Source of the DNA: Candidatus Nitrospira kreftii
GTDB taxonomy: Bacteria > Nitrospirota > Nitrospiria > Nitrospirales > Nitrospiraceae
Length of the DNA stretch: 64,000 nt
Direction: 5' to 3'
Assembly (NCBI GenBank): GCA_014058405.1
Contig: CP047423.1
Location: forward strand, 2,565,777 to 2,629,776
Positions within the stretch are counted from its first letter, which is position 1. The number at the start of each line of letters is the position of its first letter. The notes under the pieces are model-generated. The model was not told the origin of the DNA. It did no database searches and worked only from the letters and a program-made list of their open reading frames with translations. Made by a program: the position numbers and the translations under genes. Below are positions 1 through 64,000 of the stretch, one piece after another.

Positions 1-1013
1 CAATCCCAATCATCATTCAATCTGACTCGTTCGTGAGAGAGCCGGAATGCGTCAAGCGCTTCGCGCTTCAACCCTCTAATGAAAAACGTATGCTGTGACG
101 TGACAGGTTGTTCGGGAGACAGATGCCATACCCCCTGCGGGAACGCTGTCGTGAGCTGTCTTGCCGCCTGCTCTAGCGCACGCAGGTAGGGAACGAAAAA
201 CAATAGCACCGTCGCCCACGGTAACGGATAATGCGGATGCTTGACCGGAAGTGCGACATCGGCAGTCACTTGGGTAAAGGAGTGAAAGTGATAGAAGATT
301 ACCGGAACATCGTTGACCCAGGGCAGGCCGTTGCCATCCTTTCGAAACCGATATTGATCATGGTTCCACGGACCAAGTCCGCCGCCGCAATGTTCCAAAA
401 CAGCCACATCACTGAACCGATCAGGCCAATCGTTCAAATACATCTGATCGCCCATCTTCCCGTTCTCGGTCCGAGCAAAACACCACTCAAGACACCGTTC
501 TCTCCACCATCTCAATGCCTCGAACGCGGTCGCGGCTCTATTGAACGACAGCAGCCCGACATTGTACTTGCCGTTGCCGGATCCCAACTGTGCCTGTGCC
601 GGAGAAAATCTATGCTCATGGATCAAAATGGAACGAGACCCCAGTTCGTCAAATAGCGGCTGAGGGGAGGAAAAGAAAAAGAGATCAGCGTCAAGATAGG
701 TCAGCCGATTCACCGCAGGATTTCGTTCCAGGATACGAAGAATGACCGTCGGTGTCATAGTCCAGTAATATTCGACCACTGTTCGTGTTGGCTTGACGGC
801 GAATAGTTCTTTGTCTCGAGCCTCGATCTCGTGCGACGGAACTAGCTGCACGTTCGGCAACGCGAGTGCACGCAAGACGATGTGAGTCATTTCGTCCATA
901 CAGACGACAAAGATCTCCCACTCGGATGTTTCCGTCCTTCGCAACGATTCAATCAGTGCCAACCCGCGTGTAAGATATTTGCGGTCGAAGTACGTACAGT
1001 AGTGGCGCATCAT
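1..1013 (-). CDS. glycosyltransferase, GT-A fold (family 8-like); 3' end cut by window edge
   Basis: Absent from the ORF track because it runs off the left edge. My minus-strand translation from the ATG at 1013 gives MMRHYCTYFDRKYLTRGLALIESL...NRLTYLDADLFFFSSPQPLFDEL...GDQMYLNDW. It has a DxD-type 'LDAD' motif. Its start overlaps the upstream stop as ATGA. Confidence 0.55.
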   Translation of the reverse strand, partial: MMRHYCTYFDRKYLTRGLALIESLRRTETSEWEIFVVCMDEMTHIVLRALALPNVQLVPSHEIEARDKELFAVKPTRTVVEYYWTMTPTVILRILERNPAVNRLTYLDADLFFFSSPQPLFDELGSRSILIHEHRFSPAQAQLGSGNGKYNVGLLSFNRAATAFEALRWWRERCLEWCFARTENGKMGDQMYLNDWPDRFSDVAVLEHCGGGLGPWNHDQYRFRKDGNGLPWVNDVPVIFYHFHSFTQVTADVALPVKHPHYPLPWATVLLFFVPYLRALEQAARQLTTAFPQGVWHLSPEQPVTSQHTFFIRGLKREALDAFRLSHERVRLNDDWD

Positions 1014-2209
1014 GACAAGGTCCCCTCCGAACGATGAAACGCTGGCTGCATTACTAGTGAAGTCGCTTCTGACCAAGTCTGCAATTGCTCACAGACCACC
1101 TGTACCTGCTCATCCGTCAAATCCGGATGACAAGGGATCGTGAGGAGCCGTTCATACAGAGCTTCCGTAACGGGCAGGCGGTCTGCCCCAGCAATCCGCC
1201 CCACATAGGCTGGCTGCCGATGCACGGGAATCGGATAGTGCAGCGCGGTGGCAATCCCTGCTTCGGAGAGGTGCCCTGCCAAACTACTACGCATTCTGCT
1301 TTCCAGGACGAACAAATGCATCGCGTGGGTGGTGTCGGGAATGTCGCGCGGCGCAACGGCGCCCGTCCCTGCGAGAGCCGCACGATATCGCGCGGCAATG
1401 GTTCTCCGCTTTTGGTTGCGGCGATCGAGATGACGAAGCTTCACCCGAAGAATGGCTGCCTGTACTTCGTCGAGGCGAGAATTGATTCCAACCTGATCAC
1501 TGACATACCGTTCACGCCAACCATACTGGCGCAACGAGCGGAGCCTCGCATCAATGGCTGCATCGTTGCTGACCACCGCACCGGCATCTCCAATCGCACC
1601 TAAATTTTTTGTCGGATAGAAACTGAATGCCGCGGCATCCCCGAACGTTCCGACTTTCCGACCACCGATGGCTGCCCCGTGCGCTTGCGCACTATCTTCG
1701 ATCACGAAGCATCGATATTGTCGAGCCACGCAAAGAATCTGTTCCATAGCTGCCGGCTGGCCATAGATATGCACCGGGACAATCGCACGAGACCGCGGAG
1801 TCATGGCCTCCCTGAGCAAGTTTGGATCCATACATCTTGATCTTGAATCGATATCGACAAATACAGGAACGGCTCCGATTGCCTCAATTGCGGCGATAGT
1901 GGCGACCGCGGTATGAGAGACTGTCACGACTTCATCACCAGGCAGGACGCCAGTTGCCCTCAGAGCCAGGGCAAGCGCATCCGTTCCACTCGCCACCCCA
2001 ACGCAATAGGATACTCCTAGATACTCCGCCCACTCTTTTTCGAAACATTCTACTTCTTGGCCAAGAATGTAATGGCCTCCGCACAACACGCGCTCGATGG
2101 CCGCAAGAATCACCTCAGAGTCGCTTCGTGCATCTGCGCCGGGATCGGCCACTTGAATAGTGCTAGGCCGCGGCTGCTGAGAACCAATATCGGTGGCCAT
2201 GTTTTCCAT
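1010..2209 (-). CDS. DegT/DnrJ/EryC1/StrS-family PLP-dependent sugar aminotransferase
   Basis: 399-aa ORF. Family-typical segments are 'HYILGQEVECFEKEWAEYLG', 'GVASGTDALALALRA' and 'FSFYPTKNLGAIGDAGAV'. Confidence 0.85.
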   Translation of the reverse strand: MENMATDIGSQQPRPSTIQVADPGADARSDSEVILAAIERVLCGGHYILGQEVECFEKEWAEYLGVSYCVGVASGTDALALALRATGVLPGDEVVTVSHTAVATIAAIEAIGAVPVFVDIDSRSRCMDPNLLREAMTPRSRAIVPVHIYGQPAAMEQILCVARQYRCFVIEDSAQAHGAAIGGRKVGTFGDAAAFSFYPTKNLGAIGDAGAVVSNDAAIDARLRSLRQYGWRERYVSDQVGINSRLDEVQAAILRVKLRHLDRRNQKRRTIAARYRAALAGTGAVAPRDIPDTTHAMHLFVLESRMRSSLAGHLSEAGIATALHYPIPVHRQPAYVGRIAGADRLPVTEALYERLLTIPCHPDLTDEQVQVVCEQLQTWSEATSLVMQPAFHRSEGTLS

Positions 2210-3191
2210 AATAATTCAGAGTTCGTTCCAGACCGTCGGCCAATGAGACAGACGGTTTCCAGCTCAATTGACTGCTGATCTTCCTGAAATCTCCGTAGTA
2301 GTCTCCGATGTCGATGGACTGCCGTTCAGAAGGGAACGGAACCAACTGGTAGCTCCCACGCCCGTGACATCGTATTAACAGCTGAGCAGTTTCTTTAAGG
2401 TTCAGCGGGTGTTCGTCTCCCAAGTTATAGGTTTCACCATCGGCTTCGTCGGACAGGGCTGCCAACAGCAGCGCATCTACAACATCGTCGACATAGTTGA
2501 AATCCCTCACCTGTGCGCCATCCCCAAAGACAGCGATAGGGCGACCGTCTAGAAGATTGCGAATCCAGATACCGAGGAATGTTTGCCGCGCATCGACCAC
2601 ACGCATCCGAGGCCCATAGGTATTCGTCAAGCGAAGGACGACCGCCCGAATTCCGTACACACGATGATAGAGCTGGTGGTACAACTCACCTGCTAATTTG
2701 TTGATGCCATTCACATCAACGGGATCAAGTGGGTGTTGTTCATCAACCGGTAAATAGCGAGGCTTCCCATAGATTTGGCGTGTCCCCGCAAACACAACCT
2801 TGATCTCTCGATTGTGCTGCCGGCAGCATTCGAGGAGGGACAATTGAGCCTTTGCATTGATGTCCAGATCCTGGTGAGGATGATCCATCGAGTCCAGATG
2901 GCTCGTTTGGCCGGCGAGATTGAACAGATAGTCGCGGTGTTGCAGGAGATACTTCATCGCGTGCTCATCACGGACATCGGCAATATTGACACGCACCTGG
3001 TCCCGCACCGGTTCGATATTCCAGAGATGCCCTCCATACTCAGGAATCATGCTGTCGATCAGCGTCACTTCGGCACCCTCATGCACGAGCCTGATGGCAA
3101 GGTTCGATCCGATAAATCCGAGCCCACCGGTTATGAGGACACGCGCGCCGCGAAGACGGTTTCGTATGCTATTGGGGTGCGCGAAAGACAT
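2163..3191 (-). CDS. NAD-dependent epimerase/dehydratase (extended SDR)
   Basis: 342 aa with Rossmann motif 'VLITGGLGFIGSNL' and 'LTNTYGPRMR'. The expected PYGxSK motif reads 'VNGINKLAGE' (see findings). Confidence 0.8.
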   Translation of the reverse strand: MSFAHPNSIRNRLRGARVLITGGLGFIGSNLAIRLVHEGAEVTLIDSMIPEYGGHLWNIEPVRDQVRVNIADVRDEHAMKYLLQHRDYLFNLAGQTSHLDSMDHPHQDLDINAKAQLSLLECCRQHNREIKVVFAGTRQIYGKPRYLPVDEQHPLDPVDVNGINKLAGELYHQLYHRVYGIRAVVLRLTNTYGPRMRVVDARQTFLGIWIRNLLDGRPIAVFGDGAQVRDFNYVDDVVDALLLAALSDEADGETYNLGDEHPLNLKETAQLLIRCHGRGSYQLVPFPSERQSIDIGDYYGDFRKISSQLSWKPSVSLADGLERTLNYYGKHGHRYWFSAAAA

Positions 3192-6033
3192 AGGTGCCTT
3201 CTAGCTCGTCTCGACCAGGTTCAGAACTAATGCTGTGCATGGCGATGAACTCCATGCCGACACTCCGGCAAAGCTCAAGGAACTCTGCTTCATTGAAACG
3301 AATCTCAAATGTTTCGACATCATACGCAAATTTTGTGAAGTGCTTGGTATCTCCATGTCGAGCAATCGGGGTGCGGTGGAAGACCACAACTTCTGATGCC
3401 ACCCTCGCCGCCTCGGCAATGTGCAAGGCGTACTCACGCACATGCAGCAACACGCAGGAGGAAATAACAATGGGAATGGAGCGCTCTTGAAAGCGCAAAG
3501 CACTGCCATCTCCGATCTCGAATTGGACCCCTGGGTAGTACGCACGGGCTAACCGGATCATCGCATCGGAAAAATCGATACCCAGATAGGCAAGACGGGT
3601 ATTGAGAAGATATTCCAGAACCTCATAGTAGTAGCCGCTTGCACAGCCAATCTCCAGCAACTCAACATTCGGTTTGACATATGGGCGAAGCGACTCAGCG
3701 AGAGTCTTAAACACATCCGGAGGATTTCCCCGATACATGTCGAGCAATTCGCGCTGAACCAACGCTCGTTGCTTGAGCGGAATCCGATCCGACTGCCAGG
3801 ATTGCTCGAGCTCGACTGTGATCTGGCCAGGTTCAATTTCATGGCGGCCATACGAGATCCGACCTAGGTCAGGATCCGGTAGGCGATTGGCTCCTATTTT
3901 CATATCTAGGTGGCGGTTCAGAAGTTCCGCCGTATGACGCATCCGCGCTTCGTACGTATGGTCCCGGAGCGTTCTGGCCTGTCCTCGCTTGGCAATTTCT
4001 GCCGCCTCGTCGTGGTGGTTCAAGTAATACGCAATGAGATCCACGCATTCTGTAATGGACCGATAGGCAACGACTTCGGCGCCGATTTCGAAAAGGTCGT
4101 TGAGGTTCTCTTTATAGTCCGTAACAAGCAGCGTCCCGCATCCGGTAGCTTCGAACAGTCGCATGTTGTTCGCATTCGACTGGGCCACATCGATATGATG
4201 GTTGACGGTGATGGTGGACTTAGCAAGCACTCTAAACATGTCCACTCCCCAAACATCACCATGAAGCCGTCTCGCCTCGACTCCCTGTTGGATCAAGGCC
4301 TGCGTCCCATACCCCCAGAAGTGAATCGGTAACGATTGGGCTAAGGCAGTCAGAAGTTCATATCGTCCTTTATGGGCGGGAGAAACCCCACCGACAAACG
4401 TCAGTGCATGATCCCGCCGATGATTGCCCAAACGCTTGAGCACCCTTGGATCAAATGCCAATGGCTGGTAGTACGCCACGCGCCCCTGTCGCCGAAACGT
4501 CTCAACAAAATGCGGAAAGGAGGAGATGAGAAGGTCGAATCCATCGAGATGTGCATGAGGGGGAATGGGCGAAGCGATCTGACCGATGATGAGATCGACA
4601 TGTGCACGAACCGCAGCCAAAAACTCTTTGGTGCCAACATTCAGGTCCTGCAAATACAGAACTTGCGGCCGTACTTGTGCAATCTGATCAAGGACCGTGC
4701 GCAGTGGCTCGGGCGCAGGGTCACAACCACGCTCGAATGCCCATTGACGTTGAAGCGAAGGGCAATTCGCGATCACGTCTTGGACCGCCCATCCCGCTGC
4801 TCGTAGACCGAAAGAATAGAAGTCACTATCACCGAAACAGGAAGCCTGGAGCGCGCTATGCTGTGCATCGTAAGGCGCTGAGAGCAACTCCGGATGCCTC
4901 TGGTAATGGTGCTCAAGGAATCCCGGATAGTAGGTGTTCACAAACAAGCAAGTTGGCTGATCTCCTGTCGACAGTGATGATGAGGACGCTCTTGCCACTG
5001 TATGGCCGGCTATAGCTATAGGATGTGTTTTGAGCGCTAGGCGCGACGCGGTCACTCTTTGGCCGTTCCGCGCCACGTTGTCTGACGCCATCGGTGGCGC
5101 ACACGACGATCTGGGTTGGATCGCACATTCCACCCGTTCCAACCACTGTCGCGTCGACGCCGGAAGAGCTGGACGCACTTTCCCACTAAGCAATCCCTTC
5201 CCTTCCCAACGGATTCCTTCCCATTGGACATACCCCAACCGGTCCCATTGATCGGCCGTATCAAGTTCACTGTCGCGAAGTCCGTCATCGACAATAACTA
5301 CGGCATTGGGGTCCACAACTTCGCTGACGAGTGGAACTGTTCCGAAACGGATGCCGGTTTCTCCCGCCGGTCCGTCGATAAGGATCAGATCTGGACGCAC
5401 ACCGCCAAGAAACCGTTCGAGGACTTCCCCCGGTAGGTTGTAACACCGGGCAACTCGTGACCCGATGGTCTGGAGAGCAAGTTCTGCGTGGAGAAAGCGG
5501 ACCGCCCCGACAAGCTGATGCCGTTGAAGCACCGCCCTGGTTTGTTCGATATGATCCGCGGATTGATCGATACTGAATACACGCGGCATTGAAGATTCGC
5601 CGTGCAGGCGCGTCATGACCCATGCTAGGGCAAGCGAACTCGTTCCACTCCCGAATTCCAGTATGGCGGAAGGGCGATATACCTCAATCTTCTCTATAAG
5701 GTACTCCACGGTTTCCGCAGAGAGAGCCCATCCACCCAAAGTTTCAGAAGCCATGAGTCGTTCAAGCTCAGCGTGTCTAAATTTCCACGGCCGGGAGGGG
5801 ATGCCTTGAAACAGCGTGGCAAGCGGATCCTCTTTCCCCAACTCGATTGCTAACTGATCCCGCATAGAGAGACAAACCTCGATCGGCATCCAAGCATCGC
5901 GAAAGAGTCTCGAAGCCTCCATGACCAATGCCAAAGCAGTTTTCTCCGAACAAGCAGGAATGTCTGTATGGACAGCCACTCCCCCCTGATCCACAAGTGA
6001 CGGAACCGCGTGTGGTTTCTGCAGACTATGCAT
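3169..6033 (-). CDS. three-module fusion: SAM methyltransferase - CgeB-like glycosyltransferase - SAM methyltransferase
   Basis: 954 aa. The N-terminal MTase has motif I 'ILEFGSGTSSLALAW' and 'LILIDGP'. The central region 'LTFVGGVSPAHKGRYELL...MRLFEATGCGTLLVTDY...VVAYRS' resembles CgeB/GT1-type domains. The C-terminal MTase has 'LLEIGCASGYYYEVL...LGIDFSDAMIRLAR...VISSCVLLHV'. Confidence 0.7.
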   Translation of the reverse strand: MHSLQKPHAVPSLVDQGGVAVHTDIPACSEKTALALVMEASRLFRDAWMPIEVCLSMRDQLAIELGKEDPLATLFQGIPSRPWKFRHAELERLMASETLGGWALSAETVEYLIEKIEVYRPSAILEFGSGTSSLALAWVMTRLHGESSMPRVFSIDQSADHIEQTRAVLQRHQLVGAVRFLHAELALQTIGSRVARCYNLPGEVLERFLGGVRPDLILIDGPAGETGIRFGTVPLVSEVVDPNAVVIVDDGLRDSELDTADQWDRLGYVQWEGIRWEGKGLLSGKVRPALPASTRQWLERVECAIQPRSSCAPPMASDNVARNGQRVTASRLALKTHPIAIAGHTVARASSSSLSTGDQPTCLFVNTYYPGFLEHHYQRHPELLSAPYDAQHSALQASCFGDSDFYSFGLRAAGWAVQDVIANCPSLQRQWAFERGCDPAPEPLRTVLDQIAQVRPQVLYLQDLNVGTKEFLAAVRAHVDLIIGQIASPIPPHAHLDGFDLLISSFPHFVETFRRQGRVAYYQPLAFDPRVLKRLGNHRRDHALTFVGGVSPAHKGRYELLTALAQSLPIHFWGYGTQALIQQGVEARRLHGDVWGVDMFRVLAKSTITVNHHIDVAQSNANNMRLFEATGCGTLLVTDYKENLNDLFEIGAEVVAYRSITECVDLIAYYLNHHDEAAEIAKRGQARTLRDHTYEARMRHTAELLNRHLDMKIGANRLPDPDLGRISYGRHEIEPGQITVELEQSWQSDRIPLKQRALVQRELLDMYRGNPPDVFKTLAESLRPYVKPNVELLEIGCASGYYYEVLEYLLNTRLAYLGIDFSDAMIRLARAYYPGVQFEIGDGSALRFQERSIPIVISSCVLLHVREYALHIAEAARVASEVVVFHRTPIARHGDTKHFTKFAYDVETFEIRFNEAEFLELCRSVGMEFIAMHSISSEPGRDELEGTYVFRAPQ

Positions 6034-6230
6034 TTCAGGCTCGCAAGATTGTCAGGCAGACGACACTGTGCAGAGCATGTACTCCAAGTCCCGTGCCAGC
6101 TGCGATTAGGTTTGGACAGAAGAAATCAGCTTGTTCAAATGAGGGAAAGTTCATCACTTCCCTTCTACCGCGGCAAGATTTGCCCGACGATGGGAAAGAA
6201 TTAGCCTCTACGGGGCGAAGGCGAACCCGT

Positions 6231-6962
6231 CTACGAGGTGAGGAATGAGGCGCTGACTTTTTGGAAGACACACTGTTCGATGGCGTTTCGGACCGATCCG
6301 CCCCACCCCCGATATTCGATGTACTCCAGTTCATTGAAGCGAAACTCAATACCGATCATGTCACTCCCATGCCGCGCGTCTGCATTCTTCACAACGCCGG
6401 TCAAGTTGGTGATGTGTCCCAATCCAGGCAGCTCGAACTCCAAACGGACGGTGCTGCCGGGACGCAGCCAGGCCGGCCGCTGGACCAACGCCACGCTGCA
6501 CCCCCCCTCACTGAGATCTTTCAGCAAGCCACCAAAGTAATCGCTCGTGGGCAGAGTCGATTGGGATGAATGATCTGGGTCAGTTCGCATCAACAGAATC
6601 GGCTCGTTCGATGACACACGCACATGCTTTCGCAAATGCATCTCTTCGACCGTTTTGGGGTAGGCAATAAAAAGAAGCGGCACCGGTGAGCTGATCAGAT
6701 CGCGTATCTCGCTCCGATAGCCGACAAGCTTTCCCTCATGAAGGTAGCTGACGGTGCACGGCGTGCCGCCGGTAACTTGTTGATCATGGCTGAGCTGTAA
6801 CGGCCATTCACAGATCAGCCAGGCGTGATCTTTCCATCCGAGGAGCGTCGAACCATACATGCTCTTCTGCTGGTCAAGAGACAAAGATATTTTCAATGGC
6901 AGTCCGACCGACAAAAATGACGCTGCCGGGGGGACGGACACGACCATGTCATTCATACCCAT
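6231..6962 (-). CDS. ycgR: c-di-GMP-binding flagellar brake protein, YcgR-like (PilZN + PilZ)
   Basis: The ORF-track start at 6989 is a TTG. The ATG at 6962 has AGGAG 4 nt upstream. PilZ motifs are 'RKHVR' (RxxxR) and 'DLSEGGCSV' (DxSxxG), preceded by an N-terminal YcgR_N-like region. Confidence 0.65.
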   Translation of the reverse strand: MGMNDMVVSVPPAASFLSVGLPLKISLSLDQQKSMYGSTLLGWKDHAWLICEWPLQLSHDQQVTGGTPCTVSYLHEGKLVGYRSEIRDLISSPVPLLFIAYPKTVEEMHLRKHVRVSSNEPILLMRTDPDHSSQSTLPTSDYFGGLLKDLSEGGCSVALVQRPAWLRPGSTVRLEFELPGLGHITNLTGVVKNADARHGSDMIGIEFRFNELEYIEYRGWGGSVRNAIEQCVFQKVSASFLTS

Positions 6963-7005
6963 CGCTCCTGATTCACCAATCGATCTCAACTGCTGCTGGT
7001 GAACC

Positions 7006-7033
7006 CTATCGGAAACTCATGGGCTAATCTTGA
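7006..7033 (-). promoter_or_regulatory. sigma-28 (FliA)-type promoter upstream of the PilZ gene
   Basis: The minus strand reads TCAAGATT-N12-TCCGATAG, against the consensus TCAAG/TAAAGTTT-N11-12-GCCGATAA. It lies about 45 nt upstream of the ATG at 6962. Confidence 0.45.
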
Positions 7034-7103
7034 GGGTGAGCGAACAGGACCGAGCACATCGGCATCGAACCGATCTCAACGCGATGGGATCCGCGGGTAA
7101 TCA

Positions 7104-7131
7104 TTAAGTTCAACGCCTCCTTCACCGATAA
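7104..7131 (+). promoter_or_regulatory. sigma-28 (FliA)-type promoter upstream of the HD-GYP/hybrid-kinase operon
   Basis: The plus strand reads TTAAGTTC-N12-ACCGATAA, about 70 nt upstream of the ATG at 7201. The architecture matches the flgM promoter in this window. Confidence 0.5.
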
Positions 7132-7200
7132 CATCCTCAGCTACTATTCTTCTGTCGGCGAATCCGACCGGCGCTCCTTCTGACTTGGAGTCTATGACCT

Positions 7201-8451
7201 ATGGCGACAAAGCGCATTGCAATCGAGCAGCTCATTCCCGGCATGTTCGTCGTCGAGATGGATGTTCCCTGGTACCGGACACCGTTTCTTTTTCATAAGC
7301 GACAGATCAACGATCTGCACACTATCGAGCTCATGAAGCAACATGGGATCCGGATGGTGACAATTGATACCAGCAAAGGAGCCGATCTCCCCTCAACGAC
7401 GACTCAACCGTCCGCAAACGTCGAGTCAGTCACTTCGAATGTTTCCCTTCCAGAGGAGCCCAACACTCAGCAGATAATCGAACACGCCCATGGTGATCAG
7501 CCCGCGCTGATCATATATGCGCAGGCACAAGAAGCAGTTGAGCGCATTTTTGATGACCTCGAGCGTGGAGTCCCGCCGACTCCCGAGGCGACAAAAGCCA
7601 TCGTCTCGAATGTCCTGAACCAAGTCCTCAATGACCGGGCTGCCATCGCAATTCAAGTTGCCGTTCAGAAAATCAAACAGTTCGATCGGTCTCTGACAAC
7701 CCACGCATTGGATGCCTGCATCTTGTCCCTTATCGTAGCCATTGAAAGCGAGCTCGATCGACCGCTGCAAGAATTGGTGGGAATGGGAGCCCTGCTCCAT
7801 GACGCAGGCTATGTCCGCCTCCCACGCAATCTGGTTCGGAAGCGAGACCAATGCACCGGGCAAGACAAGACACTACTGGAACAGCATTGTAAGCTCGGCG
7901 TGACACTCCTTTCGGAACGTCCCGGTATGCACGAGGATGTCCTTCGAATCGTGCGGGAGCATCATGAACGGGCAGACAAGAGCGGCTTTCCAGCCGGGCT
8001 TGATCATGACCAGATCTCACGCCTTGCTCAAATCGTCGGGATCGTCGATTTCTATGACGGCATGGTCAGTCGACGCGGGGCCCGGCCAGCAATGATTCCC
8101 CATGATGCCGTCCGGCAACTCTTCCTCGCTGGAGAACGGGGGCAATTTGAAAAGACCTTAGTGGAGGTGATGATTCGAAGCATCGGCGTCTACCCAGTTG
8201 GAAGTCTGGTCAGGCTCAACACAGGCGAACAGGCAGTAGTCGTCGGAGCCAACCCGCAGCAACGGCTTAAACCACTCGTCAAAGTCACGACCGATCCCCA
8301 AGGCGGCTCCTATGCGACACCGATCGAAATCGACCTAGCTGCGCCGTCCTCCGACCACACTGTACGGAGCGTGCTGCGTGTGCTCGACCCGGTTCGTGAG
8401 CGCGTCAATATCGGCATACATCTGGACACAACTCTGCCACGAGCCGCCTAA
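7201..8451 (+). CDS. HD-GYP domain c-di-GMP phosphodiesterase (DUF3391-type N-terminus)
   Basis: 416 aa. N-terminus 'IAIEQLIPGMFVVEMDVPWYRTPF'; HD motif 'GALLHDAGY'; 'HHERADKSGFPAGL', where the GYP motif reads GFP. Confidence 0.8.
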   Translation: MATKRIAIEQLIPGMFVVEMDVPWYRTPFLFHKRQINDLHTIELMKQHGIRMVTIDTSKGADLPSTTTQPSANVESVTSNVSLPEEPNTQQIIEHAHGDQPALIIYAQAQEAVERIFDDLERGVPPTPEATKAIVSNVLNQVLNDRAAIAIQVAVQKIKQFDRSLTTHALDACILSLIVAIESELDRPLQELVGMGALLHDAGYVRLPRNLVRKRDQCTGQDKTLLEQHCKLGVTLLSERPGMHEDVLRIVREHHERADKSGFPAGLDHDQISRLAQIVGIVDFYDGMVSRRGARPAMIPHDAVRQLFLAGERGQFEKTLVEVMIRSIGVYPVGSLVRLNTGEQAVVVGANPQQRLKPLVKVTTDPQGGSYATPIEIDLAAPSSDHTVRSVLRVLDPVRERVNIGIHLDTTLPRAA

Positions 8452-11339
8452 TGAAACCGCCTCAACGGAAAAAAGGGGGAGATCGGCGTCGAAAGACGGC
8501 CTCGCAAACTGTTGCTTCCGTTGCGTTGGATCTCCTTGAAGGGCTTCCTTTCGCCACCCTCATTCTCAACCCCAACCTGACGGTCCAGGCTATCAACCGA
8601 GAGGCCATTCGGCTGCTCGGATCACGATATCGATCTCGCCATGGATCGTCGTTTCCGGCGCTATGGGCAAAACTCACCCAATCTAGTGAATCACTGATTT
8701 CTGCGCAACTGAATAGTACGTTTAGAACAAATCGTCCTATCTCAGCGACTCAACAACTCTTCGTAAGCAGTAAGACGACAACCACCCCTATCGAGTGGAC
8801 GTGCCTCCCGAATGAGCTCGATGGGACGAGAGTTCTGGTCATCAGCATTCGAGATCTATCCCATGAAATGGAGTTGAAGCAGGACCGTGATCGCTTGGCG
8901 GCAATCGCCGAAGAAAGCCCTTCACCCCTTATCGAACTGGATCGAGCTTCCAGTCTGTTGTATGCCAATCCCGCCATGATTGCACTACTCTCTCGATTTG
9001 GGTACAGCCTCGAAGGGTTCCCAAACGTGGCGCCAAGCCGACTTCCAAGCATTGTCGAGCACTGCCTCAAGACCGGTCAGACACTCCAGCACGAAGAAGT
9101 CCTCCTGCCGGAAGCCAGTTTTTCATGGACCTTTTGTCCAGTGCCTCATCATGGAGTGGTTCGTGGCTATGCGACTGACATGACAAACATTCACAAGACG
9201 CAGCAAGCGCTCCGGTTATCAGCCGACCAACTTCGTCAGAGCAACCAACGACTCGACAAGGCGCTTGACGAAGCAAAGGAGTCTGCACGCGTCAAGACTG
9301 CATTCCTTGCCACGGTCAGTCATGAGCTGAGAACCCCGATGAACGGCGTGATCGGCATGACGAGCCTCCTCATGGAGACATCCTTGACGACTGAACAGCA
9401 GTCCTACGCCGAAACCATACGACAGTGCGGCGAAGCGCTGCTGCAACTGATCAATGATGTGCTCGAATGCAGCAAGATTGAGGCGGGCAAACTGGAGCTG
9501 GAGTGTCTCGATTTCAATCTGCGAACTACGGTAGAGCAGGTCCTCGCACAATTTGCCGAACGCGCCGAGACGAAAAGTCTGGAGTTGACCGGCCTGGTCC
9601 ATGCGGCGGTACCGACCGGACTCAAAGGCGACCCTGGACGATTGCGCCAGATCCTGACCAATCTTGTGGCGAACGCCGTGAAGTTTACCGACAAAGGAGA
9701 AGTGACACTGCAGGCCTATCTTGAAGAGGACCTATCGGATTCCGCAGTCATCCGGTTCGAAGTCACCGACAGCGGGATCGGCATCAGCCCGAATACTCAG
9801 GCCAAGCTCTTTCGTCCATTCATGCAGGCTGACAGTTCCACGACGAGAAAATACGGCGGCACCGGTCTTGGCCTGTCAATTTCGAAGCAACTCGTGGAGT
9901 TGATGGGAGGAAGTATCGGCGTTCGGAGCTCCGAAGGACAAGGGAGCACCTTCTGGTGTACGGCGCGCCTGCTCAAACAAGCCGGCTCGCCGCGTGCCAT
10001 TCTTCCGATGGGAGATCTCGCAGGAAAGCGTGTCTTGATCGTCGATGACAACGAATCCAATCGGCTGATTCTCCATCATTTGGTGTCCGGCTGGGGAATG
10101 GTTGACGATCTGGCAGAGGACGCCGAATCAGCTTTGCGCCGGATATCCGAGGCGACACAACGAGGAACTCCTTACGATCTTGCCATCCTGGATGTCATCA
10201 TGCCGGGCAAGGACGGGCTGCAGCTTGCCCGAGAACTCCAGCATCATCCGGAGGGATCTGGGATTCGCCTGGTCGTGATGACCTCGATGCTCCAACGAGG
10301 CCATGCGGAACAGGCACGGCAGGCCGGCGTCACGGGCTATCTACCGAAACCTGTGCGCCACGACGAATTACGAGACTGTTTACGAACCGTTCTCGGTCTT
10401 GCCGAGAGTCCTAGGCCAAAGGAGGCTCAAACACTCTCAGTCGTTCCTCAACTTGTCACCAGGCATACGGTCGCAGAGAACGTCCGACACCGACGCGTGC
10501 TGGTGGTGGAAGACAATCTCGTCAACCAAAAGCTTGCCGTCCGCATGGTGGAGAAACTGGGGTATCAGCCTGATGTTGTCGACAACGGCCAAGAAGCACT
10601 GACAGCATTGAAGAAGAGTGACTATGCCGCTATTTTAATGGACTGTCAAATGCCCATCATGGATGGCTTTGAGACGACCAAGAATATTCGCCAGCGTGAA
10701 GCACTGGCCGCATCTGGTGGACCGCAAGCTGAAGCAGGTCCTCAATTAGGCATCGAGTCGTCATCGCTACCGCATATGCCGATCATTGCGGTGACCGCCA
10801 ATGCCATGCAAGGAGATCGAGAACGTTGTTTGGCGGCTGGGATGGATGATTATCTTTCGAAGCCGATCAAACTGGACGAACTCCGCGCTGCCCTTGCGCG
10901 TTGGATCACCTCACCGCCTACCAACGCCATGCCTGAGCAACAGCAGCCCGTGTACACCACGACCGCTTCTACTCGAGGGATCTTTGACCCCGCCAGAATG
11001 TACCAAAATATCGGTAGCGATAACGATTTGTTTGCGCAACTCATCTGTCTGTTCCTCGATCGTCACCAGACGATGTTGGCCGAGATCAGAACCGCGCTCG
11101 CCGATGCCGATTCGTCCGCGGTGGAGCGAACTGCCCACACCTTCAAGGGAACGGCGGGAAACCTTTGCGCTTCCGAAGTAGGACTCACCGCCAGTCGTCT
11201 CGAGGCTGTCGGTCGTCTCAACGCGCTTCACGATGCCCCTCCCGTCTATGCGCAGCTCGAGCTCGAGGTGGCACGACTCATTCGCGTGTTGGAATCCTAC
11301 CGGCAGGGGTATCAGCCCATCACTGAAGCGGCCGCCTAG
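8451..11339 (+). CDS. PAS-containing hybrid sensor histidine kinase (HisKA-HATPase-REC-REC-Hpt)
   Basis: 962 aa. H-box 'SHELRTPMNGVIG'; G-boxes 'DSGIGI...GGTGLGLSISKQLV'. REC1 has 'VLIVDDNESN...LAILDVIMPGKDG' and REC2 has 'VLVVEDNLVN...ILMDCQMPIMDG'. Hpt motif 'HTFKGTAGNL'. Its start overlaps the HD-GYP stop (TAATG). Confidence 0.85.
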   Translation: MKPPQRKKGGDRRRKTASQTVASVALDLLEGLPFATLILNPNLTVQAINREAIRLLGSRYRSRHGSSFPALWAKLTQSSESLISAQLNSTFRTNRPISATQQLFVSSKTTTTPIEWTCLPNELDGTRVLVISIRDLSHEMELKQDRDRLAAIAEESPSPLIELDRASSLLYANPAMIALLSRFGYSLEGFPNVAPSRLPSIVEHCLKTGQTLQHEEVLLPEASFSWTFCPVPHHGVVRGYATDMTNIHKTQQALRLSADQLRQSNQRLDKALDEAKESARVKTAFLATVSHELRTPMNGVIGMTSLLMETSLTTEQQSYAETIRQCGEALLQLINDVLECSKIEAGKLELECLDFNLRTTVEQVLAQFAERAETKSLELTGLVHAAVPTGLKGDPGRLRQILTNLVANAVKFTDKGEVTLQAYLEEDLSDSAVIRFEVTDSGIGISPNTQAKLFRPFMQADSSTTRKYGGTGLGLSISKQLVELMGGSIGVRSSEGQGSTFWCTARLLKQAGSPRAILPMGDLAGKRVLIVDDNESNRLILHHLVSGWGMVDDLAEDAESALRRISEATQRGTPYDLAILDVIMPGKDGLQLARELQHHPEGSGIRLVVMTSMLQRGHAEQARQAGVTGYLPKPVRHDELRDCLRTVLGLAESPRPKEAQTLSVVPQLVTRHTVAENVRHRRVLVVEDNLVNQKLAVRMVEKLGYQPDVVDNGQEALTALKKSDYAAILMDCQMPIMDGFETTKNIRQREALAASGGPQAEAGPQLGIESSSLPHMPIIAVTANAMQGDRERCLAAGMDDYLSKPIKLDELRAALARWITSPPTNAMPEQQQPVYTTTASTRGIFDPARMYQNIGSDNDLFAQLICLFLDRHQTMLAEIRTALADADSSAVERTAHTFKGTAGNLCASEVGLTASRLEAVGRLNALHDAPPVYAQLELEVARLIRVLESYRQGYQPITEAAA

Positions 11340-11373
11340 ACTGCTCTTCTTCCATCTATTCTATTGAGGCCAT

Positions 11374-11856
11374 TTATACAGGGCACTCTGTAGCAGGGTG
11401 CACACTTGTAGGGGCTTCTGTGGTGGGAGGTGCTTCAGGAAACAACGGATGTCTCGTGGGAAACTCTTCAGAGAGGACCAACTGTTTCCCGAGCTTCGTC
11501 GTGTGGCTTATGAGCAGCGGACCCCGAAGATTGGCAGTGATGCGACCTGGATCATCCGAGGGAATGGTCAAGATCACAGCCAAGGCGAGATCATCCCTTT
11601 GTCCTTCCTTGATCTCTACGAGGGCATCGGCGGGAACATCAATATGGTAATCAGGATGGAACGTAGCCGGATCCATGAGAACAAAGGCCAGGCCAGGCTC
11701 GTCCACCGATTGCAGCCACTTGAAAGGGACTTCGGTGTCGTTATCAAGTATCACATACCGCTGTTGCTCGGGGAACCCAAGTAGCCCGGAAGGAAACCTG
11801 ACGATACTCTTTTCGGAAACCTCGAATGATCCGAATCGGGTCGATGTGCACTTCAC
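11374..11856 (-). CDS. fliW: flagellar assembly factor FliW
   Basis: 160 aa with 'FGSFEVSEKSIVRFPSGLLGFPEQQRYVILD...PFKWLQSVDEPGLAFVLMDP'. It sits next to csrA. Confidence 0.85.
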   Translation of the reverse strand: MKCTSTRFGSFEVSEKSIVRFPSGLLGFPEQQRYVILDNDTEVPFKWLQSVDEPGLAFVLMDPATFHPDYHIDVPADALVEIKEGQRDDLALAVILTIPSDDPGRITANLRGPLLISHTTKLGKQLVLSEEFPTRHPLFPEAPPTTEAPTSVHPATECPV

Positions 11857-11866
11857 GACTCTATCC

Positions 11867-12112
11867 TCACGAGGCCAAGCGGCGCTTTACAGGAATGAGG
11901 CGACGAAACGCCTCGAGCGGCACTGCCTGCGTTTTCGCAGCTAACCGGTTCTCTTCTTGAATCCTCGTATATACCTCTTCTCGATGAACCGCGACAGCCG
12001 GTGGCGCTTCGATTCCGAGTCGAACCTGCCCACTTTTCACACCCAGTACGACGACACGAATGTCTGGGCCGATCGTAACACTCTCTCCCCGTCGACGTGT
12101 CAGTACCAGCAT
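11867..12112 (-). CDS. csrA: carbon storage regulator CsrA
   Basis: 81 aa with '[48 protein letters not shown]'. Confidence 0.9.
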
Positions 12113-12183
12113 ACTCGCCTTCCATGGCTACACAGTGTGTCATTGAATTATCGGCCATCCATGATGCAAACTTGATAGATACC

Positions 12184-13953
12184 TTACCGCAGGTGCTTCA
12201 GGAGAGAATTCTCGAATATCCGCCCGAGCGTTTCGCCTGCAGCTTGAATGGCATACTCTTGCAGGGTGAGATCGGAGATGGTTCGTGCCAAATCGATGCC
12301 TTCGAATGAGGACAGCGTGTTGGTTGCCAGCACTTTCGTGTCTTCCAATGCCGATGAAGTGGCTTCCATGCGATTCGCGAGCGCACCGACTTCAGCCTGA
12401 GCCGCCGATACCTGCCCAAGTGCGCGATCCAAGTCACCGAGGCTCTCCACGATTCCGGCCTTGAAGTTTCCCCTCAGCGCTGCAAGCAAATGCTGCACTG
12501 TTTCAAAGAGATTCACATTCGGGCCGCTGAAGGCTTGATGGCCAAGCACGTTCGTGGGGATCACCTCCCCGTCTGCCACTTCAATTTTGTGAGTTGTAGA
12601 ATCTCCGGCATATCTGCTTTGGCTGACGAGATGGAATAGATCTCCCGAAGTTGGAGACCCCGTGTCGTTCGTGATCGTGAGCTGAATGCCGTCAAACGTG
12701 ATCGGAGCACCTGAGGTGTACGCCTGTCCCCCAAGCACCGTCTTCGGAGTGAGCGCGACGGTAAATCGATCTCCAGCCACGGGTGATCCTGGCTGTCCGT
12801 TTGAAAGCACCACACGCAAGCCATCAAATTCGATCGCTCCTCCGAACACATAGCTGTTCCCAGTTGAAAGGGTTGAGCCGGTCGTCGTATTGACGACCGA
12901 ATACTGTGTGGGAGACGTGAATTGAATCTCGTACGTATCAAGGGTAACCTGCTGTGGGTCAATTACTCCGGTATCAATGGCCCCGACTCGTCCTACATTG
13001 GCTACGCTCGCAGTCACCCTTACCGGTGCCGATGTATTGACAACGTCATAGCTGGTGGGACCCGTGAATCGGACGACATAGTTGTCGAACGAGGCAACGT
13101 TCGCGTCATGCACCTGCCCCTGAGAGATGATGGCTCCCCCGCTGTTGGCCGAGGCTGCCTGTGTGACCACGGTGGGAGCAAAGGTTACAGTACCATCGGC
13201 GGCACTACCTCCGTTGAACCCGAGCAGCGTACGCGCAGATCCACCAATCACTTCTACTTTCGCGCTGGATCCCGTGGAATTGGAGGCAACCACAAGACGA
13301 GCATTTTCATACGTCACCGAAACGCTTTTCCCTGCCGCAAGCAAAGCTGTATCAGTGTTGATCCGGCTCTGGATCCGTGCGGCTACTTCGGAGCCGCTGA
13401 GTGTCTCGGTGCCGCTGGTTAAATCGACCAAACCGGATGTCACACCATCAATTCTCACGGTCAGTGTGTCCGCAACAGCGTTCGTCAATGTAACGGGAGT
13501 AGACACCGCCAGCCCGGCAGCAAATCCGTGTCGGCTCGTGCCTCCAAATACCGGTTGGTTCTCATCGAACTCGGCGTTGCCGAGTTGAAGTAAATGTTGC
13601 AAGAGTCCTTGCACTTCGTGTGCACCAGCCACTCGTTCTGCCGCGCCGTTTGTGTCGGAGGCAAACTGAACCGCCAGCTGCCTGATACGAGACAGGGCCG
13701 TCGTGGTGCCTTGGAGCGAGGTATCGGCCAAATCAACTCGTGTCGTGGCGGTTGAAATATTGCGAAGCCGTTGCTCCAGCTTTGCTAATGTCGTCCGTTC
13801 TCCGACGATCCGATGGAAACGACCAGGGTCGTCGGAAGGTTGCAAAACCTGTTTTCCAGTTGCGAGATGTTCCTGCAAACGTAGTGCTTTGGATCGAGCC
13901 CGTTGGTAGTTGTTTACCAGGAATCCAAACACCTGCTGTTCTGTGACACGCAT
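12184..13953 (-). CDS. flgL: flagellar hook-associated protein 3 FlgL (long variable region)
   Basis: 589 aa with flagellin-type N- and C-terminal helices ('...SDDPG...', 'DLARTISDLTLQEYAIQAAGETLGRI'). It directly follows flgK. Confidence 0.8.
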   Translation of the reverse strand: MRVTEQQVFGFLVNNYQRARSKALRLQEHLATGKQVLQPSDDPGRFHRIVGERTTLAKLEQRLRNISTATTRVDLADTSLQGTTTALSRIRQLAVQFASDTNGAAERVAGAHEVQGLLQHLLQLGNAEFDENQPVFGGTSRHGFAAGLAVSTPVTLTNAVADTLTVRIDGVTSGLVDLTSGTETLSGSEVAARIQSRINTDTALLAAGKSVSVTYENARLVVASNSTGSSAKVEVIGGSARTLLGFNGGSAADGTVTFAPTVVTQAASANSGGAIISQGQVHDANVASFDNYVVRFTGPTSYDVVNTSAPVRVTASVANVGRVGAIDTGVIDPQQVTLDTYEIQFTSPTQYSVVNTTTGSTLSTGNSYVFGGAIEFDGLRVVLSNGQPGSPVAGDRFTVALTPKTVLGGQAYTSGAPITFDGIQLTITNDTGSPTSGDLFHLVSQSRYAGDSTTHKIEVADGEVIPTNVLGHQAFSGPNVNLFETVQHLLAALRGNFKAGIVESLGDLDRALGQVSAAQAEVGALANRMEATSSALEDTKVLATNTLSSFEGIDLARTISDLTLQEYAIQAAGETLGRIFENSLLKHLR

Positions 13954-13968
13954 GGCAGGCTCCTCCGC

Positions 13969-15993
13969 CTATCGTTTGAGCGAAATCAACGTCGACATCA
14001 TTTCATCAGCAGCGACGATCATGCGTGACGCTGCTTCAAACGCCCGCTGAAACTTGAGAAGATTGATCAATTCCTCATCAAGCGAGACACCGGATACCTG
14101 TGCGCGGAAGTTCTGGAGTTGTTCGTGGCGTATCTCTTCCGCCTCGAGACGTTGCCCTGCAACTTGAGAGACCACACCAAGATCGGTCCCGGTCTTACGA
14201 TAGGCGTCGAACAGCGTCGTATTATCGAGGCCGGTGACGTTTTTCGACTGGAGCGCGACGAGATCCAAGCCGTTCTCACTATTACCCGGGACACCCGCTC
14301 GTGTGGACGAGAGCGCAAGTTTTGATGAATCTGAGAACGCGACAGCCAAATCCCTCGCCGCGTTGTCGCGAGAGTTTACGCTCAATACATCGTTGGCCGC
14401 CGGAGCTCCGGAGACGGTCACTGCAATCCCGTCCAGATGAAATGTTTGAGGCCCGCTATACGTGCCGGACGCCGCCGTGCTGACCCCGCCCGATAATCCG
14501 AGCGTCGCCCGTGCCGTTCCACCTGTCACATCCACAGCACTGGCCCCGCCAACAGAATTTGACCGCAAAACAAGTCGGTGTGTTGTGTGATCAAACAACA
14601 CCGTGATCTGCCGGCCGGCTGCGGCCAGTGTGCTGTCCGCGTTGATTTTGCTTTGAAGCTCCTCGGCAAGCGCGTCGCCAGAGATATACGCCAGACCCGG
14701 TGATCCGGTACCGTTGAGCGTAATGGTTCCCGAGGCCGTTCCGTCTACCGATACGACCAGTGTATCGTTCACCCCCGTCACAATGCTGACAGGTGCATCC
14801 ACTGTCGGAGGTGTCAGCACCGTTCCGGTATAGTTCCCTCTGATGCCGGCTCCCGTTGTTGCATCGACTATTGCGTACCCGCTAGGTCCCGTGAATCGAA
14901 TCTCATAATCATGGAACGTCAGGAGACTCGGCGCAGTGACCGCCCCGTTCGCGATCGAGGCAGTGCCACTGTTTGTGGTAGGTGCTTGAGTTGTAACCGA
15001 TAATCCCAAAAAGAGATCTTCTCCGGTGGAACCATCGAGACCATACCCCACTCGGTGAATTTGGTTCACCTCAGTGAGGAGCGAGCCAGCCAGAGCATTG
15101 ATTCCTCGTTGGATCGAAGGAATCGTGCGATCCCGGACATCCAGGAGTCCGCGCAACTTGCCGGTACTTACCAAATCGTTAATGACGTACGGTTGAGATC
15201 CTCCCATATCGTACCCGATATCCAGCAACGCTTGATTGTCTGGAGATTCGACCCCGACGAGCTGACGGGTCGTTTCCTGGTCCACTAAGACGAGCCCGCG
15301 GGCGGTAAAGACTGAGACCGTGCCGTCCGGACGATCAAGAGTGAACACCTCAACTCGCGTGGCCAGCTCATTAACGGTCAAGTCCCGCTGATCGCGGAGG
15401 TCATTGGCATTCTGGCCGCTGACCTCGGCGGATCTAATTTGGCTATTGAACTCGGCAATCTTTCCAGTCAAGGCATTGATCTCGTTGATCGTCACACCGA
15501 TCTGCACATCAACGCCGCGACGGGTCTCGCCCAAATCTGTATCGAGCTGATGGAATGCGCTCGACAAAGTCGTGGCTCGTGAGAGGACGACGGAACGCGG
15601 AGCGATCTGAGACGGTGTCGTGGTTGCATCCTGCAGTGCCTTGAAAAACTCATTCAACTTCCCCGATAGACCCTGCCCACGCGCATCCCCCAAAAGACTC
15701 TCGAGCCTGCTCAATTCGTCGCGCGCCACTGTAAACTGCCCCAGATCTTCATGAGACTGCGCCAACTCCCGATTGAGGAATACGTCCACTGCGCGTCGGA
15801 TCTCGGCGATTTTCACTCCCGTGCCGGCTTGCCCTGGACTCCCATCAACAGGTCGCTCTTCCGTGAGTATGACTTGTTGCCTGGAGAATCCGGGAGTGTT
15901 CACATTGCCGATGTTATGGCCGGTGACCGTCAAGGCCTGTTGCGCCGTAAAGAGGGCGGACTTTGCAACGTCAAGCAGTGCGTTCAGCCCCAT
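13969..15993 (-). CDS. flgK: flagellar hook-associated protein 1 FlgK
   Basis: 674 aa. N-terminus 'ALFTAQQALTVTGHNIGNVNTPGFSRQ'; C-terminus 'GVSLDEELINLLKFQRAFEAASRMI'. Confidence 0.9.
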   Translation of the reverse strand: MGLNALLDVAKSALFTAQQALTVTGHNIGNVNTPGFSRQQVILTEERPVDGSPGQAGTGVKIAEIRRAVDVFLNRELAQSHEDLGQFTVARDELSRLESLLGDARGQGLSGKLNEFFKALQDATTTPSQIAPRSVVLSRATTLSSAFHQLDTDLGETRRGVDVQIGVTINEINALTGKIAEFNSQIRSAEVSGQNANDLRDQRDLTVNELATRVEVFTLDRPDGTVSVFTARGLVLVDQETTRQLVGVESPDNQALLDIGYDMGGSQPYVINDLVSTGKLRGLLDVRDRTIPSIQRGINALAGSLLTEVNQIHRVGYGLDGSTGEDLFLGLSVTTQAPTTNSGTASIANGAVTAPSLLTFHDYEIRFTGPSGYAIVDATTGAGIRGNYTGTVLTPPTVDAPVSIVTGVNDTLVVSVDGTASGTITLNGTGSPGLAYISGDALAEELQSKINADSTLAAAGRQITVLFDHTTHRLVLRSNSVGGASAVDVTGGTARATLGLSGGVSTAASGTYSGPQTFHLDGIAVTVSGAPAANDVLSVNSRDNAARDLAVAFSDSSKLALSSTRAGVPGNSENGLDLVALQSKNVTGLDNTTLFDAYRKTGTDLGVVSQVAGQRLEAEEIRHEQLQNFRAQVSGVSLDEELINLLKFQRAFEAASRMIVAADEMMSTLISLKR

Positions 15994-15999
15994 CGCCCT

Positions 16000-16563
16000 T
16001 CACCCCTTCCGCCTGATCAGCGTAGCCGGCATGCCGTTAGTGTTTCGACCGCCTAGGATCGAATAGACGTCACTTTCTGGAGCAGGCTGACGATGAGCTT
16101 CCAAGGCGCGGACAAGAAACGACTGAATATTGTTCACCAGTACCTGGTTGACCGCAATATCCTGTTGCACTGTTCGAACTTGCTCTGCGAGTCGCTCATA
16201 CTGATGCACAATTGCTTGAGTGTGTGGGATTTTCATCCGTTGCAGAATATTCGGTAATGTTCGAGCCGTTTCTGGTACGTCATGGGTAACGGCTAAGTCG
16301 CGCACGAATGCGTTAAACTCTTCTTTCAGACCGCTGAGACACTCAAGGATTGAAACTCTGGCCTGATTGATCGAGATAAACTCGTCGAGCGCCATGCGTT
16401 TGATGGCATCGCGTTCGTGGCGGATGTTTTGTGCGAGAAGTTCACATTGCGCGGATTCACGCGCAATGAGATCGATTAACTGATCGAGAGAGCCTGAGAC
16501 ATTCACGATCGACAACCTGCCCATCCATAGGCCAGAACGGAAATCCGTCCGTTGCTGTCGCAC
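16000..16563 (-). CDS. flgN: FlgN-like flagellar export chaperone
   Basis: 187-aa helical protein in the canonical slot between flgM and flgK. The call rests on position and composition only. Confidence 0.55.
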   Translation of the reverse strand: MRQQRTDFRSGLWMGRLSIVNVSGSLDQLIDLIARESAQCELLAQNIRHERDAIKRMALDEFISINQARVSILECLSGLKEEFNAFVRDLAVTHDVPETARTLPNILQRMKIPHTQAIVHQYERLAEQVRTVQQDIAVNQVLVNNIQSFLVRALEAHRQPAPESDVYSILGGRNTNGMPATLIRRKG

Positions 16564-16583
16564 TTGCAGGAAACTAACGTGGC

Positions 16584-16889
16584 TTAGAGTACGGCGTCTG
16601 TCAGAACCTGTTTCACAAGGGCATCACCTACCGCACGGCCACTGACATCGTACGTTCCACTTTCAAGGGATCGCCTGATGCCCTCCACTCGTTCAGCCCG
16701 CTCAGGATCCGGTTGATTTGCCAACTCGCGAATCCGTTGTAGTTCCTTCGCCTGAGCGGAAATCTGAACTTCATCCTTACCTGCTTGGGTGCGGACAGTT
16801 GCTTGTCGCGCGCTGGAACTTTCAGCTTCGTGAACTCCAAGCAACACCTTTGCAAGATGATCGACTTTCCCATGACCTGAAATTTGCAT
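16584..16889 (-). CDS. flgM: anti-sigma-28 factor FlgM
   Basis: 101 aa with C-terminal 'RVEGIRRSLESGTYDVSGRAVGDALV'. It is preceded by a sigma-28 promoter. Confidence 0.85.
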   Translation of the reverse strand: MQISGHGKVDHLAKVLLGVHEAESSSARQATVRTQAGKDEVQISAQAKELQRIRELANQPDPERAERVEGIRRSLESGTYDVSGRAVGDALVKQVLTDAVL

Positions 16890-16966
16890 ATTCCTACTCC
16901 TTCCCCACTTTTCTTGTCCGAGCTATAAGGCGACGCGTGTGACGGCCTTTACCCCGGTCGTACTCC

Positions 16967-16994
16967 TTATCGGCTCCTACCCAACAGAACTTGA
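16967..16994 (-). promoter_or_regulatory. sigma-28 (FliA)-type promoter for flgM-flgN-flgK-flgL-csrA-fliW
   Basis: The minus strand reads TCAAGTTC-N12-GCCGATAA. The -35 element lies inside the 3' end of the flgJ-like gene. It is about 75 nt upstream of the flgM start. Confidence 0.65.
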
Positions 16995-17387
16995 GCTTTT
17001 CACCGGGGATAGAGAAAAATGTTTATCGGCATATTCCTGAACCATTTTGGCGATCCCAATACCTCCGGAGTCGGCTGCGCGAACCCCGATTTCCTGATCA
17101 TAAAATGAGTAAAAATAGGCTCCTTGCTTGCTTGCAATGGTTCCCTCGGGAACCGTTTCTCTCATAACCTTCAATAAATATGAGATAAAATAAGCTTCGA
17201 ATTGCCGGCCGGCCTGAATCAACTGTTCGCGATTCTCATCAATATCATTTACTTTCAATGAGTTAAGTTGATGATCGAGATGGCCAGTGCTGATATTCCA
17301 AGTAGGATCTGCATGTAACGGTATAGACCCCCATTTAGAATCATCACTATGCGAAGGATTTACATTGTTAATCATATTGGTGATCAA
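16977..17387 (-). CDS. flgJ: rod-binding protein (FlgJ N-terminal domain only, no muramidase domain)
   Basis: 136 aa with the rod-binding motif 'QFEAYFISYLLKVMRETVP'. It follows flgI with a 4-nt overlap. Confidence 0.7.
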   Translation of the reverse strand: MITNMINNVNPSHSDDSKWGSIPLHADPTWNISTGHLDHQLNSLKVNDIDENREQLIQAGRQFEAYFISYLLKVMRETVPEGTIASKQGAYFYSFYDQEIGVRAADSGGIGIAKMVQEYADKHFSLSPVKSSSSVG

Positions 17388-18535
17388 ATTATCTCAAGAT
17401 TAGCCTGAAGCGAACCTGCTGCCCGCAATGCCGATAAAATTGCGACAAGGTCACGAGGGGTCACGCCAACCGCATTCAGAGCTCGTACGACCTCACCCAA
17501 TGTTACCGTTTCATCCACGACGATGAGACGCGATTCCTGCTCCTTTACTTCGGTCTGGACATCCGGAGTGACGGTTGTTTGCCCAGCTGCTGAACCAATA
17601 AGCGGGGCTGACGGCTGAGATACGTTTAACGTATTCTTCACCGAGATCGTGAGATTGCCATGTGAAATTGCGCACGTCGAAATCCGCACGTGCTCACCCA
17701 ACACCACCGTTCCAGTCCGTTCATTGACGACGACCTTGGCTACAGCGTCGACGGCGACATCAAGCCCCTCAATCGATGCAATGTACTCGACGACACGCCC
17801 CTGGAAGGCCTGAGGAATCGTCGCCCGGACATATCCGGCGTTGACCGCGGACGCATTTCCTTTTCCGAACGTGCCTTCGATGGCTTCGGCCGTTCTGATG
17901 GCAGTGGTAAAATCAGGCTGCCGAAGAAGCACTGAAACCGTTTCCCACGAATCAATGTTGACGAGCAGCTCTTTTTCAATGATCGCTCCCCCAGGAACCA
18001 CTCCGGCCGCTTGGTGATTCTTAACCACCGTGGCTCCTCCTGCCCCTCCACTGCCTCCTAGAAACCCCCCGATAGAGACCGGCCCCTGCGCAACAGCAAA
18101 GACTTGTTGGTTGGCTGCTTTCAACGGTGTCAGTAAGAGCGTGCCGCCCTGCAGACTTTTGGCGTTCGCCATGGACGATACGACTGCGTCCAACGTCATA
18201 CCAGGTTTCGAGAATGGAGGAAGTTTGGCCGTAACCATGACCGAGGCGATGTTTCTGGTCAGCAATTGAATGGGGTCAATCACAAGATTGACCCCCATCT
18301 TGTTCAACATGGACATCATTGCCTGAATCGTGAACTGGCCGCCGATGACACGGTCTCCGGTACTATCCAGACCTACCACCAGGCCATAGCCTAGCAGCTG
18401 GTTTTCACGCACACCCTCGATCACGCCTATATCTTTGATTCTCACTGCGTCGGCAGTCGGAGGAGAGACCACAATAAATCCCAGTACCAACACACCCAAC
18501 ACATAGGAAAGTCGTAAGATCATGAGGTATGACAC
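17384..18535 (-). CDS. flgI: flagellar P-ring protein FlgI
   Basis: 383 aa; signal peptide followed by 'VRIKDIGVIEGVRENQLLGYGLVVGLDSTGD'. Confidence 0.9.
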   Translation of the reverse strand: MSYLMILRLSYVLGVLVLGFIVVSPPTADAVRIKDIGVIEGVRENQLLGYGLVVGLDSTGDRVIGGQFTIQAMMSMLNKMGVNLVIDPIQLLTRNIASVMVTAKLPPFSKPGMTLDAVVSSMANAKSLQGGTLLLTPLKAANQQVFAVAQGPVSIGGFLGGSGGAGGATVVKNHQAAGVVPGGAIIEKELLVNIDSWETVSVLLRQPDFTTAIRTAEAIEGTFGKGNASAVNAGYVRATIPQAFQGRVVEYIASIEGLDVAVDAVAKVVVNERTGTVVLGEHVRISTCAISHGNLTISVKNTLNVSQPSAPLIGSAAGQTTVTPDVQTEVKEQESRLIVVDETVTLGEVVRALNAVGVTPRDLVAILSALRAAGSLQANLEII

Positions 18536-18808
18536 CTATCGTATCTGCGAACGTTTCGAGACTCGTGCCTTCTGTGTTCCACCAAGTATGACGCGCGCCA
18601 GCCATCCCTGCTCCGTCACTGTGTCATTCGTCGGGTCGCAGGCAACGTCATCCACCATGTGAAATCGTGCGTGGTTCACCCCGGGGGGCTTGCAATCAGC
18701 CCGTCGCATTACTCCGCTTTGCAGCATCATTTGTAGAGCATGAAGATTGAGGGGTCGTTTTAGGGAGGTACTCCTACTCACCGGCTGACGTCTCAATGGA
18801 GGGGGCAT
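18536..18808 (-). CDS. hypothetical basic 90-aa protein filling the flgH-flgI gap
   Basis: This is the internal ATG of track ORF 18536..18958. A GAAGGA Shine-Dalgarno sits 6 nt upstream. The ATG is 13 nt after the flgH stop, and the ORF's stop abuts the flgI start codon. Confidence 0.4.
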   Translation of the reverse strand: MPPPLRRQPVSRSTSLKRPLNLHALQMMLQSGVMRRADCKPPGVNHARFHMVDDVACDPTNDTVTEQGWLARVILGGTQKARVSKRSQIR

Positions 18809-18821
18809 CGGACATCCTTCA

Positions 18822-19607
18822 TCAAAATGGATAGATCCAATCAAGAATCCGAACAAACCATCCAGGCCGTTGCACATCATCGAGGACACCAAGGCCCGAA
18901 TATTCGATCCTGGCATCAGCGATGGCGGAGGACAGAACTGTATTCTTGGTATCGACATCTACTCGACGCACGATTCCGCCGATACTCATCAACTGCTTTT
19001 CACTGTTTACGCTGACCTCTCGCCGCCCTTCGATACGCAGATCCCCATTGGGCAGCACCTCGGTCACGATCGCAGAGATGGTCCCGGTCAGAGTCCCCGT
19101 TCGGCTGGTAGCGCCTTTCCCGCCGAATTTGCTGTTGGCGCTCGCGTCGATCCCCATTCCGCGTCGAGTTTCATCGCTGAATCGTATTCCTGGTATTCCG
19201 ATATAGCCCATCGCACTACCCACGAGACTGTTTTTGATCGTTGATTCGCGTTGTGCCTCTGTATCGGCAGACTTTGACCCTTTGTGATTTTCAACGATCT
19301 TGACGGTAAGAATGTCGCCGATCCGCATGGCACGAAGATCTTCATAGAGATAGGCGCGTCCGTTTTCTTCCTGCCAGAGAGAACCCACGGTCTTAGGCGG
19401 AGGCAGAGGAGGTACCACGATCTTACTGGAAACATCGGGAGGACTCACGCATCCTTGAATCAAGAGGACCACGGCTACACAGAGATAACTCACAGACAAT
19501 CCTCGGGAGAACCACACTCTGCTGCGGAGGTTGCACAAATCATGGCCACGAGTGCTCGCGTCTGGAAACGTCACGCACGTCTTGGACCTGAGGATCCCCA
19601 TCAGCAT
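18822..19607 (-). CDS. flgH: flagellar L-ring lipoprotein FlgH
   Basis: 261 aa with lipobox 'LLIQGC', 'DLRAMRIGDILTVKIVE' and 'ARIEYSGLG'. The N-terminus may be shorter than the ORF. Confidence 0.85.
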   Translation of the reverse strand: MLMGILRSKTCVTFPDASTRGHDLCNLRSRVWFSRGLSVSYLCVAVVLLIQGCVSPPDVSSKIVVPPLPPPKTVGSLWQEENGRAYLYEDLRAMRIGDILTVKIVENHKGSKSADTEAQRESTIKNSLVGSAMGYIGIPGIRFSDETRRGMGIDASANSKFGGKGATSRTGTLTGTISAIVTEVLPNGDLRIEGRREVSVNSEKQLMSIGGIVRRVDVDTKNTVLSSAIADARIEYSGLGVLDDVQRPGWFVRILDWIYPF

Positions 19608-19611
19608 CTCG

Positions 19612-20433
19612 TTAGAACTCTACCTTAACAAGGCTAGGGCCAACCACTTTGGCCGTCAGCTCCCTGCCAGAATCTAAATTGGAAACCGTAATGGTCTGTC
19701 CAACTTGTCCGCTCGATTTCGTAATGCCATAGGTCCGAATCGAGAGACCTCCACGTTGCGCTTCGATGAGAACCCGATCGCCTTTCTTTACCACCAAGGG
19801 GACTCTTACGAATGCCTGCCTCAGCGGAACATCCGGCGGAAGCGGTCGCGCTGCGCTCATCCCTATAACGTCTCTCTCATCGGTCATAAAGAGATGATTC
19901 ACCTGATGCACCCGCATCTGGACAGTTTTGATATCACCGACATCGATCAGTTCATCGGCCTTGAGAAATCGATTAGGAACGACGGCGTCGATCATCGCCG
20001 TCACATCTGCGACCACTTGAATAGTTTTTCTGGACTTGCCGCTTGTCGCAGTCACCCGGAACATGCGCCGCCCTGGACTATCTTCAGCCGAACTGGGAAG
20101 GACCTGTAAGTCGACTGATCCTCCAGCGATGGTAACAGGATCAGCAGGCTCCAGGATCGTCACCTGTGCAGTCTTTATCTTCTGCCCCCACACGCCCTTC
20201 AGATATTTTTGAATGGCCTTCGTCAATAAATCGGACGTCACTTCACTGCTGATCCGGCGCTCCATATCATCGGTGGCTGTCCCTTGCATAAGAGGTTTCA
20301 TTTTCACGGACGTTGAATGAGCCTCAGCACTGGTTCCACCGATCGCCGTCGTCACAGCCAAGAAAGTTCCAATCATGAGGATAATCGTGATCCTAGGCAC
20401 AAAGTACTCCTTATCGTCTGAGATTATTGGCAA
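19612..20433 (-). CDS. flgA: P-ring assembly chaperone FlgA
   Basis: 273 aa; signal anchor; C-terminus 'GDRVLIEAQRGGLSIRTYGITKSSGQVGQTITVSNLDSGRELTAKVV'. Confidence 0.8.
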   Translation of the reverse strand: MPIISDDKEYFVPRITIILMIGTFLAVTTAIGGTSAEAHSTSVKMKPLMQGTATDDMERRISSEVTSDLLTKAIQKYLKGVWGQKIKTAQVTILEPADPVTIAGGSVDLQVLPSSAEDSPGRRMFRVTATSGKSRKTIQVVADVTAMIDAVVPNRFLKADELIDVGDIKTVQMRVHQVNHLFMTDERDVIGMSAARPLPPDVPLRQAFVRVPLVVKKGDRVLIEAQRGGLSIRTYGITKSSGQVGQTITVSNLDSGRELTAKVVGPSLVKVEF

Positions 20434-21202
20434 TGGCCATCATTTCATCAGAAGCCTGAATCGTCTTCGAATTGATCTCGTAACTGCGCTGGGCGATGAT
20501 CATATTGACCATTTCTTCGGCAAGATTGACATTGGAACTTTCCAAAAATCCTTGCTGGATCGTGCCGAACCCAGTGGTAAATCCGCCCGTCCCCTGCGTA
20601 GGCGGCCCGGATGCAAAGCTGTCGATAAAAAGGTTATTCCCCATGGCGACTAAGCCGGAAGGATTATCAAATCGCGTGAGCTGGATTTGTCCTACCTGTG
20701 AGGCTTGTGTAACTCCGGGAAGGAGGACTGAGACAGTCCCATCCTGACCAATATCCACCTTGAGCGCACCTGAAGGAATGGTAATGACGGGGTTGAGCAG
20801 GTCTCCATCACCGGTCACGACATTGCCCACATTATCGCGCTTAAACGATCCATTTCTGGTGTACATGATCGTCCCGTCCGGACGCGACACTTGAAAGAAT
20901 CCCGCACCATCAATGGCAAGATCCAGTTCATTGTTTGTTTGCCGCATATTCCCCTGAATCCATTCCTTGGCCACCGTGGTCGGCCGCACGCCGGCTCCGA
21001 CCTGGATACCGACAGGAAACACCCCGACGTTGGAAGCATTCGTGCCGGGAAGCCGCTGAATCTGGTACAGCAGATCCGCGAATTCTGCGCGGCTCCTCTT
21101 AAAGGAATTGGTGTTGACGTTCGCGAGGTTATGGGCAACCGTATCGACATTGATTTGTTGAGCCGTCATTCCAGTTGCCGCTGTCCACATAGCTCTGATC
21201 AT
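20411..21202 (-). CDS. flgG: distal rod protein FlgG
   Basis: 263 aa with 'MIRAMWTAATGMTAQQINVDTVAHNLANVNTNSFKR' and 'GFLESSNVNLAEEMVNMIIAQRSYE'. Confidence 0.9.
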   Translation of the reverse strand: MIRAMWTAATGMTAQQINVDTVAHNLANVNTNSFKRSRAEFADLLYQIQRLPGTNASNVGVFPVGIQVGAGVRPTTVAKEWIQGNMRQTNNELDLAIDGAGFFQVSRPDGTIMYTRNGSFKRDNVGNVVTGDGDLLNPVITIPSGALKVDIGQDGTVSVLLPGVTQASQVGQIQLTRFDNPSGLVAMGNNLFIDSFASGPPTQGTGGFTTGFGTIQQGFLESSNVNLAEEMVNMIIAQRSYEINSKTIQASDEMMAIANNLRR

Positions 21203-21291
21203 AAAGTTCCTCCTGCGTCGCTTGTGGTTCGTGAAGCAGATCTCGCCCCTATTTCGAACGCTTCACATTTTACAAAATACGTTTCACGGCA

Positions 21292-22062
21292 CTACACCAC
21301 TCGACCTACATCTTGAATCGCGATCTCGGCCATTCGATCAAGCGTCTGAATCAGTTTTTGCGTAGATTCATAGTTGCGCATGCCCTGGATCATCTTGACC
21401 ATCTCTCCGATCGAGTTCACATTTGACTCTTCGATGTGTCCGACCTGAATCTGGGGATTCTTGCTCACGGTGCCCTTTTCTGAAACAAACAGTCCGTCCG
21501 ACGACTTCTGCGGCATGTCATCATCGGGAAATTCCATCACCTTGATCGTCGCCACGGGTTTTCCGTCGACCTTGATGTCCCCCTGTTCAGAAATCTCTAG
21601 CTTCCCTGGAGGAATGGTGATTGCGCCTTTGGTCCCCATCACGGGATGCCCCAATCCAGTTACCAACCGACGGTCATGATCGAGAGACAACATGCCGTTC
21701 CTCGTGTAGCGGGGTCCTTGGGGTGTCTCCACCTCCAAAAACCCCCGTCCCTGAATGGCAATATCCAATGGATTGCCGGTCAGTCGAACCCGCCCGGCTT
21801 CAAACGTCGTCTTGATCTGATGGGGTGCCACAAATGCGCGTTCGGTTGGGCCGAATGGCCTGGCCATGATCTGTTGCGCCAATCCGACAGTTCGACCACC
21901 AGACGGCATCACCGCGTGGTACTTCGGAAAGATCGCCTTAAAGGCCTGCTCGTCTTGTTTGAAACCGGCAGTATTCACATTCGCCATGTTATTGGCAAAT
22001 ACTTGCATCCGACGCTCATGAGCCAGAGCGCCAGACAAAATTGGATAGATGCCTCGATTCAT
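21292..22062 (-). CDS. flgF: proximal rod protein FlgF
   Basis: 256 aa with 'MNRGIYPILSGALAHERRMQVFANNMANVNTAGFK' and 'GHIEESNVNSIGEMVKMIQGMRNYES'. Confidence 0.8.
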   Translation of the reverse strand: MNRGIYPILSGALAHERRMQVFANNMANVNTAGFKQDEQAFKAIFPKYHAVMPSGGRTVGLAQQIMARPFGPTERAFVAPHQIKTTFEAGRVRLTGNPLDIAIQGRGFLEVETPQGPRYTRNGMLSLDHDRRLVTGLGHPVMGTKGAITIPPGKLEISEQGDIKVDGKPVATIKVMEFPDDDMPQKSSDGLFVSEKGTVSKNPQIQVGHIEESNVNSIGEMVKMIQGMRNYESTQKLIQTLDRMAEIAIQDVGRVV

Positions 22063-22095
22063 GCTGCTTACCCCTTTTAATTTCTGACGTTAAAC

Positions 22096-22111
22096 AGCAA
22101 CCCTTATGCCA
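22096..22111 (-). promoter_or_regulatory. sigma-54 -24/-12 promoter upstream of flgF
   Basis: The minus strand reads TGGCAT-AAGGG-TTGCT (GG-N10-GC). It lies about 35 nt upstream of the flgF ATG, which has an AAGGGG RBS. Confidence 0.6.
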
Positions 22112-22424
22112 GCTTCAGAAATGAAATCCCCATGAGGTCGCCACAACCATGAGTCTACAAATGTTTCGTGTTTCTCAACAGATAGAAGCGTTTCAACATC
22201 AGAGGGCGAGAGATGACATCAGCTATCATCGGCAGGAAGATTAGCCCTGGGCTATTCCTACCAGGTCTAGTGAAAAATATTCCTAGCTGGATGATTGGTC
22301 GTCATCGTTCAGCCTCCTCTCACAGTTACGGGAGTGGGATTGATTACGTACAGTGGGGGACTATGAATGGAAGAGGCTTTCATCCACACCACCACATTCG
22401 ACAAGTTGTCCGATTTCGGCTCGA

Positions 22425-23174
22425 TCAACCCGTCGCTTGCAAGCTCGCTTTGAGGCGAATGATGGCCTTCGTGTGTATTTGACAGACGCGTGATTCGGTC
22501 ACTTTTATGAGCTCTCCAATTTCCTTCATCGTGAGCTCTTCATAGTAATACAGCGTCAGAACCAACCGCTCTTTTTCCGGCAACAGCCGAATGGCTGTGG
22601 CGATCACTTCACGCTCGCGATCGTTCACCAAAGACGAGAGTGGATCAGGAGTATGTGTGTCCGCCAGCATCTTAACCACTTTATGCCCGTCCGGCTCCTG
22701 CAGACTCAAATCGTCGACACTGATCAGCACGGCTCCTCGTGCGCGGGTGATGAAATCGTCCAGCTCCTCCATCGACATCTTCAACTCCGCCGCTACCTCC
22801 TCATCGTGTGGAGGACGACCGAACCGGCTCATGAGCATCACATGCGTTTTTTGGAGCAACCCGATGCGTTCGTGTACGGATCGCGGGATCCAATCCATTG
22901 AGCGGATTTCATCCAACATGGCGCCCCGAATGCGGAACTCGGCATAAGTCTTAAATTTTGCCTCTCGGGTGGGATCATACTTATCCATGGCATCCATCAA
23001 CCCAATCGTGCCGACTGAGATGAGATCCTCAGCATCCAAGTAGGCCGGGAGCCGAAAAGCCAGTCGATGAGCCATCGCGCGAATCACGTGAGCGAACTCT
23101 TTGATGAGTTCCTCACGCCTAGCTCCCTGCGCGATGAAGGATTTACGCACGTGCGATACGGCAGTCTTTCTCAT
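22425..23174 (-). CDS. fliA: flagellar sigma factor FliA (sigma-28)
   Basis: 249 aa. Region 2 'FKTYAEFRIRGAMLDEIR'; region 4 'LTMKEIGELIKVTESRVCQIHTKAI'. It follows flhF-flhG. Confidence 0.9.
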   Translation of the reverse strand: MRKTAVSHVRKSFIAQGARREELIKEFAHVIRAMAHRLAFRLPAYLDAEDLISVGTIGLMDAMDKYDPTREAKFKTYAEFRIRGAMLDEIRSMDWIPRSVHERIGLLQKTHVMLMSRFGRPPHDEEVAAELKMSMEELDDFITRARGAVLISVDDLSLQEPDGHKVVKMLADTHTPDPLSSLVNDREREVIATAIRLLPEKERLVLTLYYYEELTMKEIGELIKVTESRVCQIHTKAIIRLKASLQATG

Positions 23175-23197
23175 GTTTGTTCCATTCGAGCTTGTTT

Positions 23198-24085
23198 TCA
23201 GCTACCAGCATGCGTGGCTGATCGTTGCCAAAGGAGTTGTACAGAGCTTTTGGGGAGGCGCGGTTTCGGCCACTGAGCCACCTGTTGCGCAAGCCGCTTG
23301 AATGCTTGAGCCGCCGGCGCTTCAGGAAACATGTCGGAAACGGCCTTCTGCTGCATCACCGCCATATGAATGTAGTCGTCGTAAGGAATAGCTCCCACCA
23401 ACTCGACGGATACATGAAGGAAACGATCCACCGCTACATCAAGCTTTCCAAACACCTCTGACGCTTCACGTGGGCTCTTCGCTTGATTCACGAGAACCTT
23501 GAACCGGCGCTCCCGAAATTGGCGAGCCAAGACCTTGATCAACGCATACGCGTCCGTGAGTGAAGTGGGCTCTGGCGATATGATCACCATCGTCTCATCT
23601 GCCGACGAGGCAAAAAAGGTTACGTTCGGCGAAATCCCCGCCCCGGTGTCGATGAGAAGCACATCCATCTCTGCCGCGAGATCTGCCAGCTGTTCTTGAA
23701 TCATCAACTGTTGCGATTCCGTCAATGACGTCAGGCGTGGGACACCTGAGCTGGCCGGCAGAACATTGATCCCTGCCGGACCCTTCAGCATGATCTCCGC
23801 TAGGGTATGTGTCCCGACCAATACGTCTTCGATGGTATGCCGTGGAACAAGTCCGAGGAGTACATCAAGATTCCCGAGGCCAAGATCAGCATCGAGAAGA
23901 AGTACTCGCTTCCCTGCCTTCGAAAGCGACACAGCAAGATTCGCCACCACGTTGGTTTTTCCGACCCCGCCTTTCCCGCTGGCGACAGCGATGACTTGAG
24001 TGGCCAACTCACCTCCTGTATCCACATCATCCGATACCAGGACAGATTTTCTTATTCTCAATTGCATAGCATGACCTCCAACCAA
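23198..24085 (-). CDS. flhG: MinD/ParA-type ATPase FlhG (FleN/YlxH)
   Basis: 295 aa with deviant Walker A 'IAVASGKGGVGKTNV'. It lies between flhF and fliA. Confidence 0.85.
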   Translation of the reverse strand: MVGGHAMQLRIRKSVLVSDDVDTGGELATQVIAVASGKGGVGKTNVVANLAVSLSKAGKRVLLLDADLGLGNLDVLLGLVPRHTIEDVLVGTHTLAEIMLKGPAGINVLPASSGVPRLTSLTESQQLMIQEQLADLAAEMDVLLIDTGAGISPNVTFFASSADETMVIISPEPTSLTDAYALIKVLARQFRERRFKVLVNQAKSPREASEVFGKLDVAVDRFLHVSVELVGAIPYDDYIHMAVMQQKAVSDMFPEAPAAQAFKRLAQQVAQWPKPRLPKSSVQLLWQRSATHAGS

Positions 24086-25432
24086 TTATTCGCGGTGAAT
24101 TCCAACTCCTGTCATGGCAGAAGTCGCGACCGATGCTCGAACCGATTGACGGCTGAAGACTGGAACACCAGCAGCCCCTTCCGTCGTGAGAAGAGCTGCC
24201 AAACGTTCCGATGAGGCGACTTCGATATCCCCGGGAACTCGCCGCCCGACACTCCAATAGGAAAGTGGAATACCGACTTGATGCGCCACTTCAAAGATCG
24301 TCCCTAATGATTCCGCCTCATCGAGTTTGGTAAAAAGAAGCTGCAGTCGTGGGAAATCGTCAAGGCGTCTGATGACACGACGAGCTTCATGTGTTCCGGT
24401 AAGAGCTGAGAGAACCAGATGTGTTGCTACCGTCCCTTCCGGTAGTAGACCACACAACTCTTTGGCCACCGTAAGATCGTCCGGTCCGATTCCAGGCATG
24501 TCGATGAGCACCAGATCGACTCGAGTATGACGACGGAGTCCTTCAGATACCTGCCGGGCCGACAGCGCACACGCGAACGGCACTCCTACAATCCTGGCAT
24601 AGCGCCGCAACTGCGCCACAGCATTCTCGCGATACGTATCAAAGCTGATCAGCGCGACGGATTTCCCTTGCTCTTGACGATAATAGGCCGCCAGCTTGGC
24701 CACCGCGGATGTTTTTCCGGCTCCACTTGGTCCAATGAGAATGCCGACGGTGGGATGCGCTCGGTCATCAATGAAAGAGCCGCTTGTTGCGACACGCCGT
24801 GCAATCGCTCGTTGTAGCGCGTATTGAGCCGACACATCGTCGCACGTTCCCTCATGCTGAATAGTCGAGTGGGCCTCATTCACGAGGACTGTAGCCGTTG
24901 TCGGATTGACCCCACCTGCAACGAGGATGCGGTGCAGGGTCATGAGGAAACGTGGTATGGCAGGACTCCCCGCCTGAGTGTTCTCGTGAGAGAGGTCCTG
25001 TATCAAACCACTCAGTTCGGCCATTGCAGTGCGTAGGTGATGAAGCCGCTGTCGCCTTGCCTGAGGGCGCGTTCGTCTCAACGGGGCAGACTGCCGATCT
25101 ACAGAAGGAGAGAGGTCTTCGTGATTCGGCTGGAGCATGGTTTGCAGCGTTTGCTGAAACGTCTGCACGGCCACTGGCGAGGGAGGTTGAGTAACGGGAG
25201 GGGGTACGGATCGATCGCTGTTGTGGCGGCTCTCCTTCAGCTGAGTAAGCTGTTGAGCTTCTTGTTCAGCGGCCGCCATAATTTCCAACACCGGTCGATT
25301 GAATACACGCAGTAATCGTCCCCCTTCGCGCACTTCTTTTGACGATAGGATGATGGCATCCGGCCCGAGTTCTTCCTTAATGGCCCGCATGGCATCCTGC
25401 ATCGTCACTGCATGAAATATCTTCACCTTCAT
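24086..25432 (-). CDS. flhF: SRP-like GTPase FlhF
   Basis: 448 aa with 'ILIGPSGAGKTSAVAKLA', 'LIDMPG' and 'FTKLDE'. Confidence 0.85.
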   Translation of the reverse strand: MKVKIFHAVTMQDAMRAIKEELGPDAIILSSKEVREGGRLLRVFNRPVLEIMAAAEQEAQQLTQLKESRHNSDRSVPPPVTQPPSPVAVQTFQQTLQTMLQPNHEDLSPSVDRQSAPLRRTRPQARRQRLHHLRTAMAELSGLIQDLSHENTQAGSPAIPRFLMTLHRILVAGGVNPTTATVLVNEAHSTIQHEGTCDDVSAQYALQRAIARRVATSGSFIDDRAHPTVGILIGPSGAGKTSAVAKLAAYYRQEQGKSVALISFDTYRENAVAQLRRYARIVGVPFACALSARQVSEGLRRHTRVDLVLIDMPGIGPDDLTVAKELCGLLPEGTVATHLVLSALTGTHEARRVIRRLDDFPRLQLLFTKLDEAESLGTIFEVAHQVGIPLSYWSVGRRVPGDIEVASSERLAALLTTEGAAGVPVFSRQSVRASVATSAMTGVGIHRE

Positions 25433-25440
25433 GATCTACC

Positions 25441-27537
25441 CTAGGATGGCTGTGCCAATTCCAAGTCGATTCGAACGGTATCGAGAGATTGCAAACGAAC
25501 AAAAGAATCCACTTCGTTCAGTCCTATCACAGGAACGGAATGCAGCAGACGATCACTGTGCCGCCGGAGGTGGCGGCGCACCGCTTGAGAACACAGGACA
25601 ATCGGTTGCTGCCCTCGAGCCGCAACCCGTTCAGCCGCTTGTTTCAAGTTACTCAGAAGCTTATGCGAGACCGTTGGATCGAGGTTCAAGGCGACGCCAG
25701 GGGGTAAGGCTGCCACTTGGTCCGCTAAAGACCGATCAAGTCGTGGATCCAACGTAATGACCTGGAGCGTACCGTCCGGCGCCTGATACTGTTTGGTAAT
25801 AGTTCTGGCAAGAGACTGCCGCGCATATTCCGTCAGGATGTCCGCATCCTTAGTATTCGTGGCCTGATCCGAAACAGCCTCCAGGATAGATCGGATGTCT
25901 CGAATCGGAATCCCTTCTTTGAGCAGATTGCCGAGGACACGCACGACCGTCCCAAGCGGCAGCAACGTTGGGATGAGTTCTTCGACTAACTTGGGGTGCG
26001 ACTTTCCAACTTCATCCAGTAACGCTTGAACCTCTTGTCTTCCCAGCAATTCATGGCCATGACGCTTGATCAACTCGGAAAGATGTGTGGCGATGGCAGA
26101 ACTCGCATCAACCACCGTATAACCGGCCATTTGAGCTTGTTCTCGAGCATCATCAGGGACCCAGAGAGCTGGCAAGCCAAACGCAGGTTCTTTGGTTTCA
26201 ATTCCTTGCACCAACCCTCGCTGACCGGTCCCAGGATCAATCGCTAAGAGATGGCCAGGCACAACGTCGGCTTTCGCAATCTCCACACCCTTTAAAATAA
26301 TGGCATATTCGTTCGGGCGTAGCTGCAAGTTGTCACGGATATGAATCGGTGGGACAACAAAACCCATTGATTCGGCAAATTGTCGACGTAACGCCTTAAT
26401 CCTATCGAGCAACGCAGTCCCTTGCGTTCCCTCAACCAGTCCGATCAGTCCATACCCGACCTGGACCTCCATGAGATCGAGCGGTGTCACACGAGTCACC
26501 CCTTCTTCCACTTTGGCGGTGACAGGAGCTGGTGTTGGGGCTGCCTGATCCTGCTCCTGCTGATAAAGATTGTAGGCAATCCAAGCGACACCGCTCCCCA
26601 ACAGCAGGAAGGCCACATGGGGAAGGCCAGGCACAAGTCCAAGCGCCAAAAGAATACCTGCGGCAATTCCCACTGCTTTCGATGACATCAACAGCTGCCG
26701 CGCCATCTCCCCGCCGAGATCTGTATCCGAAGCGGCGCGGGTCACGACAATACCGGCTGCTGTCGAAACAATCAGCGCGGGAATCTGCGCGACTAACCCC
26801 TCACCAACCGTCAGCACCGTATAGGTCTGCGCCGCTAGGCCCGGACTCATCCCTTGCTGCAGAATACCGATAGCCAATCCACCGAGAATATTGACCAAAA
26901 TGATAATCACAGCCGCGATCGCGTCGCCGCGAACGAATTTGCTGGCTCCGTCCATCGCACCGTAAAAATCCGCCTCTTCCGTAATCTCCCGCCTTCGGCG
27001 GCGCGCCTCCGTTTCGTTGATCAGACCGGAGTTAAGATCCGCATCAATGCTCATCTGTTTCCCGGGCATCGCATCCAACGTGAACCGAGCAGCCACCTCG
27101 GCCACGCGACCTGCCCCTTTCGTCACCACGACAAAATTGATGATGACGAGGATGGTGAAAACCACCAAGCCGACGGTGTAATTCCCCCCCACAATAAAAT
27201 TTCCGAATGCTCGAATGACTTCCCCGGCTGCCCCGGCCCCTTCATTGCCATGCAGCAAGATCAGCCTGGTCGACGCAATATTGAGGGACAACCGGAACAA
27301 GGTGATCATGAGAAGAATCGAAGGAAACACAGAAAACTCGATCGGCCGCCGCACTTGAAGTCCGACGAGGAGAATGAGGACCGAAAGGGTAATATCAAAA
27401 CTCAACAGCAAATCGAGCATAAACCGTGGCAACGGCAGCAACATCACCATGATAATGGCCACAACCCCGACGGACATCATGATGTCAGGGTGTTTAAGGA
27501 ACTGCGTCGGTCCTAGTGGTTCTGTTGCTGCTGCCAT
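25441..27537 (-). CDS. flhA: flagellar export gate protein FlhA
   Basis: 698 aa with the FHIPEP-type N-terminus 'FSVFPSILLMITLFRLSLNIASTRLILLHG' and a large cytoplasmic C-terminal domain. Confidence 0.95.
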   Translation of the reverse strand: MAAATEPLGPTQFLKHPDIMMSVGVVAIIMVMLLPLPRFMLDLLLSFDITLSVLILLVGLQVRRPIEFSVFPSILLMITLFRLSLNIASTRLILLHGNEGAGAAGEVIRAFGNFIVGGNYTVGLVVFTILVIINFVVVTKGAGRVAEVAARFTLDAMPGKQMSIDADLNSGLINETEARRRRREITEEADFYGAMDGASKFVRGDAIAAVIIILVNILGGLAIGILQQGMSPGLAAQTYTVLTVGEGLVAQIPALIVSTAAGIVVTRAASDTDLGGEMARQLLMSSKAVGIAAGILLALGLVPGLPHVAFLLLGSGVAWIAYNLYQQEQDQAAPTPAPVTAKVEEGVTRVTPLDLMEVQVGYGLIGLVEGTQGTALLDRIKALRRQFAESMGFVVPPIHIRDNLQLRPNEYAIILKGVEIAKADVVPGHLLAIDPGTGQRGLVQGIETKEPAFGLPALWVPDDAREQAQMAGYTVVDASSAIATHLSELIKRHGHELLGRQEVQALLDEVGKSHPKLVEELIPTLLPLGTVVRVLGNLLKEGIPIRDIRSILEAVSDQATNTKDADILTEYARQSLARTITKQYQAPDGTLQVITLDPRLDRSLADQVAALPPGVALNLDPTVSHKLLSNLKQAAERVAARGQQPIVLCSQAVRRHLRRHSDRLLHSVPVIGLNEVDSFVRLQSLDTVRIDLELAQPS

Positions 27538-27560
27538 AACCGTACGTGCCTACACAATGC

Positions 27561-28640
27561 TCATGGTGTTACACCTCTAGCGCGATACACGAACGCCAGG
27601 ATCTCGGCTACCGCACGATAGAGATCATTGGGAATCTCCCTCCCGATATCGACAAGTTTAAAAAGCGTTCTTGCAACGAATTTGTTTTCGACGACCGGCA
27701 CGCCATGATGCCGCGCCAGCTCTCGGATACGCTCCGCAATCAGACCCGCGCCCTTCGCGACCACGACCGGCGCCGACATCTTTGACGTGTCATATTTCAG
27801 AGCGACTGCCAAATGTGTCGGGTTCGTGATCACCACATCTGCCGTCTTGACTGCAGCCATCATGCGTTTTCTCGTGAGTTCTCGCTGGACGGTCCGCACT
27901 CGATTCTTGATCAGAGGATCGCCTTCCGTGGATTTGTGTTCTTCTTTAATCTCCTCCTTCGACATGCGAAGGTCACGTTCCCATTCATAACGCTGATAGA
28001 AATAGTCGAGCACTGCGAGCCCTGCGATCGCTCCGGAAACGGCCAATCCGACTTTAAGCGACAATTGACCGGTTACCTGCAAGACGGACCCCATGTCGAA
28101 CTCGATCAATTCAGGAATCCGCAGAATGTCGAAGCGTGCGACCCAGATGCCGACACCCGTCACAATGGCGATCTTCAGTAGGCCTTTGATCAATTCCATC
28201 ACGGAGCGGAAGGAGGCCAGTTTGGAGAGCCCTTTGATCGGATTGATGCGGGCAAACTCCGGTTGCAATCCGTTGGATTTCCATAACAAGCCTGTCTGCA
28301 GCAGCGAAGCGGCGCTTCCCACCACCAACACCCCCACGACGATCGGTAGACTTAAGGCGAACACTGTGAGCCCGGCTTGAATCACGACCGTATAGACCTG
28401 TTCAATCGACATGCCGTCGTAAAATTCGACTGGAAACGAGAGCGTCAGACCCTGTCGTGTCATCTCCGTCATTCGTTGAAGACCGACCGGCAACATAGCG
28501 GCCAACAACCCAATGCCCCCTAAGAGAATAGCCGCCGTTGACACATCGCGGCTCATGGCGACCTGCCCTTTTTTCCGTGCCTCCTCCTTTCGTTTCGGAG
28601 TCGCGGGCTCTGTCTTGTTCGACTTATCGTCGTCAGCCAT
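27561..28640 (-). CDS. flhB: flagellar export switch protein FlhB
   Basis: 359 aa with the NPTH autocleavage site in 'VVITNPTHLAVALKY'. Confidence 0.95.
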   Translation of the reverse strand: MADDDKSNKTEPATPKRKEEARKKGQVAMSRDVSTAAILLGGIGLLAAMLPVGLQRMTEMTRQGLTLSFPVEFYDGMSIEQVYTVVIQAGLTVFALSLPIVVGVLVVGSAASLLQTGLLWKSNGLQPEFARINPIKGLSKLASFRSVMELIKGLLKIAIVTGVGIWVARFDILRIPELIEFDMGSVLQVTGQLSLKVGLAVSGAIAGLAVLDYFYQRYEWERDLRMSKEEIKEEHKSTEGDPLIKNRVRTVQRELTRKRMMAAVKTADVVITNPTHLAVALKYDTSKMSAPVVVAKGAGLIAERIRELARHHGVPVVENKFVARTLFKLVDIGREIPNDLYRAVAEILAFVYRARGVTP

Positions 28641-29421
28641 GTCCCAACGCTTTCAGAAGTGCCTGGATCGTCAGTTGGAGACGTTCCATCTCCCGAGCCA
28701 AGAGGTTCACCGTAAATGGCATCGAGAGCGCCAACACGGCCAAGCCACCGGCAATCGTGACGGGAAAGCTTATAACGAACACATTAATTTGACTGACCGC
28801 ACGTCCCAGCATGGCTAAAAGAATATTAATCATGAAAATCACGACGAGCACGGGTGCGGCCAACTTCAAGCCCAGCACGAACATGTTCTGAGAAAGACGT
28901 AAGACATCATCTCCCACTTCTCTCGGAAGGGAGGCCCCAAACGCTGGAATAGCCTCGTAGCTTGACAGAATGGTGGCAACCAGAAACATGTGCCCATTGA
29001 GAGAGAGAAACACGAGCGACGCCAGCAAGGTAAAGTATCGACCGATGATCGGAGTTTGGTGCGCCGTAGCGGGGTCAAAAATCTGGACGACACCAAATCC
29101 CATTTGGATACCGATCAATTCACCCGCAACCTCCAGCGCGCTGAAAAACAGCCGCACGGCCAGTCCGATCGCCAGTCCGATCGTCATTTCGCTCACGAGT
29201 CCTGCCGCGAGAGAGAGCGGATCATAAGGCACGACCGGAAGATGGACCATCGGAGCTAACAACAATCCCAAGGTCAGAATCAGCGCGACTTTGACTTTCA
29301 GTGGAACCGCTCGTCCGCTCAAGACAGGGAACGCAGCCAGCAGCCCTCCAATCCGGGAAATAAGGACCAAGAATGCCTGGAATTCAGGGAGCAAAATATG
29401 GATCGGCTGCGTGAAAGCCAT
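28633..29421 (-). CDS. fliR: flagellar export apparatus protein FliR
   Basis: 262-aa polytopic membrane protein between fliQ and flhB. Confidence 0.85.
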   Translation of the reverse strand: MAFTQPIHILLPEFQAFLVLISRIGGLLAAFPVLSGRAVPLKVKVALILTLGLLLAPMVHLPVVPYDPLSLAAGLVSEMTIGLAIGLAVRLFFSALEVAGELIGIQMGFGVVQIFDPATAHQTPIIGRYFTLLASLVFLSLNGHMFLVATILSSYEAIPAFGASLPREVGDDVLRLSQNMFVLGLKLAAPVLVVIFMINILLAMLGRAVSQINVFVISFPVTIAGGLAVLALSMPFTVNLLAREMERLQLTIQALLKALGHG

Positions 29422-29430
29422 TGTTCGTTA

Positions 29431-29700
29431 CTAGCGCACGTAGTTAGGAATATTCATGAGCAGATTCGACATATAGGTCGTCATCACGTTGAGCATCCAC
29501 GGAAGAAACACGAGGAGAGCGCCGAAGAGAGCCAACACCTTAGGCACAAAGGTCAGCGTGGCTTCGTTCAGCTGCGTCATGGCCTGCAGCGCACTGATGG
29601 CCAGCCCGATGAACAGACTCAGCCCGAGAATCGGGGATGCCACCAGCAACGTCGTTTCCAATGCGTGTCGACCCAATTCGGTCACCATCTCCGGTGTCAT
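29431..29700 (-). CDS. fliQ: flagellar export apparatus protein FliQ
   Basis: I trimmed the track ORF (29431..29778) to the internal ATG, giving an 89-aa protein 'MTPEMVTELGRHALETTLLVASPILG...', the typical FliQ size. Confidence 0.85.
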   Translation of the reverse strand: MTPEMVTELGRHALETTLLVASPILGLSLFIGLAISALQAMTQLNEATLTFVPKVLALFGALLVFLPWMLNVMTTYMSNLLMNIPNYVR

Positions 29701-29796
29701 GTGCTCCCCCTCTTGTGATAGCTTGTCACCACAGACTGCGCTGCCATCGATTGCTCCCCCAGGATCTCTCGCAGACACCCCTGCCGAAGATGCGAC

Positions 29797-30570
29797 TCAC
29801 TGAAAGCTTCGCACCATCGATCCCACCACGAGATACCACCCGTCGGCCAAGACAAAGAGAATCAACTTGAACGGAAGAGAGATCACCACAGGAGGCAACA
29901 GCATCATACCCATCGACATGAGTATGCTCGCGACGACCATATCGACGATTAGAAATGGAATGTAGATCAGAAATCCAATTTGGAATGCAATGCGCAGCTC
30001 GCTGAGAATAAACGCGGGGATGATCGCATGCGTCGGGACATCCTCGACCCGTTCGGGTTTTGGGATTTTACTCAACGTGATGAACAGTTCCAAATCCTTG
30101 TCCCGCACCTGCCGCAGCATGAACCCTCGCACCGGTTCGCTCCCCTTTTTCCATGCCTCTTCATACGAGATCTGCTCGGCCATGAGCGGTTGTACGGCGC
30201 TGTTGTACACAGCCTGCCCAACCGGAGCCATGATGAACATCGTCAAGAACAGCGCTAAAGACAGCAGCACTTGATTCGGAGGGACCGCCTGAGTGCCGAG
30301 AGCCTGACGCAGGAATGACAACACGATGACAATCCTCGTGAACGAGGTGACCATAATGAAGAGGGCCGGTGCCAAGGACAGCACCGTGAGGAGGATTAAG
30401 ATTTGTATGACGACGGCAGTCTGTTTGGGACCGTCTGGTCCGAAATCGAAACTGATGGACGGACCACTCGCCACCGCATCCGATAGCGGGATCAGGAAAA
30501 GCGACGTTGCACAGAAGCCGCTCACCCACATGATGGTATTCCGCCATTGTCGACTATTGCCCATGAACAT
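29797..30570 (-). CDS. fliP: flagellar export apparatus protein FliP
   Basis: 257 aa with 'FLIVDMVVASILMSMGMMLLPP'. Confidence 0.95.
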   Translation of the reverse strand: MFMGNSRQWRNTIMWVSGFCATSLFLIPLSDAVASGPSISFDFGPDGPKQTAVVIQILILLTVLSLAPALFIMVTSFTRIVIVLSFLRQALGTQAVPPNQVLLSLALFLTMFIMAPVGQAVYNSAVQPLMAEQISYEEAWKKGSEPVRGFMLRQVRDKDLELFITLSKIPKPERVEDVPTHAIIPAFILSELRIAFQIGFLIYIPFLIVDMVVASILMSMGMMLLPPVVISLPFKLILFVLADGWYLVVGSMVRSFQ

Positions 30571-30961
30571 CCTTATCGTAACGAACCGAGACGACGGGCC
30601 AACGCGTAAGCCAGGACGAAACTACTGAGTCCGGAAGGGATGACGTCGGCGTAGCTGTTGTCCCCGTGGTTCGCGTCAATAATTCATGTAATTGAGTGGA
30701 ATCAGTGAGACGCCCCAAAGGAACAAGATCAGTCGCTGTCGTCCCAACGATCAGATACTCCCCCGCGACCGATACGAGCGAGACGGTCTTGCGCGGAGCA
30801 AGATATCCCGTCGCCACCACTTGAACGAGTGGACGCTGTCCTCCCACTCCCAAGCGAGGCCCCATTACGCGGCGGAAAATGACCGTCGCAATCCCCATCA
30901 ACACCAGCACAATGGCCAAGGCGGAGACGGTACGGAACAGGCTTTCCCACAGATCGATCAC
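30554..30961 (-). CDS. fliO: FliO
   Basis: 135 aa with a single N-terminal TM helix 'ALAIVLVLMGIATVIF'. It lies between fliN and fliP. Confidence 0.7.
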   Translation of the reverse strand: MIDLWESLFRTVSALAIVLVLMGIATVIFRRVMGPRLGVGGQRPLVQVVATGYLAPRKTVSLVSVAGEYLIVGTTATDLVPLGRLTDSTQLHELLTRTTGTTATPTSSLPDSVVSSWLTRWPVVSVRYDKDVHGQ

Positions 30962-30979
30962 AACCGCTCCCTCTGACCT

Positions 30980-31348
30980 TCAACGAAGCTGCTGCACGCG
31001 CTCCGCGGCACTTACCACATCTGTCAGTCGAATTCCGAATTTTTCATTCACGACCACGACTTCACCACGGGCAACGAGTTTATTATTCACCATCACTTCC
31101 ATCGGTTCGCCCGCCAATTTATCCAGTTCAATCACGGAGCCTTGGGCGAGTTGCAACAGATCGCGGATCGCCATCTTGGTGGACCCGACGTAGACGGCTA
31201 CGCTCATGGGAATGTCGAGTAGAAAATCCATATTCTTCGGAGTTCCTCCTGTTTCCGCCCCTTGCACGGACGGAAACGATGCTGGCTGGGGAGCAGCCTT
31301 CCCCTCCGCTTGAAGGTCTGTGCGCATCGCAGATTCTGATTCAGCCAT
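30980..31348 (-). CDS. fliN: C-ring protein FliN
   Basis: 122 aa with SpoA domain 'LLQLAQGSVIELDKLAGEPMEVMVNNKLVARGEVVVVNEKFGIRLTDV'. Confidence 0.9.
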   Translation of the reverse strand: MAESESAMRTDLQAEGKAAPQPASFPSVQGAETGGTPKNMDFLLDIPMSVAVYVGSTKMAIRDLLQLAQGSVIELDKLAGEPMEVMVNNKLVARGEVVVVNEKFGIRLTDVVSAAERVQQLR

Positions 31349-31373
31349 AATCGCTCTCTTCGTTCTGTGAGGG

Positions 31374-32348
31374 TTAGTTCATCGTTTTGGTCACACGACA
31401 GGCATGATTGCCCTTATAGATACCGGGGCTTCCCTGAAACTTGTGATAGCCTTCGATGTAACAATCGAGCGGGTCACCTGGACGCTGGTCAAGTAAGATG
31501 ACGTCTCCAGCTGAAAAGTTCATCACGTCCTTTACCGTCACAGTCGCAGTTCCAAGTCGTACGGCGATAGGAAGCGGGCATTCTTGCAATCGTTCGCGGA
31601 ATCGCTGGCTCCAGTCACCATCCTGATCCACTTGATCGGACACGAGCCCGGAATAGAGTTTTTCCTTGATCGGCTCGAGCATCGAATAAGGGTAAACAAT
31701 GTGTAGTTCCCGCGCAGTCTCCCCCAGCACGACTTGCAGCGTAACGACCACAACAATCTCGGACGAGGTAACAACCATCGCAAACTGAGGATTACTTTCA
31801 GACCGCAAATACTCAACTTTCACCGGCACAATGGCATGCCATGCCTTCTCAAGGTCGACAAGGGCCTGGAGCAACAACTTCTTGATGATCCTCAATTGGA
31901 CAGGTGTAAAGTCACGTCCTTCTGGCTTGACATGCGTCTGACCTTTCCCACCAAAAAAATAATCCACGATCAAATACACCAAGAAGGCATCCATCACGAA
32001 AAGAGCGCTCCCTCGTAACGGGGGCATATGAAACACATTTAAGGACGACGGCATCGGTACCTTCTTCAGAAACTCGCCAAATTTGATCACCTGCGTCCCG
32101 ACGACGACAAAATCGACCGCATCGCGAAACATGTTGGTCCAGACAACAGACTGGCGACGAATGAACCGATCGTTGATCATCTCCATGGTCGGCATTCGAC
32201 CGCGAATGATTCGCTCTTGGTTGAACAAATCGTATTGCGTGACTCCTTTTGCGGCAGACTCGTTTTCCTTGGGAGCCGTATCGACTTCTCCCGACACCAC
32301 TCCTTTCAAGAGCGCATCGATTTCTTCTTGAGAGAGGATCTTTTCCAT
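31374..32348 (-). CDS. fliM: C-ring switch protein FliM
   Basis: 324 aa. The N-terminus 'MEKILSQEEIDALL' is the CheY-P-binding LSQxEIDALL motif. Confidence 0.9.
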   Translation of the reverse strand: MEKILSQEEIDALLKGVVSGEVDTAPKENESAAKGVTQYDLFNQERIIRGRMPTMEMINDRFIRRQSVVWTNMFRDAVDFVVVGTQVIKFGEFLKKVPMPSSLNVFHMPPLRGSALFVMDAFLVYLIVDYFFGGKGQTHVKPEGRDFTPVQLRIIKKLLLQALVDLEKAWHAIVPVKVEYLRSESNPQFAMVVTSSEIVVVVTLQVVLGETARELHIVYPYSMLEPIKEKLYSGLVSDQVDQDGDWSQRFRERLQECPLPIAVRLGTATVTVKDVMNFSAGDVILLDQRPGDPLDCYIEGYHKFQGSPGIYKGNHACRVTKTMN

Positions 32349-32360
32349 GGTGAAGGACTA

Positions 32361-32912
32361 TTACTGCACGACGAAGTCAGTGAAGTAGGCAGAACGGACG
32401 CCGGGTTTAGGGAGGAGACCATTGATCCGTTGAGTGATTTCGTCACGCAGCTGGAATTTCCCCTGTGTCGTTCTCACGGCATTCACATCCTTGCTGCTGA
32501 GGAGCACGAGCACAGCATCTCGGACTTGAGGAATCCGCGCGGACAGATCAGTAGACACAGCTTCATTTTCCACCTCAAGTTTGATGGTCAGTTTCAAGTA
32601 ACGCACCTCCGGTGTATCCGCAAGGTTCACAATGAACGGGTCCAGATCGACCATGACTCCTGGTGTGGCGGTCTGACCCTGCTTGCCACCGGCTCCACTA
32701 TGAGATTCAGTCTTCACTGCAACCTCACTCTTATGCTCTTCAGATGTTTCTGAAGCTTTATCCGACCCACCTAGAAATTTCACGGCTACCACTGCCCCCC
32801 CCACGCCGAAGACGAGAGCCGCAACACACACGATAATGAGTAATTTGATTGGAAACGCTGGAGCGGGGACCGCTACTGAAGCTTTTTCATCTGCCGCGGC
32901 TGCATCTGCCAT
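32361..32912 (-). CDS. fliL: FliL
   Basis: 183 aa with one TM helix and C-terminus 'VRYLKLTIKLEVE...IPQVRDAVLVLLSSK...LRDEI'. Confidence 0.85.
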   Translation of the reverse strand: MADAAAADEKASVAVPAPAFPIKLLIIVCVAALVFGVGGAVVAVKFLGGSDKASETSEEHKSEVAVKTESHSGAGGKQGQTATPGVMVDLDPFIVNLADTPEVRYLKLTIKLEVENEAVSTDLSARIPQVRDAVLVLLSSKDVNAVRTTQGKFQLRDEITQRINGLLPKPGVRSAYFTDFVVQ

Positions 32913-32951
32913 AACTCCTCCTCGAGTGACTCGTTGGCCAGCTCAGGGAGG

Positions 32952-32968
32952 TTGCAATGCATATGCCA
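32952..32968 (-). promoter_or_regulatory. sigma-54 -24/-12 promoter upstream of fliL
   Basis: The minus strand reads TGGCAT-ATGCA-TTGCA (GG-N10-GC). It lies about 40 nt upstream of the fliL ATG, which has a GGAGGAG RBS. Confidence 0.6.
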
Positions 32969-33158
32969 TTATTTTTATCCGTACCATACCTGTCACGACG
33001 GTAAATCTATGCACGCGACGCGCAGTTAGCGTGGAGGCACACCACGCGTGAGCCAATCCCCCTGCATCTCGTCAAGCAATCCATTGACGCCGTCAACAAA
33101 CTGACGCTGTGGTGACCGGAGAACTAAGTGGTGAGCGTGCAGAACACCAAGCGACCGT

Positions 33159-33186
33159 GGCCTGAGACCTACACTCGTCTCAGGCC
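33159..33186 (-). terminator. perfect 10-bp GC-rich stem-loop just after flgE (possible terminator or mRNA stabiliser)
   Basis: GGCCTGAGAC-ctacactc-GTCTCAGGCC, 14 nt downstream of the flgE stop. It has no U-tract, so its function is uncertain. Confidence 0.3.
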
Positions 33187-33199
33187 ACAATCTCAATGG

Positions 33200-34558
33200 T
33201 TATCGTTTGAGATTGACCAATTCTTGAAGAACTTCATCAGAAGTCGTGATGACTCTTGAGTTCGCTTGAAACCCTCGCTGCGCCGCGATCATGTCGATAA
33301 AACTTTCTCCCAGATCTACATTTGAGAGCTCAAGCGTATTAGCGAGAACTCGACCGAGGCCGGCCGATGTTGCTGCTCCGACCAGCGGTTGCCCGGAGGT
33401 TCCCGATTCAGCGAAGGTGTTTTTTCCGGTTCGCACCAGACCCAATGGGTCAGGGAATCGTGCCAACGCCAGCTGCGCTAAGGGCCGAACCTGCCCATTG
33501 GAGAATCTCCCATTAATCATCCCGTTGGTCTCCACGCTAAATGTCTGGAGCGCTCCGGCACCGAACCCGTTTTGAGATTGCTGAACTAATCCTGACGCTG
33601 CGCCGAATTGTGTTGAGAGGTCGGTACCGGCGCCTCCATCGGTCGTCACGCTCGTGCCGAAGTTGAAGGCGATGGCCTGGTTCGGGGTGGCCCCGATAAA
33701 ATCGATTTGACCCTGCCCCACGGTCCCGCCGGCAGTTCCACCGGCAGTGCCGTCATCATAGCTCGTCATTACACTCTCAGTATCAAGAGCACCGGATGTC
33801 GTGAAGGTTAACGTACCTGATCCCAACCGCACGAGTCCCAACGAGGCGTTAACATTCGCTGCATTATAATTGGCGGTGACAATCTCATTCGTACTTCCCA
33901 CCACATTATAGGTCCAGGTGTTCGCCGCCGTTTTTGTGAAGTAGCTGGTGAGAAGATGACTGTTCCCCACAGAATCATACACGGTGAGGGACGTCGAGAA
34001 TTGAGCGGTCCCGGCTGGGTCTGCGAGCGAGAACGTGCCGGTCGTCGATTGTGAATTGAGGTTCGCGCCGATATCGACGGTCGTCGTCGGATTTGGCGGT
34101 GCAGTAGTTGTCGGAAGCGTCACCCCGCTGATACTGGCGGTAATCAGACCACTGGTGTTGACTTGATACCCCTGAAGCAAGAATCCGCTTGGGTCAACGA
34201 TGCGGTTTTGGGCATCCAGATGAAACTGACCTGCCCGGGAATAGAAGGCCCCGCCGCTTGTATCACGGAGGATGAAGAATCCGTTACCGTCGATCGCCAA
34301 ATCAAGCGCGTTACTCGTAGTACTCAGTGAGCCTTGACTAAAGTTCCCCTGGACGCCGTTGAGTGCGACACCCAACCCAGTCTGAATCGCTCCACCGGCT
34401 CCTCCGAGTGAAGAACTGATGAGGTCGGCAAACACAGAGCGACTGGATTTGAACCCGACTGTACTCAGATTCGCAATATTGTTCCCCACGACGGATAATG
34501 CGTTCCCGTTCGCATTGAGCCCGCTGACGCCCGTAAAAAGCGACGACAAAATTCCCAT
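33200..34558 (-). CDS. flgE: flagellar hook protein FlgE
   Basis: 452 aa with 'MGILSSLFTGVSGLNANGNALSVVGNNIANLSTVGFK' and C-terminus 'LELSNVDLGESFIDMIAAQRGFQANSRVI'. Confidence 0.9.
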   Translation of the reverse strand: MGILSSLFTGVSGLNANGNALSVVGNNIANLSTVGFKSSRSVFADLISSSLGGAGGAIQTGLGVALNGVQGNFSQGSLSTTSNALDLAIDGNGFFILRDTSGGAFYSRAGQFHLDAQNRIVDPSGFLLQGYQVNTSGLITASISGVTLPTTTAPPNPTTTVDIGANLNSQSTTGTFSLADPAGTAQFSTSLTVYDSVGNSHLLTSYFTKTAANTWTYNVVGSTNEIVTANYNAANVNASLGLVRLGSGTLTFTTSGALDTESVMTSYDDGTAGGTAGGTVGQGQIDFIGATPNQAIAFNFGTSVTTDGGAGTDLSTQFGAASGLVQQSQNGFGAGALQTFSVETNGMINGRFSNGQVRPLAQLALARFPDPLGLVRTGKNTFAESGTSGQPLVGAATSAGLGRVLANTLELSNVDLGESFIDMIAAQRGFQANSRVITTSDEVLQELVNLKR

Positions 34559-34578
34559 CGGTGCAGTCCTCCTCTTGT

Positions 34579-35232
34579 TTAGCGCAACTCAACGATCGCA
34601 GATGGATCAACGGCCAAATCACCCACAAGCAGCTTGGCTTGTCCCTCTTCCATACGGACCCCAGACACGGTGAGCGATGCACGCCCTTCCACCGGCACAG
34701 CCTTACCTTCAGCATCCACTGCCGAAATAAGATACCGATAGAGCCCTTTCGGCATCGCAATTCCATCCTGGTCCTTTCCATCCCATTCCGCTGCATGCAC
34801 CCCTGCGAGTTGATCGCGATACTCGAGGCTCCGTACGACCTGACCTTGGTGATCCTGAATGCTGACAAGGACCTTCGTGGCATTCTTGTCCAGCGTATAG
34901 CCGAAGGTCGCAGTCCCATCCTCGAGTTGAACCAGCGGCTGCCCGATCGTGACCGTCCGACCAACCATGGGAAGCAGCGTGAATTGCAGAGACGCCGTTT
35001 GGGCATCGAGGCTCTGCTGAAGCAGCTGAGCCTGCTTCGCGCTTTGCTCGAGCTGGCTAAACTGTGCGAGTTGCGAGACGAACTCAGTGTTGTCGGTAGG
35101 GTTCAATGGATCTTGGTTTTTTAGCTGCGTGATGAGCAGTTTCAGAAAATCATCTTGCCCCAACGCGCGGGGCCCCGTTCGCTCAGGAGCGGGTGCAGCA
35201 CCTGCAGAAGTAAGTTCTGATACATCAAGCAT
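34579..35232 (-). CDS. flgD: hook cap/assembly protein FlgD
   Basis: 217 aa with 'LGQDDFLKLLITQLKNQDPLNPTDNTEFVSQLAQFSQLEQ'. Confidence 0.9.
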   Translation of the reverse strand: MLDVSELTSAGAAPAPERTGPRALGQDDFLKLLITQLKNQDPLNPTDNTEFVSQLAQFSQLEQSAKQAQLLQQSLDAQTASLQFTLLPMVGRTVTIGQPLVQLEDGTATFGYTLDKNATKVLVSIQDHQGQVVRSLEYRDQLAGVHAAEWDGKDQDGIAMPKGLYRYLISAVDAEGKAVPVEGRASLTVSGVRMEEGQAKLLVGDLAVDPSAIVELR

Positions 35233-35253
35233 TTCCAGTATCCCCCTTGCAGC

Positions 35254-36951
35254 CTAGGCCACGACATTCAACAGGCCATGTCGTACGCCGCGCGCGTGGT
35301 CCTGTTGATCTGAATGAGACTCCCGTCCCAGTCCATGCGAACCCTGATTCCATGGCTGTCCATGCTCTTGAGACGAATTCTGCTGAAAAGAACGACCTCC
35401 GCTCTGGCGATCGATGTCGACACGGAACTGCCCCATGTCCAATCCGCTTGCTTGTAACGCCGCCTGAAGTCGATCCTGACTGTTGATGAAGAATTGTCCG
35501 ACTTCGAGTCTATCGGAAGAGAAATGGGTATGGACAAGATCATTGGTCATCGCAATACGAATATTCACATGCCCGAGGTCCGGTTGATTCACATTCACGA
35601 CGACCGATCGCATCGCAGGATTCCCGGCTGATTGAGCTGTTTCCTCTGCACGTGCACCAGACTGCACGTGAGTGACAAACGACGCTGGTACTGGAGTTCC
35701 AGGCGAGGAGGTCGTCTGGCTAGCCGTTCCAGCCACCACCGTTTCCGCTACTGATCCATTGGCGATAGGATGACTCACACCGAATGCTTGAGGGATTTGT
35801 GGTTCACCATTCTCCATCTGTCGCCCGTTATGACCGGACCATAACTCGCTCAACTGCGCAGATCCGTCACTGCCGGGCTGCTGTCTCTGAGAAAACGAAT
35901 GCTGCATGCTCCCGCCAAGAGCGTCGTGGTCGCCAAGAACGGGCCTATGCTGGGCGGCCGGAAGGGGCGCAGAATGATCAACCGGGCTTCCATCATATTT
36001 TAGTGTCTCGTGCTTGGCTCCTAGAGCTTTTCCCTCCAATGGTGTCGTCCCGACGTGGGCTTGAACAACGTGGGGAATATCCAGACCTTCCAGGGAATGA
36101 GCTGAGCGAAGAAATGAATCTCTAGACGTAGATGAAGAATCACCATGATCGGGTGCTACCTTCTCACTCTCACTGACAACCTCCGCTGCCGCTCCCTCGA
36201 CCCCGTGAACTTCTGGCCCGTCATTATTCGTCTGCAGTTCCCCCAGATTCGATTGCTGTGTTACCGGAGAATGCGATGCAACACCTGCACTATTCGTAAA
36301 GGATCGAACCCCAATAACATCAGGAGTTGTCGTGAACGATTCGGTCGATTCGGGCGAGATCAGCGGTTGCTGGGAATCTGTCTCCAGGTCCGTTACGTCG
36401 TTAAATGGGTGAGATTCGGTCTCGGTCTGGACTTCCTTCTGGTCAACTACCTGAGGCTCGGCTGGACTGGAAATTAGGGTGGATAACGGCGCAGTCCCTT
36501 GTTCCTGAGAACCAGACCCAACATCATTCCTTTGGGGTGAAGATTCACGGTTGGATTCCGCATCGTCGGTATTCTTATCATCATTGTTGTCGCTTCTCGT
36601 TCTCTCAGCTACCTGAGAGGAGGAGCCATAAGACCGCTCTGGTTGAGTCGATTCATTGAGCCCTTTGGTCTCTTTCGCACGGGAGCCATCATCGGCCTTA
36701 TTCACTGGTCGCGCACCCTCTGCCTCGCGAATAGTGGCTTTACCCACCTCATCACGAACCGACCGAAGCATCGACGAAAAACCCTTCCGACTCCTGACTG
36801 ACTTAGGAGGAGTTTCGTCTCGTACAGGTCGTACACCACCGTCTCTAGGAGCCCCAGAGAGAGTGGGGAATAAGTCTGTTGGTACAAAATCCACGTACGT
36901 CAGCCTCTTGATGATCCGGCTGGGGTAAATACAAGCTCTATGCCACACCAT
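35254..36951 (-). CDS. fliK: hook-length control protein FliK
   Basis: 565 aa with a long Ser/Pro/acidic low-complexity N-terminal part. The C-terminal Flg_hook-type domain reads 'VNIRIAMTNDLVHTHFSSDRLEVGQFFINSQDRLQAALQASGLDMGQFRVDI'. An alternative GTG start at 36894 has an AAGAGG RBS. Confidence 0.75.
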   Translation of the reverse strand: MVWHRACIYPSRIIKRLTYVDFVPTDLFPTLSGAPRDGGVRPVRDETPPKSVRSRKGFSSMLRSVRDEVGKATIREAEGARPVNKADDGSRAKETKGLNESTQPERSYGSSSQVAERTRSDNNDDKNTDDAESNRESSPQRNDVGSGSQEQGTAPLSTLISSPAEPQVVDQKEVQTETESHPFNDVTDLETDSQQPLISPESTESFTTTPDVIGVRSFTNSAGVASHSPVTQQSNLGELQTNNDGPEVHGVEGAAAEVVSESEKVAPDHGDSSSTSRDSFLRSAHSLEGLDIPHVVQAHVGTTPLEGKALGAKHETLKYDGSPVDHSAPLPAAQHRPVLGDHDALGGSMQHSFSQRQQPGSDGSAQLSELWSGHNGRQMENGEPQIPQAFGVSHPIANGSVAETVVAGTASQTTSSPGTPVPASFVTHVQSGARAEETAQSAGNPAMRSVVVNVNQPDLGHVNIRIAMTNDLVHTHFSSDRLEVGQFFINSQDRLQAALQASGLDMGQFRVDIDRQSGGRSFQQNSSQEHGQPWNQGSHGLGRESHSDQQDHARGVRHGLLNVVA

Positions 36952-36970
36952 CGTCCTAAGAAAGCACTGA

Positions 36971-36997
36971 TTATCGGGCAGTTGTGATGAGGGTTTA
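36971..36997 (-). promoter_or_regulatory. sigma-28-type promoter upstream of fliK
   Basis: The minus strand reads TAAA-N15-CCCGATAA, against the consensus TAAA-N15-GCCGATAA. It lies 20-75 nt upstream of the candidate fliK starts. Confidence 0.5.
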
Positions 36998-37306
36998 ATA
37001 AATCAACGATGGAAACGGAAAAGTTTACAGCTCGGTAGGCAAAAGCGACCGGCAAACCAATAACGGATCCTTCGTTGCCTAATCACAGCGGCAATTCAAA
37101 CTGCAGCGGGAATTTTTTGAGCGATCCGGTAGCTTGAACTGGCAATGTCAATTGCGCTGCCCGGCCTGGGCGAGGGCCACAGTTTAGCCGACGATTCCAG
37201 CTTTCGCTGGGCTGGCTTTCTGAGAGGACATCATTGCACAAACTCCCTCGCGACTGCATGACCAAGTAGAGATAATCGTCGGCTCCACCAGATCCGATGG
37301 CGACGA

Positions 37307-38515
37307 TCATGACGTGAGGGCGTCCCACTTCCGTCTGCGGCGGGACTCGCCGCTTTCACGCCCGCCCTGTCGGTCGCGTGAAATGTTGAGTAAGATTCCG
37401 ACGCCGAACAGATTGGCGAGCAAGGAGGATCCACCATAGCTCACAAACGGTAGGGTCAATCCCTTGGTCGGCAAGAGGCCGGTGACCACTCCAGCATTGA
37501 TCAACGCTTGCGTACCAATCAACATGGTGATACCCATGGCAAGATAGCGGCCAAATGGAGTCCGTGCGCGCTCTGCAATCTGAAATCCCTTGAGGATGAG
37601 CAAGCAGTATAACAGCATGATCGTCACGCTGCCGATCAGCCCGAGCTCCTCCCCTATCACCGCCAAGATGAAATCGGTATGCGGCTCAGGCAAAAAAAAC
37701 AACTTCTGCTGTCCCTTGCCAAGACCCACACCGAATATTCCGCCACTCCCGAAGGCCAAGACCGACTGCAGCACTTGATAGCTCGCATCGGAGGGATCCT
37801 GTACGCCGCGCCAGTATGCCACTATGCGGCCCCATTGATAACTTGATCTAAAAATCAATGCCGCCACGGCCAGCAGGATGCTCAATGATAAAAGTCCTAA
37901 GTGCTTGATGTGTGCTCCCCCGAGAAATAACAGCATCACCACGACCACGCTGAGTACGACCACCGTCCCCAAGTCCGGCTCTAAGAGCACCAACGTGCTG
38001 AGTACGCCAAGAACAATCAAAGGAGGCAGCAGCCCACGTGCAAAGTGGGTGAATTGGTCCTGCTTCTTGCTAATATAGGCAGCGAGATACATGACCATGA
38101 CAAATTTGGTGAGTTCGACCGGCTGAATGTTGATTTCGCCGATATGCAGCCATCGACGTGCCCCCTTAGCGGCACTTCCGAGCGAAGGGATGAGCACCAG
38201 TATCAATAGCACCGTTGTCAGGAACAGCAGGGGGACAGACAGTGGTTTCCACAGAACGTAATCGGTCCTGGACACCACATGCATGACCAAAAGCCCGGCG
38301 CTCAACCAGATCAGTTGGCGTTTAAAAAAATACAACGAGTCGTTGTACTTGGCCGCCGCCACCACTCCACTTGCGCTGAACACCATCACCACGCCCACGA
38401 GAGCCAAAATGACCGAGACGCCCAAGAGCGCTGGGTCCACTGGCACGTATTTGGGCGCTCGCCCGGAGGCGAAGCCGCCAGGGCTAACTGAGCGTTGAAA
38501 ACGCATTCTGTCCAA
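37307..38515 (-). CDS. SEDS-family peptidoglycan glycosyltransferase (FtsW/RodA/SpoVE paralogue)
   Basis: 402 aa, about 10 TM helices, with 'GLGKGQQKLFFLPEPHTDFILAVIGEELG' and 'LPFVSYGGSSLL'. Confidence 0.85.
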   Translation of the reverse strand: MDRMRFQRSVSPGGFASGRAPKYVPVDPALLGVSVILALVGVVMVFSASGVVAAAKYNDSLYFFKRQLIWLSAGLLVMHVVSRTDYVLWKPLSVPLLFLTTVLLILVLIPSLGSAAKGARRWLHIGEINIQPVELTKFVMVMYLAAYISKKQDQFTHFARGLLPPLIVLGVLSTLVLLEPDLGTVVVLSVVVVMLLFLGGAHIKHLGLLSLSILLAVAALIFRSSYQWGRIVAYWRGVQDPSDASYQVLQSVLAFGSGGIFGVGLGKGQQKLFFLPEPHTDFILAVIGEELGLIGSVTIMLLYCLLILKGFQIAERARTPFGRYLAMGITMLIGTQALINAGVVTGLLPTKGLTLPFVSYGGSSLLANLFGVGILLNISRDRQGGRESGESRRRRKWDALTS

Positions 38516-38928
38516 CCGTGCAACCGTCCTTCGCGCTAGCGCGCTTTACAACTGCAGTGCCGTACCAAGGTCTTGAATGATACCCTGCTCCTTTGTCTAA
38601 AGAGGTGTGTGCACTTAAACCTAAACCCAGAACAGGGCAAAGCTTTTTAAGAGCGTTGACATCGAGTGCCGCGTTACTTTAACTATTCTAAGAGAAGACG
38701 AGCTGTTATTCTCAGGCTTGATGAAAGGAGCATTGCGTATTGCGACGTAGGACTCTTCCCCTGTAATTCCATGAGATCATTACAACCAAGCAGCGCCTCA
38801 GGCAGCTCGAACAAACCAATGCATAGTAACTTGACCTGCCTCAGACGCGAAGTCACCCACTCATGTAAAAAACCTCAAAACCTACAGCACCCTTTGATTG
38901 ACTTATTGCACTAGCAATAACGCCTAAC

Positions 38929-39492
38929 TTATTTCAACCGTGACAAAATCAACTCAGCCACTCTCCCCTCAACGTCGATGAAGGTTTCATCGCGAGGAGC
39001 ACGCGTGTAGGGTTGAAAACGCACAGAAAAGACAATATTTTCCTTACGGACGAACAGCGCAGAAGACTCATAAGTCTCATCCCCTAGCCCTTCTATGAGC
39101 ATTACCTTTTCGTCGTGAATGGGTTCTGCTACGACGTGCAACCACTCTTTAGCCTTGCTGATAGAGTTCTCTGACCAAAAAGTGACGACAATCATCATGA
39201 CGTTTCTTTGAGTTCCGGTGTCCAGTTTCCGTGCTGGTGGAGCAATCCAAGAACACAGAGTCGAATTAGCCATATCGAAGAGTTTCTTGCCAGCATCACC
39301 TTTGGGATCATCTCTGAAATTCGCCCCAAGCTTGTGGTTGATGTCAGATACACGAATCAAGCTACATGGATCACGCGGCAGTAAAAGCGCGGCTAATACG
39401 GCTTCTTCCATTACGAGACTGTACACAACAATCCAGACAAGCAACGCATAAGGTTTGGTGAAATACTGTTGTAATAATCTCATAGAATTCAT
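38929..39492 (-). CDS. hypothetical N-terminally anchored protein
   Basis: 187-aa ORF with one N-terminal hydrophobic helix 'YALLVWIVVYSLVM'. I recognise no family. Confidence 0.45.
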   Translation of the reverse strand: MNSMRLLQQYFTKPYALLVWIVVYSLVMEEAVLAALLLPRDPCSLIRVSDINHKLGANFRDDPKGDAGKKLFDMANSTLCSWIAPPARKLDTGTQRNVMMIVVTFWSENSISKAKEWLHVVAEPIHDEKVMLIEGLGDETYESSALFVRKENIVFSVRFQPYTRAPRDETFIDVEGRVAELILSRLK

Positions 39493-39580
39493 CCCCCTGT
39501 TCCAGCTCCAGCAGCGTCACCATTTCCCGATGGTCCTTCCCAGCCGCCACGTAGAGCCGGGGATGCCAAACAACGGCAAC

Positions 39581-40297
39581 TCAGTTATCACCGGATTGGA
39601 GTAGCCAGACTTGAATCAAGATTCCTGCCAGGCCCACACCTCCAAATACAACCGCGACTTTCGCTAATACCACCCAAACAAAAGAGCCGATGTATTTATT
39701 GGCAGCACGCCATGCTCCTATTAACACCAGTGTTTCATACGCTGTATATATGAGCAATATGATAGCAAGCAATCCAATGGACGTAATAAGGTTCATTGCG
39801 AGGCCTACAGCAAATCCAACTGCCACTCCGTATAACCAGTAAGTCCTGGCTAAGCCGAATTCTCCAGTCACTAGCCTGCCAAAGAAGCCCCAAAGAAAAA
39901 TGATACCGGTGCCTCCCCCTAGAATCCACCAGAAAGAAAAGCCAGACAGAATATCATAGGCTGATAATGAAGGTTCTGAAGAAAGACCTTCAGGAATAAC
40001 CTTCAGGGTTCTAAGGTTATCAACCGCCGATTGATCAATGTATTCACCCCGCTGGTCACTTTCTGGTCCGACGCCTATGACATATCCTTTGGTTTCTATG
40101 TACAACCCAAACACATAGAGAAAATGATGTTTTATTGTGCTATAGCCAAAATACGCGTCTTCGAGGCCAGGGATTTCAACAGATTGAATCTTATGCAGCT
40201 CTTCGATAGTCCCCCATGGAATCGGAATCTTGACTTTTGCTTCCACATTACTCGAAATACCAAAGAGTAGGATCAAAACAATGACCAATGCCTTCAT
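39581..40297 (-). CDS. hypothetical membrane protein (signal peptide, ~100-aa exported domain, 4 C-terminal TM helices)
   Basis: 238 aa with signal peptide 'MKALVIVLILLFGISSNVEA' and a Gly/aromatic-rich TM bundle at the C-terminus. Confidence 0.5.
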   Translation of the reverse strand: MKALVIVLILLFGISSNVEAKVKIPIPWGTIEELHKIQSVEIPGLEDAYFGYSTIKHHFLYVFGLYIETKGYVIGVGPESDQRGEYIDQSAVDNLRTLKVIPEGLSSEPSLSAYDILSGFSFWWILGGGTGIIFLWGFFGRLVTGEFGLARTYWLYGVAVGFAVGLAMNLITSIGLLAIILLIYTAYETLVLIGAWRAANKYIGSFVWVVLAKVAVVFGGVGLAGILIQVWLLQSGDN

Positions 40298-40425
40298 GGC
40301 TCGTCATCCTTTCTTGCCTTCGCTAGCAAACGTAGAAGTCCATCATGATATATCCTTGTCCAGTTTCTGGGGGATCACTTTCTTAAAGTAGAATCATTTG
40401 GCAGTATATTCTGGACGGAGAGGAT

Positions 40426-40842
40426 CTACGGCTTGTCTTTGAGTCGCTTTTCAATCGCTTCGAGGCGAAGAAGAATTTTCCCTATAACCACATCAAGAGA
40501 GTCTAACCTCTGGGAAATGGCGATTTTCTCTGCTTCGTGTAGCTTCTCGAATCGACTGAGTATAAGTTTGATCTCTTCTTGTCTCACGTGGAGTTCATGC
40601 GCCTGATGCTGAACCTGTTCCAATTGTCCTCGTACCTGAGGCAGTTCCTGTTCGCGCAGAATAGAAATTTTCTTGTCCTGTTGGTCTATAGCTCTTGACA
40701 GCGTCAAAATATACTGCTTGTGTTCCTTAATCTCTGACTGCTTTACGACACATCCGGACAGAGTTGCGACACAAAGCAGCGGAAGAAGCCATACTGAACG
40801 GCTAATTATTCTTTCTGAACGCTGACTCATTGGCAAATCCAT
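40426..40842 (-). CDS. coiled-coil lipoprotein
   Basis: 138 aa with lipobox 'LSGC' followed by heptad-rich sequence. It starts 12 nt after the kinase stop. Confidence 0.55.
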   Translation of the reverse strand: MDLPMSQRSERIISRSVWLLPLLCVATLSGCVVKQSEIKEHKQYILTLSRAIDQQDKKISILREQELPQVRGQLEQVQHQAHELHVRQEEIKLILSRFEKLHEAEKIAISQRLDSLDVVIGKILLRLEAIEKRLKDKP

Positions 40843-40854
40843 CCATTTCGGTAG

Positions 40855-43029
40855 TCAGTGCGTACGGGCTTGTTCACCTTTACGACGTGCTTCCTCTCGA
40901 ACCGAAGGCTCTTCGGTTAAAGCCTGTCGTCGGGCCTCATTCATCGCATGTCGTGCGCGTTCCTTCTCTTCAAAGCTTCTGATTATGTCCGCAAATTCTT
41001 TTTCCACTTTATTCGTCACTGCCCCATTCATACGTAAAATTTTGACCACGTCCTCATGCCCGTTGCTAGCAGCGAGATGGAGCGGAGACAAGCCATCCTG
41101 ATCCACCTGATTCACCGCAGCCCCCTTCGCCAAAAGCAGCTCGACCACGTCCCGATGCCCCTTCTCGGCAGCGACAAAGAGCGAAGACCAGCCCAACGTA
41201 TCTTCTGTCAGGTTCACCGCAGCCCCTTTCGCCAAAAGCAGCTCGACCACGTCCCGATGCCCCCTCTCGCTAGCCAGAAGGAGCGGTGACCTGCCTTCCA
41301 CGCCTGTCTGGTTCACCGCGGCCCCCTTCGCCAAAAGCAGCTCGACCACGTCCCGATGCCCCTCCCCGGCAGCGAGAAAGAGCGGAGCTTGGCCGAACTC
41401 ATCCATCTGGTTCACCGCCGCCCCCTTCTCCAAGAGCAGCTTCACGACATCCAACTCTCCCTTTGCAGCAAACTTGCGTAGGTCTGACGCATTCTTCTCG
41501 CGCGCAAGCTCAGCGCGCTTGTCTGCATCCAATTTCAACCCAGAAAAGCGTTGTGATCGCACAGGGTTTTGGGGAACCTGAGAAGCACCCACTTGTTCAG
41601 GGGCAACAGGTTCGACTATCGCCCGCTGGTCTGTCTTCTTCTGTACGAAAGTCGGAGATGGAGACGAGCCCGAGCGCTTTTCCTCCTGGGCGCTTGCGGA
41701 GCTCGGTTGTGACACAGCAGGGTTCTGACGGTCATCACGCCCTTCCATGAACAGCGACAAAGTAAAGAGAGCAACACATATTGAAATTGCAGTACTGATA
41801 TGTTGCCTTTGTGCATTCCACACTTTCTCCCAATATCCAGGCGCAGGGGATGGACCTGGTATAGGCGATTGGGGTGGTAATTGTGGCGTGACTGGCGTGG
41901 GCCTGACGGTCGACCCGTTGGACACCGGAGTTGATTGTGCTTGTGGAGCGCGTACTTGTGCGGTATTGCAGACGTGGCAAGGTTTGGAGAAATGTTCACT
42001 TCGGTTGTCGGCAGGACAGGGGCGTACCTTCTTAGTATAGGTAATTGTATTCCAATGGGCTATCCACTCTTCCGCGCTGGGTCTGTTGTGCTCAGGACCT
42101 AGGAAGGCCCGTCGAAAAAGCTGGAGCGTGTCCTCTTCCAAGAGATGTGTCTGGTCTCCCTTAGGCTCGAACCCCCTTCGCTTCGGGTCAATGGAGAACA
42201 AGTTCTGCATGATTCGCTCACTTACCCCAGTAGGTTCATTAGAAGAACAATGCCTTCCTGCGGTAGGGAGATTCCCGTTGTTGAAGAGCTGGAACAGTAG
42301 GACCGCGAGTCCGAATCTCACTTGCTTATCGTCAAAGAGATCGCAAGCGAAGTCAGATGGACTCTTCGGATCTCGGAATTCCGAGGCAACAGCATCGGGA
42401 TGGGCGGCTTCTGCGGGAATGATCTGCGTGCCGCTACGAATCGCGAATCCGTCGCAGTCAATGAGTGTGATCCATCCGGCGTTCTTATGAAGCCGGAAGT
42501 TATCTGGGTTGAAATCTACCACCAAGTGACCGGCCTGGCGAACGTAGTTGATCATGGCACACAAGTTCCTTGCTGCCGATACTCGAAAAGTCCAATCCTT
42601 GCGGAGACCTTGCCTGGCTCGACTGCTCTCGGTAGTCAGGCTGTATATGGAAATGGTGTTGTGAAAATCGACGGTTCTCATGGTGAACCCGATGATCTGG
42701 TCGTGCTCATCAAGGAGAATCCGTTGCGGCCAGGCAATCTGCACGATGCTCGCCCCGTCATGCTGAATACTCTGATGTGCTGGAGGTGCTGCAAGCATCG
42801 CCTGCACTTTGGGGGCAAGCTGGAGAACCCGCTCTTTCTCCTTAGAGGTCACATTCTTGTAGACTTTTACAACTTCGATTCCATTCTGCAGCTGAAAAAC
42901 TTCGCCGATGCTCCCTGAGTTCAGATAGGTGCCTGTAAGGGTCTCGACCGATCCATTCCCGTTCTTCAAGCGGAATCGTCTTGTACTTGCATTAGCCATT
43001 GCGCTTTGCCCACAGTAACGTACAGTCAT
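40855..43029 (-). CDS. Ser/Thr-kinase-like protein with TM helix and C-terminal ankyrin repeats (TerY-P-type kinase)
   Basis: 724 aa. Kinase motifs are 'GSIGEV' (G-loop), 'VVKVYK', 'VVDFNPDNF' (catalytic loop D..P.N) and 'IDCDGF' (DFG-like). A Pro-rich linker and a TM helix 'ISTAISICVALFTLSLFM' follow. At least 4 ANK repeats read '...GHRDVVELLLAKGAAVNQ...'. An alternative ATG lies at 42999. Confidence 0.75.
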   Translation of the reverse strand: MTVRYCGQSAMANASTRRFRLKNGNGSVETLTGTYLNSGSIGEVFQLQNGIEVVKVYKNVTSKEKERVLQLAPKVQAMLAAPPAHQSIQHDGASIVQIAWPQRILLDEHDQIIGFTMRTVDFHNTISIYSLTTESSRARQGLRKDWTFRVSAARNLCAMINYVRQAGHLVVDFNPDNFRLHKNAGWITLIDCDGFAIRSGTQIIPAEAAHPDAVASEFRDPKSPSDFACDLFDDKQVRFGLAVLLFQLFNNGNLPTAGRHCSSNEPTGVSERIMQNLFSIDPKRRGFEPKGDQTHLLEEDTLQLFRRAFLGPEHNRPSAEEWIAHWNTITYTKKVRPCPADNRSEHFSKPCHVCNTAQVRAPQAQSTPVSNGSTVRPTPVTPQLPPQSPIPGPSPAPGYWEKVWNAQRQHISTAISICVALFTLSLFMEGRDDRQNPAVSQPSSASAQEEKRSGSSPSPTFVQKKTDQRAIVEPVAPEQVGASQVPQNPVRSQRFSGLKLDADKRAELAREKNASDLRKFAAKGELDVVKLLLEKGAAVNQMDEFGQAPLFLAAGEGHRDVVELLLAKGAAVNQTGVEGRSPLLLASERGHRDVVELLLAKGAAVNLTEDTLGWSSLFVAAEKGHRDVVELLLAKGAAVNQVDQDGLSPLHLAASNGHEDVVKILRMNGAVTNKVEKEFADIIRSFEEKERARHAMNEARRQALTEEPSVREEARRKGEQARTH
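41040..41470 (-). repeat. tandem 99-102-nt repeats encoding the ankyrin array
   Basis: A 51-nt core, ttcaccgcNgccccYttcgccaaaagcagctcgaccacgtcccgatgcccc, starts at 41111, 41213 and 41312. Copies differ from each other by 1-2 nt. More diverged copies lie on each side. Confidence 0.8.
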
Positions 43030-43774
43030 CGCCGCTGGTTTTTCTGACCGTGGGTTGATTCAGTAACTCTGCTAAGGCTTCTTCCCCAACTTGACCAGGA
43101 TGCGCATGCAGAAAGTTGAGAATCGGTTCGTAGAAGCGAGGTTTGGGTTGCGCGTCGGGGCCAACCGCAAACGGAGAGAATCCATCTGTCATCAATAGGA
43201 TGGACGAAACCGCTGCGGCTTTCGAAATGACCACATTCTCTCGCCAATTCGAATCGGTCAAAAAGGAAGTGATATTCGCAAATTCACTTGGTGTGCCATG
43301 CGAAACGGCTCTGATCTTAGCTGGTGATGCGCCATCAAAAGCAATTGCCAATCCATCACCTAGATGAAAGAAGACACCGCCTTGGCCATACAGCACCGCG
43401 CCCACGATGGTCGCAGAATAGTCATGTAACTTCTCGCCATGCGACGCCGCTGCGTCTCCGAGTGCTTGGCGTCCTTCGGACATTGCGGTCATGATTGCGT
43501 TAGGCACCGATGTGCCAAAACCATCGGTCGCGATCCGATCCACAATTGTCTGAGCAGCAAGAATTGCTCCCTCACCTCCTCGCGAGGCACTACCTGCGCC
43601 ATCGGCCACTACAGCGATGCAGCATAACCCCTCAGACCAACAGCAAAAAGCGTCCTGACAGGCAGACTCTCGTTTCTCGTGCAATGCGCCTCGGACCGCA
43701 CTCGCGCAAACTCTCCAATGGTCTGCGCCAAACGACTGGTTCGCCGGACCTAATGCTGCGATACGATAGGCCAT
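42992..43774 (-). CDS. PP2C-family Ser/Thr phosphatase
   Basis: 260 aa with 'CIAVVADGAGSASRGGEGA' and 'ILLMTDGF'. It overlaps the kinase start. Confidence 0.75.
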   Translation of the reverse strand: MAYRIAALGPANQSFGADHWRVCASAVRGALHEKRESACQDAFCCWSEGLCCIAVVADGAGSASRGGEGAILAAQTIVDRIATDGFGTSVPNAIMTAMSEGRQALGDAAASHGEKLHDYSATIVGAVLYGQGGVFFHLGDGLAIAFDGASPAKIRAVSHGTPSEFANITSFLTDSNWRENVVISKAAAVSSILLMTDGFSPFAVGPDAQPKPRFYEPILNFLHAHPGQVGEEALAELLNQPTVRKTSGDDCTLLWAKRNG

Positions 43775-43783
43775 CGGTGTAAT

Positions 43784-44467
43784 CTAGTTGATCTCAACCT
43801 CTATGGTAGTGGCTGGGGGGGCAGGTAGCTGGAGGCTCTTTTGACCATCAGATGAGTTAGCAAGATTCAGTAAAGAGCCTGTTAGCCATTCTTTAAGGAG
43901 CTGTGCAACATTGTGTTCGGTAACAGAATAGACCGTTCCCTTTCTTCCGAAACGTGCGAGCACACGGGTGTCCGCTGGTGGAATTCCAAATGCAAAGCAC
44001 ACCAACCTTTTCTCGGTGATTAGCCTCTGAACGTTATCTGCCGCCTCTTGCCAATCATCCGTCGGCGCTCCGTCGCTCATTAGTACCATCCAGGGAATGG
44101 TGTAGGGAGTGCCGGCTGCCTTCAAGTCTTGACGTTGAAGCTCGAGCTCTCCTATGGCTGCAGTGACGGCATCTCCCATGGGTGTGTCCCCATCGGCAAC
44201 CAATGTTGGCACCGAGATGTTGTCCAATGATTGCCTCTGTATGGGAGCGTCCACTCGGCCACCAAATGTGATTACGGTCAGCAAAATGGAATCAGCGAGT
44301 CGGTCCTCCTTTTTTGCCGCGTCAATAAAATCTGCCAGCCCCTTGTTTAGTATTCCAATTCGGTTATTGGTTTGCATTGAACCAGACGTATCCAATACAA
44401 GAATGACTGGGGTCCGCTTGACTGCATCGGTTAATTCCGCATCAATTGCTGGCCTGCGATCGTTCAT
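43784..44467 (-). CDS. von Willebrand factor A domain protein (TerY-like)
   Basis: 227 aa with MIDAS motif 'VLDTSGSM', 'LTVITFGG' and 'LMSDGAPTD'. Confidence 0.8.
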   Translation of the reverse strand: MNDRRPAIDAELTDAVKRTPVILVLDTSGSMQTNNRIGILNKGLADFIDAAKKEDRLADSILLTVITFGGRVDAPIQRQSLDNISVPTLVADGDTPMGDAVTAAIGELELQRQDLKAAGTPYTIPWMVLMSDGAPTDDWQEAADNVQRLITEKRLVCFAFGIPPADTRVLARFGRKGTVYSVTEHNVAQLLKEWLTGSLLNLANSSDGQKSLQLPAPPATTIEVEIN

Positions 44468-44537
44468 TGAATTCCTACTCCTTTCCTTACTCCATATCTC
44501 CTAATATTTCTGGCAGTCGGTCAGTGAATTCGATCTG

Positions 44538-44933
44538 CTATCTCCGAGTTGGTTGACGCACGACGGTTTGCTGTTGTTTGTTCGCCTGGCTCGGAGCTTG
44601 CGTGCTTTTTGGCGCAGTCGTCGTTGCTTTGACTGCCTGGCGCTTCCGATCGAGGATCGCCTGGTCACGCGCCTGCTTGTCCTTGGCAAGGACTTCGGCG
44701 CGGACTTTGTTCTCCTTGGCAATCCGAGCCTCTTCTTGCCGTCTGATTTCTAGATCGCGTTGTTTCTGTTGCTCTGAACGCAGGGTGGCTGGGATTTGCC
44801 TGAACTGCACCTCGGCCCGTGCCTTGATCAGACGTGGCTTGACCTGGCGTTCCCAGACCTTACCTGTGGCGGTCGTGAGCGATTGTCCTACGACCTGCGC
44901 GCCTATGTTCCCGAGGAAGTCCGTCGGTTTCAT
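44538..44933 (-). CDS. hypothetical basic coiled-coil protein
   Basis: I trimmed the track ORF (44538..44990) to the ATG at 44933, which lies 1 nt after the upstream stop. The sequence is 'MKPTDFLGNIG...' followed by a Lys/Arg/Glu/Gln-rich helix. Confidence 0.5.
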   Translation of the reverse strand: MKPTDFLGNIGAQVVGQSLTTATGKVWERQVKPRLIKARAEVQFRQIPATLRSEQQKQRDLEIRRQEEARIAKENKVRAEVLAKDKQARDQAILDRKRQAVKATTTAPKSTQAPSQANKQQQTVVRQPTRR

Positions 44934-44934
44934 T

Positions 44935-45330
44935 TCAGGGCTTCCTGGCGGCGCGGTTAAAGCTCGGGGTAATCGAGGGCGTGTTCGCAAGGCCTCGTTT
45001 CATAGACTGGCTACGGGTGGCTTGATTGGTCCGTGCCTGATTCACTGCAGCACGCACGGCGCTGCGTTTCTTTTGCTCGACCATCGTCATATTTTGTGCG
45101 GGTTTGCTGGGACGCATACCGGGCGGATTGAGCACCAGTTTAGGCGTTGGCTGCTGCTTGTTCACGGGCCCGGCTGCCGCAGCATTAAACGTTGGCTTGA
45201 CTTTTGGAGCGGCTAGCGCGGCTGCGTTGAAAGACTTAGAGAGCGTAGGTTTTCCAAGGGAGGGGCTCCGATTTCCTTGGGCAGCTTTCCGTAGCTCTAG
45301 TGCGCGAGCGACTGGATCTTTCTTCTGCAT
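44935..45330 (-). CDS. hypothetical basic low-complexity protein
   Basis: 131 aa with a strong GGGAGGAGG RBS. It is Lys/Ala/Pro/Asn-rich and carries three '(S/T)FN(A/R)AA' motifs. Confidence 0.5.
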   Translation of the reverse strand: MQKKDPVARALELRKAAQGNRSPSLGKPTLSKSFNAAALAAPKVKPTFNAAAAGPVNKQQPTPKLVLNPPGMRPSKPAQNMTMVEQKKRSAVRAAVNQARTNQATRSQSMKRGLANTPSITPSFNRAARKP

Positions 45331-45455
45331 AATGCTGGAACCTCCTCCCTGATAAGACCAATTAATCCCAAACTGACTTGTTAAAGGCGATGGGTGGGCA
45401 GACTATACAGAATCCCTAATCTCCTTTTCCAGTAGCAGCTCGGGCCTGTTCGCCC

Positions 45456-45471
45456 CCCTACTTTAGTAGGG
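45456..45471. promoter_or_regulatory. 16-bp palindrome in the divergent control region (candidate operator)
   Basis: CCCTACT-tt-AGTAGGG has perfect 7-bp arms. It sits centrally in the 219-bp gap between the triad operon and the TraG-like gene. Confidence 0.3.
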
Positions 45472-45549
45472 AGGGTAACGGCGATACCGTTCTTGTAATA
45501 GTGGGCACTCCTAATATTGATAACTCATCAGTGACAAGCGAAAGGCACT

Positions 45550-47256
45550 GTGCTTATGCAGCACGGAGTATTCTCACGTCTGATTACGAACCGTTTGTTG
45601 GTCTATGCCAGAATCAAACAACTCCTCATCGCGTCGGCGATTATTGGCCTGGCGGGGTATGTGGCCACTGTGGACACGTGGGAATTGCAAACCCGCGTGG
45701 TTATTGCGGGTTGTATTTTGCTGAGTGGAATATCTGGACTCATCTGGAGTGAGATTGAGCGTGTCAGGAAGACCCATGGATTCCGACTCTTCCCGCCTGG
45801 GACAGGGACCTTAGGGTCTCGACAGGCAAAAGCGAATGAACGGTTGGCGTCGATGTGGGAGCTCTGGACGTGGCGCTGGAAAAAGCCAGCCTGGAAAGGG
45901 GCGATTCGTTATGGACGTGTCCTTCCTGAGCACAGGTTCTTTGGATTTCCTCCCAACCTCAGAGTTGCGGGTCCGCCTGGTGATCCCAGGCATGTCATTA
46001 CGATTGCCGGTGCTCGCAGCGGAAAGGGGAGGGCCATGCTCGTTCCCAACCTGCTGTTATACGAAGGGTCTACGATCGTCGTTGATCCGAAGGGGCAACT
46101 TGCGGCTATTACGGCCAATGCGCGCGGGTCAGGGTCCTCCCGTGTGCGGAAGTCCCTAGGGCAGAACGTGTTCATCGTTGACCCTGAAAATATTGTCACG
46201 TCTCATCCTGTCAAGGCTTCGTTCAATCCGTTATTGGGGATCGACGAGAACGATAGGGAATCTGTACAGTACGCGAAGATCATTTCTGAAACGCTGATTC
46301 CCCAAACCAGCAGCTCGGACGCCAATGCTGAATTCTTCGTGAAGCAGGCACGGTCGTTGCTGGAAGCTGCCATACTCCATGTGGCGACGTTCGAGCCGGA
46401 GTCCTCTCGCCACTTACCACAGGTCCGTAAACTATTGCTGCAGGGTAATGACTTCGATCTGCACATTATCGAGGAAGAATTCGCGCTTGCCGGCATGGCG
46501 GCACCCGTCGACAATCCCATCGACGCGTTCATTTATATGATGTCCAGAAACCCGGCATTTGGTGGGGAAATCCAGGGCGTTGCAAATCGTCTCTTAGCCG
46601 CACAATCTTCACAGCGGGCCGATATTCTCGGTGAGCTCGGCAATGCCATTAGCTTTATCGGCACCCCGGGAATTCAAGATTTTCTCGATGGATCGGCAGG
46701 GCCGATGTTCAATTTTCAGCAACTGCGCGACAAAGCCACGACAATTTATATTTGCATGAGCAACACAGCGCTGCAGCGGCAGGAGCGAAATTTGCTGCGG
46801 ATGCTGGTTGAACTCGCGGCGGTCACACTTGAGCGGACGCCTAAGCGTAAAGAGGATTGGCCAGTTCTGATTCTTATGGATGAGTTTTATTCACTTGGAT
46901 ATTTGAAATCGATCGATGTTGGCATTGGTGCCTTTGCTGGGTATGGAATCCTGCTCTGGCCAGTTGTACAGTCAGTCACCCAACTGAAGGAGCATTACCC
47001 AAAGACCTGGGAGAATCTTTTGGCCAATTGTCGAGCGCAGCAGTATTTCGGTCAATTGGACCCTGAGACTCACAAACATCTTTCGGATCGTTTAGCAGGG
47101 TTGTACTCACCCGTTGAACTCGCGTCTAACATTTTTGCCATGGAGGATCGCCGCCAAGTCGTCACGTTTGCTGATCGGCCCACCTCGATGCTGGAATTGA
47201 CCTACTATGACGAGATTTTCCCCTCCAGCCATTACGATGTAGACCCCTATCTGTAG
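45550..47256 (+). CDS. TraG/VirD4/TraD-family type IV coupling protein-like ATPase (orphan)
   Basis: 568 aa with two N-terminal TM helices. Walker A 'ITIAGARSGKGRAMLVPNLL', 'STIVVDPKGQL', Walker B 'VLILMDEFYSLG' and 'LLWPVVQSVTQLKEHY'. Confidence 0.8.
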   Translation: MLMQHGVFSRLITNRLLVYARIKQLLIASAIIGLAGYVATVDTWELQTRVVIAGCILLSGISGLIWSEIERVRKTHGFRLFPPGTGTLGSRQAKANERLASMWELWTWRWKKPAWKGAIRYGRVLPEHRFFGFPPNLRVAGPPGDPRHVITIAGARSGKGRAMLVPNLLLYEGSTIVVDPKGQLAAITANARGSGSSRVRKSLGQNVFIVDPENIVTSHPVKASFNPLLGIDENDRESVQYAKIISETLIPQTSSSDANAEFFVKQARSLLEAAILHVATFEPESSRHLPQVRKLLLQGNDFDLHIIEEEFALAGMAAPVDNPIDAFIYMMSRNPAFGGEIQGVANRLLAAQSSQRADILGELGNAISFIGTPGIQDFLDGSAGPMFNFQQLRDKATTIYICMSNTALQRQERNLLRMLVELAAVTLERTPKRKEDWPVLILMDEFYSLGYLKSIDVGIGAFAGYGILLWPVVQSVTQLKEHYPKTWENLLANCRAQQYFGQLDPETHKHLSDRLAGLYSPVELASNIFAMEDRRQVVTFADRPTSMLELTYYDEIFPSSHYDVDPYL

Positions 47257-47451
47257 CAGCAGAAAGCAGATGCGATCTCTCATGACGAAGACGGGCAAGA
47301 CTTGCAATGAAAAGCTTCAAAGGGTCGTAAGGAGGAATAATCTCCTACTGAACAATCAAGCCAATGGGGGCAACTGCCGATCCTAATGATTCACTGTCCG
47401 AATCCATAGCCGTGGATCTGAGCGGATAACGAAAGCGCTTATCCTCGAGAT

Positions 47452-47901
47452 CTACCGGTTCACCATTAACTCGAACACATGTGTGGACGAGTCTGACACC
47501 GCTCTCACCTGGCGACCGTCGACACTGAAATCGACAGTCCACCATGTCTCTCGATCGCCAGGCAGGGCCTGTTCACCTGAAACGCCACCCGTCTCAAGAT
47601 TGTAGATTCGGACAAAGTTTTCATAGCGATACTCGCCGTCAAGTGGATCCTTGTTGCATCTGATGCTTCCAGCGATGGCCAGAAGTTTCACCTTCGGTGA
47701 GAGCGCGAAGTCGGACCATTGATTTGCAAAGTCCTTAAACTCTACCTTCGCGACGATGTCACGTCGACGAGTATCGAAGAGACAGACCCCCTGGCTCGTC
47801 AGATAGAGAAGGTGGGCACCGTTATCGAGCAGCTTAAATGCTCGAATGTCATTGGCCCAGTGTCCATCGAATTCGAAAGATTTCACCGATCGGAATTTCA
47901 T
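47452..47901 (-). CDS. hypothetical beta-rich (propeller-like) protein, probably the 3' part of a disrupted gene
   Basis: 149-aa ORF. The same frame stays open 60 nt upstream of its ATG (see findings). Confidence 0.4.
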   Translation of the reverse strand: MKFRSVKSFEFDGHWANDIRAFKLLDNGAHLLYLTSQGVCLFDTRRRDIVAKVEFKDFANQWSDFALSPKVKLLAIAGSIRCNKDPLDGEYRYENFVRIYNLETGGVSGEQALPGDRETWWTVDFSVDGRQVRAVSDSSTHVFELMVNR

Positions 47902-48323
47902 ACCTCTGGCCGAGAACAGGAATCTGCCCGTCGCATCGACGAGCGAGACGCCGGAACGTATCTAGAGGCGACCGCCATAAACGGCTGGTGCGCGATCCAC
48001 AAACAGTCGCCCGCATACACGCATGTCGACGGATAGCCTAGTGAGTACATGCCATCGACCAGATAGCCTACTGTGGCGCCCTGCTGATCGAGAATTGGAT
48101 GCCGCTTCGATTCAAAGCGCCCAGGGTCAGGAAGCCGCAGAGGTCCAATCGCGCGTGGATTCTGCGAGAATGATGTATCGATCCAATCATCGTTACATAG
48201 CCGTTCCGCCTGGCGAAAAGAGGTTTCACTGTTGTGAAACTGAATCCGGAATGACATAGGATCTGCTTTCTGAATGAAGCCCCTGATGATACCTGAAATA
48301 GTTCCCAGTGACCTGCCTGTCAC
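47898..48323 (-). CDS. hypothetical protein, probably the 5' part of a disrupted gene
   Basis: 141-aa ORF with an Arg/Ser-rich tail typical of out-of-frame reading. It overlaps the next ORF as ATGA. Confidence 0.35.
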   Translation of the reverse strand: MTGRSLGTISGIIRGFIQKADPMSFRIQFHNSETSFRQAERLCNDDWIDTSFSQNPRAIGPLRLPDPGRFESKRHPILDQQGATVGYLVDGMYSLGYPSTCVYAGDCLWIAHQPFMAVASRYVPASRSSMRRADSCSRPEV

Positions 48324-48514
48324 CCACTACGAGGTTGTGGGATCTCCCGTTCGGGCACATCGCACGAAAAGACTGCTCGTGGCAATAGACCTAACTTCGT
48401 AAATGCGCACTTTCTCCATCTGCGGAACGGCGTTCAAATCGAGCCTTGACCTACATGCATCTCGCCTCAGCATACTCACGCACAAGTAAGGGCCGAGTCA
48501 TCTTGACCGCCTTA

Positions 48515-49132
48515 TTAAACGGTTCTAACGAGCATGATTGGGAGACGTGCTTTGACCTCGGAGTCCCATATCCACCTATCGGCGTTCGCCGCCCACGCGC
48601 AGTTGTGTTTTGATCTGAGGAACGGGAACCACCAGGTGTGCAGGAGAGCTTCATGGCGCTCGGTAGCAGTCCAATAGTATTGATCACAGCCAAGCTGCAA
48701 CACAGTGGCTCTTTTCTCAAGATCAGAATCTCGGAGTCCCAAAAGCGTGTACCATTCAGCGAGAGTTGGAAGGCGCCAGTCATCATGCCCAGCAAATACC
48801 ACACGACGCGTACCCCGTGTATACCCAAAATTAATCCCTGTCGAGCGGAACTGATCTGCCGAGAGACCGATGGTGCCGCACTCTGAAAGCCCAACTCGCA
48901 CCCCGCAACCGAACTGTTGCTTGGCTTCCACCCACGAATAAAGGGAAGGCGAACCTAAGAACTCACGCCCATTCCAGTGCATTCCCCACGGAGCCTGTAT
49001 CCACATCAGACCAGCTTCTTCGCAAGTAGCCGTCCCATTTCCGATGACAGTCCAAGAGACCTTGCGTGGACCCCAAAAGTGGCCTATGTCTTCCAGACCT
49101 GTAGGAAGCTCCCACTTAAGAATAATGCTCAT
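48515..49132 (-). CDS. DUF1566 (Lcl C-terminal-like) domain protein
   Basis: 205 aa. 'GHDDWRLPTLAEWYTLL' and 'YYWTA' match the DUF1566 W-R-L-P-T...E pattern. Confidence 0.55.
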   Translation of the reverse strand: MSIILKWELPTGLEDIGHFWGPRKVSWTVIGNGTATCEEAGLMWIQAPWGMHWNGREFLGSPSLYSWVEAKQQFGCGVRVGLSECGTIGLSADQFRSTGINFGYTRGTRRVVFAGHDDWRLPTLAEWYTLLGLRDSDLEKRATVLQLGCDQYYWTATERHEALLHTWWFPFLRSKHNCAWAANADRWIWDSEVKARLPIMLVRTV

Positions 49133-49287
49133 CCTTTTGCTCCCAGCTCTCCTTCGCTCACTTCCTTGTTTGCGACTCTCGACGTCGGCACTCGGACTGG
49201 CTGCAGTAGGTCGTTCCGGATGCGTACCTGTTATTCCGGAGACGCCTCAACTGACCCTTAATCTTGCCTTTCCACTGTGGTCAACAG

Positions 49288-49923
49288 TTACCTCTTTGTC
49301 TGATTGAGCGTTTCGTTGAGTTGAGATAGAAAAGTGGTCATGGATCTATCGACAGAAGCCCCTACATTGTCTAGCGCTTCTCCAAGAGATTTAAACCCGG
49401 CGATGATAGCTTCGCGAGTCCTCCGAATTTCGAAGTTCATTGAGAAGTTGTCCGTCGTCTGCCCCTGACAAATCACCCGATGTAGTTCGAATGACAGCGA
49501 TCTAAGATCAGGCACCAGCGAGGTAGATACTGGGAACTGCGGAAAGTTGTGCTGCCTGCCTCGCAAGTTAGAAGAATACATTTCAGCGTAGCGAGACAGT
49601 TCTTTAAGGTTCTCTTGGCATGTTGAAAGCTGAATTATTGAATCTTGAATTCTGTCCCAGAACGGAGACGGCGCGTTTTCTCGAAACTCGTGCTGGGCTT
49701 GATTGATAAGTGATTCAGTCGTATGAATGTTTTGTCTCAACGCTTTGATCTCTTGAAGAGAAGACGCCACATAATCTTTTGTGTTTTGGGTACCAGATTC
49801 AGCCTCCCGCAAGCTCTCCTGACGATAGTCAGCATTAGCCGTCAGGCTTCTTTGGACTGCATCCCTCTCTCTGAGAGCATCGATTGCCCACGAGCGGACG
49901 AGCGTGGCGACAACGAATGGCAA
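49288..49923 (-). CDS. hypothetical coiled-coil protein (5' end probably extends to 50114 through a frame disruption)
   Basis: The 211-aa ORF starts at a TTG inside a hydrophobic helix. The frame is open upstream to 50073 (see findings). Confidence 0.4.
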   Translation of the reverse strand: MPFVVATLVRSWAIDALRERDAVQRSLTANADYRQESLREAESGTQNTKDYVASSLQEIKALRQNIHTTESLINQAQHEFRENAPSPFWDRIQDSIIQLSTCQENLKELSRYAEMYSSNLRGRQHNFPQFPVSTSLVPDLRSLSFELHRVICQGQTTDNFSMNFEIRRTREAIIAGFKSLGEALDNVGASVDRSMTTFLSQLNETLNQTKR

Positions 49924-50264
49924 GAACCAAACCCACCACGTTTTCTCTTTTTCGATGTTCTCTAGAAAGCTAACCGCAACTATGGTTGTCGCGACCCATA
50001 TTACGGCCCCCAGGACGTCCAGCTGTCGCTGCTCTTTAGTTCTGATGCTGTGACTGTCTTCGGGGCCAACGGCTCAATCCTGCACCCCTCAATGGATTTG
50101 ACGATCTGGTTCATCGTTGTCTCCCGAGTTCATCAGGCCTGAACTCCTCGCGTGACAGGCACCGCAATTTTCGCAGCGTCTCTCATGAAGCGGTTGTTCG
50201 GATCATACGCCGACTTTTTTGTGAACGCGCTTGTGTCCACCGTAGTACTCGCACATCAATCAGC

Positions 50265-50498
50265 CTACATTCCGATTGCTGCTGTAATGTCCCTAGACAG
50301 TTTCCACATGGTTTGAATTTTCGTCTTCGATGGCTCTGTGTATCGTTCCACAACTATTTCTGATACGCGTCGGTCCTTCTCCGTGAATTCCATGAGCACC
50401 TCACTGTTGGAAAGATCAAAGTGACGGTGTAGAAGGCAGACCCCAACTCGTTCCGTATAGTTGTGCTTTTCTAGGACGGTGCGGATATCGTTCAGCAC
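50265..50498 (-). CDS. small hypothetical protein
   Basis: 77-aa ORF from a GTG, containing 'VGVCLLHRHFDLSNSEVLMEF'. The frame is open upstream to 50564 (see findings). Confidence 0.4.
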   Translation of the reverse strand: MLNDIRTVLEKHNYTERVGVCLLHRHFDLSNSEVLMEFTEKDRRVSEIVVERYTEPSKTKIQTMWKLSRDITAAIGM

Positions 50499-50745
50499 GT
50501 CGAAGTTCTCGTCATCAATGTCAGGAAGAGATGCCCATTGGACCGGCTGTAAAGCGAATCTTAGTCATATCGGTATTCTCCTTTGTCTTTGACCGATCTC
50601 AGACCGAGTCATGCTTCAGTCTCTCATTGATCAAGGAACCATCCATGCCTCGGCGAAGGGGTTAGCTCCTGTCCGTGACCTACAACAACGTCTCTGAAAA
50701 TATCGCAGAGAATCTCATCCATGGAGGCTCGATTTCGGATCGTCA

Positions 50746-51120
50746 TCAATCTCCTGGTCTTCTCTGCAGGATGTCCATTAAAATCTTGACTGCAAGGTAG
50801 TGGGCCACCGCTTGCTCATAACGCCATTGTCCATCGATCAAAATGGAATAGCATTCACCAATGACGAGCCCTTCGGTTGTGTCCACATAGTGGTCGATAC
50901 CACCTCCGTTCAGAGCCACATGGACCACCTGTCCAGGACCGATCCATCCTCGATCAGCCGTCCTGCATTGTCCTTCCTGAAAAAATAACGTGTGAGATAA
51001 CCGCACAATAGGGCGCTCCCCCGGCACCATAGCCGTGACGGTTGCGAAAGTCTGCAAGCTCGGATCGGGAAGGTTATCATTCCTTGAGGTTGTTCCAAAT
51101 TTGTCGGTTCTGTCTTCCAT
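50746..51120 (-). CDS. hypothetical protein
   Basis: I trimmed the track ORF (50746..51174) to the ATG at 51120 ('MEDRTDKFG...'), which is preceded by GAAGGTGG. I recognise no family. Confidence 0.4.
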   Translation of the reverse strand: MEDRTDKFGTTSRNDNLPDPSLQTFATVTAMVPGERPIVRLSHTLFFQEGQCRTADRGWIGPGQVVHVALNGGGIDHYVDTTEGLVIGECYSILIDGQWRYEQAVAHYLAVKILMDILQRRPGD

Positions 51121-51790
51121 GTTGGCCACCTTCGTTCGTAAAGAACGGCCGTCCTTTCGATTGGTACGATACAAAACGTGAAATAACTTATGCCTTCCAT
51201 CACAACATATTGGGAGATTTCCGCTACAAGAGCGACTCTAGCTTGGAACATCCCTCTTTTCAACAGGCCTTCTTCACCCCGTGCATGTGCAGCTCATCAT
51301 TGAAACTGGACCGAGGCAGATTAGCCATATCCGTTGATAGGGCAGCCTACACACCCATCACTTCTCTCGCTGAAAGGTCGGTGATATATGATGATGAATC
51401 CTGGCTGGCTTTCTCTCCTGGAGGCTTCTCACCCGAACATGGAAGCCAATTTCAACGACCGGGACTGCACAGCGACAACGAGGCAGAGCGGCCTTACGAG
51501 CAGCGCACATGAGCAGCTCTGCTGGCATGCGGCGATGCAGGCCGGCAGGGTATTTACAATCCCCTCGCAAATCATCATCAAGGGAGACGGGCCATCTCGT
51601 CATGAGGGAAAGGGCTATCCGCGAGAAAAGCTGACGCGGAACATGAGGGTCCGGCCAAGTGACCGCTTGGGTTCATCCCGCTGGCTCGGATGTGGTGCAA
51701 AGGAATGCTGAGGGGCCAGAGGCGAGAGGTCCAGGACGAACAATCGACAGTCTAAAGAAAGGTGGCGAGTGGGTACGTAGCCGTGTGCAG

Positions 51791-52327
51791 TCAGTCGGAG
51801 CTTCGGGGTTCTTTTATGCGATTCATTCGTGCGTCGAGGTCGTGGGACATCTTTTCCAGGACGGCGACTTGGGCATTCATGATCAGGGCAAACGCTCGCT
51901 TGTAGATCTCCAAGGCCTCCTCCTTGCTGTGCGCCTCGTCAATATGAGATTTCAGGTAGTCACCCACTTCGTTTCCGGCGAAGTACCATTCATCCTGTTG
52001 CTCTTTGGTGAACCACATGCGAACCAGGAAAAACGTCTCGTGCCTCCACTGCGCCTCATCATCATCATTGGGCGCGGTGAGAGTCGCCACGTTCTCTATC
52101 AGCCGAAGCCCTTTCGCGCACTGGGTGGCCAACTGAGCCTTCGCCTCGAACAACTTGGCACGTTCTGTCAGCGTCGCAAAGATTTGGTGGCTCGTCTGAT
52201 TGTACCGATCTAAAGCCGTCATAGCGCTGTCTTGATCGAGATTCATGGGGGAATTTTCTTGCCCGAAGGCACTCCCGATCGAGAACAAACCAAGAACCAG
52301 TATCAATGCATACCGTGTGAGCGTCAT
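51791..52327 (-). CDS. hypothetical secreted all-alpha protein
   Basis: 178 aa with signal peptide 'MTLTRYALILVLGLFSIGSAFG'. Confidence 0.45.
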   Translation of the reverse strand: MTLTRYALILVLGLFSIGSAFGQENSPMNLDQDSAMTALDRYNQTSHQIFATLTERAKLFEAKAQLATQCAKGLRLIENVATLTAPNDDDEAQWRHETFFLVRMWFTKEQQDEWYFAGNEVGDYLKSHIDEAHSKEEALEIYKRAFALIMNAQVAVLEKMSHDLDARMNRIKEPRSSD

Positions 52328-52537
52328 CGACCAATCCCTCTTATGTGGGGCCCATAAACACGTTCTCTATATCACGAACACGCCATCAAAGGGGGCTGGT
52401 GATTCGCGAAGCCCACCCACCTCAGATGGTCCACCGAGGTGGACTAGTTAGAGGTGGATCTTGAATCCTGCACCGCGTCAGAGAGCAGATTCGATCTTGC
52501 CACTCAATGCTCCAACAACCGCCATGCTCAATACACA

Positions 52538-53311
52538 CTATGGAACGTGTGCCAACAACTGCTCGGTGAGTTTAGCGGCCCGGTCCGCTTTGACCTGGGA
52601 AAGAATCGCTCCGGCGGTCTTTGATTTTACCAGGCGAAGGATTTCAAGCGCCCTTCGATCCGGCATACGTTCCAGACGCGCAGCTGCGTCCTCCGATGGC
52701 ATGGATTCGTACATCTTGGCAAGCCGTGTCCGCTCTTCTTGTGCCACACGGTCTTTTTCAGCATGAGCCTTGGTTTGCTGTACCGACACGCGTTCTTCCT
52801 TCTTTGCCTGGACACTTTGAATCTTTTTTTCCAACGCCTCGTTTTGCTCAAGCAGCTCCTCAATCTGGTTTCGAACAATCATGAGTCGTTGTTCGTTTTG
52901 ACGGATCGTCTCTTCCCGCTGATCTAGATCACGCTTCCGCTGCTCCAGCATTTCCAGCACTTCGCGCGGAACATCAATCGCAGGTCCCTGGCTTGCCGGA
53001 GGGGCTAGCAATTTGGCATCATCCCGCGCCTCCGAATCATTCTTCTCTATCGGCTGAACAGGAGATACCGCATCCGCATCCAAGGATGTCTGGGGCATCG
53101 ATGAAACCTTGGATTTAGGTTCGGACGAGGCCTGTCCCAATTGCACCATGACCCACAACAGAATAGTCAAACCAAAGACTCCACCAATCAGTGTCCAGAG
53201 AGAAGAGTGTCGATTCGATCTCGACGTCGAGTCAGGAGTCCTCGGACCGGCAAAACGGAATTGCCCTTTCATAGGATTGGTGGGAGATGAATTCATATAC
53301 CCCGCTCTCAT
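52538..53311 (-). CDS. MotE/YlxF-family flagellar protein (MgtE_N-like C-terminus)
   Basis: 257 aa with a TM anchor and a coiled coil. The C-terminus reads 'MYESMPSEDAAARLERMPDRRALEILRLVKSKTAGAILSQV'. It occupies the ylxF slot after fliJ. Confidence 0.65.
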   Translation of the reverse strand: MRAGYMNSSPTNPMKGQFRFAGPRTPDSTSRSNRHSSLWTLIGGVFGLTILLWVMVQLGQASSEPKSKVSSMPQTSLDADAVSPVQPIEKNDSEARDDAKLLAPPASQGPAIDVPREVLEMLEQRKRDLDQREETIRQNEQRLMIVRNQIEELLEQNEALEKKIQSVQAKKEERVSVQQTKAHAEKDRVAQEERTRLAKMYESMPSEDAAARLERMPDRRALEILRLVKSKTAGAILSQVKADRAAKLTEQLLAHVP

Positions 53312-53733
53312 CGCAACAAATAACGACGGCTCGCGGCCTCATCTGTCGCTCGCTGTTCCTGACGGGCCAAATCAGCACATTGTATGGCCTTGCGTTGATC
53401 GAGAATACGATCGAGCAACTTGCACTCCTGATTTGCTTCGACAAGGAGATTGTTGATGCGCTGCCATGACAAGGTGGCCTGCTCAATCACCAGATGCGCC
53501 TGGCCTAAAGCCGCCTGCTGCGAATGCATACGCACCTGCCACTCCAACATGGCCTCTATGGTCATGCCTTGCTTCGCTTGGTGACGATATGTTTCGGCAT
53601 CCTTCAACATCTCGATTTCGATCCTGCGATATCGCTCTTCGCTGCGAGAAAGAGATTGGGCGATCTGGCTCAATTCCATCATGAGCGCCTCTACCGCCTG
53701 CCCGCGTAGCTTCCGTAACGAGTCAAGGCTCAT
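53308..53733 (-). CDS. fliJ: FliJ export chaperone/stalk
   Basis: 141-aa coiled-coil protein with 4-nt overlaps to fliI and the motE-like gene, in the canonical position. Confidence 0.7.
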   Translation of the reverse strand: MSLDSLRKLRGQAVEALMMELSQIAQSLSRSEERYRRIEIEMLKDAETYRHQAKQGMTIEAMLEWQVRMHSQQAALGQAHLVIEQATLSWQRINNLLVEANQECKLLDRILDQRKAIQCADLARQEQRATDEAASRRYLLR

Positions 53734-55037
53734 GTCGCTTTCTTGGCCAACATCTCAAGCTGCTGCGCAGACGATGTCAAGCCGGCAGCTTGATCAATGT
53801 CTTGACGCAAATACCCATTGATCGCGTCCTGAGCGTCAACAGCACGATCAAGGACAGCATTCATCCCTGGTTTGTAGGCGCCGAGTAGAACCAAGTCTTC
53901 AGATTGTCGGTATCGAGCGACCAATTCCAGAAGCCGCCTGGCCGCATCGTAGTGTGAACGGTCGACGATATCCCTCATGACACGGCTGGTGCTTTGGAGC
54001 AGATCAATCGCGGGAAAATGATTGCGTGCCGCCAATGTCCGAGAGAGGACGATATGGCCATCTAAGATCGAACGAACCGTATCGGCGATTGGATCGTTCA
54101 GATCATCTCCATCGACGAGCACGGTGTACAGTCCGGTTATGGTGCCGGGGCCGGGTCCCGTTCCCACACGTTCCAGAAGCTTCGGCAAGAAGGCGAATAC
54201 CGAGGGAGTGTAGCCCTTTGTCGTCGGCGGTTCTCCGATCGCGAGCCCAACTTCTCGCTGACTGTAGGCCAATCGCGTCAATGAATCCATGAGCAATAAG
54301 ACTTGCTTTCCTGCATCACGAAAGTACTCGGCAATGGTCGTCGCCACCAGGGCAGCACGGAGCCTGATGAGCGGAGCCTGGTCGGAGGTTGCCACGACCA
54401 CGACAGAGCGTGAGAGCGCCTCAGGACCGAGATCGCGCTCTAAAAATTCGTTGACCTCTCGACCTCGTTCTCCGATCAGAGCAATGACATTCACATCCGC
54501 TTTTGTGTAGCGGCTGATCATCCCCAGTAGCACGCTTTTGCCGACACCAGAGCCGGAGAAAATTCCCATCTTTTGGCCACGACCACACGTAAGAAAGCCG
54601 TTGATCGCACGAACGCCAAGATCAAGCGGAGCTTGCACCCGGGATCGTTGCAAGGGGTTCGGAGCCTCGGCTTGAAGCGGGTACCTGGCAACCGTCGGTG
54701 GCGTGCCCTTGCCATCCAGCGGATTCCCGCATCCGTCGAGAACGCGTCCCAGTAGCCCTGGCCCGACAGCTAGGTTGGCGACGTGGCCTGTCATGGTAAT
54801 TCGACTCCCCGGCCCAATCCCTTGCATCTCTCCCAACGGCATCAGCAACACGCGATCCCCGCGGAACCCCACAACTTCCGCAGTGATCGGTCCATCACCG
54901 ACCTCCCGAGTAATCCGGCACAGCTCACCAACCGTCGTCATTGGCCCGTACCCTTCCACAACCATTCCCACCGCCTGCGCCACTCTTCCCGAAACTTCGA
55001 TGGAATCGATGTGTTCAATGATCTGACTAAGACTCAC
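53730..55037 (-). CDS. fliI: flagellum-specific ATPase FliI
   Basis: 435 aa with Walker A 'GSGVGKSVLLGM' and Walker B 'VLLLMDSLTR'. Confidence 0.95.
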   Translation of the reverse strand: MSLSQIIEHIDSIEVSGRVAQAVGMVVEGYGPMTTVGELCRITREVGDGPITAEVVGFRGDRVLLMPLGEMQGIGPGSRITMTGHVANLAVGPGLLGRVLDGCGNPLDGKGTPPTVARYPLQAEAPNPLQRSRVQAPLDLGVRAINGFLTCGRGQKMGIFSGSGVGKSVLLGMISRYTKADVNVIALIGERGREVNEFLERDLGPEALSRSVVVVATSDQAPLIRLRAALVATTIAEYFRDAGKQVLLLMDSLTRLAYSQREVGLAIGEPPTTKGYTPSVFAFLPKLLERVGTGPGPGTITGLYTVLVDGDDLNDPIADTVRSILDGHIVLSRTLAARNHFPAIDLLQSTSRVMRDIVDRSHYDAARRLLELVARYRQSEDLVLLGAYKPGMNAVLDRAVDAQDAINGYLRQDIDQAAGLTSSAQQLEMLAKKAT

Positions 55038-56052
55038 GATGGGTCCTGTTCCTCAAGGCGTCGCCCAACCGGAACAACTGCGTATCAAGGGACGCATCCA
55101 CCATTCTGGTACTGGTATGCACAAGGCAACTTCCACGTGGGAGCGAGGCCACCGGTTCGATAGTGAGCATCAGCGCGGTATCCCGTTTCCTTTCCAGGTC
55201 TTCTCGAACCGTCTCAAGGACAGCGGCATCCAGCGGATGCGCTTGTATCATTATCGCACCCGACTCTCGAACAGCCCCTAATGCATCCTTCACCTGTATG
55301 ACAATTTGCTCCCGATTCGACTCGGCCGACTCGTGAAGAATTTTTGAGACGATCTGAAGCGACAAGGCAATCACCTCATCCTCGACTGTCTGCTGTAATT
55401 TGGATCGAGCCACATCGAATTTCCTCGCCGCATCAATCAACACGGCTAGATCGTGTCGCCCCTCTTCTTCCATCCGCCGCTGCGCCTCCGCTACGCCGCG
55501 CTCGTATTCAGACGGACCGTCGTCCTGCGCCGCCGCACCGTCTTCCCCAAACGTCTGAAACGGAGAACTATGGAGCCGTACCATACCGGACCGAACCGCC
55601 GCATGCTTTAAGACGGTATTTTCAGTGCGCAACTGATGGAGTTCCAACAATCGTCGCACGGTGCTCAGCACGATTTCGGACTGGAACGGTTTGACCAAAA
55701 AGTCTATGGCGCCTGCCTTCATCGCGCGAACTGCGAGTTCAACCGTTCCCGCTCCTGTCATCACCACACCGATGATCCGACTATCAATCCTCTGGGCTTC
55801 CTCAAGGACCGTAATCCCATCTTGATCCGGCAGGAGAACATCGGCGATTAAGAGAGCCGGAGCCTGCTGCTTGACCATTGCGATCGCCTCCTGCCCGGAA
55901 CTGGCGACTCGAACAGATACTCGTTCCGGCCGAAACAGTTCAAGAAACAGGTTGCGAATCCCCGCTTCATCATCGACGATGAGGATCGTCCCCTGCACTC
56001 GAGCAAGTTCATGTTCGCGAAACGTTTCCGTTGATATCGCCGAACCCTTCAC
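55027..56052 (-). CDS. fliH: FliH fused to an N-terminal response-regulator receiver domain
   Basis: 341 aa. REC signatures are 'ILIVDDE', 'LLIADVLLPDQDG', 'VVMTGAG' and 'DFLVKP'. The C-terminal half, 'EVIALSLQIVSKIL...IMIQAHPLDAAVL...GSCLVHTSTRMVDASLDTQL', is FliH-like. The gene sits in the fliG-fliI slot. Confidence 0.7.
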   Translation of the reverse strand: MKGSAISTETFREHELARVQGTILIVDDEAGIRNLFLELFRPERVSVRVASSGQEAIAMVKQQAPALLIADVLLPDQDGITVLEEAQRIDSRIIGVVMTGAGTVELAVRAMKAGAIDFLVKPFQSEIVLSTVRRLLELHQLRTENTVLKHAAVRSGMVRLHSSPFQTFGEDGAAAQDDGPSEYERGVAEAQRRMEEEGRHDLAVLIDAARKFDVARSKLQQTVEDEVIALSLQIVSKILHESAESNREQIVIQVKDALGAVRESGAIMIQAHPLDAAVLETVREDLERKRDTALMLTIEPVASLPRGSCLVHTSTRMVDASLDTQLFRLGDALRNRTHRES

Positions 56053-57086
56053 TACAACATCTCCTCTCCTACGCCGGCGATCACGATACGGCCCTCCTCT
56101 TCGAGTTTTCGGCAGACCTTGAGGATATTCTGTTGAGCTCGTTCGACATCCGAAACCTTGACCGGTCCCCGTGCCTCCATATCATCTTTCAACATTTCGG
56201 CGGCACGACTGGACATATTTTTGAAAAATTTCTCTTTCACGTCGGGATTGGCGCCGCGCAGTGCAACCGGGAGGTCATCTTTGCTGATCTCTTTCATCAA
56301 TTCTTGCATCCCTCGGTCATCGACTTTCACGATGTCGTCAAACACAAACATGAGCGCACGAATATTATCGGCGAGGGTTTGGCTTTTTTCAGAAATTCTG
56401 GTCATGATCCCGCCTTCATTCGTCTTGTCCATCCGCATCAAGATATTGGCGATGACTTCGGCCCCGCCGACGCTATGCGCTCCCATTTCTTTGCTTAACA
56501 AGAGGGTTTCTTGTAATGTTTCACTCAATTCCTCAAGGACATCCGGCTGAACTTCCTCCATCGTGGCAAGCCGAAGCGCCACATCTCCTCGCATGTCCTC
56601 CGGCAGCGCAGACAACACTTGCCCGGCTTGGTCGCTCTCCAAATGGGCGAGAATCACTGCGACCGTTTGTGCATGCTCGACCTTCAACATTTGAGTCAGG
56701 GTTTTCACGTCCACCCATTTCAACGCTTCCAGACCAGGATAGCTTTTCTGCGTCATCGATTCGATGATCCGCGCCGCCTTGTCCGGTCCCAGTGCCTTGG
56801 TCAACACCGTCTTGATGAATTCTTTTCCCTGAAACTGAACTCCCCCTGTTGCACTCGCCGTTTGAAAATCCGAAATGACCGCTTCTTCTTCGTCTCGTGA
56901 GATCTGCGCCGTCCCGCTCATGAAGCTTCCCAATTTCTTGATTTCTTTCGGGTCAAGTTGCTTCATAACTTGGGCGGCGGCCTCTTCACCGATGGCGCGA
57001 AGGAGAATAGCCGCTTTCTGTTCGCCCGTCAGATTCTTTGCCATCTCTACGTTAGGTCGGATTCTTGAGCCACTGTTTGACGACAA
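56052..57086 (-). CDS. fliG: rotor switch protein FliG
   Basis: 344 aa with 'LTGEQKAAILLRAIGEE' and 'MFVFDDI'. The start is likely the internal ATG at 57044 ('MAKNLTGEQK'). Confidence 0.95.
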   Translation of the reverse strand: MSSNSGSRIRPNVEMAKNLTGEQKAAILLRAIGEEAAAQVMKQLDPKEIKKLGSFMSGTAQISRDEEEAVISDFQTASATGGVQFQGKEFIKTVLTKALGPDKAARIIESMTQKSYPGLEALKWVDVKTLTQMLKVEHAQTVAVILAHLESDQAGQVLSALPEDMRGDVALRLATMEEVQPDVLEELSETLQETLLLSKEMGAHSVGGAEVIANILMRMDKTNEGGIMTRISEKSQTLADNIRALMFVFDDIVKVDDRGMQELMKEISKDDLPVALRGANPDVKEKFFKNMSSRAAEMLKDDMEARGPVKVSDVERAQQNILKVCRKLEEEGRIVIAGVGEEML

Positions 57087-58617
57087 CGGCAGTCGTATCA
57101 GGATTTTTTCGGGCCATGTCGATGATCTGTGCCCGGTCCGGGGCGTGTGTTAACGACGCCTCTGGCATCCCAGCCCGACCAGGGAGTGCAGAAACCGATG
57201 CTTCGGCCTGCATGTGCTCGGTCGTCGATCCCAACATCGCCAACAGCGGACGGACGACAAACAGGAGAATCACGGTGAACAGAAGGATTCCTACACCATA
57301 GCGAAGATAGGGCAACCACGCTTTGTGACCCTCCGCAGCCGCTTCTGCCACCATACCTTGTGGCTCATCTGGTCCCGTCCCAAATTGAACATTGACCACT
57401 TGCACCTGATCCTGCCGCTCAGCTGAAAATCCCATTGCCTTTTTGACGATGTCTTCGATTCGTTTTAAGTCCTCTTCCGAACGCGGAATATATTTGCGCG
57501 TCGCGGCTGGCGCGTCTGTTGGGTCTCCCTCACCAGCTTTACTAGGTTCATACATGCCGTCGACCAGAACGGCCACGGAAAGTTGCTTGATCACACCAAC
57601 CGGCTCCACAATCTTCGAGACGGTTCGACTGATCTCGTAATTCACGGTCTCATTCTTCGTTTGACTGTTGTTTGAACTCGTTTGCGCAGGCTCCTGGTCT
57701 GTCCCTGGCGGCACGTTCGACTCGACCCCCGGTACTCCACCACCGACCCCGTTGGTGCCGTTGGCTTTTTCTTGTCCACGCTGTTCACTTCTCACCACTT
57801 GACTATTCGGGTCATAGCGCTCTTCCGTCGTCTCTACCTTACGAAAATCTACGAGACTGGACACGCGCACCACCGCCTTGTTCGGTCCCACGATCCGCTC
57901 CACCATCGTTTGAATACGTGTCTCCACATCTTTCTCGACACTGCGTTGATAATCCAGCTGCGCGTTGGTTAAGCCGGACGATTCATCCGTCACCGTCGCC
58001 GACAACATACGGCCATGCCCATCCACGATGGTCACATCCCGAGCCTGTAACCCTTCCACACTGCTCGACACGAGGTGAATCACCCCCTGCACTTGTGCTT
58101 GACCCAGTTGTTGTCCATTACGAAGCGTCAAAATGACCGATGCGCGCGCTTTTTCCTGCTCACTCGCGAACAGTCGCCGTTCTGGGATGGCGAGATGGAC
58201 CCGAGCCCGTTCTACCTCCGGCATCTGTGCAATGGTCCTCGCCAACTCACCCTGTAGCGCTCGACGATAGTTGAGTTTTTGGACAAATTCCGACATGCCG
58301 ATCGAGGTTCGATCAAAAATCTCAAATCCAACCCCGCCTCCGTGCGGAAGCCCTTGTGTCGCAAGTTGGAGCCGTAAATCGTGGACCTGTTCGCTCGGCA
58401 CGAGGACGGTCGCCCCACCACCGGTGGTTTCGTACGGCACCTTGGTCTCTTTAAGCTTGTCGATGATAGCCGCAGCATCCTCACTCCCCAGGTTTGTGAA
58501 CAGCACCTGCATGTCTGGCTGCTGAGTCCAGAGCGTAAGGGCAATGAGACCAGCAACGGACCCCGCCAAGGCAACGAGGATGATCATCCGTTGATTGATA
58601 GTGAACTTAGACAGCAT
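57052..58617 (-). CDS. fliF: MS-ring protein FliF
   Basis: 521 aa with 'VLFTNLGSEDAAAIIDKLKETKVPYE' and 'RARVHLAIPE'. Confidence 0.95.
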   Translation of the reverse strand: MLSKFTINQRMIILVALAGSVAGLIALTLWTQQPDMQVLFTNLGSEDAAAIIDKLKETKVPYETTGGGATVLVPSEQVHDLRLQLATQGLPHGGGVGFEIFDRTSIGMSEFVQKLNYRRALQGELARTIAQMPEVERARVHLAIPERRLFASEQEKARASVILTLRNGQQLGQAQVQGVIHLVSSSVEGLQARDVTIVDGHGRMLSATVTDESSGLTNAQLDYQRSVEKDVETRIQTMVERIVGPNKAVVRVSSLVDFRKVETTEERYDPNSQVVRSEQRGQEKANGTNGVGGGVPGVESNVPPGTDQEPAQTSSNNSQTKNETVNYEISRTVSKIVEPVGVIKQLSVAVLVDGMYEPSKAGEGDPTDAPAATRKYIPRSEEDLKRIEDIVKKAMGFSAERQDQVQVVNVQFGTGPDEPQGMVAEAAAEGHKAWLPYLRYGVGILLFTVILLFVVRPLLAMLGSTTEHMQAEASVSALPGRAGMPEASLTHAPDRAQIIDMARKNPDTTAVVVKQWLKNPT

Positions 58618-58649
58618 ACCGGCCTCGCACCCTCATTGTACCCGTTGAA

Positions 58650-58961
58650 TCAAATCTGCATCCGTTGAATTTCTTCATATGCCGCAACCAGCTTGTTTCT
58701 GATCTGCATCATAAGTTGAAACGACACGTCTGCCTCCTGGAGAGCGACCATCGTGCGATGAATATCCTGCGTTTCGCCCGTCATCAAGGCATCAACCGCC
58801 TTGCCGGCTTCTATTTTCGCATCATTCACGGACCCGATGGCCGATTTGAGGGAGTCCAAGAACCCGGATGTCCCTGAGGTGCTGGCGCCTCTTACCGACC
58901 CTGATGGCGCCACATCGGTGATGGGCGCGATACCGGATGTCACACCATACAGCTGACTCAT
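58650..58961 (-). CDS. fliE: FliE
   Basis: 103 aa with 'DIHRTMVALQEADVSFQLMMQIRNKLVAAYEEI'. Confidence 0.9.
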   Translation of the reverse strand: MSQLYGVTSGIAPITDVAPSGSVRGASTSGTSGFLDSLKSAIGSVNDAKIEAGKAVDALMTGETQDIHRTMVALQEADVSFQLMMQIRNKLVAAYEEIQRMQI

Positions 58962-58963
58962 CT

Positions 58964-59416
58964 CTACCTCCCGATCTCAAGCGCCTTATTCCACATGGCG
59001 CGCGTCGCGTTGATCGCTTGCACATTGGCTTCGTAGGCCCGTGATGCCCCGATCATGTTCACCATCTCTTCCATGACGTTGACGTTTGGAAGACGGACGA
59101 ACCCTTTGAGATTAGCATCCGGATGGTGCGGATCATAAATCAGTTGTCCTGGTTTGGAATCTTCCACCACTCTCGCCACAGAGACTCCTTCAAGTGCATG
59201 AGAGGTAGCCCCCGCAGCGATCTGACGGAAGGCCCGCTGAAACGAGCTCGGAACCGCAGTTGAACGAAAGACGACGTCTCGACGTTTATACGGCCCACCA
59301 GTAGGGGTCTTCGTCGACTGCGCGTTCGCCAGATTGCTGGCGATAACATTGAGTCGCCGCCGTTGAGCATCTAAACCGGACACCGATATTGCAAGACTGT
59401 CGGACATCTCCATCAT
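58964..59416 (-). CDS. flgC: proximal rod protein FlgC
   Basis: 150 aa with 'LAISVSGLDAQRRRLNVIASNLANAQST' and 'VNVMEEMVNMIGASRAYEAN'. Confidence 0.95.
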   Translation of the reverse strand: MMEMSDSLAISVSGLDAQRRRLNVIASNLANAQSTKTPTGGPYKRRDVVFRSTAVPSSFQRAFRQIAAGATSHALEGVSVARVVEDSKPGQLIYDPHHPDANLKGFVRLPNVNVMEEMVNMIGASRAYEANVQAINATRAMWNKALEIGR

Positions 59417-59557
59417 GGTCCTCCGTGAAAATAGGTTATTCGGCTACACGTTCCGTTCTTCGTATCTCGTATCAAGCAAACAAAGATGAACTGAGCCCCT
59501 TTCCCTTCTTGCGCTTCACGAGATGCGCTTCACACTTCACAATGCTGAACCGTGTCT

Positions 59558-59992
59558 CTAGCGTGCATCTCGTATGGCGCTCAATAACCCTCGAAACTTG
59601 GCGGCCAGTATCGTGGCGGCCGCGTTATACTGCATCGCGTTCTCGGAGAGCTTGGCCATCTCCAGCTCAAGATTGACGGAGTTGGCGTCGAGCGGGAGAT
59701 CGCCTGCTGGCACTTCGGCGAGTTTTCCCGTCACTGCTTGGATCCCATGAGAACCACGTACCCCGAAATGCCGTGATTGAGTCGCCGCCAACACGATCGG
59801 AAGACGGCCTTTCTGCGCAGACTGCAATTGGTCCATGAATGTCAATTCTGAGGCGCGATAGCCTGGAGTTTCCTCATTGGCTAAGTTCGAAGCGATCACC
59901 CGCTGCCGGGCGCTGCGAAGATCAAGCGTCCGTTCGAGCAACCGCATGGTTTTGTCAAAGATGGTCATCGCCGCGTATCCCTTCTCCCGCAC
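59558..59992 (-). CDS. flgB: proximal rod protein FlgB
   Basis: Contains 'LRSARQRVIASNLANEETPGYRA'. The track start is a GTG. The ATG at 59968 ('MTIFDK', GAAGGGA RBS) is the more likely start. Confidence 0.9.
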   Translation of the reverse strand: MREKGYAAMTIFDKTMRLLERTLDLRSARQRVIASNLANEETPGYRASELTFMDQLQSAQKGRLPIVLAATQSRHFGVRGSHGIQAVTGKLAEVPAGDLPLDANSVNLELEMAKLSENAMQYNAAATILAAKFRGLLSAIRDAR

Positions 59993-60029
59993 AACGCCGG
60001 GTCATCTGCACATCTATGCAACACCAATC

Positions 60030-60045
60030 TGCAACACTAATGCCT
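60030..60045 (-). promoter_or_regulatory. sigma-54 -24/-12 promoter upstream of flgB
   Basis: The minus strand reads AGGCAT-TAGTG-TTGCA (GG-N10-GC). It lies directly downstream of the sigma-54 activator gene and 40-60 nt upstream of flgB. Confidence 0.5.
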
Positions 60046-60179
60046 GACTCAACACTTCACTCGTACCAAGATCAGCTTCCGACACCGGCCTTAGGCTCTG
60101 TCCCATGCCCTCTTTGAGTTCCCCGTTGACCTGAAGCACTGCCTGGCACAATCTTGCCGATCGGCACTTTTTGCCTCGC

Positions 60180-61592
60180 TCATGACATCGGAATGGACAA
60201 TGGCCGTTCGCACTCACGATATTCTCGCAGCTTGTTTCGCAATGTGCGGATGCTGATCCCCAGTTCTTTCGCCGCGTGCGTGCGATTGTCTTTCACACGA
60301 GCGAGTGTCTTAAAAATCAGCTCTCGTTCCATCTCCCACAATGAACCGTTGGCAGGTTGTTGGGGACGGACTGGCTGTCCCACCGTTGGGTCGCACGGTT
60401 CCGCTGGACAATGTTCTGGAAGGATTGCTCCATCTCCCGCCAGCAAGACCGCTCGTTCCATCACATTCTCTAATTCGCGTACATTTCCCTTCCAGGCCAA
60501 CCGTTGCAGATGTGCCAGTGCGTCTTCCGACAACGTCGGTGGCGTGAGCCCGTTTCTGAGTGCCGATTGAGTCGAAAAATTCCGGGCAAGCAGGGGAATA
60601 TCAATTGCGCGTTCACGAAGCGGTGGAACGGTGATGGGGAACACATTGAGGCGATAATATAGATCTTCTCGAAAGCGGCCAGCTTCGACCTCACGATACA
60701 GCGCCCTATTGGTCGTGGCGATCACGCGAATATTGACGGGAACCGGATCGCGCCCACCAATCCGATCCACCTCACGTTCTTGGAGCACACGCAGCAGCTT
60801 CGCTTGAAGAGGCAGATTCATCTCACTGATTTCATCGAGAAGCAGTGTGCCCGTGTGGGCCATTTCGAACTTGCCGATTTTTCGGATCAGGGCACCGGTG
60901 AAGGCTCCGCGTTCATGCCCGAACAGTTCACTCTCCAGCAGGCCATCCGGTAGTGCGGCACAATTGACAGCGATAAACGGCCGATGGGCCCGCGGGCTTC
61001 TGGCATGGATAAACCGAGCCAGAAGCTCTTTACCCGTTCCGCTTTCCCCATGAATCAACACCGTAGCCTGGCTTGCGGCTACGCCCTCGATCGTACTTAA
61101 GAGTCTGACCATTCCTGGGTCCTGGGTTAAAATGGCCCGGCTTTCTGTCGATTGAACAGGTGGACCGGCAGGGAGACCTTCTTCTCGTCCCGCCTTGAGA
61201 CTCACCATCATGCGCTCTAGGACATCCATGGAAAATGGTTTGAGCAGGTACTCGCTCGCGCCAAGCTTCATGGCCTCCACGGCCGTTTCGATCGTCCCAT
61301 ACGCCGTCATGAGAACAATCGTGACCTGCGGCGCACGCGACCTGATCTCCTTGATCAAGTCAAGACCACTCAGCCGCGGCATCCTGAGGTCAGTCAGCAC
61401 CAACCATGGACGAAACCGGACGAGGCGCTCCATGGCATCGCACCCGTCGATCGCTCCTTGGACCACATACCCGAGTCTCTTGACCGTCTCCATCAACGCA
61501 GTTCGCATCGAGGGGTCATCGTCGACGATCAGAACGCGTTCGCTTTCGTCGTGATGGTCCACCGGAAGGCCGTTCTTCTCACGTTCATTCAT
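60180..61592 (-). CDS. fleR: sigma-54-dependent response regulator (FleR/FlrC/FlgR type)
   Basis: 470 aa. REC '[11 protein letters not shown]...LVLTDLRMP'; AAA+ 'GESGTGKE'; 'GAFTGA'; C-terminal Fis-type HTH '[16 protein letters not shown]'. The symbol is assigned by analogy. Confidence 0.8.
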
Positions 61593-62886
61593 GGAGCCAC
61601 TCCTCTACTAATGCCAACTCGCAGTTACTATGCTTGTCCTCATCTGATTCGCCTGCTTTCCTCTCCGAGACCTGAATCTCGCCTGAGGCTGACACCATTG
61701 GAGGATGCGGCAGGAGGATGGTGAACGTCGTGCCTTGCCCGATGGTGCTGTGGACATCGATCCGTCCTTGGTGGGCATCGACGATTGAATAGACGATTGC
61801 GAGGCCAAGGCCTGTTCCCTCATCCTTTGTCGTAAAGAACGGGTCAAACACACGTGACCGATGATCCGGGTCAATACCTATACCGGAATCTCGCACAGTC
61901 AGCCGAACGGAGGGTGTTCCAAGCATCTGCGGCAGTTCTTTTTGTAGACTGATCGTCAAGACACCTCCGCTGGGCATGGCCTGAACGGCATTGACAACGA
62001 GGTTCAAGATGACTTGCTTCAATTGCCCATCGTGACACCAGAGCGAAGAAATATCCGGATCGATGTCCACGCGAATCTCTATCGGCACTTTCGTGATCGC
62101 ATGAGCCCCCAACGTGATGGAATCATGAATTAACGGCGCGGATAAGTGCCATCCACGAGCCATAGGCGCCGGTCTCGTGTACAGCAGGAGATTAGCGAGT
62201 AATCGATCCATCGATTGGACGGCCTGTGATATCTGCTCAGCATAGCGCTTGGCAGGCAAATTACTGGTAAGGTCTCGCTGAAGCAGAGAGGCAAAAAGCT
62301 CGACACTACCCAATGGGTTTCTGATTTCATGAGCGATCCGACCAATGAGTTCCCCCATTGCGGCGAGTCGATCCTTGCGCTGCAATTGCTCTTCAAGCTG
62401 GTAGATACGAGTGACATCTTGAATCAAAATCAGCCGACTGGAACCGCCGCTTGAATCTTTCCGTAGCGGCACCTGACTGATTGAGACCACGGTCTGCCCA
62501 AGGCGTTGAGGCCGATCACACACGCTCAGACCCAGACCGATGAGCACCTCCGACGCCACGCGGTCGCACAGTTTCACCTCAGTAGCACCGAACATTGTCT
62601 CCGCGGCCAGATTGCTGCGGGTAATCACCTCATGCTCATCGACTACCAACACTCCCGTGGATAATGATTCAAGAATACCATTGAGATGCATCCGCATCGC
62701 CTCATTCTCGCAAAGCTGTCGACGGAGCGCTTCATTGCTGTGCGCCAGCTCGACATCCATCTGCTCCACACGTGCCGTCAACGCAGTATAGGACTGTTGC
62801 AGTGTCTGCGCGGCTTCATCAAAACTCCTGAACGCTGCCTGGAGCAGGTCACGTTCCTCCGGCTGCCCTGTCGTCGCGGTCGTCAT
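61585..62886 (-). CDS. fleS: PAS sensor histidine kinase (FleS/FlrB/FlgS type)
   Basis: 433 aa with H-box 'AHEIRNPLGS' and the HATPase segment 'DSGIGIDP...GTGLGLAIV'. It overlaps the regulator gene by 8 nt. The symbol is assigned by analogy. Confidence 0.75.
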   Translation of the reverse strand: MTTATTGQPEERDLLQAAFRSFDEAAQTLQQSYTALTARVEQMDVELAHSNEALRRQLCENEAMRMHLNGILESLSTGVLVVDEHEVITRSNLAAETMFGATEVKLCDRVASEVLIGLGLSVCDRPQRLGQTVVSISQVPLRKDSSGGSSRLILIQDVTRIYQLEEQLQRKDRLAAMGELIGRIAHEIRNPLGSVELFASLLQRDLTSNLPAKRYAEQISQAVQSMDRLLANLLLYTRPAPMARGWHLSAPLIHDSITLGAHAITKVPIEIRVDIDPDISSLWCHDGQLKQVILNLVVNAVQAMPSGGVLTISLQKELPQMLGTPSVRLTVRDSGIGIDPDHRSRVFDPFFTTKDEGTGLGLAIVYSIVDAHQGRIDVHSTIGQGTTFTILLPHPPMVSASGEIQVSERKAGESDEDKHSNCELALVEEWLHE

Positions 62887-63953
62887 AGCCCCTCCGAATG
62901 ACGAGATTGCCGAACTGTTTGCAGACTGTTCTTGAGAGATGCGGCTATGCGATTGACCAGCTGGTCGGCGGCGACGTCGAGTTCGGCCAGTGCAACCGTG
63001 GCACGATCATATTGCTTCAGCGCCGTCCAATGCTTGGCTGTTTGCAGATACGCCCATTCGGACTGACGAGCGTTCGGTTTCTTCTCTAGGACTGATTGAT
63101 AAGCGGCGATCGCCCGCTCGTGTCGATTCAACCGGGACAAGATATCGGCATAAGACAGCAGTATCCCGGCGGACTGTGTCGCACCAGATTTGAACGCTTC
63201 GTCAAATGCAAGCGCAGACTCATCAAGCTTCTCCAGCTCCTCCAAAGTCTTGGCCAGCTGCAGATACATGACAGGGCGCTCAGGATGAACCGGATGCCGT
63301 AAGAGCCATGTTCGGCAAAGGTGGAGAAGGCCTTGTAGATCACGCTGTTGCCGCATGGCGTTGATAAGAAGTTGTAGAACTTCTCCTTCGTATCTTCCGA
63401 TGGGAAACTGAAACCGATATCGCTCGAGTACTTTCCGGGCGGCCTCTGCATCCCGCTGATCTAAGTAGTTCTTTCCAAGTCCGACTAAAGCCGGCTCAAC
63501 CAACGCTGAGTCTTTCTGGACCTTGATCACCTGCTGAAGCAGTCGTACCGCTTCGGTAGTGAACCCCAGACGTCGATGGGATTCAGCGATCTCCAGCAGC
63601 ATCGGAGAACGCACGTACCATTGCTCAGCCATCGCTCCATGGCGATGAAACAAACTCACGACCGTCCAATCATCATGTGACGCGATCGCGGCCTCAATCC
63701 AGGGAATCAAGATCGCCGCTAGACGCTCCGACGCCTTCATGGCCCAGGATTCGCCTCCCTTCGCGACGCGAAAGGTGACTTCCTTGTAGGTACGGAGGGC
63801 GCGATGAAGATCGCTTGTCCTTTCGTACTCTTGCGCCAGGTAAAACAGCGCCTCGCTCCCTGTAGGATTATCACCTTCTCGAATCGCAATGTCCTCCATC
63901 AGGGTTCGATACGAAGCATCGGTCTGAATCGGAGCCGGCACGTTACGGATCAT
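62883..63953 (-). CDS. TPR-repeat protein
   Basis: 356 aa of repeated 34-aa helical hairpins ('ALFYLAQEYERTSDLHRALRTYKEV', 'AIAAYQSVLEKKPN'). It overlaps the kinase gene by 4 nt. Confidence 0.65.
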   Translation of the reverse strand: MIRNVPAPIQTDASYRTLMEDIAIREGDNPTGSEALFYLAQEYERTSDLHRALRTYKEVTFRVAKGGESWAMKASERLAAILIPWIEAAIASHDDWTVVSLFHRHGAMAEQWYVRSPMLLEIAESHRRLGFTTEAVRLLQQVIKVQKDSALVEPALVGLGKNYLDQRDAEAARKVLERYRFQFPIGRYEGEVLQLLINAMRQQRDLQGLLHLCRTWLLRHPVHPERPVMYLQLAKTLEELEKLDESALAFDEAFKSGATQSAGILLSYADILSRLNRHERAIAAYQSVLEKKPNARQSEWAYLQTAKHWTALKQYDRATVALAELDVAADQLVNRIAASLKNSLQTVRQSRHSEGL

Positions 63954-64000
63954 GGCCCCAACTGTTGGGCTCAGGATCTTCCCTTCGGCCGATAAGTTAT

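Follow-up and report, generated by a model that had tools for sequence, protein, structure and literature searches.

A putatively mobile cassette joining a TerY-P-type triad with a membrane kinase to a VirD4/TraG-like ATPase in Candidatus Nitrospira kreftii

TerY-P triads combine a vWA protein, a PP2C phosphatase and a Ser/Thr kinase (STK), and have been described with a zinc ribbon (ZnR) fused after the STK (PMC11090510). They can be found in association with other FtsK/HerA-superfamily ATPases, either EssC-like or VirB4-like, and with small helical proteins; EssC and WXG100 accompany TerY-P in CoCoNuT operons. Sets of a membrane or ZnR kinase, a PP2C and a vWA protein are also contained in DO-GTPase conflict systems, and conflict systems have been depicted as constant cores with highly variable components (Kaur et al.). 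A locus resembling these systems is harbored by Candidatus Nitrospira kreftii, in a stretch of 64,000 nucleotides analysed as a whole (hereafter the window). Six co-directional genes are found there on the minus strand (40426-45330), encoding proteins A and B, a vWA protein, a PP2C, a kinase-TM-ankyrin protein and a lipoprotein. An ORF check places all of them where they had been predicted, with spacings from A to the lipoprotein of 1, 70 and 9 nt, then an overlap, then 12 nt; the PP2C/kinase overlap amounts to 38 nt, or to 8 nt when counted from the second ATG of the kinase. Since the same locus is recovered from independent assemblies and from other taxa, these six genes are real. Seven genes are present in the window, in Nitrospira sp. 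RSF12 and in the Logan metagenome contig L096, six of which form a cassette common to Burkholderiales. The original prediction that this is not a plain three-gene triad is borne out by the extra partners, A and B being conserved elsewhere.

Regarding the triad, the stand-alone vWA protein (227 aa; 43784..44467, minus strand) matches Pfam VWA (1.5e-6) and has the intact MIDAS expected of it, with D26, S28 and S30 (D26-x-S28-x-S30), T95 and D132 kept in 78-79 of 79 vWA homologues. The PP2C-family Ser/Thr phosphatase (260 aa; 42992..43774, minus strand), correctly predicted and annotated as PP2C-like in the source genome, matches Pfam PP2C_2 across the full profile (1.4e-35). All three triad genes are present in 81/84 loci and, as in the described TerY-P, a zinc ribbon follows the kinase domain (PMC11090510); the vWA-PP2C-kinase(ZnR) triad conforms to how TerY-P is defined. 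In contrast, the experimentally tested Gao-type TerY-P displays an OB fold in place of the zinc ribbon, and the window triad has no OB fold. Furthermore, TerY-P is not detected at the window locus by the PADLOC models, whose sole match is a weak one of TerY to the vWA protein (E=0.0045), and the VirD4-like gene is not recognised by them. Given the lack of PADLOC detection and the Gao-type OB fold versus the ZnR here, an anti-phage role is not transferable through TerY-P membership.

The kinase-TM-ankyrin protein (724 aa; 40855..43029, minus strand) had been assigned a kinase-like N-terminal part, to be tested directly with a Pfam profile. That test failed, no Pfam match being obtained even at E<=10, nor any match in a PDB sequence search, but the assignment stands on structure, homologues and catalytic residues. 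PF00069 is present in homologues, and the AF2 model (pLDDT 86.5, pTM 0.88) matches more than 1800 solved protein kinases in Foldseek, with CASK, CaMKII and CK2 kinases at E ~1e-10. K55, D172, N177 and D191-C-D193-G-F are invariant or near-invariant in family alignments. A divergent eukaryote-like protein kinase domain (aa 1-335; 42025..43029) is supported by these matches and residues. Directly after it, C338, H344, C351 and C354 (41968..42018) are (near-)invariant columns in alignments A1 and A3, constituting a zinc-ribbon-like Cys/His element. The catalytic loop reads DFNPDN versus a family consensus of DLKPxN, and the Gly-rich loop is degenerate; because of these two features, the window kinase may have weak activity or be a pseudokinase. 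A catalytically impaired Nitrospira kinase acting as a membrane scaffold that recruits the vWA protein, the PP2C and the ATPase, with phosphotransfer not being the signal, nevertheless seems rather unlikely. It would be consistent with the missing catalytic-loop Lys, with degeneracy of the Gly-rich loop in the VirD4-linked clade, with no conserved alpha-C Glu being evident in the family alignment, with the presence of the atypical kinase CASK and the STK40 pseudokinase among the top structural matches, and with the failure of Pfam Pkinase on the window protein. However, the beta-3 Lys, the catalytic Asp, the Asn and the DxD(G)F metal-binding motif are (near-)invariant, and every locus has kept its PP2C intact, as would be expected if phosphorylation really takes place.

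C-terminal to the zinc-ribbon-like element, between a Pro-rich linker and a disordered one, a single hydrophobic helix is found (aa 410-428; 41746..41802; hydropathy 1.88). Its prediction as a TM helix is upheld by the AF2 model, where aa 399-430 are helical, and by 81/84 family kinases having a TM segment at the matching position; the charges around it are only weakly biased, at +1 on its N-terminal and -1 on its C-terminal side. On the basis of hydropathy and by analogy, the kinase-ZnR part is predicted to be cytoplasmic and the repeat domain extracytoplasmic. The latter (40999..41499, predicted periplasmic) is an ankyrin (ANK) array, as shown by Pfam Ank/Ank_2 (~1e-34), five helix pairs modelled at pLDDT 85-96 and Foldseek matches to DARPins at 42-49% identity; where at least four repeats had been announced, the count is five. 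These repeats are consensus-like and encoded by a 99-nt x4 tandem DNA repeat (TRF), their copy number being five in the window, four in locus L005 and three in L002, and they are followed by a long charged C-terminal helix reaching 40855. In Burkholderiales relatives, SH3b (SH3_3) and TPR domains, which are typically extracytoplasmic, replace the ANK repeats of Nitrospira. This replacement, together with the conserved TM helix, supports the envelope-facing arm originally proposed.

The last gene of the run encodes, as anticipated, a predicted coiled-coil lipoprotein (138 aa; 40426..40842, minus strand), with a lipobox LSGC after a hydrophobic segment and Val at +2. Homologues are found only in L002, L005 (two copies) and L096, the protein being restricted to the window, RSF12 and the closely related contig L096 and absent from L085 and L086 (Paraburkholderia and Variovorax). 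In the Bryobacteraceae locus, a CsgG-like lipoprotein (Pfam 2e-24) takes that slot, between the kinase and the VirD4-like gene. By hydropathy, a possible accessory membrane protein (39581..40297, minus strand) has a signal peptide at its start and TM helices at its C-terminus, with a periplasmic domain of ~110 aa between them. No family match was obtained for it. L005 has a conserved copy, and BLASTP (1e-9) relates the N-terminal domain of the window protein to a gene of the Bryobacteraceae locus L006 located immediately upstream of an A-like gene.

Divergently to these genes, a VirD4/TraG-family type IV coupling-protein (T4CP) ATPase is encoded (45550..47256, plus strand), with Pfam matches to T4SS-DNA_transf (3e-50), TraG-D_C (8.5e-17) and TrwB_AAD_bind (3e-11) and the NCBIfam assignment VirD4/TraG. 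Two TM helices lie at its N-terminus, and both Walker motifs, A (GARSGKG) and B (LILMDEF), are intact and conserved. Among the neighbouring ORFs tested, no Pfam match to a relaxase or other T4SS component was found. Homologues with 59-89% identity lie divergent to A-B-vWA-PP2C-kinase in L085, L086 and L096. Considered at first a mere flank, this gene turns out to be the most consistently conserved partner, and can be regarded on these comparisons as a core partner of the cassette.

Protein A (131 aa; 44935..45330, minus strand) is Lys/Ala/Pro-rich, with 25 K+R versus 3 D+E, and is probably disordered. Its basic composition and three (S/T)FN(A/R)AA motifs (SFNAAA, TFNAAA and SFNRAA) are as predicted; the repeated motif is TPxFNxAA, with the final copy in a conserved extreme C-terminal tail, KRGLANTPSITPSFNRAARKP. 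The motif is found in the window and nine loci, every one of which carries a VirD4-like gene of the window kind, and in none of 89 other loci (1.52 Mb in total). Hence A co-occurs exclusively with this VirD4 type, which it follows rather than the triad. No match was obtained in Pfam, PHROGs or PADLOC, and just two among 1.84 billion representative proteins. Protein B (131 aa counted from ATG; 44538..44933, minus strand) proved likewise basic (29 K+R); besides a conserved segment at its N-terminus, it has a charged E/K/R/Q-rich helix and a tail of basic character, and no family match in Pfam or NCBIfam. Homologues in the same position exist in L086 (tblastn 3.6e-12), L085 and L096. Both proteins lack signal peptides and are of low complexity, making homology outside the motif weak. 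Far from being random neighbours, both recur as conserved members of the cassette in Paraburkholderia, Variovorax and L096.

The closest non-Nitrospira VirD4 homologues belong to Paraburkholderia (63%) and Variovorax (59%), where an identical divergent layout is displayed, VirD4 lying opposite A-B-vWA-PP2C-kinase-TM-X, with all components at 47-63% identity to the window and co-diverging. The same gene set occurs in a different order in a Bryobacteraceae genome (Acidobacteriota), so that the VirD4-A-B-triad unit is conserved across phyla. In L096, VirD4 (89% identity), B (83%), A (60%) and the lipoprotein (54%) accompany a triad only 24-33% identical to that of the window, which retains the kinase-ZnR-TM-ANK architecture; at the sequence level, this shows an exchange of the triad inside a conserved VirD4/A/B/lipoprotein frame, fitting the conflict-system pattern of Kaur et al. 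The VirD4 linkage rests on about six independent loci, and 78 other triad loci operate with no VirD4 within 10 kb. It could be supposed that a plain TerY-P-like triad lies beside what is left of a mobilisable element, namely an orphan T4CP with two junk ORFs, a disfavoured reading that we consider improbable; equally improbable is its corollary that unrelated envelope genes adjoin and only the three triad genes cooperate. Within ordinary mobile elements, more distant VirD4 homologues (29-35% identity) do have relaxases, RM genes, ParB or resolvases as neighbours, and the Paraburkholderia copy is near IS110, Lar and ParB. However, the divergent VirD4/A/B adjacency recurs, with proportional divergence, in Nitrospirota and two Burkholderiales genera, the gene set in Acidobacteriota; the six Variovorax genes stand alone amid unrelated metabolic genes without other mobile companions; in L096 a distant triad sharing this architecture has taken over the triad slot; and the ATPase motifs are intact.

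The window locus is flanked by FtsW/RodA-family and FliJ/FliI genes, and its kinase-TM-sensor architecture resembles receptor Ser/Thr kinases. Housekeeping envelope signalling, with a PknB-like receptor kinase and a phosphatase serving cell-wall, division or flagellar functions, would suit this setting but is highly improbable. RSF12 shares the block 38898-49152 in a different genomic context, with no similarity on its flank to the FtsW side of the window; the adjoining RSF12 gene has an N-terminus that presumably resembles glycyl-tRNA synthetase alpha. The GC content of the locus is lower (0.49-0.52) than that of its flanks (~0.54-0.55), and homologues are few in very large databases and patchy across phyla, with module swapping. 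Two Nitrospira genomes carry the block in different genomic contexts, and the cassette accordingly appears to be horizontally mobile.

The reading we tentatively prefer, at somewhat less than even confidence, is that of a mobile, membrane-associated conflict or signalling cassette that is phosphorylation-gated and senses the envelope. Its core would be a TerY-P-type phospho-switch (MIDAS vWA, PP2C and ZnR Ser/Thr kinase), whose kinase would have the layout of a receptor kinase: a kinase-ZnR part in the cytoplasm, a single TM helix and variable extracytoplasmic repeats. The periplasmic repeat domain would detect an envelope cue, for instance phage or conjugation machinery or envelope damage, aided in Nitrospira-type loci by the outer-membrane-type lipoprotein. 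The kinase would then phosphorylate cytoplasmic partners, the candidates being the vWA protein and, in A, the TP/SP-rich motifs, the PP2C would reset the switch, and the vWA MIDAS site could serve as an adaptor assembling the complex. The output partner would be the divergent VirD4/TraG-family ATPase, devoid of conjugation machinery, plus the basic disordered A and B; as a hexameric motor or effector, this ATPase might dock the conserved C-terminal tail of A and act either on DNA or on A and B. That A is an ATPase ligand or a kinase substrate is something we purely infer. No toxin or nuclease effector is recognisable at the locus. A TerY-P-type switch with a membrane kinase is here joined to an orphan conjugation-type ATPase, and this combination of VirD4, A, B and a membrane-kinase triad, which recurs in unrelated bacteria, is plausibly a bacterial conflict or defence system.

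T4CPs classically recognise C-terminal signals of their substrates, and the A motif lies at the extreme C-terminus and strictly co-occurs with the ATPase. It is conceivable, if unlikely, that regulated export takes place here, the VirD4-like ATPase recognising A by its basic C-terminal tail, and perhaps B as well, and translocating these unfolded proteins. By analogy with PpkA/PppA on type VI secretion, it is just as unlikely that they would cross the inner membrane under post-translational gating by the kinase and PP2C. A precedent can be found in TerY-like vWA proteins that occur together with an EssC-like ATPase and small WXG100 proteins, a combination taken to serve secretion. A periplasmic location is predicted for both the kinase sensing domain and the lipoprotein, and Pfam annotates CsgG, found in the Bryobacteraceae locus, as a curli production assembly/transport component; this family forms an outer-membrane pore for unfolded substrates. 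However, CsgG occurs in one locus only, no Pfam match to VirB-type channel components was obtained in the window island, nor are any listed among the genes tabulated for the minimal Variovorax cassette, and A and B, besides lacking signal peptides, have no evident function once exported.

The intergenic region between the divergent A and VirD4 genes spans 219 bp and contains an imperfect palindrome (45448..45479; core CCCTACT-AA-AGTAGGG), detected by inverted-repeat search. Its core is kept in L005 and L096, the flanking sequence having diverged in L096, and by its sequence it is a candidate operator. Gene callers start the VirD4-like gene at 45556, versus an ORF start at 45550.

The six tightly packed minus-strand genes of the original prediction were recovered in an ORF check with all their coordinates and spacings. 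Read downstream, they encode protein A (44935-45330), protein B (44538-44933), a vWA protein (43784-44467), a PP2C phosphatase (42992-43774) whose gene lies 9 nt downstream of the vWA gene, a kinase followed by a transmembrane (TM) helix and ankyrin repeats (ANK; 40855-43029), and a lipoprotein (40426-40842). In Candidatus Nitrospira kreftii, a comammox Nitrospira, exact protein matches to the window genes are QPD04889-QPD04892. Three independent Logan metagenome contigs carry the locus at 100% identity, and the gene-caller starts there agree with the window ORFs except for a slightly shorter lipoprotein (134 aa). The vWA, phosphatase and ankyrin assignments were confirmed by Pfam (VWA, 1.5e-6; PP2C_2, 1.4e-35; ankyrin, about 1e-34). 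The vWA protein is a stand-alone domain in which the MIDAS residues D26, S28, S30, T95 and D132 (DxSxS...T...D) are kept in 78-79 of 79 homologues. The last gene product (WLLPLLCVATLSGC) has a hydrophobic segment at aa 16-34 and a leader ending in LSGC, which fits the lipobox [LVI][ASTVI][GAS]C and, at the level of this pattern, makes it a predicted bacterial lipoprotein. PADLOC and PHROGs returned nothing meaningful for A, B, the lipoprotein, the divergent VirD4-like gene (45550-47256, plus strand) or the neighbouring island ORFs. A PADLOC match to LmuB on the lipoprotein was dismissed as generic coiled-coil similarity, as were matches to MzaA, PDC-M72A and Dot/Icm Ank on the kinase protein as generic coiled-coil or ANK similarity. 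Long plus-strand ORFs of up to 212 aa lie antisense to A/B (44578-45216) and to the kinase gene (41286-42918); these were taken as by-products of the composition of the opposite coding strand, the caller predicting A, B and the kinase instead in L002, a Logan contig carrying a copy of the locus.

The kinase had been proposed from sequence motifs, and Pfam did not bear this out, since no match was obtained in the N-terminal 358 residues even at E<=10; a PDB sequence search (phmmer) also gave nothing relevant. A homologue search found 20 kinase relatives at 27-37% identity, most of them with a precomputed PF00069 assignment, and in their alignment K55, D172, N177, D191-C-D193-G-F and E217 are invariant or nearly so. 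An AlphaFold2 model of the domain (pLDDT 86.5, pTM 0.88) matches more than 1800 solved protein kinases. Considering that profile searches gave nothing useful, the assignment rests on structure and homologues, and on the predicted model the kinase fold is regarded as established. Its catalytic activity is uncertain, given a catalytic loop of DFNPDN instead of the family consensus DLKPxN and a Gly-rich loop that has degenerated in the close clade. Immediately C-terminal to the kinase domain, C338, H344, C351 and C354 are invariant or nearly so and are followed by the hydrophobic segment; the site is modelled with moderate confidence as a small hairpin and constitutes a putative zinc ribbon (ZnR).

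The model of aa 331-724 displays a long helix over the hydrophobic aa 410-428, disordered linkers and long terminal helices. The predicted order of kinase, single TM helix and C-terminal domain is present, and in relatives the TM helix is followed by SH3_3 and TPR domains; the charge bias around this helix is weak. Five ANK repeats are modelled at pLDDT 85-96, with DARPins as the best structural matches (42-49% identity), and are encoded by a 99-nt x4 tandem repeat. Their copy number is five in the window (41044-41441), four in Nitrospira sp. RSF12 (L005:9995-12070; 691 aa) and three in L002 (L002:9114-11087). The L002 sequence differs by an exact deletion of 201 nt (2 repeats) in otherwise identical sequence, and its three-repeat form was rejected as biological variation; with two other contigs breaking off within the repeats, it is probably due to a collapse in assembly. 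The four-repeat version of RSF12 may be real. A cytoplasmic kinase with a single TM helix, an extracytoplasmic sensor and a cognate PP2C is an arrangement known from PknB/PstP and PpkA/PppA. In the type VI threonine-phosphorylation pathway, PpkA/PppA gate an envelope machine, with the outer-membrane lipoprotein TagQ acting upstream. The window protein differs from these kinases in having neither PASTA nor FHA domains, the sensing domain of this family being ANK or SH3b-TPR and its machine a lone type IV coupling protein (T4CP); the vWA is here a separate cytoplasmic protein, whereas in PpkA it is a periplasmic domain.

The wider family was surveyed in one genome per species with a peptide pattern derived from a 6-sequence alignment of the kinase, which retrieved 226 relatives, and loci were obtained for 80 of them. 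In a set of 84 loci, made up of these 80 and the other loci in hand at that stage, the vWA, PP2C and kinase genes (the triad) are found together in 81, the remaining three being short or truncated contigs, and 81 of the 84 kinases have one to three TM segments at a constant distance after the ZnR motif; the triads of this family are therefore membrane-anchored. The family is commonest in uncultured gut Alphaproteobacteria MAGs (Azospirillaceae-like; L008-L084), which account for most of the 226 species and whose triads are compact, with kinases ending in two to three TM segments and tails of ~14 aa. In a minority of the family, the kinase combines a single TM helix with a large C-terminal domain. 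The triad is found as well in Klebsiella, Stenotrophomonas, Hahella and Enterobacillus. A metagenome scan with the close-clade kinase alignment gave only five distant loci, and the relatives found with the kinase among plasmids were all below 30% identity. In a metagenomic relative, the locus L001 (L001:6959-16865), the triad has a gene for a DUF4384 protein upstream and, downstream, three genes for caspase-like proteins (Peptidase_C14), of which one is an FGE-sulfatase fusion, with ParE/PhdYeFM toxin-antitoxin genes nearby; these surroundings look like a typical conflict-system neighbourhood.

As described by Bell et al. (2024; PMC11090510), TerY-P systems combine a TerY-like vWA and a PP2C with an STK that bears a zinc ribbon at its C-terminus, and occur on mobile islands in association with FtsK/HerA-superfamily ATPases and small helical proteins. 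The content of Anantharaman, Iyer and Aravind (2012) is taken here as summarised in PMC11090510 and PMC4978471. The naming of the window triad as TerY-P holds against this description: a MIDAS vWA, an adjoining PP2C, a kinase (recognized through the model and its homologues) and a putative C-terminal ZnR form a contiguous conserved unit, with the three triad genes adjacent and co-directional as in TerY-P, and the triad itself is of an already known kind. In contrast with TerY-P as described there, the window kinase runs on into a TM helix and a predicted extracytoplasmic repeat domain, the partner ATPase is of VirD4/TraG type with TM helices rather than EssC-, SpoVK- or VirB4-like, the small partners are the disordered basic A and B rather than WXG100 proteins, and no McrBC/CoCoNuT or other nuclease module is found near the triad. 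The TerY-P system tested by Gao et al. (2020) has a kinase with a C-terminal OB fold, according to PMC11090510. The window shares with this type a three-gene vWA, PP2C and kinase module able to stand alone, but its kinase C-terminus consists of the ZnR, a Pro-rich linker, the TM helix and five ANK repeats, and no OB fold was detected in it. PADLOC gave only a sub-threshold TerY match on the vWA protein (E=0.0045), whose specific resemblance to TerY is weakly supported, and nothing for the PP2C, the kinase domain or the VirD4-like protein; in the Klebsiella, alphaproteobacterial and Bryobacteraceae relatives these parts gave no match either. The triad thus fits TerY-P as described but not the Gao type, for which neither the OB fold nor PADLOC support was found, and anti-phage activity of the window cassette cannot be assumed.

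A second point of comparison is provided by Kaur et al. (2020; PMC7159879), where kinases fused to a ZnR or TM segment, PP2C and stand-alone vWA proteins regulate membrane-proximal conflict systems. DO-GTPase (GAP1-N2) conflict systems include HSP70, and some come with the kinase(ZnR/TM)-PP2C-vWA set (PMC7159879); in contrast, the window holds no DO-GTPase, GAP1, HSP70 or tubulin gene. A word search of the text of PMC7159879 found no mention of VirD4 or TraG.

The gene divergent from A matches T4SS-DNA_transf (3e-50), TraG-D_C (8.5e-17) and TrwB_AAD_bind (3e-11) in Pfam, with which NCBIfam agrees, and has both Walker motifs (A and B) intact, a pair of TM helices at the N-terminus and a weak PDB match to Cag5; both the domains and the membrane anchor of a T4CP are thereby predicted in its product. 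Among ten neighbouring ORFs (47.4-55.0 kb), no relaxase or T4SS family was matched in Pfam, only Lcl_C and flagellar or unrelated genes. The window gene differs from VirD4, TraG and TrwB in belonging to a separate clade that goes with A, B and the triad and keeps at least 59% identity across phyla. VirD4 homologues at 29-35% identity instead adjoin relaxases, restriction-modification genes, ParB or resolvases, as would be expected of ordinary mobilisation T4CPs.

In the first 84 loci, homologues of A, B, the lipoprotein and the VirD4-like protein were confined to Nitrospira, except for a VirD4-like gene in Bryobacteraceae (L006). There, the gene order is a homologue of the 238-aa membrane protein (encoded at 39581-40297, minus strand, in the window; BLASTP 1e-9), a 228-aa A-like protein, vWA, PP2C, kinase-TM, a CsgG-like lipoprotein (Pfam 2e-24) and the VirD4-like gene. 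The nearest VirD4 homologues outside Nitrospira are those of Paraburkholderia agricolaris (L085; 63%) and Variovorax sp. PBL-H6 (L086; 59%), which the kinase scan pattern had missed and which came only through the VirD4 homologue search. Their layout is identical to that of the window, the VirD4-like gene being transcribed away from a row of genes for A, B, vWA, PP2C and a long kinase protein, and no relaxase or T4SS genes are present in their gene tables. Identities to the window are 47-48% for the kinase, 55-56% for the vWA and 51-53% for the PP2C, and to judge from these sequences all the cassette parts have diverged together in Burkholderiales. Where the window kinase has ANK, these kinases have bacterial SH3 and TPR-like domains, placed after the ZnR, a Pro-rich linker and a TM helix. 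The expectation that the extra genes travel with triads is upheld by A and B in these two Burkholderiales loci and fails there for the lipoprotein, which is missing from both. In Variovorax, the six cassette genes stand alone between unrelated metabolic genes, and this isolation is the best evidence that they form a self-contained cassette. A live alternative to a role in biological conflict is that of a secretion module by which A and B would be exported, which the CsgG-like gene of the Bryobacteraceae cassette favours and the lack of channel genes in the minimal Variovorax cassette speaks against.

A role in conflict can also be considered in the light of the Logan contig L096, located by a profile search with A. 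Its VirD4-like protein (89%), B (83%), A (60%), lipoprotein (54%) and Lcl_C-domain protein (66%) are close to those of the window, but its triad is distant (vWA 33%, PP2C 24-26%, kinase 26%); its 862-aa kinase has the same ZnR-TM-ANK architecture and the same C-terminal tail as the window protein. That a distant triad of the same architecture has been swapped into a conserved frame argues that the triad and the frame of VirD4-like protein, A, B and lipoprotein work together, and the exchange fits the pattern of a constant core with highly variable components of conflict systems (Kaur et al., PMC7159879). Confidence in the composition of the cassette unit is high. On the same contig, a second, soluble kinase paralogue (487 aa; L096:8836-10299) comes after the triad, as does a small Cys-rich protein (GCPxC...CGxCQAxNC...CxxCG), seen by eye in three cassettes from different taxa (L096:10474-10836, L005:12662-13036, L085:4746-5081); its reading as a TerY-C metal-binding domain was rejected, with no Pfam support and no significant family. 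RSF12 (L005:12048-13533) has two paralogous lipoprotein copies with the Cys-rich ORF between them, where the window has one lipoprotein.

No family in Pfam, NCBIfam, PADLOC or PHROGs was matched by protein A or protein B, both of which are strongly basic. In the aligned A homologues, (T/S)P-x-FN-(K/A/R)-A-A motifs recur, and the tail at the very C-terminus is conserved as K-x-GL(A/S)NTPS(I/M)-x-x-x-FN(K/R)..(R/K); the A-like protein of Bryobacteraceae has an NPPG motif and repeated TF(N/H)AAA-type motifs. Against 1.84 billion representative proteins, A gave two matches, and a profile search four. Since sequence searches cannot list the family, 98 loci (1.52 Mb) and the window were scanned for the motif instead. 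ORFs with the A motif are found only beside VirD4-like genes of the window type, in the window and nine loci, and the motif is absent from the remaining 89, among them 78 triads lacking VirD4 and five coupling proteins linked to relaxases or MGEs; among the 98 loci and the window, the pairing of A with the ATPase is exclusive.

One such pair lies outside a triad context, on the contig L087. At L087:6980-10194, the VirD4-like gene (35% identity) is accompanied by an A-like ORF that the gene caller missed, with the ending ...KLTPTFNRVAR, and by a gene for a 306-aa basic disordered protein; GrpE, HSP70, an FN3-rich 1010-aa protein and DO-GTPase2 are the neighbours, and the contig carries no triad. 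Here the ATPase and A are paired beside another kind of conflict-system core. It can be supposed that they form an undescribed portable effector or sensor module for at least two cores, namely the membrane-anchored TerY-P triad of the window and the HSP70/DO-GTPase system of L087, a T4CP having been co-opted into a membrane defence against incoming DNA or phage that a receptor kinase gates upon a periplasmic signal; this we consider rather unlikely.

For the window cassette, in which a membrane-anchored kinase and an ATPase with intact motifs are conserved as parts of one unit, the following course can be proposed. An envelope cue would be received by the predicted periplasmic repeat domain, together with the lipoprotein in Nitrospira-type loci, and the kinase and PP2C would control how far cytoplasmic partners are phosphorylated, candidate targets being the vWA protein and the TP/SP-rich motifs in A. 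The MIDAS site of the vWA protein may serve as an adaptor, and the output would be the coupling-protein ATPase, which would dock the C-terminal tail of A and act either on DNA or on the two proteins A and B. A comparable gating is that of type VI secretion by PpkA/PppA. Precedent is also offered by CoCoNuT operons, where EssC-like, SpoVK-like and VirB4-like ATPases, together with small helical proteins, are encoded next to TerY-like vWA genes. That the cassette serves in conflict is put forward tentatively, as a reading about which we are slightly more doubtful than confident.

With regard to the searchable literature, in which the 2012 paper is represented second-hand, three features appear to be new: a membrane-anchored TerY-P triad conserved with an orphan VirD4/TraG-type ATPase, the disordered proteins A and B, and the exchangeable predicted periplasmic domains. 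The cassette offers a concrete, compact and testable case for sensing and output in the widespread TerY-P triads, with a receptor-like kinase and its exchangeable predicted periplasmic domain as candidate input and the coupling-protein ATPase with its tightly co-occurring disordered partner as candidate output. If the ATPase was indeed co-opted from conjugation into a conflict system, it would represent a new motor class for bacterial immunity and would extend the reported link of TerY-like vWA proteins to FtsK/HerA-type ATPases. Comammox Nitrospira are important in nitrification and genetically hard to study, and versions of the cassette are present in cultivable Paraburkholderia and Variovorax. 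Few loci with a candidate role in defence or conflict have been described in comammox Nitrospira, and the cassette is one of them.

The block common to the window and RSF12 spans 38898-49152 plus 51791-52194 at 83-89% DNA identity, with different flanks. In the window it sits between an FtsW-family gene and flagellar genes, and in RSF12 it adjoins a gene whose N-terminus we take, by eye, to resemble glycyl-tRNA synthetase alpha. The GC content of the block (0.49-0.52) is below that of the flanks (about 0.54-0.55). A tRNA search of the window was negative, and no integrase or relaxase was matched in Pfam among the island ORFs scanned. The island as a whole (about 38900-52300, roughly 10-13 kb) breaks into a neighbourhood of flagellar and FtsW-family genes, with FlgE, FlgD and FliK-like genes upstream and FliJ and FliI downstream. 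Its Lcl_C-domain protein (48515-49132) also accompanies the cassette in L005 and L096, and the other ORFs (149, 141, 211, 142 and 184/178 aa) have no family match. Between the VirD4-like gene and A, an imperfect intergenic palindrome (GTTCGCCCCCCTACT / AGTAGGGAGGGTAAC) lies at 45448-45479, and its core CCCTAC...GTAGGG is retained in RSF12 and in L096, where the surrounding sequence has diverged; this palindrome may be an operator.
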